Below are positions 1 to 40,562 of a stretch of DNA of 40,562 nucleotides, one piece after another; position 1 is the stretch's first letter, and the number at the start of each line of letters is the position of its first letter. Source of the DNA: Verrucomicrobiales bacterium (lineage in GTDB: Bacteria > Verrucomicrobiota > Verrucomicrobiia > Verrucomicrobiales > SLCJ01); assembly GCA_024636835.1 (NCBI GenBank), contig JAGXGH010000005.1, positions 1 to 40,562 of the forward strand, in the 5' to 3' direction. The translations under genes were made by a program, and so were the position numbers. The notes under the pieces were generated by a model. The model had not been told where the DNA came from and made no database searches. It saw only the letters and a list, made by a program, of their open reading frames with translations.

Positions 1-3000
1 GTCTGGATGCCTTCCATTTCCTTGAACTTGAGAAGGTTGGCTTCGGCGCCGGTGGTGAGGGTTTGGCTCTCGCTCTGGTAGTGGTCGATGATGAGTTCGC
101 GGACTTCCTGGTGGGTCATGAGTGGCAGCACTTTTTCTGCGATGCGGTTCATGTTGCGGTAGGACCCTTGGAGCTTGAACGAGGGTTCGGTGCGGTAGGC
201 GTCTTCCTGTGCGGCGGACGCGATGTATTGGAGATTCACCCGCAGTATGGTGTCGCGCACGGTGTAGAGGTGGCGGGTGACTTTGACCATCTCGTCGATC
301 TCGGCGGGCGTGTAGTTGGATTCGAAGTCGACGCCTTCCTGGCTGCCGGATTCGACGATGCGCATGATGGCGTAAACGTCTTTCTGGCTGCGGCTGGAGA
401 GTTTGGAGAGAACGGGGTTGGACGTGAGTGAGTTCTCGACGTAGGACGCTTTGAATGCGGATTCATGGCCGCCGAGGATGTCGCCGAGGTTGTAGGTGTC
501 GGCGCGGTTGGCGAGCATGTCGGGGATCTGGAATTTTCCACCGGACTCGGTGTAGGGGTTGCCCGCCATGACGACGGCGACCTTTTTACCCCGTAGGTCA
601 TAGGTGCGCGCCTTGCCGTTGTAGACACCTTCGATCTTGCGTTGAGCGTCGCAGAGGGAGATGAATTTTTGTAGAAACTCGGTGTTGGTGTGCTGGATGT
701 CGTCGAGATAGATCATCACGTTGTCACCCATCTCGAGTGCGAGGTTGAGTTTGTTGACCTCTTCGCGGGCGGACATGTTCGGTGCCTCGCCGGGGTCGAG
801 GGAAGTGACGCTGTGACCAAGGGCGGGGCCGTTGATCTTCATGAAGGTGAGGCCCAATCTGTTAGCGACGTATTCCATCAAGGTGGTTTTGCCGTAGCCG
901 GGTGGTGAGACGAGCAGGAGCATGCCCATGCGGTCGGTGCGGGTGTCGACTCCGGCGGTGCCGAGCTGCTTGGCAAGGTTGTCGCCGACGATGGGGAGGT
1001 AGACGTCGTTGATGAGTTTGTTGCGGACGAAGGAACTCATGACGCGCGGCTTGAACTCGTCGAGTCGCATGCTGTCGCGCTTGGCTTCGGTGAGACGTTT
1101 TTTCTCCTGCTGGTAATGCTGGAAGGTCGGGACGTCGCGATGCTCGAAGACGCGGAGTTTTTCGAGGATGGCGATGTAGTCGCCCTGATAGGTGGCGTTT
1201 TCGAGGACGCCGTGCGACCCTTTCATGCCGGTGAGGCTGACGGCGGTGGGGACGTCGATGACGAGGCGGTGCTCGTAGCCTCCACGGGCGAGGTGGGCGG
1301 CGGCTTCGAGGAGCCAGACGTTGGACGTGGTGTGGTTGGGTGAGGTGTTGTGGACGTAGTCGGCCGGGAGGGTGGAGGTGTGGTAGCCTGTGAGCCAGTC
1401 GAGGGCGGTGGCGAAGGTGGTTAGGGGTGCTTGGTTGGGTGACTGGAGTTGTGCTTGGCTTGGCGGCTGGAAGCCACCGCCACTTTGGAGCAGTTCGTCG
1501 AACTCGTTGTCGAGGTTCTTTTGGACGAGGAAGGTGCGGAAGGATTTGAGGAGGGCGTGGGCCTCGGCGGAGACGTGGAATTCTTCGGAGGTGGAGAGCT
1601 CGTTGTAGAGGTAGGTGGCCGCAGAGCGGGCGAGTAGCTGGTAGCGGGTAGCGGGAAGCGAGGGTTGGTTTGCGTCGCGTTGCGACGGGGATGTGGTGCC
1701 GCCCGACACGTGCGGATTATAGAGATGGTCGGCAGCTTCCAGGGCGGTGGTGAGTTTTTCGATGAGGTCGGCTTTTTCGCCGTCGGCGGAGAAGGTGGAG
1801 CGCATGCGGCGATGGGATGCCATGCGCTGGGCGAAGTCTTCGCGCCCGGACCAGGTGAGCCAGAAAAGGATGGCCAGGGAACGGATGCGCGGCGGTGAGG
1901 AAAGGACGCCGAGTTTTTCGCGGATGGGAAGGAGGGCCTCGACGATGGCGGTGGCATCGACGTCGTGCACGCCTTTGGTGTAGCCTTCGGCGTAGCGGGT
2001 TTGCATGAAGCGTTGGACGCTTTCGAGTAGCGAGGGGCTGGTAGCTGGTAGGGAGGGGTCCGAGGTGGAGGTTTTTGGTGATTTGGTTGTGGAAGTGGTG
2101 GTGTCATCGCTCGGTGGGCGCGAGGGCGCACCCACTCCGTTGGGGAGCGCAGCGTTGCTGCTTTTTAGAAACTGGTAGGCTAGGTATTCGGCGCGATAGA
2201 CGCCGCGGTTTTCGGAGACGACTTCCTGATCCCAGACGTCGCGGGTGGCGAGGAAGGATTCGTCGGTGATGGCTTCGAAGAAGTTGGTGCCGCCGAGGTG
2301 GAACCCCATGACGTCATCGCGGGCGATGACGGTGAGCTCGAGCTCCTGGGTGTTTACCGAGAATGCGTGTTTGCCGAACTTGAGGACGTTCTGGCCGTCG
2401 ATGAAGAGATCCTTGCGGTCTTTTAAGGCACGGACGGCGTCTTCGCGGATGGTTTTGAGACGGGTTTGGATGTCGTCGGCTTTGACCGACTCGTCCATCC
2501 CGGTGAGCTCGTCGATGATGTCGCGGACTTTGTCGATCATCAGATCGCCGGCGAAGTAGCCGTTGATCTCGTTGATCTCCTTGAACCCGGAGAGACGGTT
2601 TTTGATGCCGCCAAGAATGCGCTCGGCTGATTTGACGAGGGTGTTGGCACGTTTGTTGCGCTTCTCGTTGATCTGCTGCTTGCGGGTATCGAAGGCGGCG
2701 TAAACTTCCTCACGCTTGTCGCCGAGTTCTTCGATGTATTCGTCAAACTCGGCGAAGCGACCTTCCAACTCTTCGAGCTGGACCATGACTTTGGTGAGGT
2801 ATTCGTCGCACTTGTCGGCGGTGTCGCAGAGGTCGAGGTAACTGCTGACGGCTTGGCCGAGCAATTTCACCTGGGCACCGAACTGACCTGCACCTTCAAC
2901 TTTGGAGAGAGCTTTGCGCTTGTTCTTCAGCTCGACGCGGGTGGCGTTGAGCGTGGCGTAGATGGTCGAGATGCTATCGATGATCCTCGTGGTCTCGGTG

Positions 3001-4950
3001 GCGTCTTCGATTTTGAGGTTACTGACCACGTCGATGAGCATTTCCAGCTCGCGCCCGGCATCGTCGATCTCTTTGCCGAGTGCATCGGCGTCGATGACTT
3101 TGGTCAACTTCGACACGGCGGCACCGTTTTCGTTCACCTTGGTGCGGTAGGGGTCGAGCGATTCTTCGAGTAGGAGAAAGTCGACGGTTTTCCCGGAAAC
3201 CATGTCGGTGGCATCGCTGACGCGGTTTTCCAATTGATCGACGAAGTCGGTATCGATGTAGCGCACTTCTCGCAGGCCGATGACTTCACCGCGTAAGGTG
3301 CGCAGTGCGCCGAGTTGTTTGACGAACCCGAGGATATCATCTGGCGGCGAGTGTTCGGCATCGCGCAGTAGACGTTCGGACGACTTGGAGATTTCGGCAA
3401 TCCGGTCGCCGGCTGACTGACGGAGACGGCGGACTTTATCGAACTCGCTGATGGCGGAGTTGGCGGCCTCGTTGATCTGTTTGAGCGGTTCTGCGAGGTT
3501 GTGGGCTTCCGGTTTGGCAACCCAGAAATAGGCGTCGATGACATCGCCAGTGCGCTTGACCAGATCGATGTAGAGATCGCCAAACGAGTCGTCCTTGGCG
3601 AGGAGTGTGAGGATTTCCCGGCAATCCGCCATCGCGCTGACGAGGTCGGGGTTACCGATTTTCGCGAGGAAGGAGTCGCTGCTCGTTTGCTGTGAAACGA
3701 CGGCTTCATCGCTGAGATACGGCGTCTGCCAAACTTGTAGCGTATGGTATTTCTGCGGTTGGTCTTCGGTTTTGAAGTAGATGAGCTCGCCGCTATCGAA
3801 GACGGAGTACCCGCTGCAAAGCACCGGGTTGTCGATGCCGCGTTGGATGAGGTTGTAGCTGAGCAAGACGTAGTCGCCGGTCTCGCGGTTGTAGAAAACG
3901 AACAGCGTGTCCTCGCCATTGGCGGAGATGACACGACGCTCGAAGCGCATGTTGAACAAGCCGTGATCGAAGGTTTTTTTCTCACCACTAAGCAAGTAGT
4001 AGCCGTTGGCGAAGATAACGCCGTGATCGTCCGGGAGGAGGACGCAGGAATCTCCGATGGCATCGATGCGTGTGACCTCGCTGGTCTTTTCGTTGAAGAT
4101 GAAGTGGCGGGTTTTTTCCTCGCGGTAGGGACGGATGCGAAGAAGGACGAGGTGGCCAATCACGGCGTAGTCGATCTCGGCGTCGTCGAGGGTTTGGTCG
4201 ACCTCGTCGACGGGCTCTGAGTAGATGCCAGCGCCGTCGGAGGTGTTGTCTTCGATTTTGATGGTGAGATCGCCGCCGACGGTTTCGACGAAGACTCTGT
4301 CCTCGATGGAGACGTGTGGGAACTCGCCTGACCGCTGCATGTCGCGGTTGGCGCGTTTCCAATCGAACTCGTGCTGAGCGGGGAAGGAATATTCGTGGTC
4401 GAAGCGGTTGCCGAGGTATTCGAGTGTGCCGTCGCCTTTGACGAGCCACTTGAAGGTCTTGATGTCGGTGACCTCGCGACCGATCCGCATCGCCATATAG
4501 AGGTTTGGCCCGATGCTGCGGAATTTTACGAACGAGGTGTTTTTGTAGTATTTGTAGAGGTAGCCGAAATCCTCTGCGAAGGTGCCGCTGCCCGCTCGGC
4601 CGGTGAGCACGGATTCAGGCTCGACTACAGTGAATGTGTGCGAACTACGATCGTAGTCGTAGACGTCGAACACATCGCGAATATCGGTGGTTTGTTTGAG
4701 TCCGAACTGAATGTTGTAACCAAAGATAAACCGCCCTTTTCCGATGGGCACCATGTCGCGCGGAACGCAGTTGTGATCGGTGGTGATACGCTCGGTGGCG
4801 ATCAACGCGGACTCGACGGCGCCGAAGAGGTCGCGGCGGTCGGCGTTGAGAGCATCGAGACGCTCGCGGAGAACCACGGCGTGTTTATCCAGACGGGCAC
4901 GAATGACTTCGTAGGCGCCGCCTTCTAGTTGGTTGGTGGAGTCGGGCATT
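1..4950 (-). CDS. Giant AAA+ (AAA_5/MoxR-type) ATPase-domain protein, more than 1650 aa. The 3' end (C-terminus) is cut off by the window start; the ATG is at 4950..4948.
   Basis: Hand translation of the minus strand gives an uninterrupted reading frame from the ATG at 4948-4950, which sits directly after an in-frame TAA, down to nt 1 (1650 codons). Walker A 'MGMLLLVSPPGYGKTTLMEYVANRLG' lies at forward ~870-950. Walker B is 'VMIYLDDIQH'. The sensor region 'VAVVMAGNPYTESGGKFQIPDMLANRADTYNLGD' is the MoxR/AAA_5 signature. A Thr/Ser/Pro low-complexity linker lies at forward ~2040-2130. The plus-strand ORFs in the track (63..431, 3744..4220, 4371..4928) have the V/D/G/F-rich composition of antisense artefacts. 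Confidence 0.75.
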
Positions 4951-5064
4951 TAGGAGGAGATAGTTACTGCACACGAGTGGAAAAAGGCGGGATTGACCGC
5001 GAAAAACGCTGAACACGCGAAAGGAAGGCAGGGTTGGGTATGTGAGAAACTTTTTGAAGTTCGT

Positions 5065-5508
5065 CTAGCTTTGGAGACGGGGTGGAGATGCGTTGGGAAT
5101 TGGATGTTTTGTTTCTAGGACGATGCGTTCCCATTCTAACTTTGGGTAATGCCCGAAGTTGAGGAGGATGCCAAGTTTGAGACCGGTTGCCCTTAGGTAG
5201 TTTTGAATTTGGGCGCGGTGTTCGTCGTTAAGCTTGCTAACAGATTTGAGCTCTAAGATGATTTTTTGGTAGGCGATGAAATCTGGGCGCAAAAATTGGG
5301 TAAGTTTCTGACCCTTGTATTCGAGTTCAACTTTAGGCTCATGCACGGCGGGAATTTTCTGAAGTGAAAACTCCCGCCCCAGACATTCGTGATAGATGGG
5401 TTCACTCATTCCGCAGCCCCTTTCTCGGTATACTTCGAAGCAGGCTCCCATAATGGAGTAACTCTCTTCTTTGTATAGGAGGCTCATCGGCTTGTTTTCA
5501 TCGTTCAT
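5065..5508 (-). CDS. GxxExxY family protein (PD-(D/E)xK nuclease-like small protein). Its GC is clearly lower than the flanks.
   Basis: 147 aa. The motif 'MGACFEVYRERGCG' matches the GxxExxY signature near the N-terminus. The ATG at 5506-5508 was verified. GC is ~45% against ~60% in the surroundings. Confidence 0.8.
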   Translation of the reverse strand: MNDENKPMSLLYKEESYSIMGACFEVYRERGCGMSEPIYHECLGREFSLQKIPAVHEPKVELEYKGQKLTQFLRPDFIAYQKIILELKSVSKLNDEHRAQIQNYLRATGLKLGILLNFGHYPKLEWERIVLETKHPIPNASPPRLQS

Positions 5509-5549
5509 AAACTTTCGCGTAATCGGCGTATTTCGCGGTCAGTCTTCAC

Positions 5550-7592
5550 CTACCCTTTCAGCACCTCGGACGCTTTGGCGTCCTTGAGGCCGAATTTTTC
5601 GGCGGCTCCTAGGAGGCCGATGAGTTCGTTGCGGGTGTTGCCGTCGGCTAGTGGGATCATCTTGCCGAGGAGGGCGGCGACGCTGAGGTTTTTGATGTCC
5701 TCGCTGGCGATGCCAAACTGGCTGGTCCAGTCCTTGATCTTGGCGCGGAAGTATTCCGGGTCGCCGTTGAAGAAGGTGTCCTTGACGTCTTCGAGCACGC
5801 GGCTGTTGTTGACCAGGCGGTCGACCGCTTTGCCGTTGGTGATCGCATTGGTGATGCGGTCGAAGAACTGAGTCTCGCCACCGACGATGTCGATGTTCGA
5901 GTGTTTGAGCGCTTCGCCAACGACGATCGCTTGCTGCTCGGCAATCTGACGATGAACGTCGATTCCTGCGAGTTCCACGGCCTTCTCTTTTTCGAGCTTG
6001 AGCTTGAACTCTTCGTGCTCTTGACCGGCTTCTTCGAAGAGCTTCATGGCGTCGGCCTTCTGCTTGATCGCATCGGCATCTGCCGAGCCCTTGGCGCGGA
6101 CCACTTCGGCTTCGCCCATTCCGACTGCGGCGGATTCCTTGGCAATCGCTTCGGCGAGTTCTATTTTTGCTGCGGCCACTTTGGTCGAGGCGGTTTGTTC
6201 GGCTTCGGCTCCGATGATGAGCTCTTCAGCTTTCATCTCGGCAGCTGACTTGGATGCTTCAGCGGCCTTGGTGACGTTGTAGGCTTCCTCCTCGGCTTTG
6301 AGTTTTGCAGCGGCTTTACGTGCTTCGGCGAGTTGGGTTTCGCGAATGAGGATGTCCTGGGCATCCGCTTCGGCAAGGGTGACCTTGACCTGCTTCTCAC
6401 GATCGGCACCAGCGAAGGCTTCGGTGTCCTTGATGCGCTCTTGCTCGATGACGACGGTCTTTTCAAGCGCAACGCGATCCTTGATCACTTCCTGAATATT
6501 CTTCCGCTCGATCTCGAGGGCCTTCTCTTTTTCGATCTGCTTGAGCTCGGTGACGCGTTCGCGCTCGATGGATTCAAGCATACGCTCGCGTTCCACGCGC
6601 TCGAGTTCGACGCCGTCGGTGCGCTCTTTGTTGCGTAGGGCAACGAGGACTTGGCGCTGCTTGTTTTCTTCGGCGATCTGCAAATCTTCGTCGGCACTGA
6701 TGCGTGCACGCTCGGACTTCTGACGCTCTTCTTCGCGAACTTTCGCGGTTTCTGCCTCTTCGCGAGCTTGGACGATCTTGACTTCGCGTTGTTGGCGGGC
6801 TTCGGTCTCGGCCAGTTGACGCTCGAGTTCGAGGATGGCCTCGCGGGCTTCGACGTCCTGTTGCTTGATGACCTTTTCCTTATCGCGTTGGATGTGGTTG
6901 GAAAGTTTGGCCTGGCTGGCAGTGAGCTCGTGGATCTTCTTAATACCCTGGGCATCGAGAATGTTGTCCGGATCGAGCATTTCGATCGGCGTTTGCTCGA
7001 GGTAATCAATCGCGGCGTCATCGAGGACGAAGCCGTTGAGGTTGGTTCCGATCACTTTGATGATGTCGTCACGGAAGGTATCGCGCTCTTCATAAAGCTC
7101 CGAGAAATCGAATCGCTTACCGACTGTTTTCAAGGCTTCGGAGAACTTGGCATCGAAGAGTGCGCGGATTTCCTCTTCCGAGGAGGCTCGTGCACAACCG
7201 ATCGACTCGGCGACGCGCAACACGTCGTTTGTCACATTGTTCACGCGGACGAAAAACGCGACTTTGATGTCGGCACGGAGGTTGTCCTTACAGATCAGAC
7301 CGTTCTTTCCGGTGCGGTCGACCTCGAGGCGTTTGACGGAAATGTCCATCATCTCGCCGCGATGGATGACCGGGTATACGGCGAGGCCGGTGAATGTCAC
7401 CTTGGTCTCACCGATGCCGGTGCGGATCAGAGCGGTGCCCTTTTCCACTTTTCGGAAAACACTGGCGTAAAACGCCAGGAATCCGATGATCAGAATGACG
7501 ACACACGCTATGGCGATCGTGAAGACTCCGCCCGGAACGGTAAGGGCGATTATTTGATGGGACGCGAGGTCCGCGGTTATTGCGCTATTCAT
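5550..7592 (-). CDS. yqiK: Flotillin family (SPFH/band-7) membrane protein, YqiK-like
   Basis: 680 aa with an N-terminal TM helix, an SPFH core (...GTALIRTGIGETKVTFTGLAVYPVIHRGEMMDISVKRLEV...) and a long Glu/Ala/Arg-rich coiled coil. It sits immediately downstream of a YqiJ/NfeD-like gene, as in E. coli yqiJK. Confidence 0.9.
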   Translation of the reverse strand: MNSAITADLASHQIIALTVPGGVFTIAIACVVILIIGFLAFYASVFRKVEKGTALIRTGIGETKVTFTGLAVYPVIHRGEMMDISVKRLEVDRTGKNGLICKDNLRADIKVAFFVRVNNVTNDVLRVAESIGCARASSEEEIRALFDAKFSEALKTVGKRFDFSELYEERDTFRDDIIKVIGTNLNGFVLDDAAIDYLEQTPIEMLDPDNILDAQGIKKIHELTASQAKLSNHIQRDKEKVIKQQDVEAREAILELERQLAETEARQQREVKIVQAREEAETAKVREEERQKSERARISADEDLQIAEENKQRQVLVALRNKERTDGVELERVERERMLESIERERVTELKQIEKEKALEIERKNIQEVIKDRVALEKTVVIEQERIKDTEAFAGADREKQVKVTLAEADAQDILIRETQLAEARKAAAKLKAEEEAYNVTKAAEASKSAAEMKAEELIIGAEAEQTASTKVAAAKIELAEAIAKESAAVGMGEAEVVRAKGSADADAIKQKADAMKLFEEAGQEHEEFKLKLEKEKAVELAGIDVHRQIAEQQAIVVGEALKHSNIDIVGGETQFFDRITNAITNGKAVDRLVNNSRVLEDVKDTFFNGDPEYFRAKIKDWTSQFGIASEDIKNLSVAALLGKMIPLADGNTRNELIGLLGAAEKFGLKDAKASEVLKG

Positions 7593-7645
7593 TGGATGTG
7601 TTGGATTGAGTTTGTGTTGGAGTTAAAGGGGTCGGTGGTGTTGGA

Positions 7646-8311
7646 TTAGTCAATGTTGGTTTCGCTGCCGATGCGGCGGGCGAGATAAGTTCCGGTTTCC
7701 TTGTCACAGGCGAAGAGCACCACATGCTCACCACGATGGACTGGGTCGCCGGTTGAGAGTTTGGCGCTGAGGAGTGCCGGTGCGCCGTGCTCACGCGGCA
7801 CCTCGACCTGGCCGCCGTTTTCGTCGAGAGTCAGCGAAACAACCAAGGCTTCGCGACCGAAGACGGGTTCTTGGTCGTTTTCACCTCGACGCAGCGCCTT
7901 GAATAGCGGGCGTAGCGGTTGAGTGATGAGTTTTGCCAAAGTTACACCGACAATGAACGACCCGGCGCAGATCGCGCCTGCGAGCAGGTTGTTTTGATCC
8001 GGATTGACTACCGATGTCGTGATCACGCTGGTGACCCACATGGTGAGGAACAGAATAGTCAACACGATCATCAGCGGCACTTCGGACGCGTTCATGAATC
8101 GCAAGGTTTGACCAACGATGCTGTCGGCAAAGTTGCTTCCGCCAACGTCAGCGTCGACATCAATGTCAACGTCGTTGTCAAAATCGAAGTCCAAGAAATC
8201 GAAGTCGAGCAAGCCGATGATGTTTAGCAGCCAGTAGAGCATGCAGAACCCCAAGAGAAGGGTGATAGGCATGATCCATGGAGAGGTTGAGAGTTCCCAG
8301 ATTTCTTTCAC
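7646..8311 (-). CDS. yqiJ: YqiJ/NfeD-like inner-membrane protein, the partner of flotillin. The start is ambiguous: GTG at 8311 or ATG at 8272.
   Basis: 221 aa with two hydrophobic helices, a poly-acidic DFDFLDFDFDNDVDIDVDAD linker, and a C-terminal soluble beta-rich (OB-like) domain. It is in an operon with the flotillin gene. Confidence 0.65.
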   Translation of the reverse strand: MKEIWELSTSPWIMPITLLLGFCMLYWLLNIIGLLDFDFLDFDFDNDVDIDVDADVGGSNFADSIVGQTLRFMNASEVPLMIVLTILFLTMWVTSVITTSVVNPDQNNLLAGAICAGSFIVGVTLAKLITQPLRPLFKALRRGENDQEPVFGREALVVSLTLDENGGQVEVPREHGAPALLSAKLSTGDPVHRGEHVVLFACDKETGTYLARRIGSETNID

Positions 8312-8567
8312 ACTACCGATATAAGGCAGTGTTAGGAATGATGCCTACTACAAAAGACTAGGAAATTTGGAATGGAGCATGATTTTTTGGTAGCATGGGC
8401 ACTTTGGGAGATTGGCGGGTTCTGAGGTGGTTTGGAAGGTGTTTGGGCAGTTGATAGGTCTTATCAGTCCTATAGGATCTATTTGTGTTGTTAGAGATTT
8501 TGGGTTGCTTGGTCGTTGGCTCAGGGTTGCTATTGCTTGGGCGGGTGGGCTAGGGTCGCTGACCTTG

Positions 8568-10724
8568 ATGTCTGACGACCTTCCATCCATCCGAGCTGAT
8601 CAGGCGCTTGCTGATTTGCCTTCATTACCTGCGAAACTTCGCCAGGCGATGGATGAGTGTGGGTGGCGGACGGTCGCGGATGTGTTGAACCATTTGCCGC
8701 GTCGCTATGAGGACAGGCGGCGGTTTGAGCGCTTTCCGGCGGACCCGGGCGAGGCCGCGGTGACCTTGCATGTGATCGTCGATGACGTGCGGACGCTTCG
8801 CTTTGGATCGAAGCGGCGGATTTTTGAGGCAACATTGGTTCCCGGCGAGTCGGGCGGGATGCCAGGGCAGCAGATCACCGCCCGGTGGTTCAATTTACCG
8901 TTCATGAGCAAGGTGATAGCGGTCGACCAACAGCTGATCGTTCACGGCAAGGTGAAGTTGGTGGGAAAACGACTCGTTATCGATCATCCGGAGACAGAAG
9001 TTATCGTGAGTGGAAGCGAGTTGGAAGCCGACCCGGTTTCGCGGTCGGTTCATCTGCGCCGTATCGTGCCGGTCTATCCTTTGTCGAATGGTCTGCAGCA
9101 ACGTCCGCTACGCGAATTTATCTTCGAAATGCTCAGTCGTATTGACCCCGAGGATACGAGCTTTCCCGATCGTGTTCCCGCCGATGCGTGGACGGAGGAT
9201 GCGGAAAACGTGGTGGAACGGAAGCCTGCTGTTGAGCTCTATCGCGCCGCGCATTTCCCGCCGGATATGGAAGCGATGGACGCCGCGCGGCGGGTGTTGG
9301 CTTTGGGGGATTTGTTCCTGCATCAGGTGCATGTGGTGGATAGAAAACGCCACCACCGCGCGCTCGACGGCAAGCGTCATGCTGGTCGTGGTGTGCTGTT
9401 GAAAACTTTTGCCGATGCCTTGCCGTTCGCACTGACGGGTGCGCAGACGCGTGCGGTGCGTGAAATTCGAAACGATTTGAAGTCGGATCAGCCGATGAAC
9501 CGATTACTCCAAGGCGACGTGGGTTCCGGAAAAACGGCGGTGGCAATGGCTGCCGCGATGTTGGTGGTCGAGGACGGTTGGCAGGTGGCGGTGATGGCTC
9601 CGACGCAGATCCTCGCCGAGCAGCATTTTCTCAACTTTCGCAAGGTGATGGAACCGCTGGGGATTCGTATTTCACTGCGTACTGGTGCGGGGATTCAACA
9701 CAGCCACGATGACGAGGAAGATGCGCAAATCGTTATCGGCACGCATGCGCTGCTTTTTGATAACGACGAGCTACTGCGTCGCGATTCCCTGGGGCTGGTG
9801 ATCGTCGATGAGCAGCATAAGTTCGGCGTGGCGCAGCGTGCGCGTTTGAAGGAAGCCGGCGAGACGACGTCGGTGCCGGATGTGTTGGTGATGACTGCCA
9901 CCCCCATTCCGCGCACTTTGCAGATGACTGTTTACGGGGATCTGGATGTGTCGATTATCGATGAGCTTCCGGCGGGTCGAGGGAAGATTATCACGGGCAT
10001 TCGTGTAGCGCCGAAAGTCAGTGAAGTGACGGCATTTCTCAAAGAACAGCTCGAGCTCGGTAGGCAGGCCTACTTCGTTTATCCTTTGGTTGAGGAGTCG
10101 GAATCGAGCGATGCAAAAGCGGCGACGACGGCGCATGTCGAGTGGGCGAAGCGTTTGTCGAAATATGAAGTCGGGCTGCTCACTGGTCGGATGTCTGGCG
10201 AAGAAAAGGACGCAGTGATGACGCGGTTCCGCCGTGGTGAAATTGATCTGCTGGTGAGCACGACGGTGATCGAGGTGGGTGTCGATGTGTCGAACGCTAG
10301 CGTGATGGTTGTGCACGATGCGAACCGCTTTGGTCTCGCGCAGTTGCATCAGTTGCGTGGGCGGATCGGGCGGGGCGAGCACAAGTCTTATTGTGTGTTG
10401 TTGCTCGATAAGAAGCACCGTGAGTCAGCTGGGAAGTTGGCGATCCTTGCGGAGACGCGCGATGGGTTTCGGATTGCGGAAGAAGATCTACGCCAGCGTG
10501 GCCCCGGTGATGCGCTGGGCACGGCGCAGTCGGGATTGCCTGATCTACCAGCGAGCACGCGGGCGTATCTCGGCGATACGCGATTACTTGTCGCCGCTCG
10601 CGGCATGGCGGAAGCTTTATTTGATGCTGATCCAGACTTGGGCAACCCGGCGCACGTGAATATCCGCGAGGAACTTATTCGTCAAGGCGATCCGCTGGGT
10701 AGTCGGTTTGCGCATATTGGTTAG
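8568..10724 (+). CDS. recG: ATP-dependent DNA helicase RecG. The track ORF starts at 8412, but the ATG at 8568 is the more plausible start.
   Basis: Helicase motif I 'GDVGSGKTAVA', motif II 'VIVDEQHKFGV', and 'LVMTATPIPRTL'. The C-terminal 'VHDANRFGLAQLHQLRGRIGRG' is typical of RecG/Mfd-type SF2 helicases. The extra 52 N-terminal residues from 8412 are hydrophobic and atypical. Confidence 0.9.
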   Translation: MSDDLPSIRADQALADLPSLPAKLRQAMDECGWRTVADVLNHLPRRYEDRRRFERFPADPGEAAVTLHVIVDDVRTLRFGSKRRIFEATLVPGESGGMPGQQITARWFNLPFMSKVIAVDQQLIVHGKVKLVGKRLVIDHPETEVIVSGSELEADPVSRSVHLRRIVPVYPLSNGLQQRPLREFIFEMLSRIDPEDTSFPDRVPADAWTEDAENVVERKPAVELYRAAHFPPDMEAMDAARRVLALGDLFLHQVHVVDRKRHHRALDGKRHAGRGVLLKTFADALPFALTGAQTRAVREIRNDLKSDQPMNRLLQGDVGSGKTAVAMAAAMLVVEDGWQVAVMAPTQILAEQHFLNFRKVMEPLGIRISLRTGAGIQHSHDDEEDAQIVIGTHALLFDNDELLRRDSLGLVIVDEQHKFGVAQRARLKEAGETTSVPDVLVMTATPIPRTLQMTVYGDLDVSIIDELPAGRGKIITGIRVAPKVSEVTAFLKEQLELGRQAYFVYPLVEESESSDAKAATTAHVEWAKRLSKYEVGLLTGRMSGEEKDAVMTRFRRGEIDLLVSTTVIEVGVDVSNASVMVVHDANRFGLAQLHQLRGRIGRGEHKSYCVLLLDKKHRESAGKLAILAETRDGFRIAEEDLRQRGPGDALGTAQSGLPDLPASTRAYLGDTRLLVAARGMAEALFDADPDLGNPAHVNIREELIRQGDPLGSRFAHIG

Positions 10725-10779
10725 TGATCGCCTAGACAATCCGATTGACCCGTGGCGATAGACTACTGACCATTCTATT

Positions 10780-12279
10780 ATGCAGGACATTCTTCGCAGA
10801 TTCGCTATTGCTGCCGCCATAATCGCTGTGGCGACCGGGGCGATTTACATGCTCCACTTTAAGAGCGACAACTATTCCTTCTTCGATTTTATCAAGGGAG
10901 AGGCCCCGCCGCGCTTTGAAAGCGAGGCGTTTACACTCGCGCCGTTTCCTGCCATGCAGTCCTCGGATGTGCCGATACTCGATGCCTTGAATCAAGAAAT
11001 CGCAAAACTTACATCGGCTGTCACGCCTGCTGTGGTGTCGATTGAAACGTCGACTGAGATCAATTTGCCATCTTACGCTGGTGCGTTGAATCGCCCGCGA
11101 TACGGTGAGCTCGATCTCGGGTCTGGTGTGATTGTTTCTTCCGAAGGGCATGTCCTCACCAACTACCACGTTGTGAAAGGAAAAAGTCGGATTCGTGTAA
11201 AGCTCAGCGATGCCCAAGGACGCAGCGTGCTTTACCCGGCGATCATCATTGGCAGCACGCAGAACCTCGATATCGCGGTGTTGAAAATTCAATCCGAGCG
11301 CACTGACTTCACTGCGCTAAAATTGGGCGACTCCGATCGACTGAATGTTGGTGAGATGGTGTTTGCTATCGGTAACCCATACGGACTTCAGGAAACGGTG
11401 ACGCAGGGGAATATCTCCGCGCTCGACCGGAGGATTTCCGATGGCGGCCCGACTTATCTACAGACCAGTGCGCCGATCAACCCGGGCAACTCGGGTGGGC
11501 CTTTGGTGAACATTTACGGTGAGGTAATCGGGATCAATTCCATCGTTGTTCGTGGGACGGGCAAGCAAGCTGCACAGGGGATTGGGTTTGCCATCCCGGC
11601 GAACGACGCGTCGGTGGCGTTACAGGCGATTTTGGAAAAAGGCGCACCGGTTCTCGGATATGTCGGTTTGGCGTTTAGTGATATTCCTGCGGAGATTCGT
11701 GCCCGATACCCTGACGCGAAGGGTGTGTTTATTGACCAAGTGTTTGCCGGATCGCCTGCGGAGAAGGCGGGCATCCAAGCACACGATATGGCGATGACAT
11801 TCAATGGAGAAGAGATCCAATCAAAGCGCCAGCTTGCGCGTTTGATTCACCATACTGAGCCGGGGGCGAAGGTGGAGATTATCACGCGTCGGCGTGGTGA
11901 AGTGATGAAGTTCATGCTCGATGTCGAGAGCTTGGCAGACCAGGGGGTGGTCTCCGAAAGACCTGATGATGAGTCCTCGGAATTGCCGCAATCGGGGAGC
12001 AAGGTGGACAGGGATTTTTTGCGTCACTTCGGTGTGCAGGTTGGCCCCTTGTTTACTGGAAGCCCCAGCGGAGTGAAGGTTGAGAGCGTTCGTAAAGGGG
12101 GTAAAGCCGCGTTGCTTGTCCAGCCGGGTGACTTCATTACTGCGGTGAATGATACGGTGATCACCACTCCTGCAGAGTTCAACCGAGCGGTGCTTCGCGG
12201 GCGTGATCAGCAGATCATCGAGTTACGTATCATGCGCAGCGGAAGGTTGATCCGCGCAGTGATTGAGCCGCCGTTTTAG
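10780..12279 (+). CDS. htrA: HtrA/DegP family periplasmic serine protease (trypsin-like domain plus two PDZ domains)
   Basis: N-terminal TM/signal. Catalytic triad context: 'VLTNYHVV' (His), 'DIAVLKI' (Asp), 'GNSGGPLVN' (Ser). It is followed by two PDZ-like regions. Confidence 0.9.
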   Translation: MQDILRRFAIAAAIIAVATGAIYMLHFKSDNYSFFDFIKGEAPPRFESEAFTLAPFPAMQSSDVPILDALNQEIAKLTSAVTPAVVSIETSTEINLPSYAGALNRPRYGELDLGSGVIVSSEGHVLTNYHVVKGKSRIRVKLSDAQGRSVLYPAIIIGSTQNLDIAVLKIQSERTDFTALKLGDSDRLNVGEMVFAIGNPYGLQETVTQGNISALDRRISDGGPTYLQTSAPINPGNSGGPLVNIYGEVIGINSIVVRGTGKQAAQGIGFAIPANDASVALQAILEKGAPVLGYVGLAFSDIPAEIRARYPDAKGVFIDQVFAGSPAEKAGIQAHDMAMTFNGEEIQSKRQLARLIHHTEPGAKVEIITRRRGEVMKFMLDVESLADQGVVSERPDDESSELPQSGSKVDRDFLRHFGVQVGPLFTGSPSGVKVESVRKGGKAALLVQPGDFITAVNDTVITTPAEFNRAVLRGRDQQIIELRIMRSGRLIRAVIEPPF

Positions 12280-12308
12280 ATTGGGTGGAGAGGTTCCCTC
12301 CCGAGGAT

Positions 12309-14105
12309 TTAACGTTCGCCGAGAGAGAGTAAAAACCGTGCGGCTTCGAGGCGTGGGTTGCTGATTTCAATCCGCAGTTTGCCGTTGCCGATGCGCTGGT
12401 GGATGGCGTCGACAATCCCTTGGCGAACCAGGCGTGCTGCGCTAGCGATGCGCCTCGGGGCGCTGGCAAGATACATGGTGACCATAGCGATGGCGACGAC
12501 TGGCGCGATGCTGAGGAGGAGACTGGTGATCCAGAGGGATGATGGCGGCATTGGGAAGCGTTGCCACTGACCGGCGACGGATTCTTCCAAGCTTTGGAGA
12601 CCCTCGAAGTAGGCGCTGTAGAGGCTGATGAGTGGACCAAGCAGTAAGCCCCAGAATGCGAGCGTGGCCATCAGTCCGCCGAGCCAAAGGAAGGGGCTGG
12701 CGAGGCGTCGGGTGCGCACGGTGTCGCTGATCGTTTTGTGCGACTCGCTTTCTAGCGCCGCGATGCCGTGCACGCTGATGTTTCCGGCTGGGCTTTTACT
12801 GGCATGATTGGACTGGTTGGTGGTGCTTGCCAGTGCATCGCTGAAGGTGCGGAGGTCTTCCGCATAGGCGTCGCGCAGCAGGGTTTCGGTGCGATCGGTG
12901 AGGCGTGATGAAGTGGATTCAAGCCGTCCGGTCTCGCGGATATTTTTCACCGACTGGACCGCGGTCATGACCAGGGAAGGCACACTGCCAAAGGCGGCGA
13001 AGATGACTTTGTCCCACGCGCCGAGAGTCAGACCAAGAATTCCAAGCAGTGAGCGAAACGGGAAAAATAACATCGATGTGCGGTCGAGGGCATCACCGCG
13101 GAAGCGTGAACGCATCGCCGCGCGCAGCAGTGCTTCCTCGCCGACGAGGCCGTGTTCTACAATGTCTGGGAACGAGGTGGTGAGTTGCTCAAGCCTGTCC
13201 ACCGGCGCGCCGAGTCTGGCACGGAAGTCGCCCAACTCATCAGCGAGCTCACGCTGAGCGAAGGTAATTCGTTCGTTGAGTTGAATGTCGAGGCTCTGGT
13301 GGAGTGACGTGCTCTCGGATAAAAGTTTCGTTAGCGTCTCAGCGAGGTGAAGTCGTGCTGCTTCGCGTGCTGTTTGTTCGCCAGCGACTCCGGCATCAGG
13401 CAGGAAAATCGCCGGATAGAATTGTGAAGAGGGTGCGAGTTTCGCCCAACGGTCGATTTCATTTTGGCAGTCGCTGACGGTATTATTTGCAGGAGCTGCT
13501 TGACCATTCTCGGGGCGGAAACGAACCACCGGCACGATGATCGATCCATTCATCGATGCGACAAACTGCGCCAGTGAACCGTCGCGTATTTGACTCACCG
13601 AAGTGGCGAGCAGTTTTACTGGCGACGAGCTGAGAGCGACACTGGAAAGCGCGCCGAGTGTTGGGTCGTGGTCTGAGTATCCGGGCGAATCGGCGATCGC
13701 GTAGGGTGCTCCGAGGTCGAGTAGTGCACTCTCGGGAACTTGCACGAAACGTTCGCCGTGGTTCATGGCGGCGAATGGCTGTTTCGTGCCGACCCAGATT
13801 AGTTCGTGTGTTCGGTCGTCGGCATTTTGCCCTGATGGCAGCATGGCGCGGGTTTGATCAAACGCGGGCTCGTCACTGAGTATCGTACGTGCAAGCCAAC
13901 TCTTGCCTTCGCCGATTCGACCTACGATAGCGATAGTAGTGACGTCGGTGGATTGGCTGGCGCGGAGTCGGTCGCAGTCGCGCCGTAGCTCGGCGGTGAT
14001 TCTGTTGAGGCGGAGGGTGCTTCCGGAATCCTGTCCGAACAACAGCGCCGCGGATTGATCCACGCGGTCGGCGAGACTTGGGCTGAGTGTTGGAGTGGAT
14101 TCCAT
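12309..14105 (-). CDS. Dynamin-like P-loop GTPase with a C-terminal 2-TM membrane anchor (paralog B)
   Basis: 598 aa. G1 'IAIVGRIGEGKSWL' is dynamin-type (GxxxxGKS). G3 is 'IADSPGYSD' (DxPG). A helical middle region follows, then two strongly hydrophobic segments (LASPFLWLGGLMATLAFWGLLLGPLISLY and LWITSLLLSIAPVVAIAMVTMYL) and a roughly 75-aa tail. The ATG at 14105-14103 was verified. There are only 9 bp to the upstream paralog. Confidence 0.7.
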   Translation of the reverse strand: MESTPTLSPSLADRVDQSAALLFGQDSGSTLRLNRITAELRRDCDRLRASQSTDVTTIAIVGRIGEGKSWLARTILSDEPAFDQTRAMLPSGQNADDRTHELIWVGTKQPFAAMNHGERFVQVPESALLDLGAPYAIADSPGYSDHDPTLGALSSVALSSSPVKLLATSVSQIRDGSLAQFVASMNGSIIVPVVRFRPENGQAAPANNTVSDCQNEIDRWAKLAPSSQFYPAIFLPDAGVAGEQTAREAARLHLAETLTKLLSESTSLHQSLDIQLNERITFAQRELADELGDFRARLGAPVDRLEQLTTSFPDIVEHGLVGEEALLRAAMRSRFRGDALDRTSMLFFPFRSLLGILGLTLGAWDKVIFAAFGSVPSLVMTAVQSVKNIRETGRLESTSSRLTDRTETLLRDAYAEDLRTFSDALASTTNQSNHASKSPAGNISVHGIAALESESHKTISDTVRTRRLASPFLWLGGLMATLAFWGLLLGPLISLYSAYFEGLQSLEESVAGQWQRFPMPPSSLWITSLLLSIAPVVAIAMVTMYLASAPRRIASAARLVRQGIVDAIHQRIGNGKLRIEISNPRLEAARFLLSLGER

Positions 14106-14114
14106 GAGTGTAAT

Positions 14115-16199
14115 CTAGTGGCTGAAGTCGTCCGCTGACAATACGGATAAGGCGTCGGTTGGTCGCCACAGTCGGGCGTCGATCAAGGGGGTGACAGTAG
14201 CGGTTTTTACGAGTTCATCGCTGGGGGGGAGAGGAAACGTGGACTTTTTTCCCTGAGCGTCGGCGAAGGGGATCATCGGTGTTTTATTGTCGATGCTGCG
14301 AGGGAGTCCAAAGGCGTCGCAGGAAAATGCGAACAGACGCGATAGATAGGGCAGGGTGTTTTTGTCGATAAGCTCTTTTCGGAACCCGATGTAGGCAGCG
14401 CCCGCTCCGCCGAGAGCAACGGCGAGTGCGGTGCCACCATGGATGAAAGACGAAATCGCGGTGGCGGCATAGATCGTCGCGCCTCCGTCGACAGCCGCGG
14501 TGACGACTCCGCCGAGAGCTGCGGCGCTACCGAGTGCTCCGAGGATCGCACGGCTGCCGATGGTGAATTTTTTCCATCCGCCGAACCCCTTCCACATGGT
14601 CTTAGCCATTGCGTCGAGTGCTTGCTGGTCGAATTTCTCGATGGGGTTTTCACTGAAATTTTTGACGATGGTTCGCCAGGCCTCGAGGAGTTCTTCCTCT
14701 GGAATTCCGGCCGGACACCAGCGTTGGGCGTGCATTTCACGGGCGAGTGATTCGCTATTGGCGATTTTTAGCGAGCCAAAGTGCAAATGGTCGCGGACTT
14801 TACCTTCGATGTCGCTGAGCTTTCCTTTTAAGCTGAGTTTAGTGATCAAGTTCCTGCCTTGGGCGAGCGCACGGTCAAACGGTCTTGCGAGTTTCAGCGA
14901 TACGCGGAGTGGCAATGGTGCGGTGCGGATGAAGCTCTCGTTGAGCGCCGCAGCGAACTGCGATGATGGAATCTGCAAGGGTTCGCCAGTTGCGCGATCG
15001 GTCATCATGGCGACGCAAAACTCAAGTAGCCCGGCGTGTGTGGATGTGACTTTGGTCGTCGATAGTCGTAGCCATTCGTGTAGCGCGTGTCTGGCTTTGG
15101 TGATCAATTTCTCTAGCTCCGTGCGATGGTCATCGATCTTGATCTGCTGCAAATCGGCGATTTCGAGGTTGGCTGGTAGGGAGAGGAGATCAGACTTTGT
15201 CTCGACACCTTCGTCGAGCGGGTAGAATTGCGGTAGCTCATTACTATCCGCGTCGTAGTTTTCTTTAAAGCGTTTTACGAGGTGGTCGGGAGTAAGGTTG
15301 CGCCATCCGGGTCGTCCTTCGCGCCCCTCAATGGCAAAGTCGAAAGCACCATAAATATGATCGCGGGAGATCTGGAAGCGCTCGATGAGACGTGTGACAT
15401 CTGCGTCGTCGAGAGTCCTGGTAGGCTGGTCTTCCTCTGGTCGGATCATATTGATCAGCAGGAAAAGCGGAGCAGATGCCATCCGTTCGCGTAGGGCGGT
15501 GAGCATGGATTCAACGAGTCTGTCGCGGATGGCATCGCGACGCCAGACGAGGAGAAATGCAGAACAAACGCGTGCGGCGGCTGCAAGGAAGTCGAGTCGT
15601 GCGTTCGCGGTTCCGCTGTCGCTGTCGGCGTCTTGAGTTTGTACGTCCGGGCAGTCGAGTAGCGCGGCACCGATGTTATCGAGTGCGGGGTTGCCGGCGA
15701 TGAGTGGAATGGCGAGCTGGTCGAGATGGTCGCGTCCGCTGGCGTATTGTTGTGCGGCACGCGTTGGATCGTCGTCGAGAAATTCCACGCCACCGGAGTG
15801 AGCGGTGTCGAGTAGATCGAGCAGTGTGCGCTTTTTCGCAGGATCGTTGAGCCACGCTGATGGCACCCAATAGACAAAGCGATGGGTGCCCGTAGCGCTG
15901 GCCTCGCCACGGGGTACGCGTGCTCGCCCTGTGGCGCTGAGAAATGATGCGACGACGCTGGACTTACCGGCGTTGAGTTGGCCGGTCACGGCGATGATCG
16001 GTTGACCGAGCATCGCCTTCGCTGCGGCAAGGCTTTGCGCTGCCCTCCCAAGTTCCTTGGCGAGCGTTTCGTGCCCCGCTGCTTCCAGGGCGTGGAAAAG
16101 CTTCAGCGATACTCCGTCGTCGGGCCACATCGACTCAACGACGATTGGATCCATCGTTGAGTGTTGATCTGGTGGGGCGTTCGACATTGTGCATAGCAT
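14115..16199 (-). CDS. Dynamin-like P-loop GTPase with a C-terminal glycine-zipper membrane hairpin (paralog A). The start is uncertain: TTG at 16223, ATG at 16199, or ATG at 16187.
   Basis: About 690-702 aa. G1 'IIAVTGQLNAGKSSVVASFL' closely resembles the dynamin family 'GxxSxGKSSVLE'. The G3-like motif is 'LLDCPDV'. A long helical stalk is followed by a Gly/Ala-rich hydrophobic hairpin 'ILGALGSAAALGGVVTAAVDGGATIYAATAISSFIHGGTALAVALGGAGAAYIGF' and then a roughly 90-aa tail. Confidence 0.7.
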   Translation of the reverse strand: MLCTMSNAPPDQHSTMDPIVVESMWPDDGVSLKLFHALEAAGHETLAKELGRAAQSLAAAKAMLGQPIIAVTGQLNAGKSSVVASFLSATGRARVPRGEASATGTHRFVYWVPSAWLNDPAKKRTLLDLLDTAHSGGVEFLDDDPTRAAQQYASGRDHLDQLAIPLIAGNPALDNIGAALLDCPDVQTQDADSDSGTANARLDFLAAAARVCSAFLLVWRRDAIRDRLVESMLTALRERMASAPLFLLINMIRPEEDQPTRTLDDADVTRLIERFQISRDHIYGAFDFAIEGREGRPGWRNLTPDHLVKRFKENYDADSNELPQFYPLDEGVETKSDLLSLPANLEIADLQQIKIDDHRTELEKLITKARHALHEWLRLSTTKVTSTHAGLLEFCVAMMTDRATGEPLQIPSSQFAAALNESFIRTAPLPLRVSLKLARPFDRALAQGRNLITKLSLKGKLSDIEGKVRDHLHFGSLKIANSESLAREMHAQRWCPAGIPEEELLEAWRTIVKNFSENPIEKFDQQALDAMAKTMWKGFGGWKKFTIGSRAILGALGSAAALGGVVTAAVDGGATIYAATAISSFIHGGTALAVALGGAGAAYIGFRKELIDKNTLPYLSRLFAFSCDAFGLPRSIDNKTPMIPFADAQGKKSTFPLPPSDELVKTATVTPLIDARLWRPTDALSVLSADDFSH

Positions 16200-16313
16200 G
16201 CGTTCAGTGCGCCCGCCATGCAAGCGTCGAGCGTTGCTAGAAGAATGCGGAGATTGGTGACGATGGCGGAGCGTCTGCCCGGATTGTTGATCGAGGTGAT
16301 GAACTGAGGGGTA

Positions 16314-16913
16314 TCAGCGTTCGAGCAATTGCAAGGCCATCACGCGGATGGTTGCTGATTCTGCTGCGGCTGCGACGACAGGTCTGCCGACCGTTGGTGC
16401 CACTCCTGCGTCTGGTTGGCTGGTAAACACATACCACTCGCCGAGTTCCATCACCAGGTCGAAGCGTTTACGCATGGTACGAAACAGTGGCTGCGCGACC
16501 GAGGTGTCGCGGCCCTCGATGATCTTGAAGAGCTTGTAGCCAATGATCCCGCGAAATTCATACTCCCCGCTGATTTTAAAAAATCCATCGGCATCTGTGG
16601 CGATCACATTGCCAGTGCAACGTGTGCCGACTTCATGGTCCGACCATTCGACGACGGTTCCGTCGGTATCGATTTCCTTGACCGCGCGGACAGGTGACAT
16701 TTTGCCGAGCAAAAATTTGTCCTCCTTCACCGTGGTAACCCAGCGTGTTGCACCGGCGATTGAGCCGTTGTCGAGGGCGCTTGAGATGGCTGCATCACTG
16801 GTCTCTGTGCCATGGAGTGCGAATTCAAGTACCTCGACTTCAATTTCACCGAGGACGTCGGAGTAAGGCGTAACCGCGAGTAGCAGAATGGCTAAGAGAC
16901 GGACGGAATTCAT
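16314..16913 (-). CDS. Secreted hypothetical protein, about 200 aa. The track ORF extends to 17066, but the ATG at 16913 gives a clean signal peptide.
   Basis: 'MNSVRLLAILLLAVTPYSDVLGE' is a signal peptide. There are no recognisable motifs. It is on the same strand as, and immediately upstream of, the GTPase pair, with a 90-bp gap. Confidence 0.5.
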   Translation of the reverse strand: MNSVRLLAILLLAVTPYSDVLGEIEVEVLEFALHGTETSDAAISSALDNGSIAGATRWVTTVKEDKFLLGKMSPVRAVKEIDTDGTVVEWSDHEVGTRCTGNVIATDADGFFKISGEYEFRGIIGYKLFKIIEGRDTSVAQPLFRTMRKRFDLVMELGEWYVFTSQPDAGVAPTVGRPVVAAAAESATIRVMALQLLER

Positions 16914-16985
16914 TGCTGTAACGCTTCCCGTATCACGCGGCAGAGTCAATACCGAAGGGGTGTGATTTTTTTCGGTGGATGGGCA

Positions 16986-17123
16986 GCCGCAGGCTTTTGA
17001 GTGCGGCTGGTACTGCCGCTTTTGTTTTCTTTTGCGCGACGATGGAGCATGGTCAGGAAACACCAAGGCATGTCCGCCTTGCCGTGAAAGCGGTGATGCT
17101 CACCGCACTCAAAAGCCTGCGGC
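16986..17123. repeat. Perfect 20-21 bp inverted repeat CCGCAGGCTTTTGAGTGCGG (16987-17006 and 17103-17122) flanking 96 bp, with a nested 7-11 bp inner stem (GCCGCTTT / AAAGCGG). This forms a roughly 138-nt hairpin, MITE-like.
   Basis: Read directly from the sequence. The right arm is the exact reverse complement of the left arm. It lies in the intergenic region between the LysR stop (17161) and the start of the secreted-protein gene (16913). Confidence 0.7.
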
Positions 17124-17160
17124 AAAAATCAGACCCATACCGAAGTTCCGGCGCATCGTC

Positions 17161-18093
17161 TTACGACTTTTTCACTCCGAGGCGGGTTTGGAGGACGCCG
17201 ATGCCTTGGATAAAGGCTGCGACGACAGGGCGGCGCTTGGCGGCGGCGGTGGTGAGCAGATTGACGCTGACTTCGGGAAAATCTGGCAAAGCTACGGCGC
17301 TTAGGGTGTCAGGGCGGTCGTCGGCGAGCCCGCTGAGTGGGTCGCCATGGCTGCCGCCGCGTTCTTTTTTAGGAAGTCGTGGGACGGCGACGCTCAGGCC
17401 GATGCCGAACCCGCGCTCGACGAAAGCATCGATGGCGTTGAGCTGATGGACCTCGACGCCCGGATCCCATGGGAGCCCGCGGCGGTCCATTTCTTCGGCA
17501 AAGGTGTGCACCAAGGGTTCGTTCTTTGGCAGTGAAATCACCGGCTTGGTGGCGAGTAGTTCGTTCCAAGGGTCGTTCGCCCATTCTTGCGGGACGATGA
17601 GTTGCAGCGGGAGGTTGACGAGCGATTGGCAATCCACGCCGCGCACGGAGGTTTCGCCATGGGACGTGATCGCGACATCGAGATCGCCGGTCATGACCGC
17701 TTCGGCGAGTGCGGACCCGGAGCCGTCTCGCATCGACAATCGGAAGTCGGGGAAGGTTTGGCGGAGGGCGTCGAGCAGAGGTAGCAAGTAGGTGGAAAAC
17801 ACCACGCCGCTGGCTCCAACGCGTAGGCGGTCGCTGGAGAGTCCTCGTATTTCGTCTTTAAGGGCGTCGAGTTGGCCGAAAAACGGTGAGATAGCGACGA
17901 ATAGAGTGCGTCCGGCGTCGGTGAGGTCGAAGGGACGGCGGACGAAGAGCGGGGCGCCGAGTTCGTCTTCGAGCTGTTTAAGTTGGCTGCTGATGGCAGG
18001 TTGTTGGACGGAAAAGGGCATCCTGCCGACGGCGGCACTGATCCCTTGGTTGCGCGCGACGTGGTAAAATAGTTCCAGGTGATGGACGTTCAT
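17161..18093 (-). CDS. LysR-family transcriptional regulator
   Basis: The N-terminal HTH 'MNVHHLELFYHVARNQGISAAVGRMPFSVQQPAISSQLKQLEDELGAPLFVRR' is a canonical LysR motif. A substrate-binding domain follows. It is divergent from the aminotransferase gene, which is the classic LysR arrangement. The ATG at 18093-18091 was verified. Confidence 0.85.
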   Translation of the reverse strand: MNVHHLELFYHVARNQGISAAVGRMPFSVQQPAISSQLKQLEDELGAPLFVRRPFDLTDAGRTLFVAISPFFGQLDALKDEIRGLSSDRLRVGASGVVFSTYLLPLLDALRQTFPDFRLSMRDGSGSALAEAVMTGDLDVAITSHGETSVRGVDCQSLVNLPLQLIVPQEWANDPWNELLATKPVISLPKNEPLVHTFAEEMDRRGLPWDPGVEVHQLNAIDAFVERGFGIGLSVAVPRLPKKERGGSHGDPLSGLADDRPDTLSAVALPDFPEVSVNLLTTAAAKRRPVVAAFIQGIGVLQTRLGVKKS

Positions 18094-18306
18094 AGCGTGA
18101 CGAGCATGACGGCAGAAGGTAGCGACGGGCAATGGGAAAATCGTGGGGAGGAGACTGAATCTGTTGGTTCACAGAAGAATTGCTTTTGAACGACTTATCC
18201 GATGGGAAATCGCTTGCATCGCTGGGGAATCGGTCAACACTGAAATCTGCTGGGCTTCTGAAGTGTATCCGAAGCCTAAACTTTCACTCGAAATCTACCT
18301 ACCGAT

Positions 18307-19473
18307 ATGGATCTTACCGCCGAAAAACTCTCCGCCATTGCGCCATCCATGACGCTCTCAGTTACAAGCCGTGCCGCTGAAATGAAAGCTGCTGGCGAAG
18401 ATGTTTGCAGCTTCGGCGCAGGCGAGCCCGACTTTGACACGCCTGATCACATCAAGGCTGCATGTATCGCCGCCCTTGAGCAGGGCGCGACAAAATACAC
18501 GGCAGCAGCCGGTCTTCCAGCGCTTCGCCAAGAGATCGCGAACAAGCTCAAGGCCGACAACAACCTCGACTATGAAGTTAGTCAGATTTCCGTCAACTGC
18601 GGAGCCAAGCACTCACTCTTCAACGCCATCCTCGCGGTGTGCGACCCAGGTGATGAAGTGATCATCCCTGCTCCATACTGGACGAGCTATCCTGATATGG
18701 TTCGCGTTGCCGGCGCTGTGCCAGTGATCGTCGAGACCGATGAAAAGAGTGGATGGAAAATGACCGCTGAACAGTTCGAGGAGCACATGAGCCCACGGAC
18801 GAAGATGATTATCATCAATAGCCCCGGCAACCCGACCGGCGCTGTTTATACTCGCGAAGAGCTTGAGAAGATCGCGGAAGTTGCCACTTCCGAGGATATC
18901 GTCATTCTCTCCGATGAAATTTACGAGAAGCTTGTGTATGATGAGGTCAAGCACGTTTCCATCGCCGAGGTGAGCGAGGAAGCAAAAGCCCTCACCATCG
19001 TGGTGAACGGATTTTCCAAAGCCTATTCGATGACCGGATGGCGTCTTGGCTACACCGCCGCTCCTGCCGAGATCGCAGAGGCCATCACCAACGTCCAGAG
19101 CCACACCACCAGCGCTCCAACGACCTTCGCCCAGTATGGTGCGATTGCCGCATTGGTTGGTGATCAAGGGGCGCTGAGTGACATGCGTGAAGAATACGAC
19201 ATGCGTCGCCGTTACATGATGTCGCGTTTGAGCCGCATCCACAACGTCTCCACCATCGAGCCGCAGGGCGCGTTCTACTTCTTGGTCAACATCCGCAAGA
19301 TCGGCCTCAAGTCGGTGAACTTCGCAGACAAGCTTTTGAGCCGTTACAAGGTGGCGGTTGTGCCAGGCATTGCGTTCGGACACGATTATACCGTGCGCCT
19401 TTCCTACGCGACATCGCTCGACGTCATCAAAGAAGGTCTCGACCGCTTTGAAGATTTCTGCCGCTCTTACTAA
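18307..19473 (+). CDS. Class I/II PLP-dependent aminotransferase (aspartate aminotransferase-like)
   Basis: 'FGAGEPDFDTP', 'NSPGNPTGAVY', and 'NGFSKAYSMTGWRLGY' (the PLP-lysine region). 388 aa. Confidence 0.9.
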   Translation: MDLTAEKLSAIAPSMTLSVTSRAAEMKAAGEDVCSFGAGEPDFDTPDHIKAACIAALEQGATKYTAAAGLPALRQEIANKLKADNNLDYEVSQISVNCGAKHSLFNAILAVCDPGDEVIIPAPYWTSYPDMVRVAGAVPVIVETDEKSGWKMTAEQFEEHMSPRTKMIIINSPGNPTGAVYTREELEKIAEVATSEDIVILSDEIYEKLVYDEVKHVSIAEVSEEAKALTIVVNGFSKAYSMTGWRLGYTAAPAEIAEAITNVQSHTTSAPTTFAQYGAIAALVGDQGALSDMREEYDMRRRYMMSRLSRIHNVSTIEPQGAFYFLVNIRKIGLKSVNFADKLLSRYKVAVVPGIAFGHDYTVRLSYATSLDVIKEGLDRFEDFCRSY

Positions 19474-19492
19474 GCGAGATATAAAAATTTAA

Positions 19493-19527
19493 CGCCCTGT
19501 TGGATTCGTCCGGCAGGGCGTTTTTTT
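19493..19527 (+). terminator. Rho-independent terminator after the aminotransferase gene
   Basis: Stem CGCCCTG...CAGGGCG, followed by TTTTTTT at 19521-19527. Confidence 0.7.
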
Positions 19528-19595
19528 GTGGAGATTATTTCCGGAGCGGGTGTCTCCAGGCTCCTGCTAGTGGGATAAGGAGCTATTTGATGTCA

Positions 19596-19615
19596 GGCAT
19601 CTAGTAAGCTCTTTG
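19596..19615. repeat. Copy 1 (imperfect) of the ~21-bp hairpin palindrome family ACTAGATGTCAGGCATCTAGT
   Basis: tttGATGTCAGGCATCTAGT. The left arm has degenerated. Confidence 0.55.
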
Positions 19616-19694
19616 GTCGTTGTGTTTTGGATAGTGTTAGTTTTGAGTTACTTGTGACGATGAGGTTTTTTAGATAGCTCGCGCGGGAACGGCT

Positions 19695-19715
19695 ACTAGA
19701 TGTCTGGCATCAAGT
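19695..19715. repeat. Copy 2 of the palindrome family (ACTAGATGTCtGGCATCaAGT)
   Basis: Direct read; two mismatches against the consensus. Confidence 0.6.
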
Positions 19716-19883
19716 TTGGTAATGATCTGACGTGTCGCGTAGAACCGCTGCGCGGCACGCGATTGACAAGTGGGCGTGAAGTTGGTTGATTGAGAACGAC
19801 TTGTGCGCGGAGAAAAGTCATCTTTTTATTCGAAACCGGTATTAGAGGTTTAGTTTCTCGACGGAGGCTGCTTTGGTCTGGGT

Positions 19884-20597
19884 ATGTCGCAGATTCAAAA
19901 ACAACCGATCATCGTTCTGGTTCACACCCAAATGGGTGAGAATATAGGGATGAGCGCGCGGGCGATGTTGAACTGCGGTCTCGACCGTCTGCGCTTGGTG
20001 AAGCCGAGGGATGGATGGCCGAACGAACGAGCGGTGGCGACTTCTGCGGATGCCGACCGGGTGATTGAGGGTGTGGAGTGTTTCGCTACGGTGGCGGAGG
20101 CAGTGGCGGATTGCTCACGGGTTTTTGCGACGACGGCCCGTAACAGGGCGAGGCAGATACCCGCCGTGGAAGTAGCGGAGGCGATCACGGAGATCAACGA
20201 AGAGGAGGGCGAATGCGCGATTCTTTTTGGTCCTGAGGCCTCGGGTTTGGACAACGAGTCACTCTCATATGCGGATAGATTATTGGATCTGCCGGTCAAC
20301 CCGGAGTTCAGCTCGCTGAATTTGGCGCAGGCGGTTTTGCTCGTGGGATGGGAATGGCGGCGCGGATCTACTGTGGTTCCCCGCGAGATGGAGGCGGCGG
20401 CGTCGAAAGGGGATTTGGCAAGCTTCCTCCACAGGCTGGAAGCCGAGTTGGAGAAGGGGCGGTTTTTCCCATCGGAGGAACAACGGCCCGAGACAGTGCG
20501 CAACTTGCGCGCCCTTTTTGGTCGGGCGACGCCAACAGACCGCGAGCTGCGGATGTTGCACGGAGTAGTGACCGCGTTAACGGCGAGTGAGGGGTAA
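19884..20597 (+). CDS. trmJ: SpoU/TrmH-class RNA 2'-O-methyltransferase, TrmJ-like
   Basis: 'IIVLVHTQMGENIGMSARAMLNCGLDRLRLVKP' and 'AILFGPEASGLDNE' are SPOUT-fold motifs. 237 aa. Confidence 0.75.
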   Translation: MSQIQKQPIIVLVHTQMGENIGMSARAMLNCGLDRLRLVKPRDGWPNERAVATSADADRVIEGVECFATVAEAVADCSRVFATTARNRARQIPAVEVAEAITEINEEEGECAILFGPEASGLDNESLSYADRLLDLPVNPEFSSLNLAQAVLLVGWEWRRGSTVVPREMEAAASKGDLASFLHRLEAELEKGRFFPSEEQRPETVRNLRALFGRATPTDRELRMLHGVVTALTASEG

Positions 20598-20618
20598 TAC
20601 CTTGGTTGGAAAAGCGGG

Positions 20619-21776
20619 CTAACTACGCTCAATTCGTCGGGATTGTCGAAAGGCGCCTGGTGATAGATCCAACTCGCGGCGGAAAACTTCGGTTAGGCGT
20701 TGGGGCTCGGTGAATCCACATTTGATCGCGATCTCTGCGACTGGCAGATCCGTCTCGGTTAGTAGTTCCTTTGCCCGCTCGAGTCGTACGCGCAGGATTT
20801 CCTTTTGCAGTGTGCGCCCAGTGGCGTTTTTAAATCTGATTTCGAGCGGACGCCGTGACAGAGGTATTGCAGCAAGGACATCGCCGACCTGGATCGGCTC
20901 GTCCGCATGGTCGCGAATGAAACGAATGGCCTGTCGTATCAGCTTGTCGTCGGTGGCGATCATATCGCTTGAACGACGGACCTGTAATTGGGACGGGGCT
21001 ATCGGTGCGTGGGTATTGATGGCTTGTTTGGCCATCAAACGATCGAGCAGGGATGCCGCTTCGTAGCCCACGCGCTCGCCTGGCAGCACGACACTGGACA
21101 GGGCAGGGTCGCTGAAAGGGCAGAGCACGTTGTCCCCGCCAATGCTAATGACCGCAGCCTCTTCGGGGACGGTGATTTCGGCCGTGCGTAAAGCGTTGAG
21201 CACATCGAGCCCCGTATTGTCGGCCGCGGCAATCACACCGAAAGGAGGATCAAGTGACCGCAACCAATTGGTGGCCCGTTTCATGATGGTTGCGTCCTTG
21301 CCTTTTTGATGGCCTCGGGGTTCGAGATCGAAACACGAGAAATCGAGTGCGTGCTGCGTAACCGCTTCGCGAGCCCCCTCAAGCCGCGCGGCCACATACG
21401 GGGCATGAAAGTCCGCGCCGACGAAGGCGATGTGCTTCAGCCCGCATTCGATAAGGTGCTCGACGGCCAATCGTCCCGCCATCCGGTCATCCCAATCGAT
21501 GCGTGGTAGATTCTCATTCTGAAAATGGGGACCCACACAGACCACTGGCATCTTCAGTCGGAGCAGGAAGTCCATTTCCCTGCGCAAGGACGGAAAGGCG
21601 ATCACCCCATCGATTTTCAGGTTGCGCGGTAATGTCCAGTCGTCTAGGTCGGCCCACGGAATCAACGTTTGCCAGCGGTGATTTTGCCGGGCGTAGCGCC
21701 CAACCCCATGGATGATCTGCCGACGAGCGGTGTGGTCAACCTGGGTGAAGATCAGGGTTCGTAGGCGGGATCGCAT
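20619..21776 (-). CDS. XylR-like AraC-family transcriptional regulator: a periplasmic-binding-protein-like sensor domain plus a C-terminal AraC HTH. The ATG at 21776 is chosen over the track start at 21932.
   Basis: The C-terminal 'IAIKCGFTEPQRLTEVFRRELDLSPGAFR' is an AraC HTH. The N-terminal region is LacI/PBP-like. It is divergent from a carbohydrate-active gene cluster. Confidence 0.8.
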   Translation of the reverse strand: MRSRLRTLIFTQVDHTARRQIIHGVGRYARQNHRWQTLIPWADLDDWTLPRNLKIDGVIAFPSLRREMDFLLRLKMPVVCVGPHFQNENLPRIDWDDRMAGRLAVEHLIECGLKHIAFVGADFHAPYVAARLEGAREAVTQHALDFSCFDLEPRGHQKGKDATIMKRATNWLRSLDPPFGVIAAADNTGLDVLNALRTAEITVPEEAAVISIGGDNVLCPFSDPALSSVVLPGERVGYEAASLLDRLMAKQAINTHAPIAPSQLQVRRSSDMIATDDKLIRQAIRFIRDHADEPIQVGDVLAAIPLSRRPLEIRFKNATGRTLQKEILRVRLERAKELLTETDLPVAEIAIKCGFTEPQRLTEVFRRELDLSPGAFRQSRRIERS

Positions 21777-21947
21777 CTTCGTAGGATGCCAAAACATCCG
21801 TAAAATATCAACGCAAAAGAGTAAGTGAAAGACGCTGCCGCGTATTGCCTTGGTCGCGTAGGATCGATATATTCCTGAACAAGGATTGAGTATCAGCCAT
21901 GAGATTTGTCCTTCCTGAAATCGAACTAGCACTTACTCAAAACCATT

Positions 21948-22760
21948 ATGAAACCTAATCAAACAACAATCGCCCGCCCGCGCACCGAGCTTTTCGCTAC
22001 GATTGCCTTGCTCGGAATCATTTGCCTCAGCACGGCGACAGCCGCGACCACCATCGTTTCCGAAAGTTTCGGTGGCACCGGTGCCGACCTCAATGGTACC
22101 ACCGCTGAGATCTTCGCCAGCGGGATCACGACCGCCGGTGGATCGAGCACTTGGTCGGCAAGTACCTCATTCAACGACGATGGTTCCCTCGTTAGTGGCA
22201 ACAATCAGGGTGCCTATCTCAACATGGGTACCTACATCAACGACACCAAGGGAACCGCCAGTGGCCTGTTGACCTTTTCCGTCATCATCAATTCATTACC
22301 AGACAGCGCTTGGGCAGGCTTCGGCTTTTTCGTGGGCAACACCCCGAGTATTAACGAAAATTTCACCAATGCCCTTGCCTCTGGATCGGGAACGATCATC
22401 TGGCGTAACACGGACAGCGAATTGGACGGTTTCGCAGGCCCGGGTTCTAGTAATGGGGTGGACGGACCAAATGGCGTAACTGCTGTCCCCCAACTCCTCA
22501 CCATTGTCCTCGATCTGACGACGCACGATAACACTTCGGATTTTGGCACGGTTTCGTTCTTTCAAGGTGATGGCACGGGTACCGCATTCGGCTCTCACGC
22601 CTATACCTCGGATATCTCGTTCGGCTCAATTGGCCTGAGCACCGCTGGAAATAACGTGAATTCCTCCTATTCGAGCTTCGAGTTGTCGCAGGTGCCCGAG
22701 CCTTCGGCTGCGCTGCTGAGCGGCTTCGGTGCGATCCTGCTGCTGCGTCGCCGGCGTTGA
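21948..22760 (+). CDS. PEP-CTERM sorting-domain surface protein, Thr/Ser/Gly/Asn-rich (paralog 1)
   Basis: Signal peptide, and a C-terminal 'VPEPSAALLSGFGAILLLRRRR', which is the PEP-CTERM motif plus a TM segment plus an Arg cluster. Confidence 0.85.
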   Translation: MKPNQTTIARPRTELFATIALLGIICLSTATAATTIVSESFGGTGADLNGTTAEIFASGITTAGGSSTWSASTSFNDDGSLVSGNNQGAYLNMGTYINDTKGTASGLLTFSVIINSLPDSAWAGFGFFVGNTPSINENFTNALASGSGTIIWRNTDSELDGFAGPGSSNGVDGPNGVTAVPQLLTIVLDLTTHDNTSDFGTVSFFQGDGTGTAFGSHAYTSDISFGSIGLSTAGNNVNSSYSSFELSQVPEPSAALLSGFGAILLLRRRR

Positions 22761-22788
22761 TTCACGCTACAAAAACACTCATCTCATC

Positions 22789-22819
22789 AAGCCGCCATGG
22801 CCATCGGCCATGGCGGCTT
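22789..22819 (+). promoter_or_regulatory. Perfect 12-14 bp stem hairpin AAGCCGCCATGGCC-atc-GGCCATGGCGGCTT between the PEP-CTERM gene and the hydrolase gene. It is an attenuator or partial-terminator candidate.
   Basis: Direct read. It starts 29 nt after the stop at 22758-60 and is followed by the T-rich 'tatgtttgcttc'. It overlaps the false N-terminal extension of ORF 22797. Confidence 0.5.
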
Positions 22820-22832
22820 ATGTTTGCTTCCC

Positions 22833-25367
22833 ATGTCCCTGAAACACTTCCTCATTGTCTCCCTGGCTGGTTCGATCGCCTGCTCGTCGCCGATGTGGGC
22901 CGACACATTGGTGCTGACTCCTACAGACGACAGCTACATCCGCGCCAGCCAAAGCAATCAGGGCGAAAACACCCTGGTGATCATTGGAGATACGGCAACC
23001 GCCAATGACTACCTGCGGGGTGCGTTTGCCTTTGACCTCAGCGGCTCGGTGCTCACCGGTGCCACCATCAGCAGCGTCACGCTTACACTGACCATCGATA
23101 CCCGCGATACCAGCAACGGCGGTAGCAGCAGTGCGGTCAACACTATTGATTTGCATGAACTCTCGGCCTCTTTCACCAATAACGGTATCACCTGGACCAG
23201 TCGCGACGGCAGTAATCCATGGTCCACAGCTGGCGGGGATTTCGGCGGTGTGCTGACAAGCCTTATTTCGAATGCAGGCAGTGTGAACACTGGCGACAAA
23301 CTGAATTTTTCGAGCACGGCTCTGATGGCCGCAGCAGAGGCGGCGCGGGGTGGCACGCTCCCCCTGCTCGGCAAACTGCAAAATGAAGATGCAAACCGTA
23401 GTGTGTTCCGAATCGCCTCGGCAAACCATTCGAATCCCAGCTACCGCCCCGTCCTCACCATTGAATACCAAGCCTTCGTCAGCGACCCCAACCTGAGTCA
23501 GGACATCCTCTCCGGCGACCCGGATCTTCAATTCGGCACAATCACCGGCGACCCGCCGGCATCCGCCACCCGGACGCTGCGCTTCGTCAACGAAGGGCCC
23601 AATAACCCGATTACGATCGAATCGGCTCAGATCACCGGCAGCGGCGTTTTCACCATCAATGACCTTGCTTTGAATGACGGCGGGGGGCAGACCTTACCGC
23701 TCACGCTTCAAGTCGGGGATGCCCTCGCTCTGAAAGTTGCGGCTAGTTCAAGTGACTATCTGCCTCTGGCCGAAGCCACACTCATTCTCGATACCAATGA
23801 TAACCTCCAGGATCGTGAGTTTGCTCTCAGTGTCTCGTTCCCTGAGCCGGGCAGTGCGATGGCCCATCCTGCGATCCCGGGCACCCCGGCAAGTAGCGCC
23901 TATCAGGTGCGCGTCGACGGAGTGCCTGTGGCTGTCAACGATGAGAGCTACTTTGATTTTCACACCGCCTTCTTTTCCATTGAGGAGCCTGCAATGGTGG
24001 AGGTCGAGTTTTCTCCGGGGGTCTCCTACACATCGATCCACCCCTTGCGCCACGGGATTCAACCCACGATCAACGGCAACACCATCAGCTTCCCGATGCT
24101 GGAGCCGCACAAGCTGGTGATCAAAGCCAGCGGAGCCTTGCCACTCGCTCTTTGTGCGACACCGAACGAGGAGAATATCCCCGCATCCGGTGATCCGGAC
24201 GTGCTCTACTTCGGGCCGGGCACTCACGAACCCGGTTTGATCGAACCGGTGTCGGGGCAGACGGTTTATCTTGCGTCCGGAGCCTTGGTCAAAGGCCGGA
24301 TCGAGGTGCGCGATGCCACCGGTGTCACCATCCGGGGTCGCGGCACTTTGGATGCCCGTGGCTACTCGGTGCGCGGCGACAAGACCCACGCGATCCTTTT
24401 CGAAGGCTGCAACGACGTCCATATCGAGGGTATCGGAATTCGCGGTGGCACATGGTGGCAGACGCTCTTTCTTCTTACTAACGACGCTTCGGCCATTCAC
24501 CTCAGTTTGTTTGGGGTTAGCGTCAACACTGATGGCATCGATATCGACGGCGTGCAGCGTTTCGTGGCCCGCGACTGCTTCATCCGCTGCGAGGACGACG
24601 GCTTCGGTTGGCATGTGCTGGATGCGGAAACAAACGGCGAACCGCCAACCCGGGACTGCCTGGCCGAGGACTGTGTGATATGGAACACCCGATATGGCAA
24701 CGGGCTGCGGGTCGGTGCCTCCATGGAAACCGAACTCTTCGAGAACATCACCTTCCGCGACATCGATGTTCTCGAACATGCGGGGGCCGCCATTTATGCC
24801 GACCACTCCGACTGGGCGACCTGCCGCAATATCCGCTTCGAAAACTTCACCGATGAGACCACGAAGCAGACGGTGAACATGTATATCGACAAGACGCGTT
24901 ACAGCAACGCGACCGGCTACCGCGATGAACGGGGCCACTATGATGGTTTGCATTTCGTCAATCTGAACTCGCCCGGGGGCGGCATCCGCTTGGCAGGCTA
25001 CGATGCCGGGCACCTGATCGACCAGGTAAGCTTCACCAACAGCAAAACCGGCTCCTCATGGATCGATGGACCCGAGGACATCACCACCAACGCGTTCGTG
25101 ACCAATGTCACCTTCTCGGTGGACCCACCCGTCTTCGAGGCCAGAGCAATCAAGCTCTCCCCGAGCGTTGCCGGTTGGATCCAGCTGGGTTTTTCTTCGA
25201 TCCGAGATGAGGCATATTCCATTCTCGCCTCCGATGACCTCGGAATTACGGATCCATTCTCGGTGATTGGAAACACGACAGGGAATGGCGATGCCACATC
25301 CATTCTCCTCTACGACTCTGGCGCAGCAGGTAAACAACGTCGCTTTTACCGGATTCGTAAAGATTGA
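22833..25367 (+). CDS. Secreted right-handed parallel beta-helix (pectin-lyase fold) glycoside hydrolase, GH28-like. It has an N-terminal extra domain of about 380 aa.
   Basis: Signal peptide 'MSLKHFLIVSLAGSIACSSPMWA'. 'GVSVNTDGIDIDGV', 'CEDDGFGWH', and 'NGLRVGASMETELFENITFRDIDV' are typical of GH28 and related beta-helix hydrolases. It is a paralog of 26709..28511. Confidence 0.7.
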   Translation: MSLKHFLIVSLAGSIACSSPMWADTLVLTPTDDSYIRASQSNQGENTLVIIGDTATANDYLRGAFAFDLSGSVLTGATISSVTLTLTIDTRDTSNGGSSSAVNTIDLHELSASFTNNGITWTSRDGSNPWSTAGGDFGGVLTSLISNAGSVNTGDKLNFSSTALMAAAEAARGGTLPLLGKLQNEDANRSVFRIASANHSNPSYRPVLTIEYQAFVSDPNLSQDILSGDPDLQFGTITGDPPASATRTLRFVNEGPNNPITIESAQITGSGVFTINDLALNDGGGQTLPLTLQVGDALALKVAASSSDYLPLAEATLILDTNDNLQDREFALSVSFPEPGSAMAHPAIPGTPASSAYQVRVDGVPVAVNDESYFDFHTAFFSIEEPAMVEVEFSPGVSYTSIHPLRHGIQPTINGNTISFPMLEPHKLVIKASGALPLALCATPNEENIPASGDPDVLYFGPGTHEPGLIEPVSGQTVYLASGALVKGRIEVRDATGVTIRGRGTLDARGYSVRGDKTHAILFEGCNDVHIEGIGIRGGTWWQTLFLLTNDASAIHLSLFGVSVNTDGIDIDGVQRFVARDCFIRCEDDGFGWHVLDAETNGEPPTRDCLAEDCVIWNTRYGNGLRVGASMETELFENITFRDIDVLEHAGAAIYADHSDWATCRNIRFENFTDETTKQTVNMYIDKTRYSNATGYRDERGHYDGLHFVNLNSPGGGIRLAGYDAGHLIDQVSFTNSKTGSSWIDGPEDITTNAFVTNVTFSVDPPVFEARAIKLSPSVAGWIQLGFSSIRDEAYSILASDDLGITDPFSVIGNTTGNGDATSILLYDSGAAGKQRRFYRIRKD

Positions 25368-25543
25368 TGCACGGTCTGTCGTCGCGCCGAGTGCTCTGCT
25401 TTTTACCAATCACGGTGTGAAAAGGTCGCCTCATATCCGGAAATCACCCGATCGACGCTTAGAGCGAAGAATAAAACGTCCAGACGTATTGTCGCGCGAT
25501 ATTATTTCCGCTAAAGTCCTCATATCCGTCAAGAAACAGAGCC

Positions 25544-26377
25544 ATGAAAGTCACCTCCAAATCCAACATCACCATCCTCGCAGCGGCCCTAGCCATCGCC
25601 AGTCACGCTTCCGCAACGACCATCTTCACCGACACTTTCGATTCGGGAACGGGCGCGTGGTACAAAGCTTACAACAACGGCACCGACACCGCGCTCACTA
25701 ATTCCTCAGGTTCGCTTTCGTGGAGCGTGGGAGCCAATGGAGGAGACGCCTACGGGGTGATCGGGCGTTCGTTCAGCGGGCAGACGCTAGCAGTCGGGGA
25801 CAGCATCCTCTTCAGCTTCGACTTCACCCCGACGAGCGATACCGGCATCGTGCGGGTCGGACTGCACGATCTCTCCGGTGGGGCCGCCGCGTCGGCGGAC
25901 GATTGGGCCAATACCGCCACGGGAGCCTATGCCGGATATGCCACCTTTTTCCGAAGCACCGGAAGTAACGCTACGCGAGTCGAGGACGGCCCCATGACAA
26001 CCACAGCCAACACGGCCTATCCGCTTTACATGGGATCAAATGGCGGTGCGAGCAACTCGACCATCACCACGTCCGGCGGCTCCACTGATTATCCATTCGT
26101 CAACAACTCTACGTATCAGGTTTCCTTCGAAATCACCCGCACGTCGGCCTCGCAAGTGGACACCCTGCTCACCGTTCTGGACGGTGCGACGACGGCCTAC
26201 TCGGTCGTCGGTAGCCAAACCAGCGGAACCACCTACGATGCCTTTAACACCGCTGCGGTGCGGATCAGTGACGGCACCGCCCTGTTCGACAACGTTCAGG
26301 TTGAGGTGATCCCCGAACCATCCGCAGCGTTGCTCGGCGGCCTCGGCATGCTGCTCATGCTCCGCCGTCGGCGTTGA
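25544..26377 (+). CDS. PEP-CTERM sorting-domain surface protein (paralog 2)
   Basis: Signal peptide, and a C-terminal 'IPEPSAALLGGLGMLLMLRRRR'. After the signal peptide the mature N-terminus, 'ATTIFTDTF', is similar to paralog 1, 'ATTIVSESF'. Confidence 0.85.
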   Translation: MKVTSKSNITILAAALAIASHASATTIFTDTFDSGTGAWYKAYNNGTDTALTNSSGSLSWSVGANGGDAYGVIGRSFSGQTLAVGDSILFSFDFTPTSDTGIVRVGLHDLSGGAAASADDWANTATGAYAGYATFFRSTGSNATRVEDGPMTTTANTAYPLYMGSNGGASNSTITTSGGSTDYPFVNNSTYQVSFEITRTSASQVDTLLTVLDGATTAYSVVGSQTSGTTYDAFNTAAVRISDGTALFDNVQVEVIPEPSAALLGGLGMLLMLRRRR

Positions 26378-26410
26378 GTTTTTCGGGAAAGGATCTACTT
26401 TTCAGATCAA

Positions 26411-26443
26411 CGCCGCTGTGGCTCCGGCTCCGGCGGCGTTTTT
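26411..26443 (+). terminator. Rho-independent terminator after PEP-CTERM gene 2
   Basis: CGCCGC...GCGGCG stem, followed by TTTTT at 26439-26443. Confidence 0.6.
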
Positions 26444-26708
26444 CGTCTGGCAGAAATCGGTTGATCGCTCCGGTGATGTTCAAAGAACCAATAATACCGG
26501 AACCCGGTAAGGTTGATACGCGAAGTGGGCTGGGAACGGTGATTCTGTCCATGAATGCCCGCGACGAACGATCTAAAGGGTATTAGAATTTGGTATAAAT
26601 GATTTTATTTTCTTTCGCTCGTTCTCTTCGCTACCACTGGGATCAAAAGGTTGGATCGATGAGGATGATGCGATACCGCGAGCAACCCAACAAACAACAA
26701 GCTAGGCA

Positions 26709-28511
26709 ATGACGATGAAGAGTTTAATGCTGTTACTGTTTTCGGTGGTCCTAACGCATGCAGGTCTGGTGCGTCCCATGCCTCTGCTGCCCGGAGACAA
26801 GCGGAGCCCCGACTATGAACTGTTGGTGGATGGCAAACCGGTGCCCGTGGCCTTTGGCGAATTCAATGGCGGGAAGAGCTTCCACCACGCGAGTTTCGAA
26901 ATGGAAGGCGATACCAAAGTAACGGTTCGTTTTCCGAATGGTCTGCCCGATTCCGTCGAAATTGTTCCTTCGCGTCACCAGCTTCCCGTCCAGCGTGAAA
27001 GCTCGTCGGTGAGCTTCGACATCGATCAAGCGCACAAGCTCGTCCTGAAAGCGGAGGGTTTGCGTCCGCTTTTTCTCTTCGCGCTGCCGCCGGAGCTTGA
27101 TCCCCCGAAGCCCGATGACCCCAAAGTGCATTATTTTCCGGCGGGCGTTCACAAGGTCGGCGAATTTCGCCCCAAGTCCGGTGAGACCGTCTATCTGGCA
27201 CCGGGTGCGGTGGTGAAAGGGATCCTCCATGCCTTCGAGATCGAGGGCCTGGTGATTCGCGGACGGGGTCTGTGGGATGCCCGCGGCTATACCAGCAAAG
27301 CCAAAAAACTCCACGGAATGCTTTTCGAGCGTTCCAAAAATATCGCTATCGAAGGCATCCAACTCCGCACCGGCGACTGGTGGCAGACGAACTTCCTGCT
27401 CTCCTCAAACATCGAAATCGAGCACATGATGCTGATGAGTTTCGGAGTGAACAACGATGGTATCGATATCGACGGGGTGAGCGACTTGTCCGTCCGCCAT
27501 TCGTTCATCGGCTGCGGCGATGATGGCTTCGGCTGGCATGCGATCGATGCGGTGACCCTCGGTGAGCCACCCTCAAGAAACCTTTTGGCCGAGGATTGTG
27601 TGATCTGGAATGAACATGCCGGCAACGGCCTAAGGCTCGGTGCCTCAATGGAGACCTCGGTCTTTGAAAACATCACCTTCCGCGACATCGATGTCGTTAA
27701 CGTCTGCCGACGGGGTGTCGCCATCATGATGGATCACTCCGACTGGGCCCACACGCGCAATGTCCTCTTCGAGCGTTTCCACAACGAATCGGGTAAACCG
27801 CTGATGTCGCTCTCAACCAAGAAAACCCGCTACTCGAACAAAACGGGCTACCGCGATGAACGCGGTGAGATCAGCGACCTCTACTTTCACCAGGTTACTT
27901 CAAAGAACCCGGGAGTGACGCTGGTGGGTGCGGATGCCGAGCACGGCATTCACGACCTCTGGTTTGTCGATTGCACGCTGGGTGGCAAACTCCTGACATC
28001 TACCAAGGGCTTCAAGATGAATGAGCACGTCTCCGGACTGCGTTTCTCGGACACCATGCCGGAGCGCAAGGTATATCCTGACGAGCCAAAGAAAGGCAGA
28101 CAACTGGCGGAGCTTACGATTGACAATGGCGACCCCGGCTTTTGGGCTTTTGGCGGGGAGAGTCTTCGCGTGATCGATGGTATTGCCGATGCCGAGGGGG
28201 AGAACCTCGTCCGGATCGGAAAACTCGGGTGGGGGCACGCCGCCGTTTATACCCCCGACCTGAAGGGTCGTTATGAAATCCTTATCCACTGGGTGCCACA
28301 GCCCAAACTCTCCAGCAAGACACCTTGGACGGTGCATCACGCAGACGGCTATGAAACTACGGTCTTTGGTCCCGGTGCCGAGCCGGGCTGGCAAAGCCTG
28401 GGTGTTTTTGAACTCAATGCCACAAGCTGGGTGCGTCTGGTCGATCCGCACTATCAGATCACCGATGGGGCGGTGATCGCGGACGCTGTCCGTTTTGTGC
28501 GTGTCAAATAG
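26709..28511 (+). CDS. Secreted right-handed beta-helix glycoside hydrolase (paralog of 22833..25367) with a distinct C-terminal domain of about 150 aa
   Basis: Signal peptide. The blocks 'LVLKAEGLRPLFLF', 'VYLAPGAVVKG', 'IRGRGLWDARGY', 'GDWWQTNFLL', 'NNDGIDIDGV', 'GCGDDGFGWH', and 'TRYSNKTGYRDERG' are shared with the 856-aa paralog. Confidence 0.7.
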   Translation: MTMKSLMLLLFSVVLTHAGLVRPMPLLPGDKRSPDYELLVDGKPVPVAFGEFNGGKSFHHASFEMEGDTKVTVRFPNGLPDSVEIVPSRHQLPVQRESSSVSFDIDQAHKLVLKAEGLRPLFLFALPPELDPPKPDDPKVHYFPAGVHKVGEFRPKSGETVYLAPGAVVKGILHAFEIEGLVIRGRGLWDARGYTSKAKKLHGMLFERSKNIAIEGIQLRTGDWWQTNFLLSSNIEIEHMMLMSFGVNNDGIDIDGVSDLSVRHSFIGCGDDGFGWHAIDAVTLGEPPSRNLLAEDCVIWNEHAGNGLRLGASMETSVFENITFRDIDVVNVCRRGVAIMMDHSDWAHTRNVLFERFHNESGKPLMSLSTKKTRYSNKTGYRDERGEISDLYFHQVTSKNPGVTLVGADAEHGIHDLWFVDCTLGGKLLTSTKGFKMNEHVSGLRFSDTMPERKVYPDEPKKGRQLAELTIDNGDPGFWAFGGESLRVIDGIADAEGENLVRIGKLGWGHAAVYTPDLKGRYEILIHWVPQPKLSSKTPWTVHHADGYETTVFGPGAEPGWQSLGVFELNATSWVRLVDPHYQITDGAVIADAVRFVRVK

Positions 28512-28573
28512 CGCGCTGCCACCAAGATTCCTTGATCGATCGATAAACCCTATCAGCCAATCCGATAGTCCTC

Positions 28574-30307
28574 ATGCACACCGCCGACTGGATCGTCATC
28601 AGCCTCTACCTCATCGCCACGGTGGGGATCGGGGTGTTGTTGGGGCGTAAGGTGAAAAACACCTCGGATCTGTTCGCCGCTGGTGGGGCATCGCCGTGGT
28701 GGGCCAGCGGCCTGAGTGCATTCATGACGATGTTTTCCGCCAACACCTTCGTGGTGTGGGGCGGCATGGCCTACGAGCACGGCACGGTCGCGATCATGGT
28801 GAACCTCTGCTACGGGGTGGCCGCGCTGCTGGCGGGCTATACGGTGGCGGGAAAATGGAAGAAGCTGGGCGTGCGCACACCGGCTGAATTTGTCGAACGC
28901 CGCTTCGGCAAGGGGGCGCTGCATTTCTACACCTGGGCGATGATGGTTTTCCGCTTGGTTGGCGCGGCCGGGGCGCTTTATGCCATTGCCACGCTCACGG
29001 TGGCAGTGACGCACGGCGATAACAACGCCGCGCAGGTGCAGGGCATGCCTCCGGAACTGGTGACGGCGATCCTGGTCTTCGGTGCGGTGGTGGTGCTTTA
29101 CACCATGATCGGCGGACTGTGGGCGGTGCTGATGACCGATGTGATCCAGTTCATCGTGCTCAACGCGGCAGTGGTTTTCGTAGTCGCGCTGACACTCTTC
29201 GACATCGGCGGGCTCGGTGGATTCATCGCTCAAGCGCCGGAGGGCTTTATTGCCTTCACCTCCGGGTCGAGATACACTTGGTTTTTCCTCTTCGGTTGGG
29301 TGGCAATCCACTACTTCATGATCGGCGCGGAGTTCGCCTTTGTGCAGCGCTATCTCTGCGTGCCGAATCCGCGTGACGCCCGACGAGGCACGGTTTTGTT
29401 CGGTGTCATGTATTTGATTTCCCCCTTCCTGTGGTTGTTGCCGCCACTTTTGTGGCGGGTGCAGAGCCCGATCCCGGAAGGGGCAACCGCTGATATGATT
29501 CGCGTGCTCAAGGAAGAGGCCTACATCAGGTCATGTGTGGAGGTGCTACCGATCGGCATGGTCGGACTGATGATGGCGGCGATGTTTTCCGCCACCGCCA
29601 GCTTGATCAGCTCGCAGCTCAATGTATTTTCCGGCGTGCTCACCCATGACATTTACCGGCCCTGGAGAAAGATGACGACGGAGAAGGGCCTACTCTTTGC
29701 CGGTCGGGGGTTCACGCTTCTGCTGGGTGTTATGATCGCCGGTATAGCCCTTTGCATTCCTATGCTGGGGGGTGCGGAAAAAGTCATCATTTCCATCACC
29801 GAGCTGATGGTCGTGCCCTTACTCGCCCCGATCCTGATCGGACTGCTGAGCAAGCGAGTGAACTCGGCGGCCCTGTGGGTCACAGCAGGGATTTGCATTC
29901 CTCTCGGCCTGGCCTTGCACTTCGGCCTGATAGTCCCGCCGGAGAACAGTGCGTCCTGGCAATGGCTCTTCAGCCAATCGAAAACCTTAGTCGGTGTGGT
30001 GCTGCCCATGGCGATCGTGTTGATCTTCCATTTCCGGGCGCGTGGCACGGATGAGCGTTGGCAACATATCGAGAAGCTGCAAGCCAGCGGGCTCGAAGCG
30101 GAAGCCACCACGCCCGGAAAAGCAGATGCGGGACCGACGCGTATCGTCGGCTGGAGCATGGTGGTGCTCGGGCTTGGCATGCTTTGCCTGCTTCCGATCA
30201 ATCCCGGCGACCGTCTTACCATCCTTGCTTTTGGGCTTCTCGTTGCAATGATCGGGTTCACAATACTCAGGGCAGCGAAATATTTAAATTCTAAAACGAC
30301 ATCATGA
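28574..30307 (+). CDS. Sodium:solute symporter (SSS/SSF family) transporter
   Basis: 577 aa and polytopic. 'DWIVISLYLIATVGIGVLLGRKVKNTSDLFAAGGASPWWASGLSAFMTMFSANTFV' is the SSF signature N-terminus. Confidence 0.85.
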   Translation: MHTADWIVISLYLIATVGIGVLLGRKVKNTSDLFAAGGASPWWASGLSAFMTMFSANTFVVWGGMAYEHGTVAIMVNLCYGVAALLAGYTVAGKWKKLGVRTPAEFVERRFGKGALHFYTWAMMVFRLVGAAGALYAIATLTVAVTHGDNNAAQVQGMPPELVTAILVFGAVVVLYTMIGGLWAVLMTDVIQFIVLNAAVVFVVALTLFDIGGLGGFIAQAPEGFIAFTSGSRYTWFFLFGWVAIHYFMIGAEFAFVQRYLCVPNPRDARRGTVLFGVMYLISPFLWLLPPLLWRVQSPIPEGATADMIRVLKEEAYIRSCVEVLPIGMVGLMMAAMFSATASLISSQLNVFSGVLTHDIYRPWRKMTTEKGLLFAGRGFTLLLGVMIAGIALCIPMLGGAEKVIISITELMVVPLLAPILIGLLSKRVNSAALWVTAGICIPLGLALHFGLIVPPENSASWQWLFSQSKTLVGVVLPMAIVLIFHFRARGTDERWQHIEKLQASGLEAEATTPGKADAGPTRIVGWSMVVLGLGMLCLLPINPGDRLTILAFGLLVAMIGFTILRAAKYLNSKTTS

Positions 30308-32580
30308 TTCACGAGGGGCCTGCAGAAATCCGACAGCTCAAAACCATTACCCACGAGGTTGACCTCGTGGTCGTCGGCGGTGGGCTGGCAGGCACCTGTG
30401 CCGCCATCGCCGCGGCGCGCGAGGACTTGCAAGTGGTGCTGGTGCAGGATCGACCCATCCTGGGCGGCAACGCATCGAGCGAGGTGCGCCTATGGGTGCT
30501 CGGTGCCACTTCCCACATGGGTAACAACAACCGCTGGGCACGAGAGGGCGGGATCATCAATGAGATCCTGGAGGAAAACCTTTATCGCAACCGTGTCGGT
30601 AACCCGTTGATCCTGGACACCATTCTTCTGGAAAAAGTTCACGAGGAGCCCAATCTCACGCTCCTGCTCAACACCGCGGTGCACGAGGTGGAAAAAAGTG
30701 ATCCGGACACGATCAGCGCCGCGATTGCCTTCTGTTCACAAAATTCGACCCGCTATGTGCTGCGGGCGCCGTTGTTTTGCGATGCTTCGGGGGACGGTGT
30801 GCTGGGATTCCTGAGTGGTGCGGCTTTTCGCATGGGCGCCGAGAGCCGCGAGGAATTCGACGAAGGTTTCGCCCCGGATGAAAGTTACGGTGAGTTGCTC
30901 GGGCACTCCCTCTATTTCTACACCAAGGACACCGGTGCTCCAGTCAGCTTTACTGCCCCGAGCTGGGCGCACAAGGATGTCAGCAGCATCGCCCGCTATC
31001 GGAAGTTCAATGCCAACATGCAGGGCTGCAATTTCTGGTGGGTCGAATACGGTGGCCGACTCGATACGGTGCACGATACCGAAACCATCAAATGGGAGTT
31101 GTGGAAGGTTGTGTACGGCATCTGGGATCACATCAAGAACTCGGGCGACTTCCCCGAAGCCGAGACCATGACCCTCGAATGGGTTGGCCAGATTCCCGGC
31201 AAGCGGGAAAGCCGGCGTTTCGAGGGCGACTACATTCTGCGTCAGCAGGACGTGGTGAATCAGGCTCCTTTTGAAGATACGGTAGCTCACGGCGGCTGGG
31301 CCGTTGACCTTCATCCGGCAGACGGCGTTTATTCCGACAAACCTAGTTGTAATCAGTGGCATTCCAAGGGCGTCTATGGCATTCCCTGGCGCTGCTACTA
31401 CAGCCGTAATATTTCCAACCTGTTTCTTGCTGGCCGTATCATCAGCGCGAGTCATGTCGCGTTCGGATCGAGCCGCGTGATGGCGACATGTGCCGCCGGC
31501 GGTATGGCGGTCGGCATCGCTGCCGCCTTGTGTGGCAAGGTCGGAAAACTGCCACGCGACCTGGGGCAGGGAGATGCGCTGCGCGAGCTTCAACTGAGGC
31601 TCGACCGCTCCGGACAATATTTGCCGGGGATCGAGGTGGTGGATGCCGAAGACCTCGCGACCAAGGCCCAGGTCACCGCCAGTTCGCGCCTCAAACTCGG
31701 TGAGATTTCAGCGAGTGCTGAGTGGATGAAATTGGATGGCGGTTGGGGTATGTTGCTTCCTTTAACTGAGGGGAATTGTCCCGAGTTCGGTTTTGAGATT
31801 TCCAGTGAGCAGTCAGGTGCTTTGCGTTGCGAACTACGCCGTGCGGCCCGGCCCGGGAATTTCACGCCGGATGAACTGGTAGATTCGATTGAAATCCCTT
31901 TCGCGAAAGGTCAATCCAGAGTCGCTGCGAAGTTCAGCAAATCCATCGATCGCGAAGACTATTATTTCGTGAATTTATCCGAGAACCCCGCAGTGCAAGT
32001 GAGGCTGAGTGATGTCAGGATGACGGGCGTGCTGTCGGTGACAAATGCGTTCAACAAAGCGGTCGCCACTTCAAGTGTCCAGTCCCCTCCGCCGGACATC
32101 GGAATCGATTCCTTCGAATTCTGGCTGCCGAAGCGTCGACCCGGCGGGAAAAACCTTGCCATCACGATCGAACCGCCACTCGATGCTTTTGATCAGGATC
32201 AGGTGACCTATGGTCCCACGCGGCCCATGCGTACCGTCAATGCCTGGGTGGCCGATCCAGCAGACCCCAACCCGGAGCTCTCCTTGAGCTGGCCTGAAGC
32301 CGTTCGTATCGGGCGGATCATTATCGATTTTGATCCGGATTGGGATCATCCAATGGAAAGTGTGCTGATGACCCACGCGGAAGAGGTGAGTCCCTTCATG
32401 CTCCGCGACTTTGATCTTGTGGATAACGTAGGCACCGTCTTCGCGGAAGTGCGGGATCATCATTCGGCACGCTTTGATCTACGCCTCGAAAATGTGGCAG
32501 AAACCAAGGGACTCACTCTTCGCATCAAAGCTACCCACGGCGCGCCGGCCAGTGTTTTCCGAATTCGTGTTATGGCCTGA
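30304..32580 (+). CDS. FAD-dependent oxidoreductase (FAD_oxidored family, PF12831-like). Its ATG overlaps the transporter stop as ATGA.
   Basis: 'VDLVVVGGGLAGTCAAIAAAREDLQVVLVQDRPILGGNASSE' is a Rossmann FAD-binding fingerprint. 758 aa. Confidence 0.8.
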   Translation: MIHEGPAEIRQLKTITHEVDLVVVGGGLAGTCAAIAAAREDLQVVLVQDRPILGGNASSEVRLWVLGATSHMGNNNRWAREGGIINEILEENLYRNRVGNPLILDTILLEKVHEEPNLTLLLNTAVHEVEKSDPDTISAAIAFCSQNSTRYVLRAPLFCDASGDGVLGFLSGAAFRMGAESREEFDEGFAPDESYGELLGHSLYFYTKDTGAPVSFTAPSWAHKDVSSIARYRKFNANMQGCNFWWVEYGGRLDTVHDTETIKWELWKVVYGIWDHIKNSGDFPEAETMTLEWVGQIPGKRESRRFEGDYILRQQDVVNQAPFEDTVAHGGWAVDLHPADGVYSDKPSCNQWHSKGVYGIPWRCYYSRNISNLFLAGRIISASHVAFGSSRVMATCAAGGMAVGIAAALCGKVGKLPRDLGQGDALRELQLRLDRSGQYLPGIEVVDAEDLATKAQVTASSRLKLGEISASAEWMKLDGGWGMLLPLTEGNCPEFGFEISSEQSGALRCELRRAARPGNFTPDELVDSIEIPFAKGQSRVAAKFSKSIDREDYYFVNLSENPAVQVRLSDVRMTGVLSVTNAFNKAVATSSVQSPPPDIGIDSFEFWLPKRRPGGKNLAITIEPPLDAFDQDQVTYGPTRPMRTVNAWVADPADPNPELSLSWPEAVRIGRIIIDFDPDWDHPMESVLMTHAEEVSPFMLRDFDLVDNVGTVFAEVRDHHSARFDLRLENVAETKGLTLRIKATHGAPASVFRIRVMA

Positions 32581-32619
32581 ACCCAAAATAATCCCGTCAA
32601 TCCTGTTCAAACCTCAGCG

Positions 32620-33687
32620 TTACTCTTTGGGCGGAATGCGGAGTTTGCCGTTTTCTAAAATCGGACCTTGTGCGCGTTTGATTGTAAGTTTCGGTGGGCC
32701 TGCGTGTGGGAGGGGCTCTGGGGCAGATGGTTGTTCTGGGGCAGGTGGTTCAAAAGACTCCTGTGGCTGCGTTGGTGGCGTGGGCGTGCCGGGTATGGGT
32801 GCTTGTGTTACCTGAAATGGTAGTGGCTGTCTGGCGATTTGCGGTTGTTTCAAGATAGGACGCGAAGGCTGCTGCGGTGCTGGTGAACTCGGCAAGATCA
32901 ACGATGGACGCACTGGTGTCGGTGAGGCGGGTTGGGTGTAAACAGGCTCGGTTTCATGTGCTTGAGTTGCCGGTGTTGAGGTAGTCTGCGCTCCACGCAC
33001 GTCATCGAAAACCCGGTCCTTGGGCTGGACGCGATCCATGGGAATAGTCACAGCTGGTGGCGGGGGAGCCTGTGCGCCCATTTGTTCCGATTGCAAATAC
33101 AGTTCATTGAGTGCTTGCTCGCCCGGCCTGACGGGAAGCTGAGGAAGCTTCATCGGTGTGGTGTGCAGACCAGGTTCCTTGAGCAGGGCTTCGGCAGCTT
33201 GTTCACTGCGTTTCATCCATGGCAGCTCGCCGATGTCTGGCTTGTTGCGGTTGAATGTCCCCCAAATTTTCTCGTAGTCATCTGTCCAGATAAGGAAGTT
33301 CTCCAGGTCTGGGTTGGCGAGGTCTGGGTCGACTTGTAGAGCAGCTCCGTAGAAGCGCGCGGCTTGCATGACCATGCCGTGATGAAGTAGTGCATTTGCC
33401 ATGCCGAGATTTTGCACGGGGCGATCTTGGTTTTGCTCGAGAAGCGAGGTGAGCAATCGGATCGCGCGGCGTGGTGATCCTCGGGATAAAATCTTCGCGG
33501 CGAAAGCGATCTCTAGATCGACGTTTGGTATTTCAGCCGCATCCCAGATGAGTTCTGCAGCTTCGTAGGATTTATCCTCGTTGAAAAGAATGACGGCGAG
33601 TTGTTTTCGCAGCCCCCAGTCTTCAGGGTATTTTACGAGCAGCTTGTTAAGCAGGTCTTCCGTCGATTGGCTTTCCTTCGGTTCCAT
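32620..33687 (-). CDS. TPR-like cytoplasmic protein with a long Pro/Gln/Thr-rich low-complexity C-terminal tail
   Basis: The N-terminal 230 aa are helical and TPR-like ('AARFYGAALQVDPDLANP'). The C-terminal 120 aa are 'PPPPAVTIP...PTPPTQPQESFEPPAPEQPSAPEP'. Confidence 0.6.
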   Translation of the reverse strand: MEPKESQSTEDLLNKLLVKYPEDWGLRKQLAVILFNEDKSYEAAELIWDAAEIPNVDLEIAFAAKILSRGSPRRAIRLLTSLLEQNQDRPVQNLGMANALLHHGMVMQAARFYGAALQVDPDLANPDLENFLIWTDDYEKIWGTFNRNKPDIGELPWMKRSEQAAEALLKEPGLHTTPMKLPQLPVRPGEQALNELYLQSEQMGAQAPPPPAVTIPMDRVQPKDRVFDDVRGAQTTSTPATQAHETEPVYTQPASPTPVRPSLILPSSPAPQQPSRPILKQPQIARQPLPFQVTQAPIPGTPTPPTQPQESFEPPAPEQPSAPEPLPHAGPPKLTIKRAQGPILENGKLRIPPKE

Positions 33688-33735
33688 AATTTAGCCCTGG
33701 ATTGGTTTGAGAACCAAAAAGCTAAAAAAAATGGG

Positions 33736-34197
33736 CTATTCAGGCAATACCTGATTTGGGTTTTGTGGGGCAGTGTCATTTTCGGCGGCAGCCTCGGATG
33801 TTTCGTCCTTTTTCAAGGAACTTGCAGGTACCAGCAGGCCGTCGGGACCGTGGACCCAGCGATCGTAATCTTTATCGCTACCGCCTTCAGCGCTCTCAGG
33901 CGATTCGATGACGGAGGTGGCCGGAGGGTTCGTTCCTTCTGGAAACTCGTTATAGAATGCGGCGGGACCACTGTTTGGCAGCCCTTCCGTGGTGAGTCCA
34001 TCAGGCTGCATGTTGGCCTCAGATTCAGCGAGCAGCGCGCTGCGTTCCAGCGCTTCAGCGCGTTCTGAAGCGTCCGGATCGCGCATGTATTTGTAGGTCT
34101 CGCAAGAGTTGAGCAGCAACGATATCCCGCAAAGTGTGACAGCAATAATTAGGGTGTGGGAGGATGATTTCACAATAGACTGATACGTTTTGAACAA
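33736..34197 (-). CDS. Small acidic secreted protein or lipoprotein (only TTG is available as a start at 34197)
   Basis: '...TLIIAVTLCGISLLLNSC' is signal-like with a Cys. Acidic, Pro/Glu-rich C-terminus. There is no ATG in frame after the upstream stop. Confidence 0.4.
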   Translation of the reverse strand: MFKTYQSIVKSSSHTLIIAVTLCGISLLLNSCETYKYMRDPDASERAEALERSALLAESEANMQPDGLTTEGLPNSGPAAFYNEFPEGTNPPATSVIESPESAEGGSDKDYDRWVHGPDGLLVPASSLKKDETSEAAAENDTAPQNPNQVLPE

Positions 34198-34254
34198 AAG
34201 AGTGGTTGATAATTAGGGGGGCGCGTAGAATGAAGTGATAGCAATGGCTGTCGA

Positions 34255-34584
34255 TCAGTCTTCGGGAAAAAGTCCGACTTCATCTACCGGGTCGGCTGCG
34301 AAGGGTTTGGATGGGCCGTCGGGCGCGAGACCAATCTCATCCAGCATCGGCTGTGGATCGCCGAGAGGCATGATGACTTCTGATTGGGTGTTGCTTGGTT
34401 TGGGCTTGGAGTTGACGACGAGGTGGTCGTTTTCCGGTTCTGACGCTTCAGCGAGCGCGGCCAGCTTTAGATGGTGGTCGAGCAGTGCCTGACGTTTTTC
34501 ACCCTTACCGAATGTGCCGCAACTAGTGAGGATTCCACTCAGTAGAATGGCGGTGAGAGTGAGTTGACCGAATCGGTGTGTCAT
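34255..34584 (-). CDS. Small lipoprotein (ATG at 34584; the track ORF extends to 34653)
   Basis: 'MTHRFGQLTLTAILLSGILTSCGTFG' is a signal peptide plus a lipobox (L-T-S-C). Acidic, Pro-rich C-terminus, similar in character to the neighbouring small protein. Confidence 0.5.
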   Translation of the reverse strand: MTHRFGQLTLTAILLSGILTSCGTFGKGEKRQALLDHHLKLAALAEASEPENDHLVVNSKPKPSNTQSEVIMPLGDPQPMLDEIGLAPDGPSKPFAADPVDEVGLFPED

Positions 34585-34720
34585 GAACAAAGAGATTAGG
34601 ATTGGAAATTTGGTGAGGAAAGGGGTAGCTGGGACTTGTCCATTCCCTTGCATGGAGAGGCTGCCGATGGCAAGCCCTTAAACCTTATAACTGGGAAACT
34701 CTTTGTTGTCGATTTGTTCA

Positions 34721-35632
34721 ATGACTGATTCTCCTTCATCCCACCCAACGCATGACGTGGTCGCGCATGCGCTCGCATTGGATGGCGTGACAAGGGTGAT
34801 TTCCGACCTTCATTTCGGCCATCCGGGAACGCTGTTTAGCGAGGTGGATGAAGTTTTACCGCTGCTCGATGGTGCGCATCGAGTGATCCTCAATGGCGAT
34901 ACCACAGAGGAATGCTCGCGCGCACTGCGCCCGCGTTCGGAGGAAATGTTTGCGGAGTTTTGCGCGGAGTCATCGCGTCGCGGAGTCGAGTTATTGCGGA
35001 TACGGGGTAACCACGATGCTTCGCAGGATCACCTGGGCGCGCTACGATTGTTCGGTGGCAAGGTGCTGATCATTCATGGCGATGCGTGTTACCATTATGG
35101 GTCGCCGTGGAGTCGCTGGATTCCGAGCCTTAAGGAAGAGCTGGATGAAGTGTATTTCGAGTTTGAGAAGGAGGGGGTTAACACCTTGGAAGATAGGCTG
35201 CGTTTGGCGAGGGCTTGGGCAAGGCGTTATCACCCACCGGTAAAAAGAACGGAGTCGAAGCTGGCCGGGATTCTGGGAATTCTTATGTCCGCCGCTTGGC
35301 CGCCAACGGTGGCGTGGCGTTTGATCAAGGAGCGCGCGATGACAATTTCGCGGGCCGTGGAGTTTCTCGATTATTTTGCACCCGAGGCGAAGGTGATGAT
35401 CTTCGGACACATTCACCGCAGTGGAGTTTATCAACGTGGCGAGAAGATGCTGATTAATACTGGAGCTTTTCAGCCGGTCGCCGGGCGTTGTGTTTGTGAT
35501 CTCGATGGCGAAGGAATCACGGTGAGAAACGTGGTGCGGACCGGTGGGAAGTTTGTTCTGGGTGGAGTGAAACAGACGATCACCTGGCGAAGCTTGGGCA
35601 TTGACCCATTGCTCGATCAGGGCGAAGTATGA
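34721..35632 (+). CDS. Metallophosphoesterase (calcineurin-like phosphoesterase)
   Basis: The metal-binding motifs 'ISDLHFGH', 'LNGDTTE', 'IRGNHD', and 'IFGHIHR' are present. The ATG at 34721 lies downstream of the TTG-started track ORF at 34703. Confidence 0.8.
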   Translation: MTDSPSSHPTHDVVAHALALDGVTRVISDLHFGHPGTLFSEVDEVLPLLDGAHRVILNGDTTEECSRALRPRSEEMFAEFCAESSRRGVELLRIRGNHDASQDHLGALRLFGGKVLIIHGDACYHYGSPWSRWIPSLKEELDEVYFEFEKEGVNTLEDRLRLARAWARRYHPPVKRTESKLAGILGILMSAAWPPTVAWRLIKERAMTISRAVEFLDYFAPEAKVMIFGHIHRSGVYQRGEKMLINTGAFQPVAGRCVCDLDGEGITVRNVVRTGGKFVLGGVKQTITWRSLGIDPLLDQGEV

Positions 35633-35680
35633 GGAGCGCGCGACACAGTAGTCGCATAGATCCATTTCATTACTTAGACT

Positions 35681-36766
35681 ATGTCCTCTCAGTTTGGCAC
35701 TCTTTTTCGGCTCTCGACTTTCGGCGAATCCCACGGTGGCGGTGTGGGTGTAGTGATTGACGGATGCCCCCCGGGGATCGAACTCGATGTGGCGGAAATT
35801 CAGCGTGACCTCGACCGTCGCCGACCGGGGCAAAGCGAGATCACCACACCGCGTAATGAAGCGGACGAGGCTGAGGTGTTGTCGGGACTTTATGAAGGCA
35901 GGACGACGGGCACGCCGATTGCGATTCTTGTTCGCAACAAGGATCACCGTCCCGCCGCTTACGATGAGATGGCGGTGAAATATCGTCCATCCCACGCCGA
36001 CTACACTTACGATGCGAAGTATGGGTTCCGTAACCCCAATGGCGGCGGACGTTCATCAGCACGCGAGACCATCGGGCGTGTGGCTGCCGCTGCCATCGCG
36101 AAAAAAGTGCTCAAGACCATCGCTCCAGAACTCGAGGTGCTCGCCTGGGTGGCGACGATTCAGAATCTACAGGCCAATGTCGATCCTACTACAGTGACTG
36201 CCGAGCAGATTGAGTCAAATATCGTGCGCACCGGTGATCCGGAGATGGTGGAAACGATGATCGATGCAGTGAAGGCGGCGCGCTCTGCCGGGGATTCGCT
36301 TGGCGGAACGATTGCGTGTGTGGTACGCGGATGTCCGGCTGGTTGGGGTGAGCCGGTGTTTGATCGGATCGAGGCTGACTTGGCGAAGGGTGTGCTCTCG
36401 CTCCCGGCGACGAAAGGCTTTGAGATTGGTTCGGGTTTTGCTGGCACCTTGCTCAAGGGCAGCGAACACAATGACCCGTTCCGTAAAGATGGAGACAAGG
36501 TTGTCACCACAACGAACCGTTCCGGCGGTGTACAAGGCGGTATTACCAACGGTATGCCGATTGAGTTTCGCGTGGCGTTCAAGCCGACGGCGACCATTAT
36601 GACCAGTCAGCAGACGGTTGATCAGTCGGGGAAGGAAACCGATCTGAAGGGCAAAGGCAGACACGATCCCTGTGTGCTTCCTCGCGCCGTGCCCTTGGTG
36701 GAGGCGATGACCGCTTTGGTACTCTGCGACCATGCGCTGCGCCAACGCGCTCAGCGTGGGAATTAG
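35681..36766 (+). CDS. aroC: Chorismate synthase
   Basis: '[27 protein letters not shown]', 'RPGQSE...TPR', and '[10 protein letters not shown]' are canonical AroC motifs. 361 aa. Confidence 0.95.
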
Positions 36767-36916
36767 TATGGGAATTAAATATTTTTGCCCTCGCGCGCGT
36801 CCAATGAATCATCCGCGGCATTCGATGCGTAATTTATCTGGTAGTACGTGTCTCAGGCTTGCATCCAAGAATTTTATCCATCAAGCTGTCGGAACAAATT
36901 AACCTCCAAAATACTT

Positions 36917-37336
36917 ATGAAAACATTGAAGAACATCACCGCGCTCGCGGTCGCAGGGACCATGAGCATGTCTCTTATTAGCTGCGAGACTGCAGAAGGA
37001 ACAGGCACACTCGTCGGAGCAGGCACTGGTGCCGCTCTAGGCGGAATTGTCGGCAATAACATGGGCAGTGGCCACTCCACCACCGGAGCACTGCTCGGAG
37101 CCGGTCTAGGTGGCCTTGTGGGTAACCGCATTGGTGCCTCACAAGATACAGCAAACCAAGCCCGCGGCGAAGCTATGCGTGCCAACACCACCACCGTGTA
37201 TGTTCGTAACCGCAACGGCAGCACCCGTCCAATCACCCTTCAGCGCGTTCAAGGAAACGTCTGGCAAGGGCCACAAGGCGAGCAATACAACGGTGTGCCA
37301 AGCTCCCGTCAACTTGAATCGATGTATGCTTACTAA
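36917..37336 (+). CDS. Glycine-zipper (SlyB / 17-kDa antigen-like) outer-membrane lipoprotein
   Basis: 'MKTLKNITALAVAGTMSMSLISC' is a lipobox signal. 'GAGTGAALGGIVGNNMGSGHSTTGALLGAGLGGLVGNRIG' is a glycine zipper. The ATG at 36917 was verified. Confidence 0.7.
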   Translation: MKTLKNITALAVAGTMSMSLISCETAEGTGTLVGAGTGAALGGIVGNNMGSGHSTTGALLGAGLGGLVGNRIGASQDTANQARGEAMRANTTTVYVRNRNGSTRPITLQRVQGNVWQGPQGEQYNGVPSSRQLESMYAY

Positions 37337-37368
37337 AAGCATCCGTTGAACAGATTATTTATCTTAAA

Positions 37369-37408
37369 CCCGTGCCGGATCGTCTCCGGTGCGGGTTTTC
37401 TCTTTTCA
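37369..37408 (+). terminator. Rho-independent terminator after the glycine-zipper lipoprotein gene
   Basis: CCCGTGCCGGA-tcgtc-TCCGGTGCGGG stem with two G-U pairs, then TTTTCTCTTTT. It overlaps the GTG-started track ORF 37372, which is therefore not the fabV start. Confidence 0.6.
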
Positions 37409-37482
37409 CCAGCCAGAAGCGGCTTAATAGTGGCAGAACCTTGGGCGTGTCCGAATCGCCTAAATGTCTAATATCTAGTTTT

Positions 37483-38667
37483 ATGATCATCCAACCGAAA
37501 ATCCGTGGTTTCATTTGCACCACATCTCATCCAGACGGCTGCGAGGCCAACGTCCGCGAGCAAGTTGCTTACGTGAAGTCCAAGGGCGAAATCTCCGACG
37601 GCCCAAAACGTGTGCTCGTTCTTGGATCGTCCACCGGCTACGGTTTGTCGTCACGCATCGTTCCTGCCTTCGGTTGTGGAGCATCCACCATCGGTGTGTT
37701 TTTCGAAAAAGAGGGAACCGACCGTAAGCCAGGCACCGCAGGATGGTATAACGCCGTAGCGTTTGAAAAGGTCGCCAATGAGCAAGGCCTCTATGCCAAA
37801 AGCTTCAACGGCGATGCCTTCGGTCACGAGATGAAGAAAACGGTCATTGATACGATCAAAGAAGATCTCGGTCAGGTGGACATGGTGATTTATTCGCTCG
37901 CATCGCCGCGCCGCAACGATCCGGATACTGGCGAGGCCTACCGCTCCGTTCTCAAGCCAATCGGGCACAGCTACACCAACAAAAACCTCAACACCGACAA
38001 AGCGGAGATCGAAGAAATCACCATTGAAGCAGCGAGTGAGGAAGAGATCGACCAGACCGTCAAGGTGATGGGCGGCGAAGACTGGAAGTTGTGGATCGAC
38101 GCCATGGCGGACGCCGGTGTGTTGGCGGATGGTTTTGAAACCGTGGCGTATTCCTACATCGGGCCCGAGCTGACATGGGCCATCTACACCGAAGGCACCA
38201 TCGGGGGCGCGAAACTTCATCTCGAAGAAACCGCGAAAGCCATGAATGCGCGATTCGGTGATGGCACCGCGGTGGTTTCCGTCAACAAAGCACTCGTCAC
38301 CCAGGCGAGCTCAGCGATCCCCGTCGTCCCGCTCTACATTTCTTTGCTCTACAAAGTCATGAAGGAGAAAGGAACGCACGAGGGCACCATCGAGCAAATC
38401 CAGCGACTCTTCGCCGACCACCTCTGCGCCGAAAATGGACCGACCCTGGATGACAAGGGGCGCATACGGGTTGACGATTGGGAAATGACCGAAGACGTGC
38501 AGGCTGCTGTTGCGGAAGTTTGGCCACGAGTCACCTCGGAGAACCTCATGGACGTTTCCGATTTTGGCGGATATCAGAAGGAATTCCTCAAGCTGTTTGG
38601 CTTTGGTGTGGATGGTGTGGATTACGCCGCCGATACCGAAGCCGAGCGCCCAATGCCTAGCGCCTAG
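37483..38667 (+). CDS. fabV: trans-2-enoyl-CoA/ACP reductase FabV
   Basis: 'MIIQPKIRGFICTTSHPDGCEANVREQVAYVKSKG' is the canonical FabV N-terminus. 'VLVLGSSTGYGLSSRI' is the NAD(H)-binding loop. Confidence 0.9.
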   Translation: MIIQPKIRGFICTTSHPDGCEANVREQVAYVKSKGEISDGPKRVLVLGSSTGYGLSSRIVPAFGCGASTIGVFFEKEGTDRKPGTAGWYNAVAFEKVANEQGLYAKSFNGDAFGHEMKKTVIDTIKEDLGQVDMVIYSLASPRRNDPDTGEAYRSVLKPIGHSYTNKNLNTDKAEIEEITIEAASEEEIDQTVKVMGGEDWKLWIDAMADAGVLADGFETVAYSYIGPELTWAIYTEGTIGGAKLHLEETAKAMNARFGDGTAVVSVNKALVTQASSAIPVVPLYISLLYKVMKEKGTHEGTIEQIQRLFADHLCAENGPTLDDKGRIRVDDWEMTEDVQAAVAEVWPRVTSENLMDVSDFGGYQKEFLKLFGFGVDGVDYAADTEAERPMPSA

Positions 38668-38764
38668 ATGAAATCTTGGTATTAGCATGAGTTCCTCAAG
38701 CTGTTTTGCTTCTAAGATTATTCCGTCTCAGACGTTGTGATCCATGAAATCGCCTTATTGAACC

Positions 38765-39517
38765 GTGCGTAGCATTTTTATTTTCATCATTCTGTCGCTG
38801 GTACCTTTGACCGCTAGAACTTGGACTAGCGCGGACGGCAAGAAAACCATCGATGGCGAATATGTCTCTCATACAGACGAACAAGTCGTCATTAAAAGAG
38901 GGACAAAAAATCTCACCGTTAAATACGAGTTCCTCTCCACCTTGGATAGGGAGTGGGTCGAAGACCTCGATAAAGTGTCTGATCCGGATCAATCGAGCGC
39001 CTTGGAGGATGCCGGCCGCCTCAAGACTCTGCTGGCTCTTGTCCAGCATGGCGATGGTGAGGGCACGGTGGTTCGCAAGCTGGAAAAGAACCCGCACATC
39101 GAAGCATCTCTCAGTAAAACATTTCTCGCTCGTGTGGGTCTCAATGGTTTTTTTAAAACCAAAGAAACGCTCAACGGAAAACAGTATGTGTTTCATTTCG
39201 ACTGGGATGAAAATGATCGATTGACCTGCATCACCCTGCGTTCAGAAGAATTTCCCCGGGCTGAGTTCAAGCAAGGTGTGAAAAATGCCTGGCTGGCCGG
39301 TAATAAACTGATTTCTCAATCCTACGGCGAGGCAAAGCAAACCAGTGATTTCCCACCTGTTTCCTCATTATCGCCGGATGCCAATCTCATGATCACCCAT
39401 GTCTGGCATCCGGAGGGCACGAAAAAAACCATCGCCCTATGTGTAGGTATCGATGAGGACAATGCGTTTATTGCATTGAACTATTACGACCGGTTCATCG
39501 AATTAAAGAAGTTATGA
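38765..39517 (+). CDS. Secreted hypothetical protein with an N-terminal SHD1 (SLA1-homology)-like domain. Low-GC gene with a GTG start.
   Basis: Signal peptide 'MRSIFIFIILSLVPLTA'. 'RTWTSADGKKTIDGEYVSHTDEQVVIKRGTKNLTVKYEFLSTLDREWV' matches the bacterial SHD1 pattern (RxWTDxxGK...EAEFV...DGKVxL....G....VPLxxLSxxDQEFV). GC is ~46%. Confidence 0.55.
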   Translation: MRSIFIFIILSLVPLTARTWTSADGKKTIDGEYVSHTDEQVVIKRGTKNLTVKYEFLSTLDREWVEDLDKVSDPDQSSALEDAGRLKTLLALVQHGDGEGTVVRKLEKNPHIEASLSKTFLARVGLNGFFKTKETLNGKQYVFHFDWDENDRLTCITLRSEEFPRAEFKQGVKNAWLAGNKLISQSYGEAKQTSDFPPVSSLSPDANLMITHVWHPEGTKKTIALCVGIDEDNAFIALNYYDRFIELKKL

Positions 39518-39560
39518 TTGCCTAGCATGGGTGCATCATTTCCCACTGAACTGGGTGCAT

Positions 39561-39582
39561 ACTAGATGTCAGGCATGACAAG
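39561..39582. repeat. Copy 3 of the palindrome family (ACTAGATGTCAGGCATgAcAaG)
   Basis: Direct read. The left arm is perfect and the right arm has degenerated. Confidence 0.6.
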
Positions 39583-39769
39583 CCCAGCAATGACGATGGC
39601 ACTAAACGCGATTTGCGAGCAGTGTAACGGGGGCTTTCTTCGTAGCTGCTTTTGTGAAAAAGTGGCGGGGTGGTCGCGTATAAGGGCTCTGCCCCACGCG
39701 ATTTGGTGGATGGTTCTAGGGCGGCGGGAATCGCACAGCCACGTTTTTACAAGCGCAGCTACAGGCTTA

Positions 39770-39790
39770 CTAGATGTCAGGCATCTAGTG
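39770..39790. repeat. Copy 4, a perfect 8-bp-arm hairpin palindrome ACTAGATG-tcagg-CATCTAGT
   Basis: Direct read. The arms are exact reverse complements. Confidence 0.7.
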
Positions 39791-39862
39791 GCATTAGTGT
39801 TCGTAATGGCCTGACAATGAATGAGTGGGGAGCGCGTGGCGATTTATGGGTTGGCGCAGCAT

Positions 39863-39881
39863 ACTAGATGTCGGCATCATG
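39863..39881. repeat. Copy 5 of the palindrome family (ACTAGATGTC-GGCATCAtG), with a 1-nt deletion
   Basis: Direct read. Confidence 0.6.
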
Positions 39882-40017
39882 CAGCATTGCACAGACTCCG
39901 CCTGTAGCTTCCAGCACTGAAGAGGGTTTACTGTAGGCAGCGTGGTAAAACGTGATACGATATGGCGTGACGAATGAAGATTCTCCGCATAACGAGCCGG
40001 TCAAAACTGTGGTGCTA

Positions 40018-40562
40018 AAGTTTGGTGGAGCGTCGGTGGCCAGTCCTGAGAGATTTTCCCAGATTGCCGAAATTACGGCGAAGCGCCGGGCGCAGTATGA
40101 TCAGGTGATTTGTGTGATTAGCGCCATGGGTGATACCACCAATGAACTTCAAGAGTTGGCGCTGAAGGTGAATCCTGAGCCGTCGCAACGTGAGTTCGAT
40201 ATGTTGATCTCAGTGGGCGAGCGCATCAGCGCATCGCTTCTTGCCATGGCGCTGGAGAAGATTGGTATTTCCGCGATCAGCTTTACTGGGAGTCAGGCAG
40301 GAATCATGACGACGGCTTCACATTCGGATGCGGAAATTGTCGATGTTCGCCCGACACGCCTGACGCGACATTTGGAAGAGGGACGCGTGATTGTGGTAGC
40401 TGGATTTCAAGGGGTTTCCGTCGAGGGCGATCCAGAAATCACCACGCTCGGACGTGGAGGATCGGACACCACAGCCGTGGCGTTGGCGAAAGCGTTGGGC
40501 GCATCGCACGTGGAGTTCTTCAAGGATGTGAGGGGATTCTACTCAAGCGACCCGAAGACGAA
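40018..40562 (+). CDS. lysC: Aspartate kinase (5' part; it continues beyond the window). The start is uncertain: GTG at 39961, 39976, or 40018.
   Basis: '[21 protein letters not shown]...[15 protein letters not shown]...[18 protein letters not shown]...[18 protein letters not shown]' are canonical aspartokinase motifs. The frame is open from 39958 to the window end. Confidence 0.85.

Follow-up and report, generated by a model that had tools for sequence, protein, structure and literature searches.

What kind of protein is encoded by the very long open reading frame at the left end of this contig, and what might it do beside a flotillin-like gene? The window, i.e. the whole stretch of DNA that was analysed, is the entire 40,562-bp contig, and the 3' end of the gene is lost at the contig end. 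On the minus strand, one stop-free frame of 1649 codons runs from the ATG at 4949 to window position 3 and past the left edge; the longest open runs in the remaining two minus-strand frames are 341 and 284 codons, so that a frame of this length is far beyond chance. The preliminary description had this frame begin at an ATG at 4950: the continuous frame running off the window is indeed there, but the start is at 4949, and the frame from 4950 is full of stops. Its figure of at least 1650 residues about holds, for one gene rather than several, and the gene is missing from the ORF track as stated there; the track has only short overlapping ORFs over positions 1-4950 and skips ORFs that run off an end. 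The start at 4949 is supported by an initial Met shared with the homologues (MPDSTNQLEGGAYEV, aligned with MPDTDPKLEGGAYEV in P0001, the closest of them). Residue 1649 pairs with residue 1570 of P0001, which is 1691 residues long; because the alignment stops there, about 120 C-terminal residues are missing, and the full ATPase would have roughly 1,770 residues. The consensus C-terminal tail beyond the contig end can be seen in the homologue alignment.

One could suspect a pseudogene, an artefactual fusion or more than one gene read as one from the truncation at the contig end and from three low-complexity insertions relative to P0001, and from nothing further. Against this, the 1649 codons contain no stop, the protein is colinear end to end with same-length homologues from many phyla, and its catalytic residues are intact. 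The probability of such an artefact is negligible, the stop-free frame and the colinear P0001 alignment refuting it; the ORF is a single intact gene, shortened solely by the contig end.

The protein is an ordinary member of a widespread family of bacterial ATPases of about 1,700 residues. At least 4,690 homologues are found at E<=1e-10, with relatives in at least 592 species genomes, and the N-terminal 1,200 residues alone match 1,340 clusters at the 50% identity level. The ATPase aligns end to end with thousands of homologues of 1,600-1,900 residues from at least eight phyla, with identity of 57-78% within Verrucomicrobiota and 45-53% in other phyla; mostly vertical descent fits this pattern, since identity drops with taxonomic distance. 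The size, thought unusual in the preliminary description, is the norm: a length of 1,630-1,720 residues, with 100% query coverage and 57-78% identity, is found in nearly all of the best 120 among the at least 4,690 homologues. In NCBI and UniRef the family goes by the name 'DNA repair ATPase', and DUF3686 is described in Pfam as 'ATPase involved in DNA repair'; one homologue is named 'phage shock protein A' by JGI. Full-length homology to a well-characterised family, which had been envisaged as the alternative to a novel protein, is therefore found in part: the family is catalogued and computationally described (Ravi, Anantharaman, Aravind, Gennaro et al., mSystems 2024, PMC11237479), but a literature search found no experiments on any family member.

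Features of the ATPase gene and of its operon neighbours in the window (AF2, AlphaFold2 model).
Feature	Residues	Window position	Strand	Basis
Giant ORF: beta-propeller, helical bundles and AAA+ ATPase		3..4949	-	Stop-free frame, Pfam domains, full-length homologues at 45-78% identity
Pfam DUF3686	27-475	3525-4871	-	E 3e-182
All-beta domain, ~27 strands, predicted beta-propeller (DUF3686 core)	48-408	3726..4808	-	AF2, Foldseek, Pfam
Helical region, predicted spectrin-like three-helix bundles or coiled coil, contains DUF7902	414-848	2406..3710	-	AF2, spectrin-like Foldseek matches
Pfam DUF7902	597-679	2913-3161	-	E 2.2e-25
Small beta domain	855-893	2271..2387	-	AF2 strands, moderate confidence
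Thr/Ser/Pro-rich low-complexity linker	~931-975	2025..2159	-	Insertion relative to closest homologue
Variable helical middle domain	~974-1221	1287..2030	-	AF2 C-terminal model
AAA+ alpha/beta core	~1340-1520	390..932	-	Pfam AAA, AF2
Walker A, SPPGYGKTT	1348-1356	882-908	-	Motif
Walker B, VMIYLDDIQH	1411-1420	690-719	-	Motif, D-D in place of D-E
Beta-hairpin preceding sensor 1	~1438-1451		-	AAA+ core feature
Sensor-1 N1464 and candidate arginine finger R1482	within 1462-1490	480-566	-	Motif block
AAA+ helical lid, incomplete; ~120 conserved tail residues lie past the contig end	~1548-1649	3..308	-	AF2 helices, P0001 alignment
GxxExxY / PDDEXK_3 small protein, 147 aa		5065..5508	-	Pfam PDDEXK_3 E 8e-38; TIGR04256 E 8e-37
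Flotillin-like (YqiK-type) membrane protein, 680 aa		5550..7592	-	Orthologue similarity, names of relatives
YqiJ/YuaF-type (NfeD-like, DUF1449) membrane protein, 221 aa, first cassette gene		7646..8311	-	Pfam YqiJ_N E 2.8e-5, above cut-off

As modelled, an N-terminal helix leads into the DUF3686 beta-propeller; spectrin-like helical bundles, with DUF7902 among them, come next, then a small beta domain, and past a variable linker the chain goes on with a helical middle domain and a MoxR-like AAA+ module. The N-terminal 1300 or so residues, in which the preliminary description could name no motif, are thus catalogued: the match to DUF3686 (PF12458) spans positions 2-448 of the 448 in the model (E 3.2e-182, 606 bits against a cut-off of 25), and DUF7902 (PF25472) scores 89 bits against a cut-off of 26. 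The N-terminal model has a mean pLDDT of 80.9, mostly 85-94 in the propeller region. Its top Foldseek matches in PDB, i.e. the clathrin terminal domain, Elp1, IFT-A, paraoxonase and prolyl oligopeptidase, share a beta-propeller; E-values are 6e-6 to 1e-3 and probabilities reach 1.0, but TM-scores are low because the query is a multidomain chain of 960 residues. Strands and matches agree with the beta-propeller fold predicted for the family (PMC11237479). The helical region yielded no PspA_IM30 domain. In the small beta domain G859, F863, N866, H884, G887 and T888 are conserved in an alignment of 77 sequences, and the middle domain holds the invariant motif RYAEGYTKGVHDVDA (residues 985-999), with Y990, K992, G993, H995, D996 and D998 the same in all 77. 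The linker between them is opposite a gap in P0001 (residues 931-967), has pLDDT below 50 and many gaps in the same alignment.

The AAA+ module, part of a C-terminal model with pLDDT 82, is recognised by Pfam AAA (PF00004; E 4e-7, 31 bits) and has the MoxR-type ATPases NorQ and CbbQ as its nearest structural matches, with the beta-hairpin before sensor 1. The preliminary description had labelled it as AAA_5/MoxR type; the AAA_5 profile gives 22.1 bits (E 1.7e-4), right at its gathering cut-off of 22.0, and generic AAA scores higher. All the sequence elements quoted there are present: GYGKTT at residues 1351-1356, IYLDD at 1413-1417, the sensor block AGNPYTESGGKFQIPDMLANRADTYNLGD at 1462-1490, the N-terminal stretch KYYKNTSFVKFRSIGPNLYMAMRIGREV at 133-160 and the Thr/Ser/Pro-rich stretch at about 931-975. 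K1354, D1416, D1417, N1464 and R1482 are identical in the 77 sequences, so that the predicted nucleotide-binding and hydrolysis residues are invariant across phyla. The D-D pair of Walker B, in place of the usual D-E, may make hydrolysis slow or switch-like.

The operon context of this ATPase is conserved. Among 63 related loci with sufficient upstream DNA, a flotillin-like gene lies upstream of the ATPase on the same strand in 60 (three lack it) and a YqiJ/NfeD-like gene in 55, as in the window, where the co-directionality noticed earlier is confirmed. Loci with this cassette come from Verrucomicrobiota, Planctomycetota, Bacteroidota, Desulfobacterota, Kiritimatiellota, Omnitrophota and Clostridia; their flanking genes are unrelated between loci, and many of the gaps from flotillin to ATPase are just 10-130 bp. 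Linkage of the ATPase to both membrane proteins is conserved across at least eight phyla. The GxxExxY gene, which the preliminary description had counted in the same neighbourhood and which stands between the flotillin-like and ATPase genes, does not share this conservation: it is found only in the window and in about seven close Verrucomicrobial loci, and is a lineage-specific insertion outside the core cassette.

The flotillin-like protein carries a transmembrane segment at its N-terminus, a probable, divergent SPFH/Band-7 domain over residues 48-200 or so, and a long coiled coil rich in Glu, Ala and Lys. None of the Pfam families, Band_7 included, matches the 680-residue protein; Band_7 is matched by just one of 22 orthologues, FloT of NCBIfam gives a weak match (E 2e-4), and a profile search of PDB finds only QmcA (9e-4). 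The assignment comes from orthologues: the protein is 38% identical over 587 residues (E 1e-114) to its counterpart on the Pseudomonas plasmid pQBR103, which passes Pfam Band_7 (E 9e-11) over the region aligned to the window protein, and NCBI and JGI call its relatives flotillin family protein or YqiK (the window protein is 100% identical to P0391). The YqiJ-type protein has a Hymenobacter orthologue annotated as DUF1449.

In Bacteroidota and Pseudomonadota the cassette stands directly behind PspA. In 15 Bacteroidota loci, and likewise in an annotated record from Hymenobacter, a CesT/Tir-PspA dyad lies immediately upstream, and on pQBR103 PspA, YjfK/L/M/C-type genes, the YqiJ-like gene, the SPFH gene and the ATPase form a single array on one strand. 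PspA and polyamine genes are among the stress-response genes that recur as neighbours; in Bacteroidota, the operon has a LexA-family (S24 and HTH) regulator in divergent orientation to it. The same operon has already been described: Ravi et al. name a beta-propeller, coiled-coil and AAA+ ATPase in CesT/Tir-PspA, band-7-flotillin and YqiJ-YuaF operons, predict a chaperone-like role in membrane dynamics within the phage-shock (PspA) membrane-stress network, and find 'abbreviated operons' without PspA to be widespread (PMC11237479); Popp et al. (2022) linked PspA with band-7/FloT/NfeD (PMC9239133). Their ATPase is the one that Pfam splits into DUF3686, DUF7902 and AAA and that NCBI calls 'DNA repair ATPase'. 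The window carries the abbreviated form, with no PspA or CesT homologue anywhere in it (best tblastn E 0.11).

That the protein belongs to this family and operon type is nearly certain. We give a probability of about 0.6 to the reading that it is the large soluble ATPase subunit of a three-gene membrane module, made of the YqiJ/NfeD-like protein, the flotillin-like SPFH scaffold and the ATPase, and involved in envelope-stress remodelling. Its most likely role would be that of an ATP-driven remodeller working with the flotillin/YqiJ scaffold in envelope-stress responses; from gene order alone we infer that it contacts the flotillin-like or YqiJ proteins. In such a mechanism, to which we give even odds, the flotillin-like protein and its YqiJ partner would form a membrane-anchored oligomeric scaffold, and the ATPase would oligomerise via its AAA+ domain, dock via the propeller and helical arm on the scaffold, on PspA polymers or on scaffold clients, and use ATP to assemble, disassemble or remodel a sub-membrane complex during envelope stress, by a logic like that of Vps4 on ESCRT-III or FtsH inside the HflK/C cage.

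Other roles have to be weighed against this one. The structural proximity to NorQ and CbbQ would also suit a conventional MoxR-type chaperone acting with a VWA partner in cofactor insertion or enzyme activation, like NorQ/NorD and CbbQ/CbbO, the flotillin linkage being incidental; the block from sensor 1 to the arginine presumably resembles the MoxR pattern too. Yet no VWA partner was found among the window neighbours or in the upstream, gap or downstream gene clusters scanned or annotated, and such a chaperone seems very improbable. The database name implies a DNA repair ATPase, perhaps cooperating with the RecG helicase whose gene (8412-10724) is divergent from the operon, and the LexA-family regulator in Bacteroidota and a weak P-loop similarity to RuvB point the same way. 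This similarity, however, is limited to some 45 residues at the P-loop, with E-values of about 1e-4 to 1e-3. Nowhere in the ATPase is a domain for DNA binding, a nuclease or a helicase detected, RecG is adjacent in none of 82 related loci, and the partners that are conserved are PspA and membrane proteins; no paper behind the name came up in the literature search, and we give repair slightly less credence even than the chaperone.

In defence islands, large ATPases of several domains are often neighbours of membrane proteins and small nucleases. With the PDDEXK_3 gene inside the operon and the cassette on some megaplasmids, pQBR103 among them, one could therefore think of an anti-phage or conflict motor or sensor, in which the large NTPase is coupled to a membrane effector (flotillin, YqiJ) and a PD-(D/E)XK nuclease (GxxExxY). 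A check for listed defence systems, suggested in the preliminary description, found no system-level match: the best hits in PADLOC-DB 2.0, LmuB (1.1e-6, coiled coil only) and IetA (3.7e-4, P-loop only), are noise. The nuclease-like gene is limited to a few close relatives, none of 50,697 phage records has a match, and the 13 matches among 72,556 plasmid records are mostly to chromids or mislabelled chromosomes. The fall in identity with taxonomic distance, which fits mostly vertical descent, and the stress-response neighbours, PspA and polyamine genes, also argue against defence. Defence is improbable, if a little less so than the two preceding roles; neither for it nor for DNA repair did we find support.

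A bolder version of the envelope-stress reading, which we regard as tentative and rather doubtful, sees in the family a motor dedicated to the ATP-driven remodelling of flotillin and PspA (ESCRT-III-like) assemblies in bacteria. It would then be a bacterial functional counterpart of Vps4, built as a MoxR-clade ring with a clathrin- or IFT-like 'beta-propeller then helical arm' that grips the membrane scaffold, and would provide an ATPase to the bacterial PspA and flotillin systems, most of which seem to have none.

Compared with known systems, the window protein shares domain order, length and sequence family with the ATPases of Ravi et al. (PMC11237479) and is a new member of a family that is known but experimentally uncharacterised. 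The differences are minor: no adjacent CesT/Tir-PspA dyad, GxxExxY inserted before the ATPase, the three low-complexity insertions, and the loss of about 120 C-terminal residues at the contig end. MoxR ATPases (NorQ, CbbQ and RavA; Pfam AAA_5, with related AAA modules in dynein and midasin) are compact proteins of about 300-500 residues with an hhhhDE Walker B, whereas the ATPase here has more than 1,649 residues, some 1,300 of them extra at the N-terminus, reads IYLDD with an invariant D1417, and has membrane scaffold proteins as partners instead of a VWA protein. The two upstream genes are of the same type as the NfeD-flotillin pairs YqiJ-YqiK of E. coli and YuaF-FloT of B. subtilis, although the probable SPFH domain of the YqiK/FloT-like protein in the window is too divergent for Pfam Band_7. 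To our knowledge, neither of these operons has an ATPase as a third gene. With FtsH-HflK/C and Vps4-ESCRT-III (PspA/Vipp1) the family would share the logic of an AAA+ motor that goes with a scaffold or polymer at the membrane: its gene is linked here to that of an SPFH-family scaffold protein and, in other phyla, to one for PspA of the ESCRT-III superfamily. The window ATPase differs from FtsH and Vps4 in having no protease domain, MIT domain or transmembrane anchor, and its AAA+ module is MoxR-like rather than classical; the likeness is one of analogy, with no homology beyond the AAA+ fold.

The large minus-strand gene at the edge of the window encodes an ATPase of a computationally described, experimentally untested family, within an operon that is already in the literature; we put the probability of this placement at about 0.95. 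The reading frame is open for 1649 codons, from an ATG at position 4949 to position 3, where it leaves the window, and the longest open runs in the remaining two minus-strand frames are 341 and 284 codons. A preliminary description had proposed an unannotated giant ORF at 1-4950: the long minus-strand frame is real, but its start is at 4949, and the frame read from 4950 is full of stops. All of the peptides quoted in that description are found in the translated ORF. The gene is absent from a mechanical ORF list because the listing leaves out any ORF that extends past an end. The flotillin-like protein of the window is 100% identical to P0391, its database copy, whose sole contig is 40,562 bp; given this exact agreement in length, the window is the whole contig, and the contig end truncates the ATPase gene. 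In pairwise alignment with P0001, the closest homologue (1691 aa, 78% identity), aa 1649 stands opposite aa 1570, so that the C-terminus lacks about 120 residues, a part in which alignment A1 shows a conserved tail of the form '...RWAQIKK...LLGGAGENDP...VPVEVDIKV'. Relative to P0001, the protein also has three low-complexity insertions (aa 931-967, ~1084-1105 and ~1157-1172). Apart from the truncation at the contig end, the ORF is one intact gene, and its interpretation as a pseudogene or as several genes is refuted.

The N-terminal part, initially thought to contain no nameable motif, is matched by two Pfam families, DUF3686 (PF12458; aa 27-475, entire model, E 3e-182) and DUF7902 (aa 597-679, E 2e-25). 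A generic AAA model matches aa 1344-1421 (E 4e-7), and the AAA_5 match is exactly at the Pfam threshold; against NCBIfam and PADLOC, the ATPase gave P-loop or coiled-coil noise and nothing more. Single-sequence and 40-sequence profile searches of PDB found no solved relative, the sequence matches being confined to ~45-residue P-loop segments of p97, VAT and RuvB. The structure was predicted as two halves, with Verrucomicrobial and Clostridial homologues making up the input alignments of 40 sequences. The model of residues 1-960 has a mean pLDDT of 80.9, and that of residues 961-1649 (mean pLDDT 82.1) runs from a helical domain through a long connecting helix to an AAA+ α/β core and a helical lid; the core is canonical, with a β-hairpin preceding the sensor-1 strand. 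The predicted architecture is therefore a β-propeller followed by helical bundles or coiled coil and then by a MoxR-like AAA+ module, and the original assignment of this module holds. A JGI name had suggested a PspA-like helical region, a reading that was rejected on domain and structure comparison.

In an alignment of 77 sequences, the AAA+ region is the best-conserved part of the ATPase (K1354, D1416, D1417, N1464 and R1482 are invariant), and the predicted catalytic residues are intact. The propeller and helical regions are also well conserved, and within the propeller conservation is highest at aa 212-247. The only variable stretch is aa 900-1250, bar one invariant motif, R-Y-x-E-x-Y-x-K-G-x-H-D-x-D (RYAEGYTKGVHDVD; aa 985-998, window 1956-1997, minus strand), which is kept in the 77 sequences from ~8 phyla while surrounded by the variable middle region, and may serve in binding or catalysis. 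Walker B motifs usually read D-E; the motif in this family is D-D (IYLDDIQH; aa 1416-1417, window 699-704, minus strand), invariant across family and phyla, which may indicate atypical nucleotide hydrolysis, possibly slow, regulated or switch-like.

The size and architecture, at first considered unusual, are those of a many-phyla family of same-length homologues. At E<=1e-10, at least 4,690 database proteins are homologous to the ATPase; the best 120 of these are from Verrucomicrobiota and bear the NCBI name 'DNA repair ATPase', and nearly all of them are 1,630-1,720 aa long and align over the whole query at 57-78% identity. When one genome per species was scanned with a degenerate pattern, at least 592 were found to encode relatives; the best 80 relatives (45-77% identity) belong to Verrucomicrobiota, Planctomycetota, Bacteroidota, Desulfobacterota, Kiritimatiellota, Omnitrophota and Clostridia; the Clostridial branch was confirmed by a separate search. 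The N-terminal 1,200 residues alone retrieve 1,340 clusters built at 50% identity (E<=1e-3), with full-length members of 1,590-2,036 aa and identity down to 27%. Among the matches listed, the closest relatives come from uncultured Verrucomicrobiae MAGs (77-78% identity).

Features of the window and of the ATPase (aa numbers refer to the minus-strand ATPase ORF; the carbohydrate cluster is a putative one)
Feature	Position	Strand	Source or setting
YqiJ_N/NfeD-like membrane protein	7646-8311	-	domain scans
Flotillin-like protein, 680 aa	5550-7592	-	domain scans
GxxExxY/PDDEXK_3 protein	5065-5508	-	domain scans
recG, 770 aa	within 8412-12279	+	divergent, upstream of cassette
HtrA/DegP-type serine protease, 499 aa	within 8412-12279	+	divergent, upstream of cassette
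N-terminal helix	aa 7-42	-	predicted structure
All-β domain, ~27 strands	aa 48-408	-	predicted structure
KYYKNTSF...GREV	aa 133-160	-	translation of ORF
Long helical region	aa 414-848	-	predicted structure
Small β unit	aa 855-893	-	predicted structure
Disordered tail	end of residues 1-960 model	-	predicted structure
Thr/Ser/Pro-rich stretch	aa ~931-975	-	translation of ORF
GYGKTT	aa 1351-1356	-	translation of ORF
IYLDD	aa 1413-1417	-	translation of ORF
AGNPYTESGG...NLGD block	aa 1462-1490	-	translation of ORF
XylR/AraC-type regulator	20619-21932	-	carbohydrate cluster
ORF without Pfam match	21948-22760		carbohydrate cluster
ORF without Pfam match, 856 aa	22797-25367		carbohydrate cluster
ORF without Pfam match	25544-26377		carbohydrate cluster
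GH28-like protein with Golvesin_C domain	26709-28511		carbohydrate cluster
Sodium:solute symporter	28574-30307		carbohydrate cluster
FAD_oxidored protein	30304-32580		carbohydrate cluster

On the minus strand of the window, the order of genes is YqiJ_N/NfeD-like, flotillin-like, GxxExxY/PDDEXK_3, ATPase. Relatives of the flotillin-like protein bear the names flotillin family protein or YqiK. The protein itself does not pass direct Pfam or PDB-profile searches for a Band_7/SPFH domain; its orthologue encoded by plasmid pQBR103 (38% identity, E 1e-114) passes Pfam Band_7 (E 9e-11) across the region aligned to the window protein, and the putative SPFH domain of the latter has transitive support only. 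Of the related loci, 63 extend 3.2 kb or more upstream; a flotillin-like gene lies upstream on the same strand in 60 of these, bearing out the linkage to flotillin noted at the outset, and a YqiJ-like gene in 55; the gap between flotillin-like and ATPase genes is often just 10-130 bp. Genes beyond this cassette vary from locus to locus, and HtrA adjoins it at just two of the related loci checked (L008 and L009). Apart from GxxExxY, no conserved gene was found in the related loci, either 3' of the ATPase or between it and the flotillin-like gene. GxxExxY is confined to the window and ~7 close Verrucomicrobial loci (L001, L003, L004, L008, L009, L010, L012), with no occurrence in other phyla, so it was rejected as a system component; its pattern suggests an insertion into the operon that is specific to this lineage and possibly selfish.

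The operon has been described in a survey of phage-shock-protein systems (Ravi et al., mSystems 2024, PMC11237479), in which CesT/Tir-PspA is combined with further components, including a 3TM protein typified by YqiJ/YuaF; abbreviated operons without PspA are more widespread and might act with PspA encoded elsewhere. A link of PspA to band-7/FloT and NfeD has also been reported (Popp et al., PMC9239133). No PspA gene was found in the window. Ahead of the cassette in 15 Bacteroidota loci stand genes for a divergent S24/HTH (LexA-like) regulator, for a CesT/Tir-YbjN-type protein and for PspA/IM30 (E 4e-41). An annotated Hymenobacter record shares this layout, and the context of Dokdonia donghaensis ANH61663.1 in the supplement of PMC11237479 is identical, gene for gene, to that of the Bacteroidota loci. 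On the Hymenobacter plasmid NZ_CP010056.1 (locus L084), the cassette follows genes for a LexA-like regulator, for a Tir-type chaperone and for PspA. In pQBR103, a 425-kb plasmid of Pseudomonas fluorescens SBW25 (locus L083; cassette region NC_009444.1 85452-102127), the cassette closes a PspA - rhomboid - DUF2491 - DUF350 - DUF1190 - glutathionylspermidine-synthase-like array, a PspA / YjfK-L-M-C-type polyamine operon. These two plasmids are genetically accessible test beds for the cassette.

Elsewhere in the window, three consecutive large minus-strand ORFs at 12309-17066 (598, 702 and 250 aa) are without a match in Pfam or NCBIfam and adjoin a LysR-type regulator (17161-18132, minus strand), and 20619-32580 is a putative carbohydrate-utilisation cluster. 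GC skew tracks transcription direction across the whole window: on the plus strand it is positive over the minus-strand genes from 1 to ~22 kb, peaking at +0.30 in the ATPase gene, and turns negative at 22-28 kb, where genes switch to the plus strand. The coding strands thus have more C than G.

The name 'DNA repair ATPase', echoed in the Pfam description of PF12458 ('ATPase involved in DNA repair'), would place the protein in DNA repair, and recG is close by in the window. The latter was rejected as evidence, since recG adjoins the cassette in 0 of 82 related loci; the ATPase has no DNA-related domain, and no literature backing for the name was found. Nothing examined in this analysis supports the label, and a repair function is extremely unlikely. 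A conventional MoxR chaperone acting with a VWA partner would suit the AAA+ module, but no such partner was found and the ATPase is five times larger than chaperones of this type, making this explanation highly improbable. A role in phage defence, given somewhat more credence, is also improbable: PADLOC gave no match, there are 0 matches in 50,697 phage records and just 13, mostly chromids, in 72,556 plasmid records, ATPase identity follows taxonomy, and the recurring neighbours of the cassette are stress genes.

The literature search found no experimental study of this ATPase family. The window's instance, a truncated typical member in an operon already described, carries little weight; the family is noteworthy in being large, spread over many phyla, strongly conserved, and nearly always accompanied by the flotillin/NfeD pair and often by PspA. 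The practical yield is the correction of a probably misleading annotation, together with genetically tractable carriers for testing a functional prediction, among them P. fluorescens SBW25 with pQBR103 (PQBR_RS00460-00470), Proteus mirabilis, Vibrio campbellii, Hymenobacter, Flavobacterium and Clostridium intestinale. The operon with its two membrane proteins is conserved and repeatedly joined to PspA. In the proposed mechanism, the SPFH protein would form a membrane scaffold together with YqiJ, its partner; the ATPase would oligomerise through its AAA+ domain, grip the scaffold, PspA or the clients of the scaffold by means of the propeller and helical arm, and use ATP to remodel the scaffold under envelope stress. 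We give this mechanism about even odds. The family is a concrete candidate for the missing Vps4-like ATPase in the dynamic assembly and disassembly of bacterial flotillin and PspA complexes, and its proposed mode of action would be analogous to that of Vps4 with ESCRT-III, or of FtsH with HflK/C.

Follow-up and report, generated by a model that had tools for sequence, protein, structure and literature searches.

The question raised by this locus is why one short palindrome should recur in the two longest non-coding gaps of a Verrucomicrobiales contig, and whether it is best understood as a mobile repeat, as a set of regulatory sites or as a structured RNA. The window analysed is the whole contig, 40,562 nt in length. 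A pattern search identified five copies of the motif core TACTAGATGTC(A/T)GGCAT(C), all on the + strand, and the same five were found by reading both regions, so that the recurrence reported in an earlier sequence-only reading is real. The coordinates given there for the first copy (19596-19615) were about 10 nt off and those for the fourth were off by 1 nt; the rest were right to within 1 nt. The revised positions are collected in the table below, and the degenerate form of the motif is GCWTACTAGATGTCWGGCATC. The motif recurs in a non-random manner, far beyond chance. For the 21-mer with up to three mismatches 0.00 matches are expected from 100 dinucleotide shuffles of the window, and the 15-mer with up to two mismatches gave 6 matches against 0.05 expected. 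Beyond the five copies there is a single match with one mismatch or fewer, the possible sixth copy of the table, and matches with two mismatches occur at chance level. An 8-nt inverted partial core downstream of c4 is possibly what is left of a partner copy in the opposite orientation. The copies form two groups 20 kb apart, with start-to-start distances of 110 nt (c1-c2), 208 nt (c3-c4) and 94 nt (c4-c5). A CRISPR array, which needs regularly spaced identical direct repeats, is rejected on this irregular spacing, as it had been before.

Table. Positions of the motif copies, their partial relatives and the host spacers in the window, and of the two core copies at the Luteolibacter locus L005
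Feature	Position	Strand	Sequence or remark
Host spacer 1, 410 nt	19474-19883		between aminotransferase gene and trmJ
c1, core unit	19585-19605	+	ATTTGATGTCAGGCATCTAGT
c1, extended	19580-19611	+	13-nt core GATGTCAGGCATC at 19589-19601; ssDNA fold
c2, core unit	19695-19715	+	ACTAGATGTCTGGCATCAAGT
c2, extended	19692-19715	+	GCTACTAGATGTCTGGCATCAAGT, T-variant loop
Host spacer 2, ~446 nt	39518-39963		between SHD1-like ORF and short aspartate kinase gene
c3, core unit	39561-39581	+	right arm decayed
c3, extended	39557-39583	+	GCATACTAGATGTCAGGCATGACAAGC; left arm and loop intact
c4, core unit	39769-39789	+	perfect palindrome, 8-bp arms
c4, extended	39765-39792	+	GCTTACTAGATGTCAGGCATCTAGTGGC; sole perfect 8-bp-arm palindrome among the five
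c5, core unit	39863-39882	+	1-nt deletion at loop centre
c5, extended	39859-39882	+	GCATACTAGATGTC-GGCATCATGC; outer GCAT/ATGC pairing kept
Possible sixth copy, partial core	39398-39410	+	CATGTCTGGCATC; 1 mismatch to 13-nt core; in 3' part of SHD1-like ORF
Inverted partial core, 8 nt	39809-39816	-	GCCTGACA; 26 nt downstream of c4
L005, first copy	4012-4023	+	GATGTCAGGCAT
L005, second copy	4158-4174	-	TACTAGATGTCTGGCAT

Alignment of the copies with 30-nt flanks limits the conserved stretch to approximately 22-29 nt, reaching leftward to GC(W)TAC; since the flanks beyond it are not conserved, the unit is short. When the two spacers were compared by blastn, the right flank of c1, CATCTAGTAAGC, proved to be the exact reverse complement of the left flank of c4, GCTTACTAGATG, which identifies the underlying unit as an imperfect palindrome of ~29 nt, (G)GCWTACTAGATG-TCWGG-CATCTAGTAWGC, with 12-nt arms and the 5-nt loop TCWGG. 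The orientation of the loop is the same in all copies. The earlier description of one perfect hairpin with 8-bp arms, the others being decayed, holds: c4 alone is perfect, and the decay lies in the right arm of c3 and the loop of c5. In c1 the right arm is intact and the left has diverged to ATTTGATG, the copy keeping its inner stem and being bracketed by an outer one, GAGCT/AGCTC. Both in the window and at a Luteolibacter locus described below (L005), conservation is far weaker in the right arm than in the left arm, the loop and GGCAT. A directional core of 18-19 nt may therefore matter more than the hairpin, and a directional protein-binding site explains this asymmetry no less well than a hairpin does.

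Folded singly as ssDNA, c4 forms a hairpin of -6.6 kcal/mol (z -4.2) and c1 one of -4.8 kcal/mol (z -2.2) by way of its outer stem, and the other three of the five copies (c2, c3 and c5) fold no better than shuffled sequence. The 29-nt frame thus has the size and fold of a REP, an imperfect palindrome of 20-40 nt that forms a stem-loop, with c2, c3 and c5 as weak examples. As the unit is nearly palindromic, two copies are able to pair with one another, and c1 and c2 do so over 22 contiguous positions (19 Watson-Crick pairs and 3 G.T) across a spacer of ~89 nt. An A-to-T change in the left arm of c1 is compensated by a T-to-A change in the right arm of c2, and the central bases are complementary (A/T). 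The 151-nt segment from c1 to c2 has z-scores of -3.2 as + strand RNA, -4.1 as - strand RNA and -3.3 as DNA. The c1-c2 and c3-c4 segments fold better than their shuffles, and spacer 2 as a whole has a z-score of -0.4. In the 29-nt frame c1 is nearer to the reverse complement of c3-c5, c2 is ambiguous, and c3-c5 are clearly direct repeats of one another, so that c1 and c2 resemble a REPIN-type inverted doublet and c3-c5 are arranged head-to-tail. The window has this one inverted doublet, c4 having an inverted partner of just 8 nt.

The two host spacers are, as previously stated, the largest non-coding gaps of the contig; the next in a greedy ORF map is 331 nt. Neither contains a convincing ORF, the one candidate (82 aa, 39566-39814) having no Pfam match. 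All copies are intergenic and lie between co-directional genes. Spacer 1 follows a class I/II aminotransferase gene, whose intrinsic terminator is at 19491-19522, and precedes a SpoU/TrmJ-type methyltransferase gene, the named relatives of its TrmJ-like product being Verrucomicrobiales MAGs. The SHD1-like gene before spacer 2 encodes a 250-aa secreted protein that has no Pfam match. The aspartate kinase gene after it ("lysC", 39964-40560) is short; its homologues are of ~260 aa, too short for the usual ACT-domain C-terminal half, and AA_kinase is the one Pfam domain reported for them. Its best database match is 75% identical, and its named relatives belong to Silvanigrellales and Chlamydiae rather than to Verrucomicrobia.

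Prediction found no sigma-70-like promoter in either spacer, and no terminator there besides that of the aminotransferase gene. No Rfam family reached its gathering score anywhere in the window, and a permissive Rfam search returned a spurious miRNA-precursor match and terminator-like matches only. The former, MIR827 at 19581-19720, was rejected as sub-threshold (35 of 65 bits) and as a mere reflection of the c1:c2 hairpin. A MITE with a conserved interior was likewise rejected, because the segments between copies fail to align; sharing no internal sequence, the window copies do not constitute a conventional miniature element. Two further inverted pairs were seen in spacer 2, neither statistically compelling: an imperfect 25-nt pair, GTAGCTGCTTTTGTGAAAAAGTGGC / GCCACGTTTTTACAAGCGCAGCTAC (39642-39762), whose arms start with GTAG and end with CTAC, and a 10-nt pair, AGCTACAGGC / GCCTGTAGCT (39757-39909), that brackets c4 and c5.

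The closest relative for which data were available (loci L103-L106) has a TrmJ protein 90% identical to that of the window and the same order of LysR gene, aminotransferase gene, spacer and trmJ. Pairwise alignment shows that the terminator, the ~50 nt that follow it and the last ~30 nt before the ATG are conserved in the spacer of this relative. The interior of spacer 1, of ~300 nt, is unrelated to the corresponding sequence and is lineage-specific; the ACTAGATGTC motif is absent from the orthologous aminotransferase-trmJ spacer, whose interior holds two copies of a different 53-nt repeat that contains a GCGGAGG...CCTCCGC hairpin (L103 7596-7802). Nor does the motif occur in ~80 kb from the loci of eight further relatives (L092-L099). 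A cis-regulatory site of trmJ would be expected to persist at such a distance, whereas a selfish repeat with fast turnover would not.

Several other differences from this relative were observed. Several of its intergenic regions contain repeats of the heptamer ATTCGTG (L103 6045, 8678 and 8795; L104 901 and 7254), one of them at a contig end. A block of ~12 kb (20619-32580) present in the window is absent from it and is probably an acquired carbohydrate-utilisation island, with genes for a XylR/AraC-type regulator, two paralogous large proteins, a sodium:solute symporter and an FAD oxidoreductase. A weak GH28 match was obtained for one of the large paralogues, and the two have in common DNA repeats of 72-84% identity at 24.5-24.9 kb and 27.5-27.9 kb. 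After trmJ, genes for a metallophosphoesterase, chorismate synthase and FabV follow within ~2.3 kb in the relative (L104).

Occurrences of the motif in other genomes were sought with exact 16- and 17-mers in genome, metagenome and viral collections that do not include the window's own genome, giving 96 matches in total. The 17-mer gave five unrelated single matches among 185,579 species genomes; the 16-mer gave 86 single matches in metagenome contigs, mostly in coding or AT-rich unrelated contexts, and five in viral contigs. One locus among the 114 fetched contains two copies of the core. This locus, L005, is the last 4.4 kb of a contig from a Luteolibacter MAG (JBIPMR010000034.1), and its 19-nt core is identical to that of the window contig. 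The two copies are inverted, 134 nt apart, and lie 65 and ~215 nt upstream of a RAYT-like Y1_Tnp gene. L005 also gave the sole tblastn match to a RAYT-like query among 91 loci (L001-L091, the five viral loci being outside this search). The ORF, MAPWKDSLTRPAIYHCVSRVVDRR...SNHFHLLLEVPP, starts 65 nt past the second copy and runs off the contig end, so that the 5' flank alone is visible. An NAD-epimerase gene lying immediately before the first copy is truncated after ~57 residues (Pfam residues 8-57, profile positions 1-49 of 240), as would be consistent with an insertion. The suggested link between motif and transposase thus comes from one locus in another genus, with the gene cut by the end of the contig.

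Homologues of the L005 ORF fragment carry the Pfam domain Y1_Tnp, and the JGI label attached to them, "REP element-mobilizing transposase RayT", is a generic COG name. All 120 homologues among the matches listed (P0121-P0240) are fragments of at most 119 aa, many at contig ends. We rebuilt a conceptual full-length protein of ~360 aa across a frameshift in locus L102. It contains a HUH motif (SNHFHILLE) and a YIDLNPVRAG motif, with additional sequence inserted between the HUH and Tyr motifs and a long extension at the C terminus. Its score against NCBIfam NF047646, REP_Tyr_transpos, is 63.8 bits (E 1.5e-17), below the cut-off of 80, and its score against IS200 is far lower, at 18 bits; no significant sequence match was found in the PDB (2ec2 at E 0.07). 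Copies of the gene in long contigs (L100 10001-10936; L102 10001-11084; L109 9870-10233) include some with in-frame stops or frameshifts. Judged from these sequences, the verrucomicrobial RAYT-like family appears to be multi-copy, nested and decaying, and more IS-like than a single-copy domesticated gene. When the window was searched by tblastn with a 68-aa fragment and with the 360-aa conceptual protein, nothing was found below E = 0.5, and thus no RAYT-like gene or remnant.

Five RAYT-like genes have a positionally conserved box upstream of them, with the core CCAGACA and mostly of the form AAAATCCCAGACAA, and alignment places the L005 motif at the position of this box. The box is often tandem or duplicated: L100 has three copies, L108 has two, 152 nt apart, and L109 has two, together with a further occurrence within the gene where the contig ends. 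The reading frames of several truncated homologues continue into the box as Y/FKIPDK. In being duplicated in tandem, recurring within a gene and being read into by truncated homologues, the box behaves as the end of a mobile unit. The ACTAGATGTC motif itself is absent at six RAYT-like homologue loci (L100, L101, L102, L107, L108 and L109), where other boxes occur; at the first five of these the boxes form local tandem copies only, with no dispersal within loci of 5-20 kb. In our reading the box also looks like a -35/-10 promoter, so that part of the L005 match could reflect promoter conservation. The conserved start of spacer 1 (19528-19575) includes GAGATTATTTCCGGAG, and the 10-mer GATTATTTCC found there is also the triplicated box of L100 (9912-9966), possibly by coincidence.

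On the balance of this evidence we think it somewhat probable that the motif represents selfish repeats of REP type, a small family that a RAYT-like tyrosine transposase has spread, and this is the best supported of the readings considered, operators and RNA elements being weaker rivals. The 18-19-nt core, TTACTAGATGTCWGGCAT, would probably be the recognition sequence of a Verrucomicrobiales RAYT-like HUH/Y1 transposase. As there is no transposase gene in the window, the copies there would be non-autonomous orphans that have built up in two intergenic spacers permissive for them. As single-stranded DNA, the motif would fold into a hairpin, either alone or as a doublet of the c1:c2 type, and a Y1 transposase acting in trans would bind and cleave it. 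The unit would then be copied or moved to other intergenic sites, with fresh copies landing beside old ones and so producing clusters. We infer that the motif is recognised by a transposase encoded in the same genome, that its copies move or once moved, and that expression of trmJ or lysC may be affected. A bolder proposal is that the core is the target of an active branch of RAYT-like Y1 transposases (~360 aa, multi-copy and self-targeting), intermediate between IS200 and domesticated RAYTs, that spreads itself and orphan REP/REPIN-like satellites across genera. The identity of the 19-nt core in the window contig and the Luteolibacter MAG would then mean that the branch has moved between genera, but we regard this proposal as speculative and would not expect it to hold.

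A REP is a palindrome of 20-40 nt whose stem has 5-13 bp; one end usually bears an unpaired GTAG tag, and REPs often occur in clusters and beside RAYT genes (PMC3733652). REPs and REPINs mobilised by RAYTs have been described in Enterobacteria and Pseudomonas, and a GTAG-REP superfamily across phyla (PMC3116915, PMC5581495, PMC3733652); REP families and abundant tyrosine transposases are further reported from the PVC superphylum, Verrucomicrobia among them, Opitutus terrae being one example (PMC3733652). A RAYT gene is typically present in a single copy, with the repeats that it disperses on either side (PMC5581495). The motif described here resembles such elements in its size (20-40 nt) and form, an imperfect palindrome with 8-12 bp in the stem and 3-5 nt in the loop, and in being extragenic and clustered between co-directional genes. 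It is also lineage-specific, missing from the orthologous site of a close relative, and in another genome it adjoins a gene whose product scores best against REP_Tyr_transpos. The c1:c2 pair, like a REPIN, forms one long hairpin. It differs from a GTAG REP in that no GTAG tag (or GTRG, GYAG or GTGG) lies 5' of the stem, the 5' flank being CTAC, TTAC or ATAC on the + strand. Read on the opposite strand, this flank gives GTAG, GTAA or GTAT 3' of the hairpin, with the polarity reversed, and in the ideal palindrome it is base-paired. Moreover, c3-c5 lie head-to-tail at 94-208 nt rather than as head-to-head or tail-to-tail dimers. REPs are dispersed through the extragenic space of a genome in tens to thousands of copies; the 40.5 kb of this one contig have five copies plus one partial, the five in two spacers. 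The associated protein departs from a RAYT in its length of ~360 aa, in scoring below the NCBIfam cut-off and in belonging to a multi-copy, often pseudogenised family. Since size, clustering and lineage specificity agree with REPs but GTAG is absent and the protein family is more IS-like than domesticated, we call the motif REP/REPIN-like, with a probable dependence on a RAYT-like transposase, and not a canonical GTAG REP. It is an element of a known kind, and no new system. The REP/BIME character proposed in the sequence-only reading is accordingly favoured in its REP part, by the relative's spacer that lacks the motif, the L005 pair beside a Y1 gene and the c1:c2 hairpin, though the GTAG tag is missing. 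BIMEs are rejected, as there are no alternating arrays and the spacers between copies (89-187 nt) share no linker sequence.

Two other classes of element invite comparison. The system resembles IS200/IS605 elements such as IS608, and their miniature derivatives (PATEs), in its HUH/Y1 transposase, in having ends that bear subterminal sequences or hairpins, all pointing the same way on one strand, and in a target preference for insertion beside existing copies; the multi-copy, nested and decayed gene copies in L100-L109 are IS-like. The protein nevertheless matches IS200 TnpA weakly, by the scores given above, and no element with two defined ends could be rebuilt. In TIRYTs, or TIRtrons (PMC3733652), a RAYT-like gene lies beside its own non-GTAG repeat and solo repeats are moderately abundant elsewhere, much as here. 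However, TIRs are described as flanking the gene on both sides in the form of long terminal inverted repeats, whereas in our case the 5' side alone is visible and the unit is short.

An operator role had been raised as the alternative to a REP. On this view a dimeric DNA-binding protein would recognise the 13-bp dyad GATGYC-N-GRCATC, and two or three sites upstream of trmJ, and likewise upstream of the aspartate kinase gene, would act cooperatively. In size the dyad-symmetric core is typical of operators, each copy is placed at approximately -100 to -400 nt from the ATG of a + strand gene, the sites 94-208 nt apart are compatible with looping, and the L005 site overlaps a putative -35 element of the RAYT-like gene promoter. 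This alternative is weakened, however, by the orthologous trmJ spacer of the closest relative, which keeps its ends and its terminator and lacks the motif. It must further accommodate a tRNA methyltransferase and an aspartate kinase with no evident functional link, spacers with no sigma-70-like promoter, and conservation that continues past the dyad on one side (GCWTAC). Elsewhere, moreover, the sole convincing occurrence adjoins a transposase gene in a different genus. Three lines, the relative's spacer without the motif, the L005 pair and the c1:c2 doublet, favour REP/REPIN over an operator, and we consider shared operators to be quite improbable. A still fainter prospect, to which we attach very little weight, is that the copies are transposase-independent structured RNAs, either tandem small RNAs with a common seed or hairpins of 5' leaders or 3' UTRs. 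It is true that the T...G version of the motif lies on the sense strand of the flanking genes in all copies, where the stem can be extended through U.G on the + strand, the - strand having a C/A mismatch, and that the c1-c2 and c3-c4 segments fold better than shuffles. Yet the c1-c2 hairpin is at least as significant on the - strand, the fold of spacer 2 as a whole is unexceptional (z -0.4), and Rfam returned no match at gathering thresholds, MIR827 being merely the c1:c2 hairpin. In addition, no promoter or terminator signals delimit units of ~100 nt, and the sequence between copies is not conserved.

Closer to the REP-type reading, and in effect a close variant of it, is the idea that the copies are inert scars, namely left-end boxes that remained after repeated RAYT-like or IS200-like insertion and deletion at two hot spots, the motif never having moved alone. 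An equivalent box does lie at the left boundary of homologous elements, often in direct duplicate (L100, L108, L109), the RAYT-like family often shows nested or self-targeted insertion and pseudogenised copies, and c3-c5 are in direct orientation. Five boxes without a gene would nonetheless need five clean deletions, and tblastn detected no trace of transposase coding sequence in either spacer. The inverted c1:c2 doublet with its compensated change also resembles a REPIN more than it does two independent scars, and we judge this history unlikely, although less so than either operators or structured RNAs.

If the motif is indeed a REP-type repeat, it adds a family of this kind, with a probable RAYT-like partner, for Verrucomicrobiales, in a phylum where such elements have barely been described, and it accounts for two unusually long spacers that differ from the closest relative. 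Repeats of this sort interrupt metagenome assemblies, and they may be misread as regulatory sites or small ORFs. Understanding of REP/RAYT biology would be unchanged by this; the point of interest to specialists is the associated transposase family, which has the look of a multi-copy, nested and decaying group and not of a single-copy, domesticated gene.

Some further features of the window were noted away from the two spacers. A 147-aa gene of the PD-(D/E)XK nuclease superfamily at 5065-5508 on the - strand (PDDEXK_3, E 8e-38) lies between two 33-nt inverted repeats (4991-5023 and 5512-5544) with 85% complementarity, and gene and repeats together (4991-5544) look like a cassette. A 37-nt inverted repeat at 16986-17123, 81% complementary and with a 64-nt loop, is located near the 5' end of the - strand ORF 16314-17066, between this ORF and a LysR-type regulator gene. 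Finally, an ORF of at least 1,649 codons occupies positions 3-4949 on the - strand and runs off the start of the contig.
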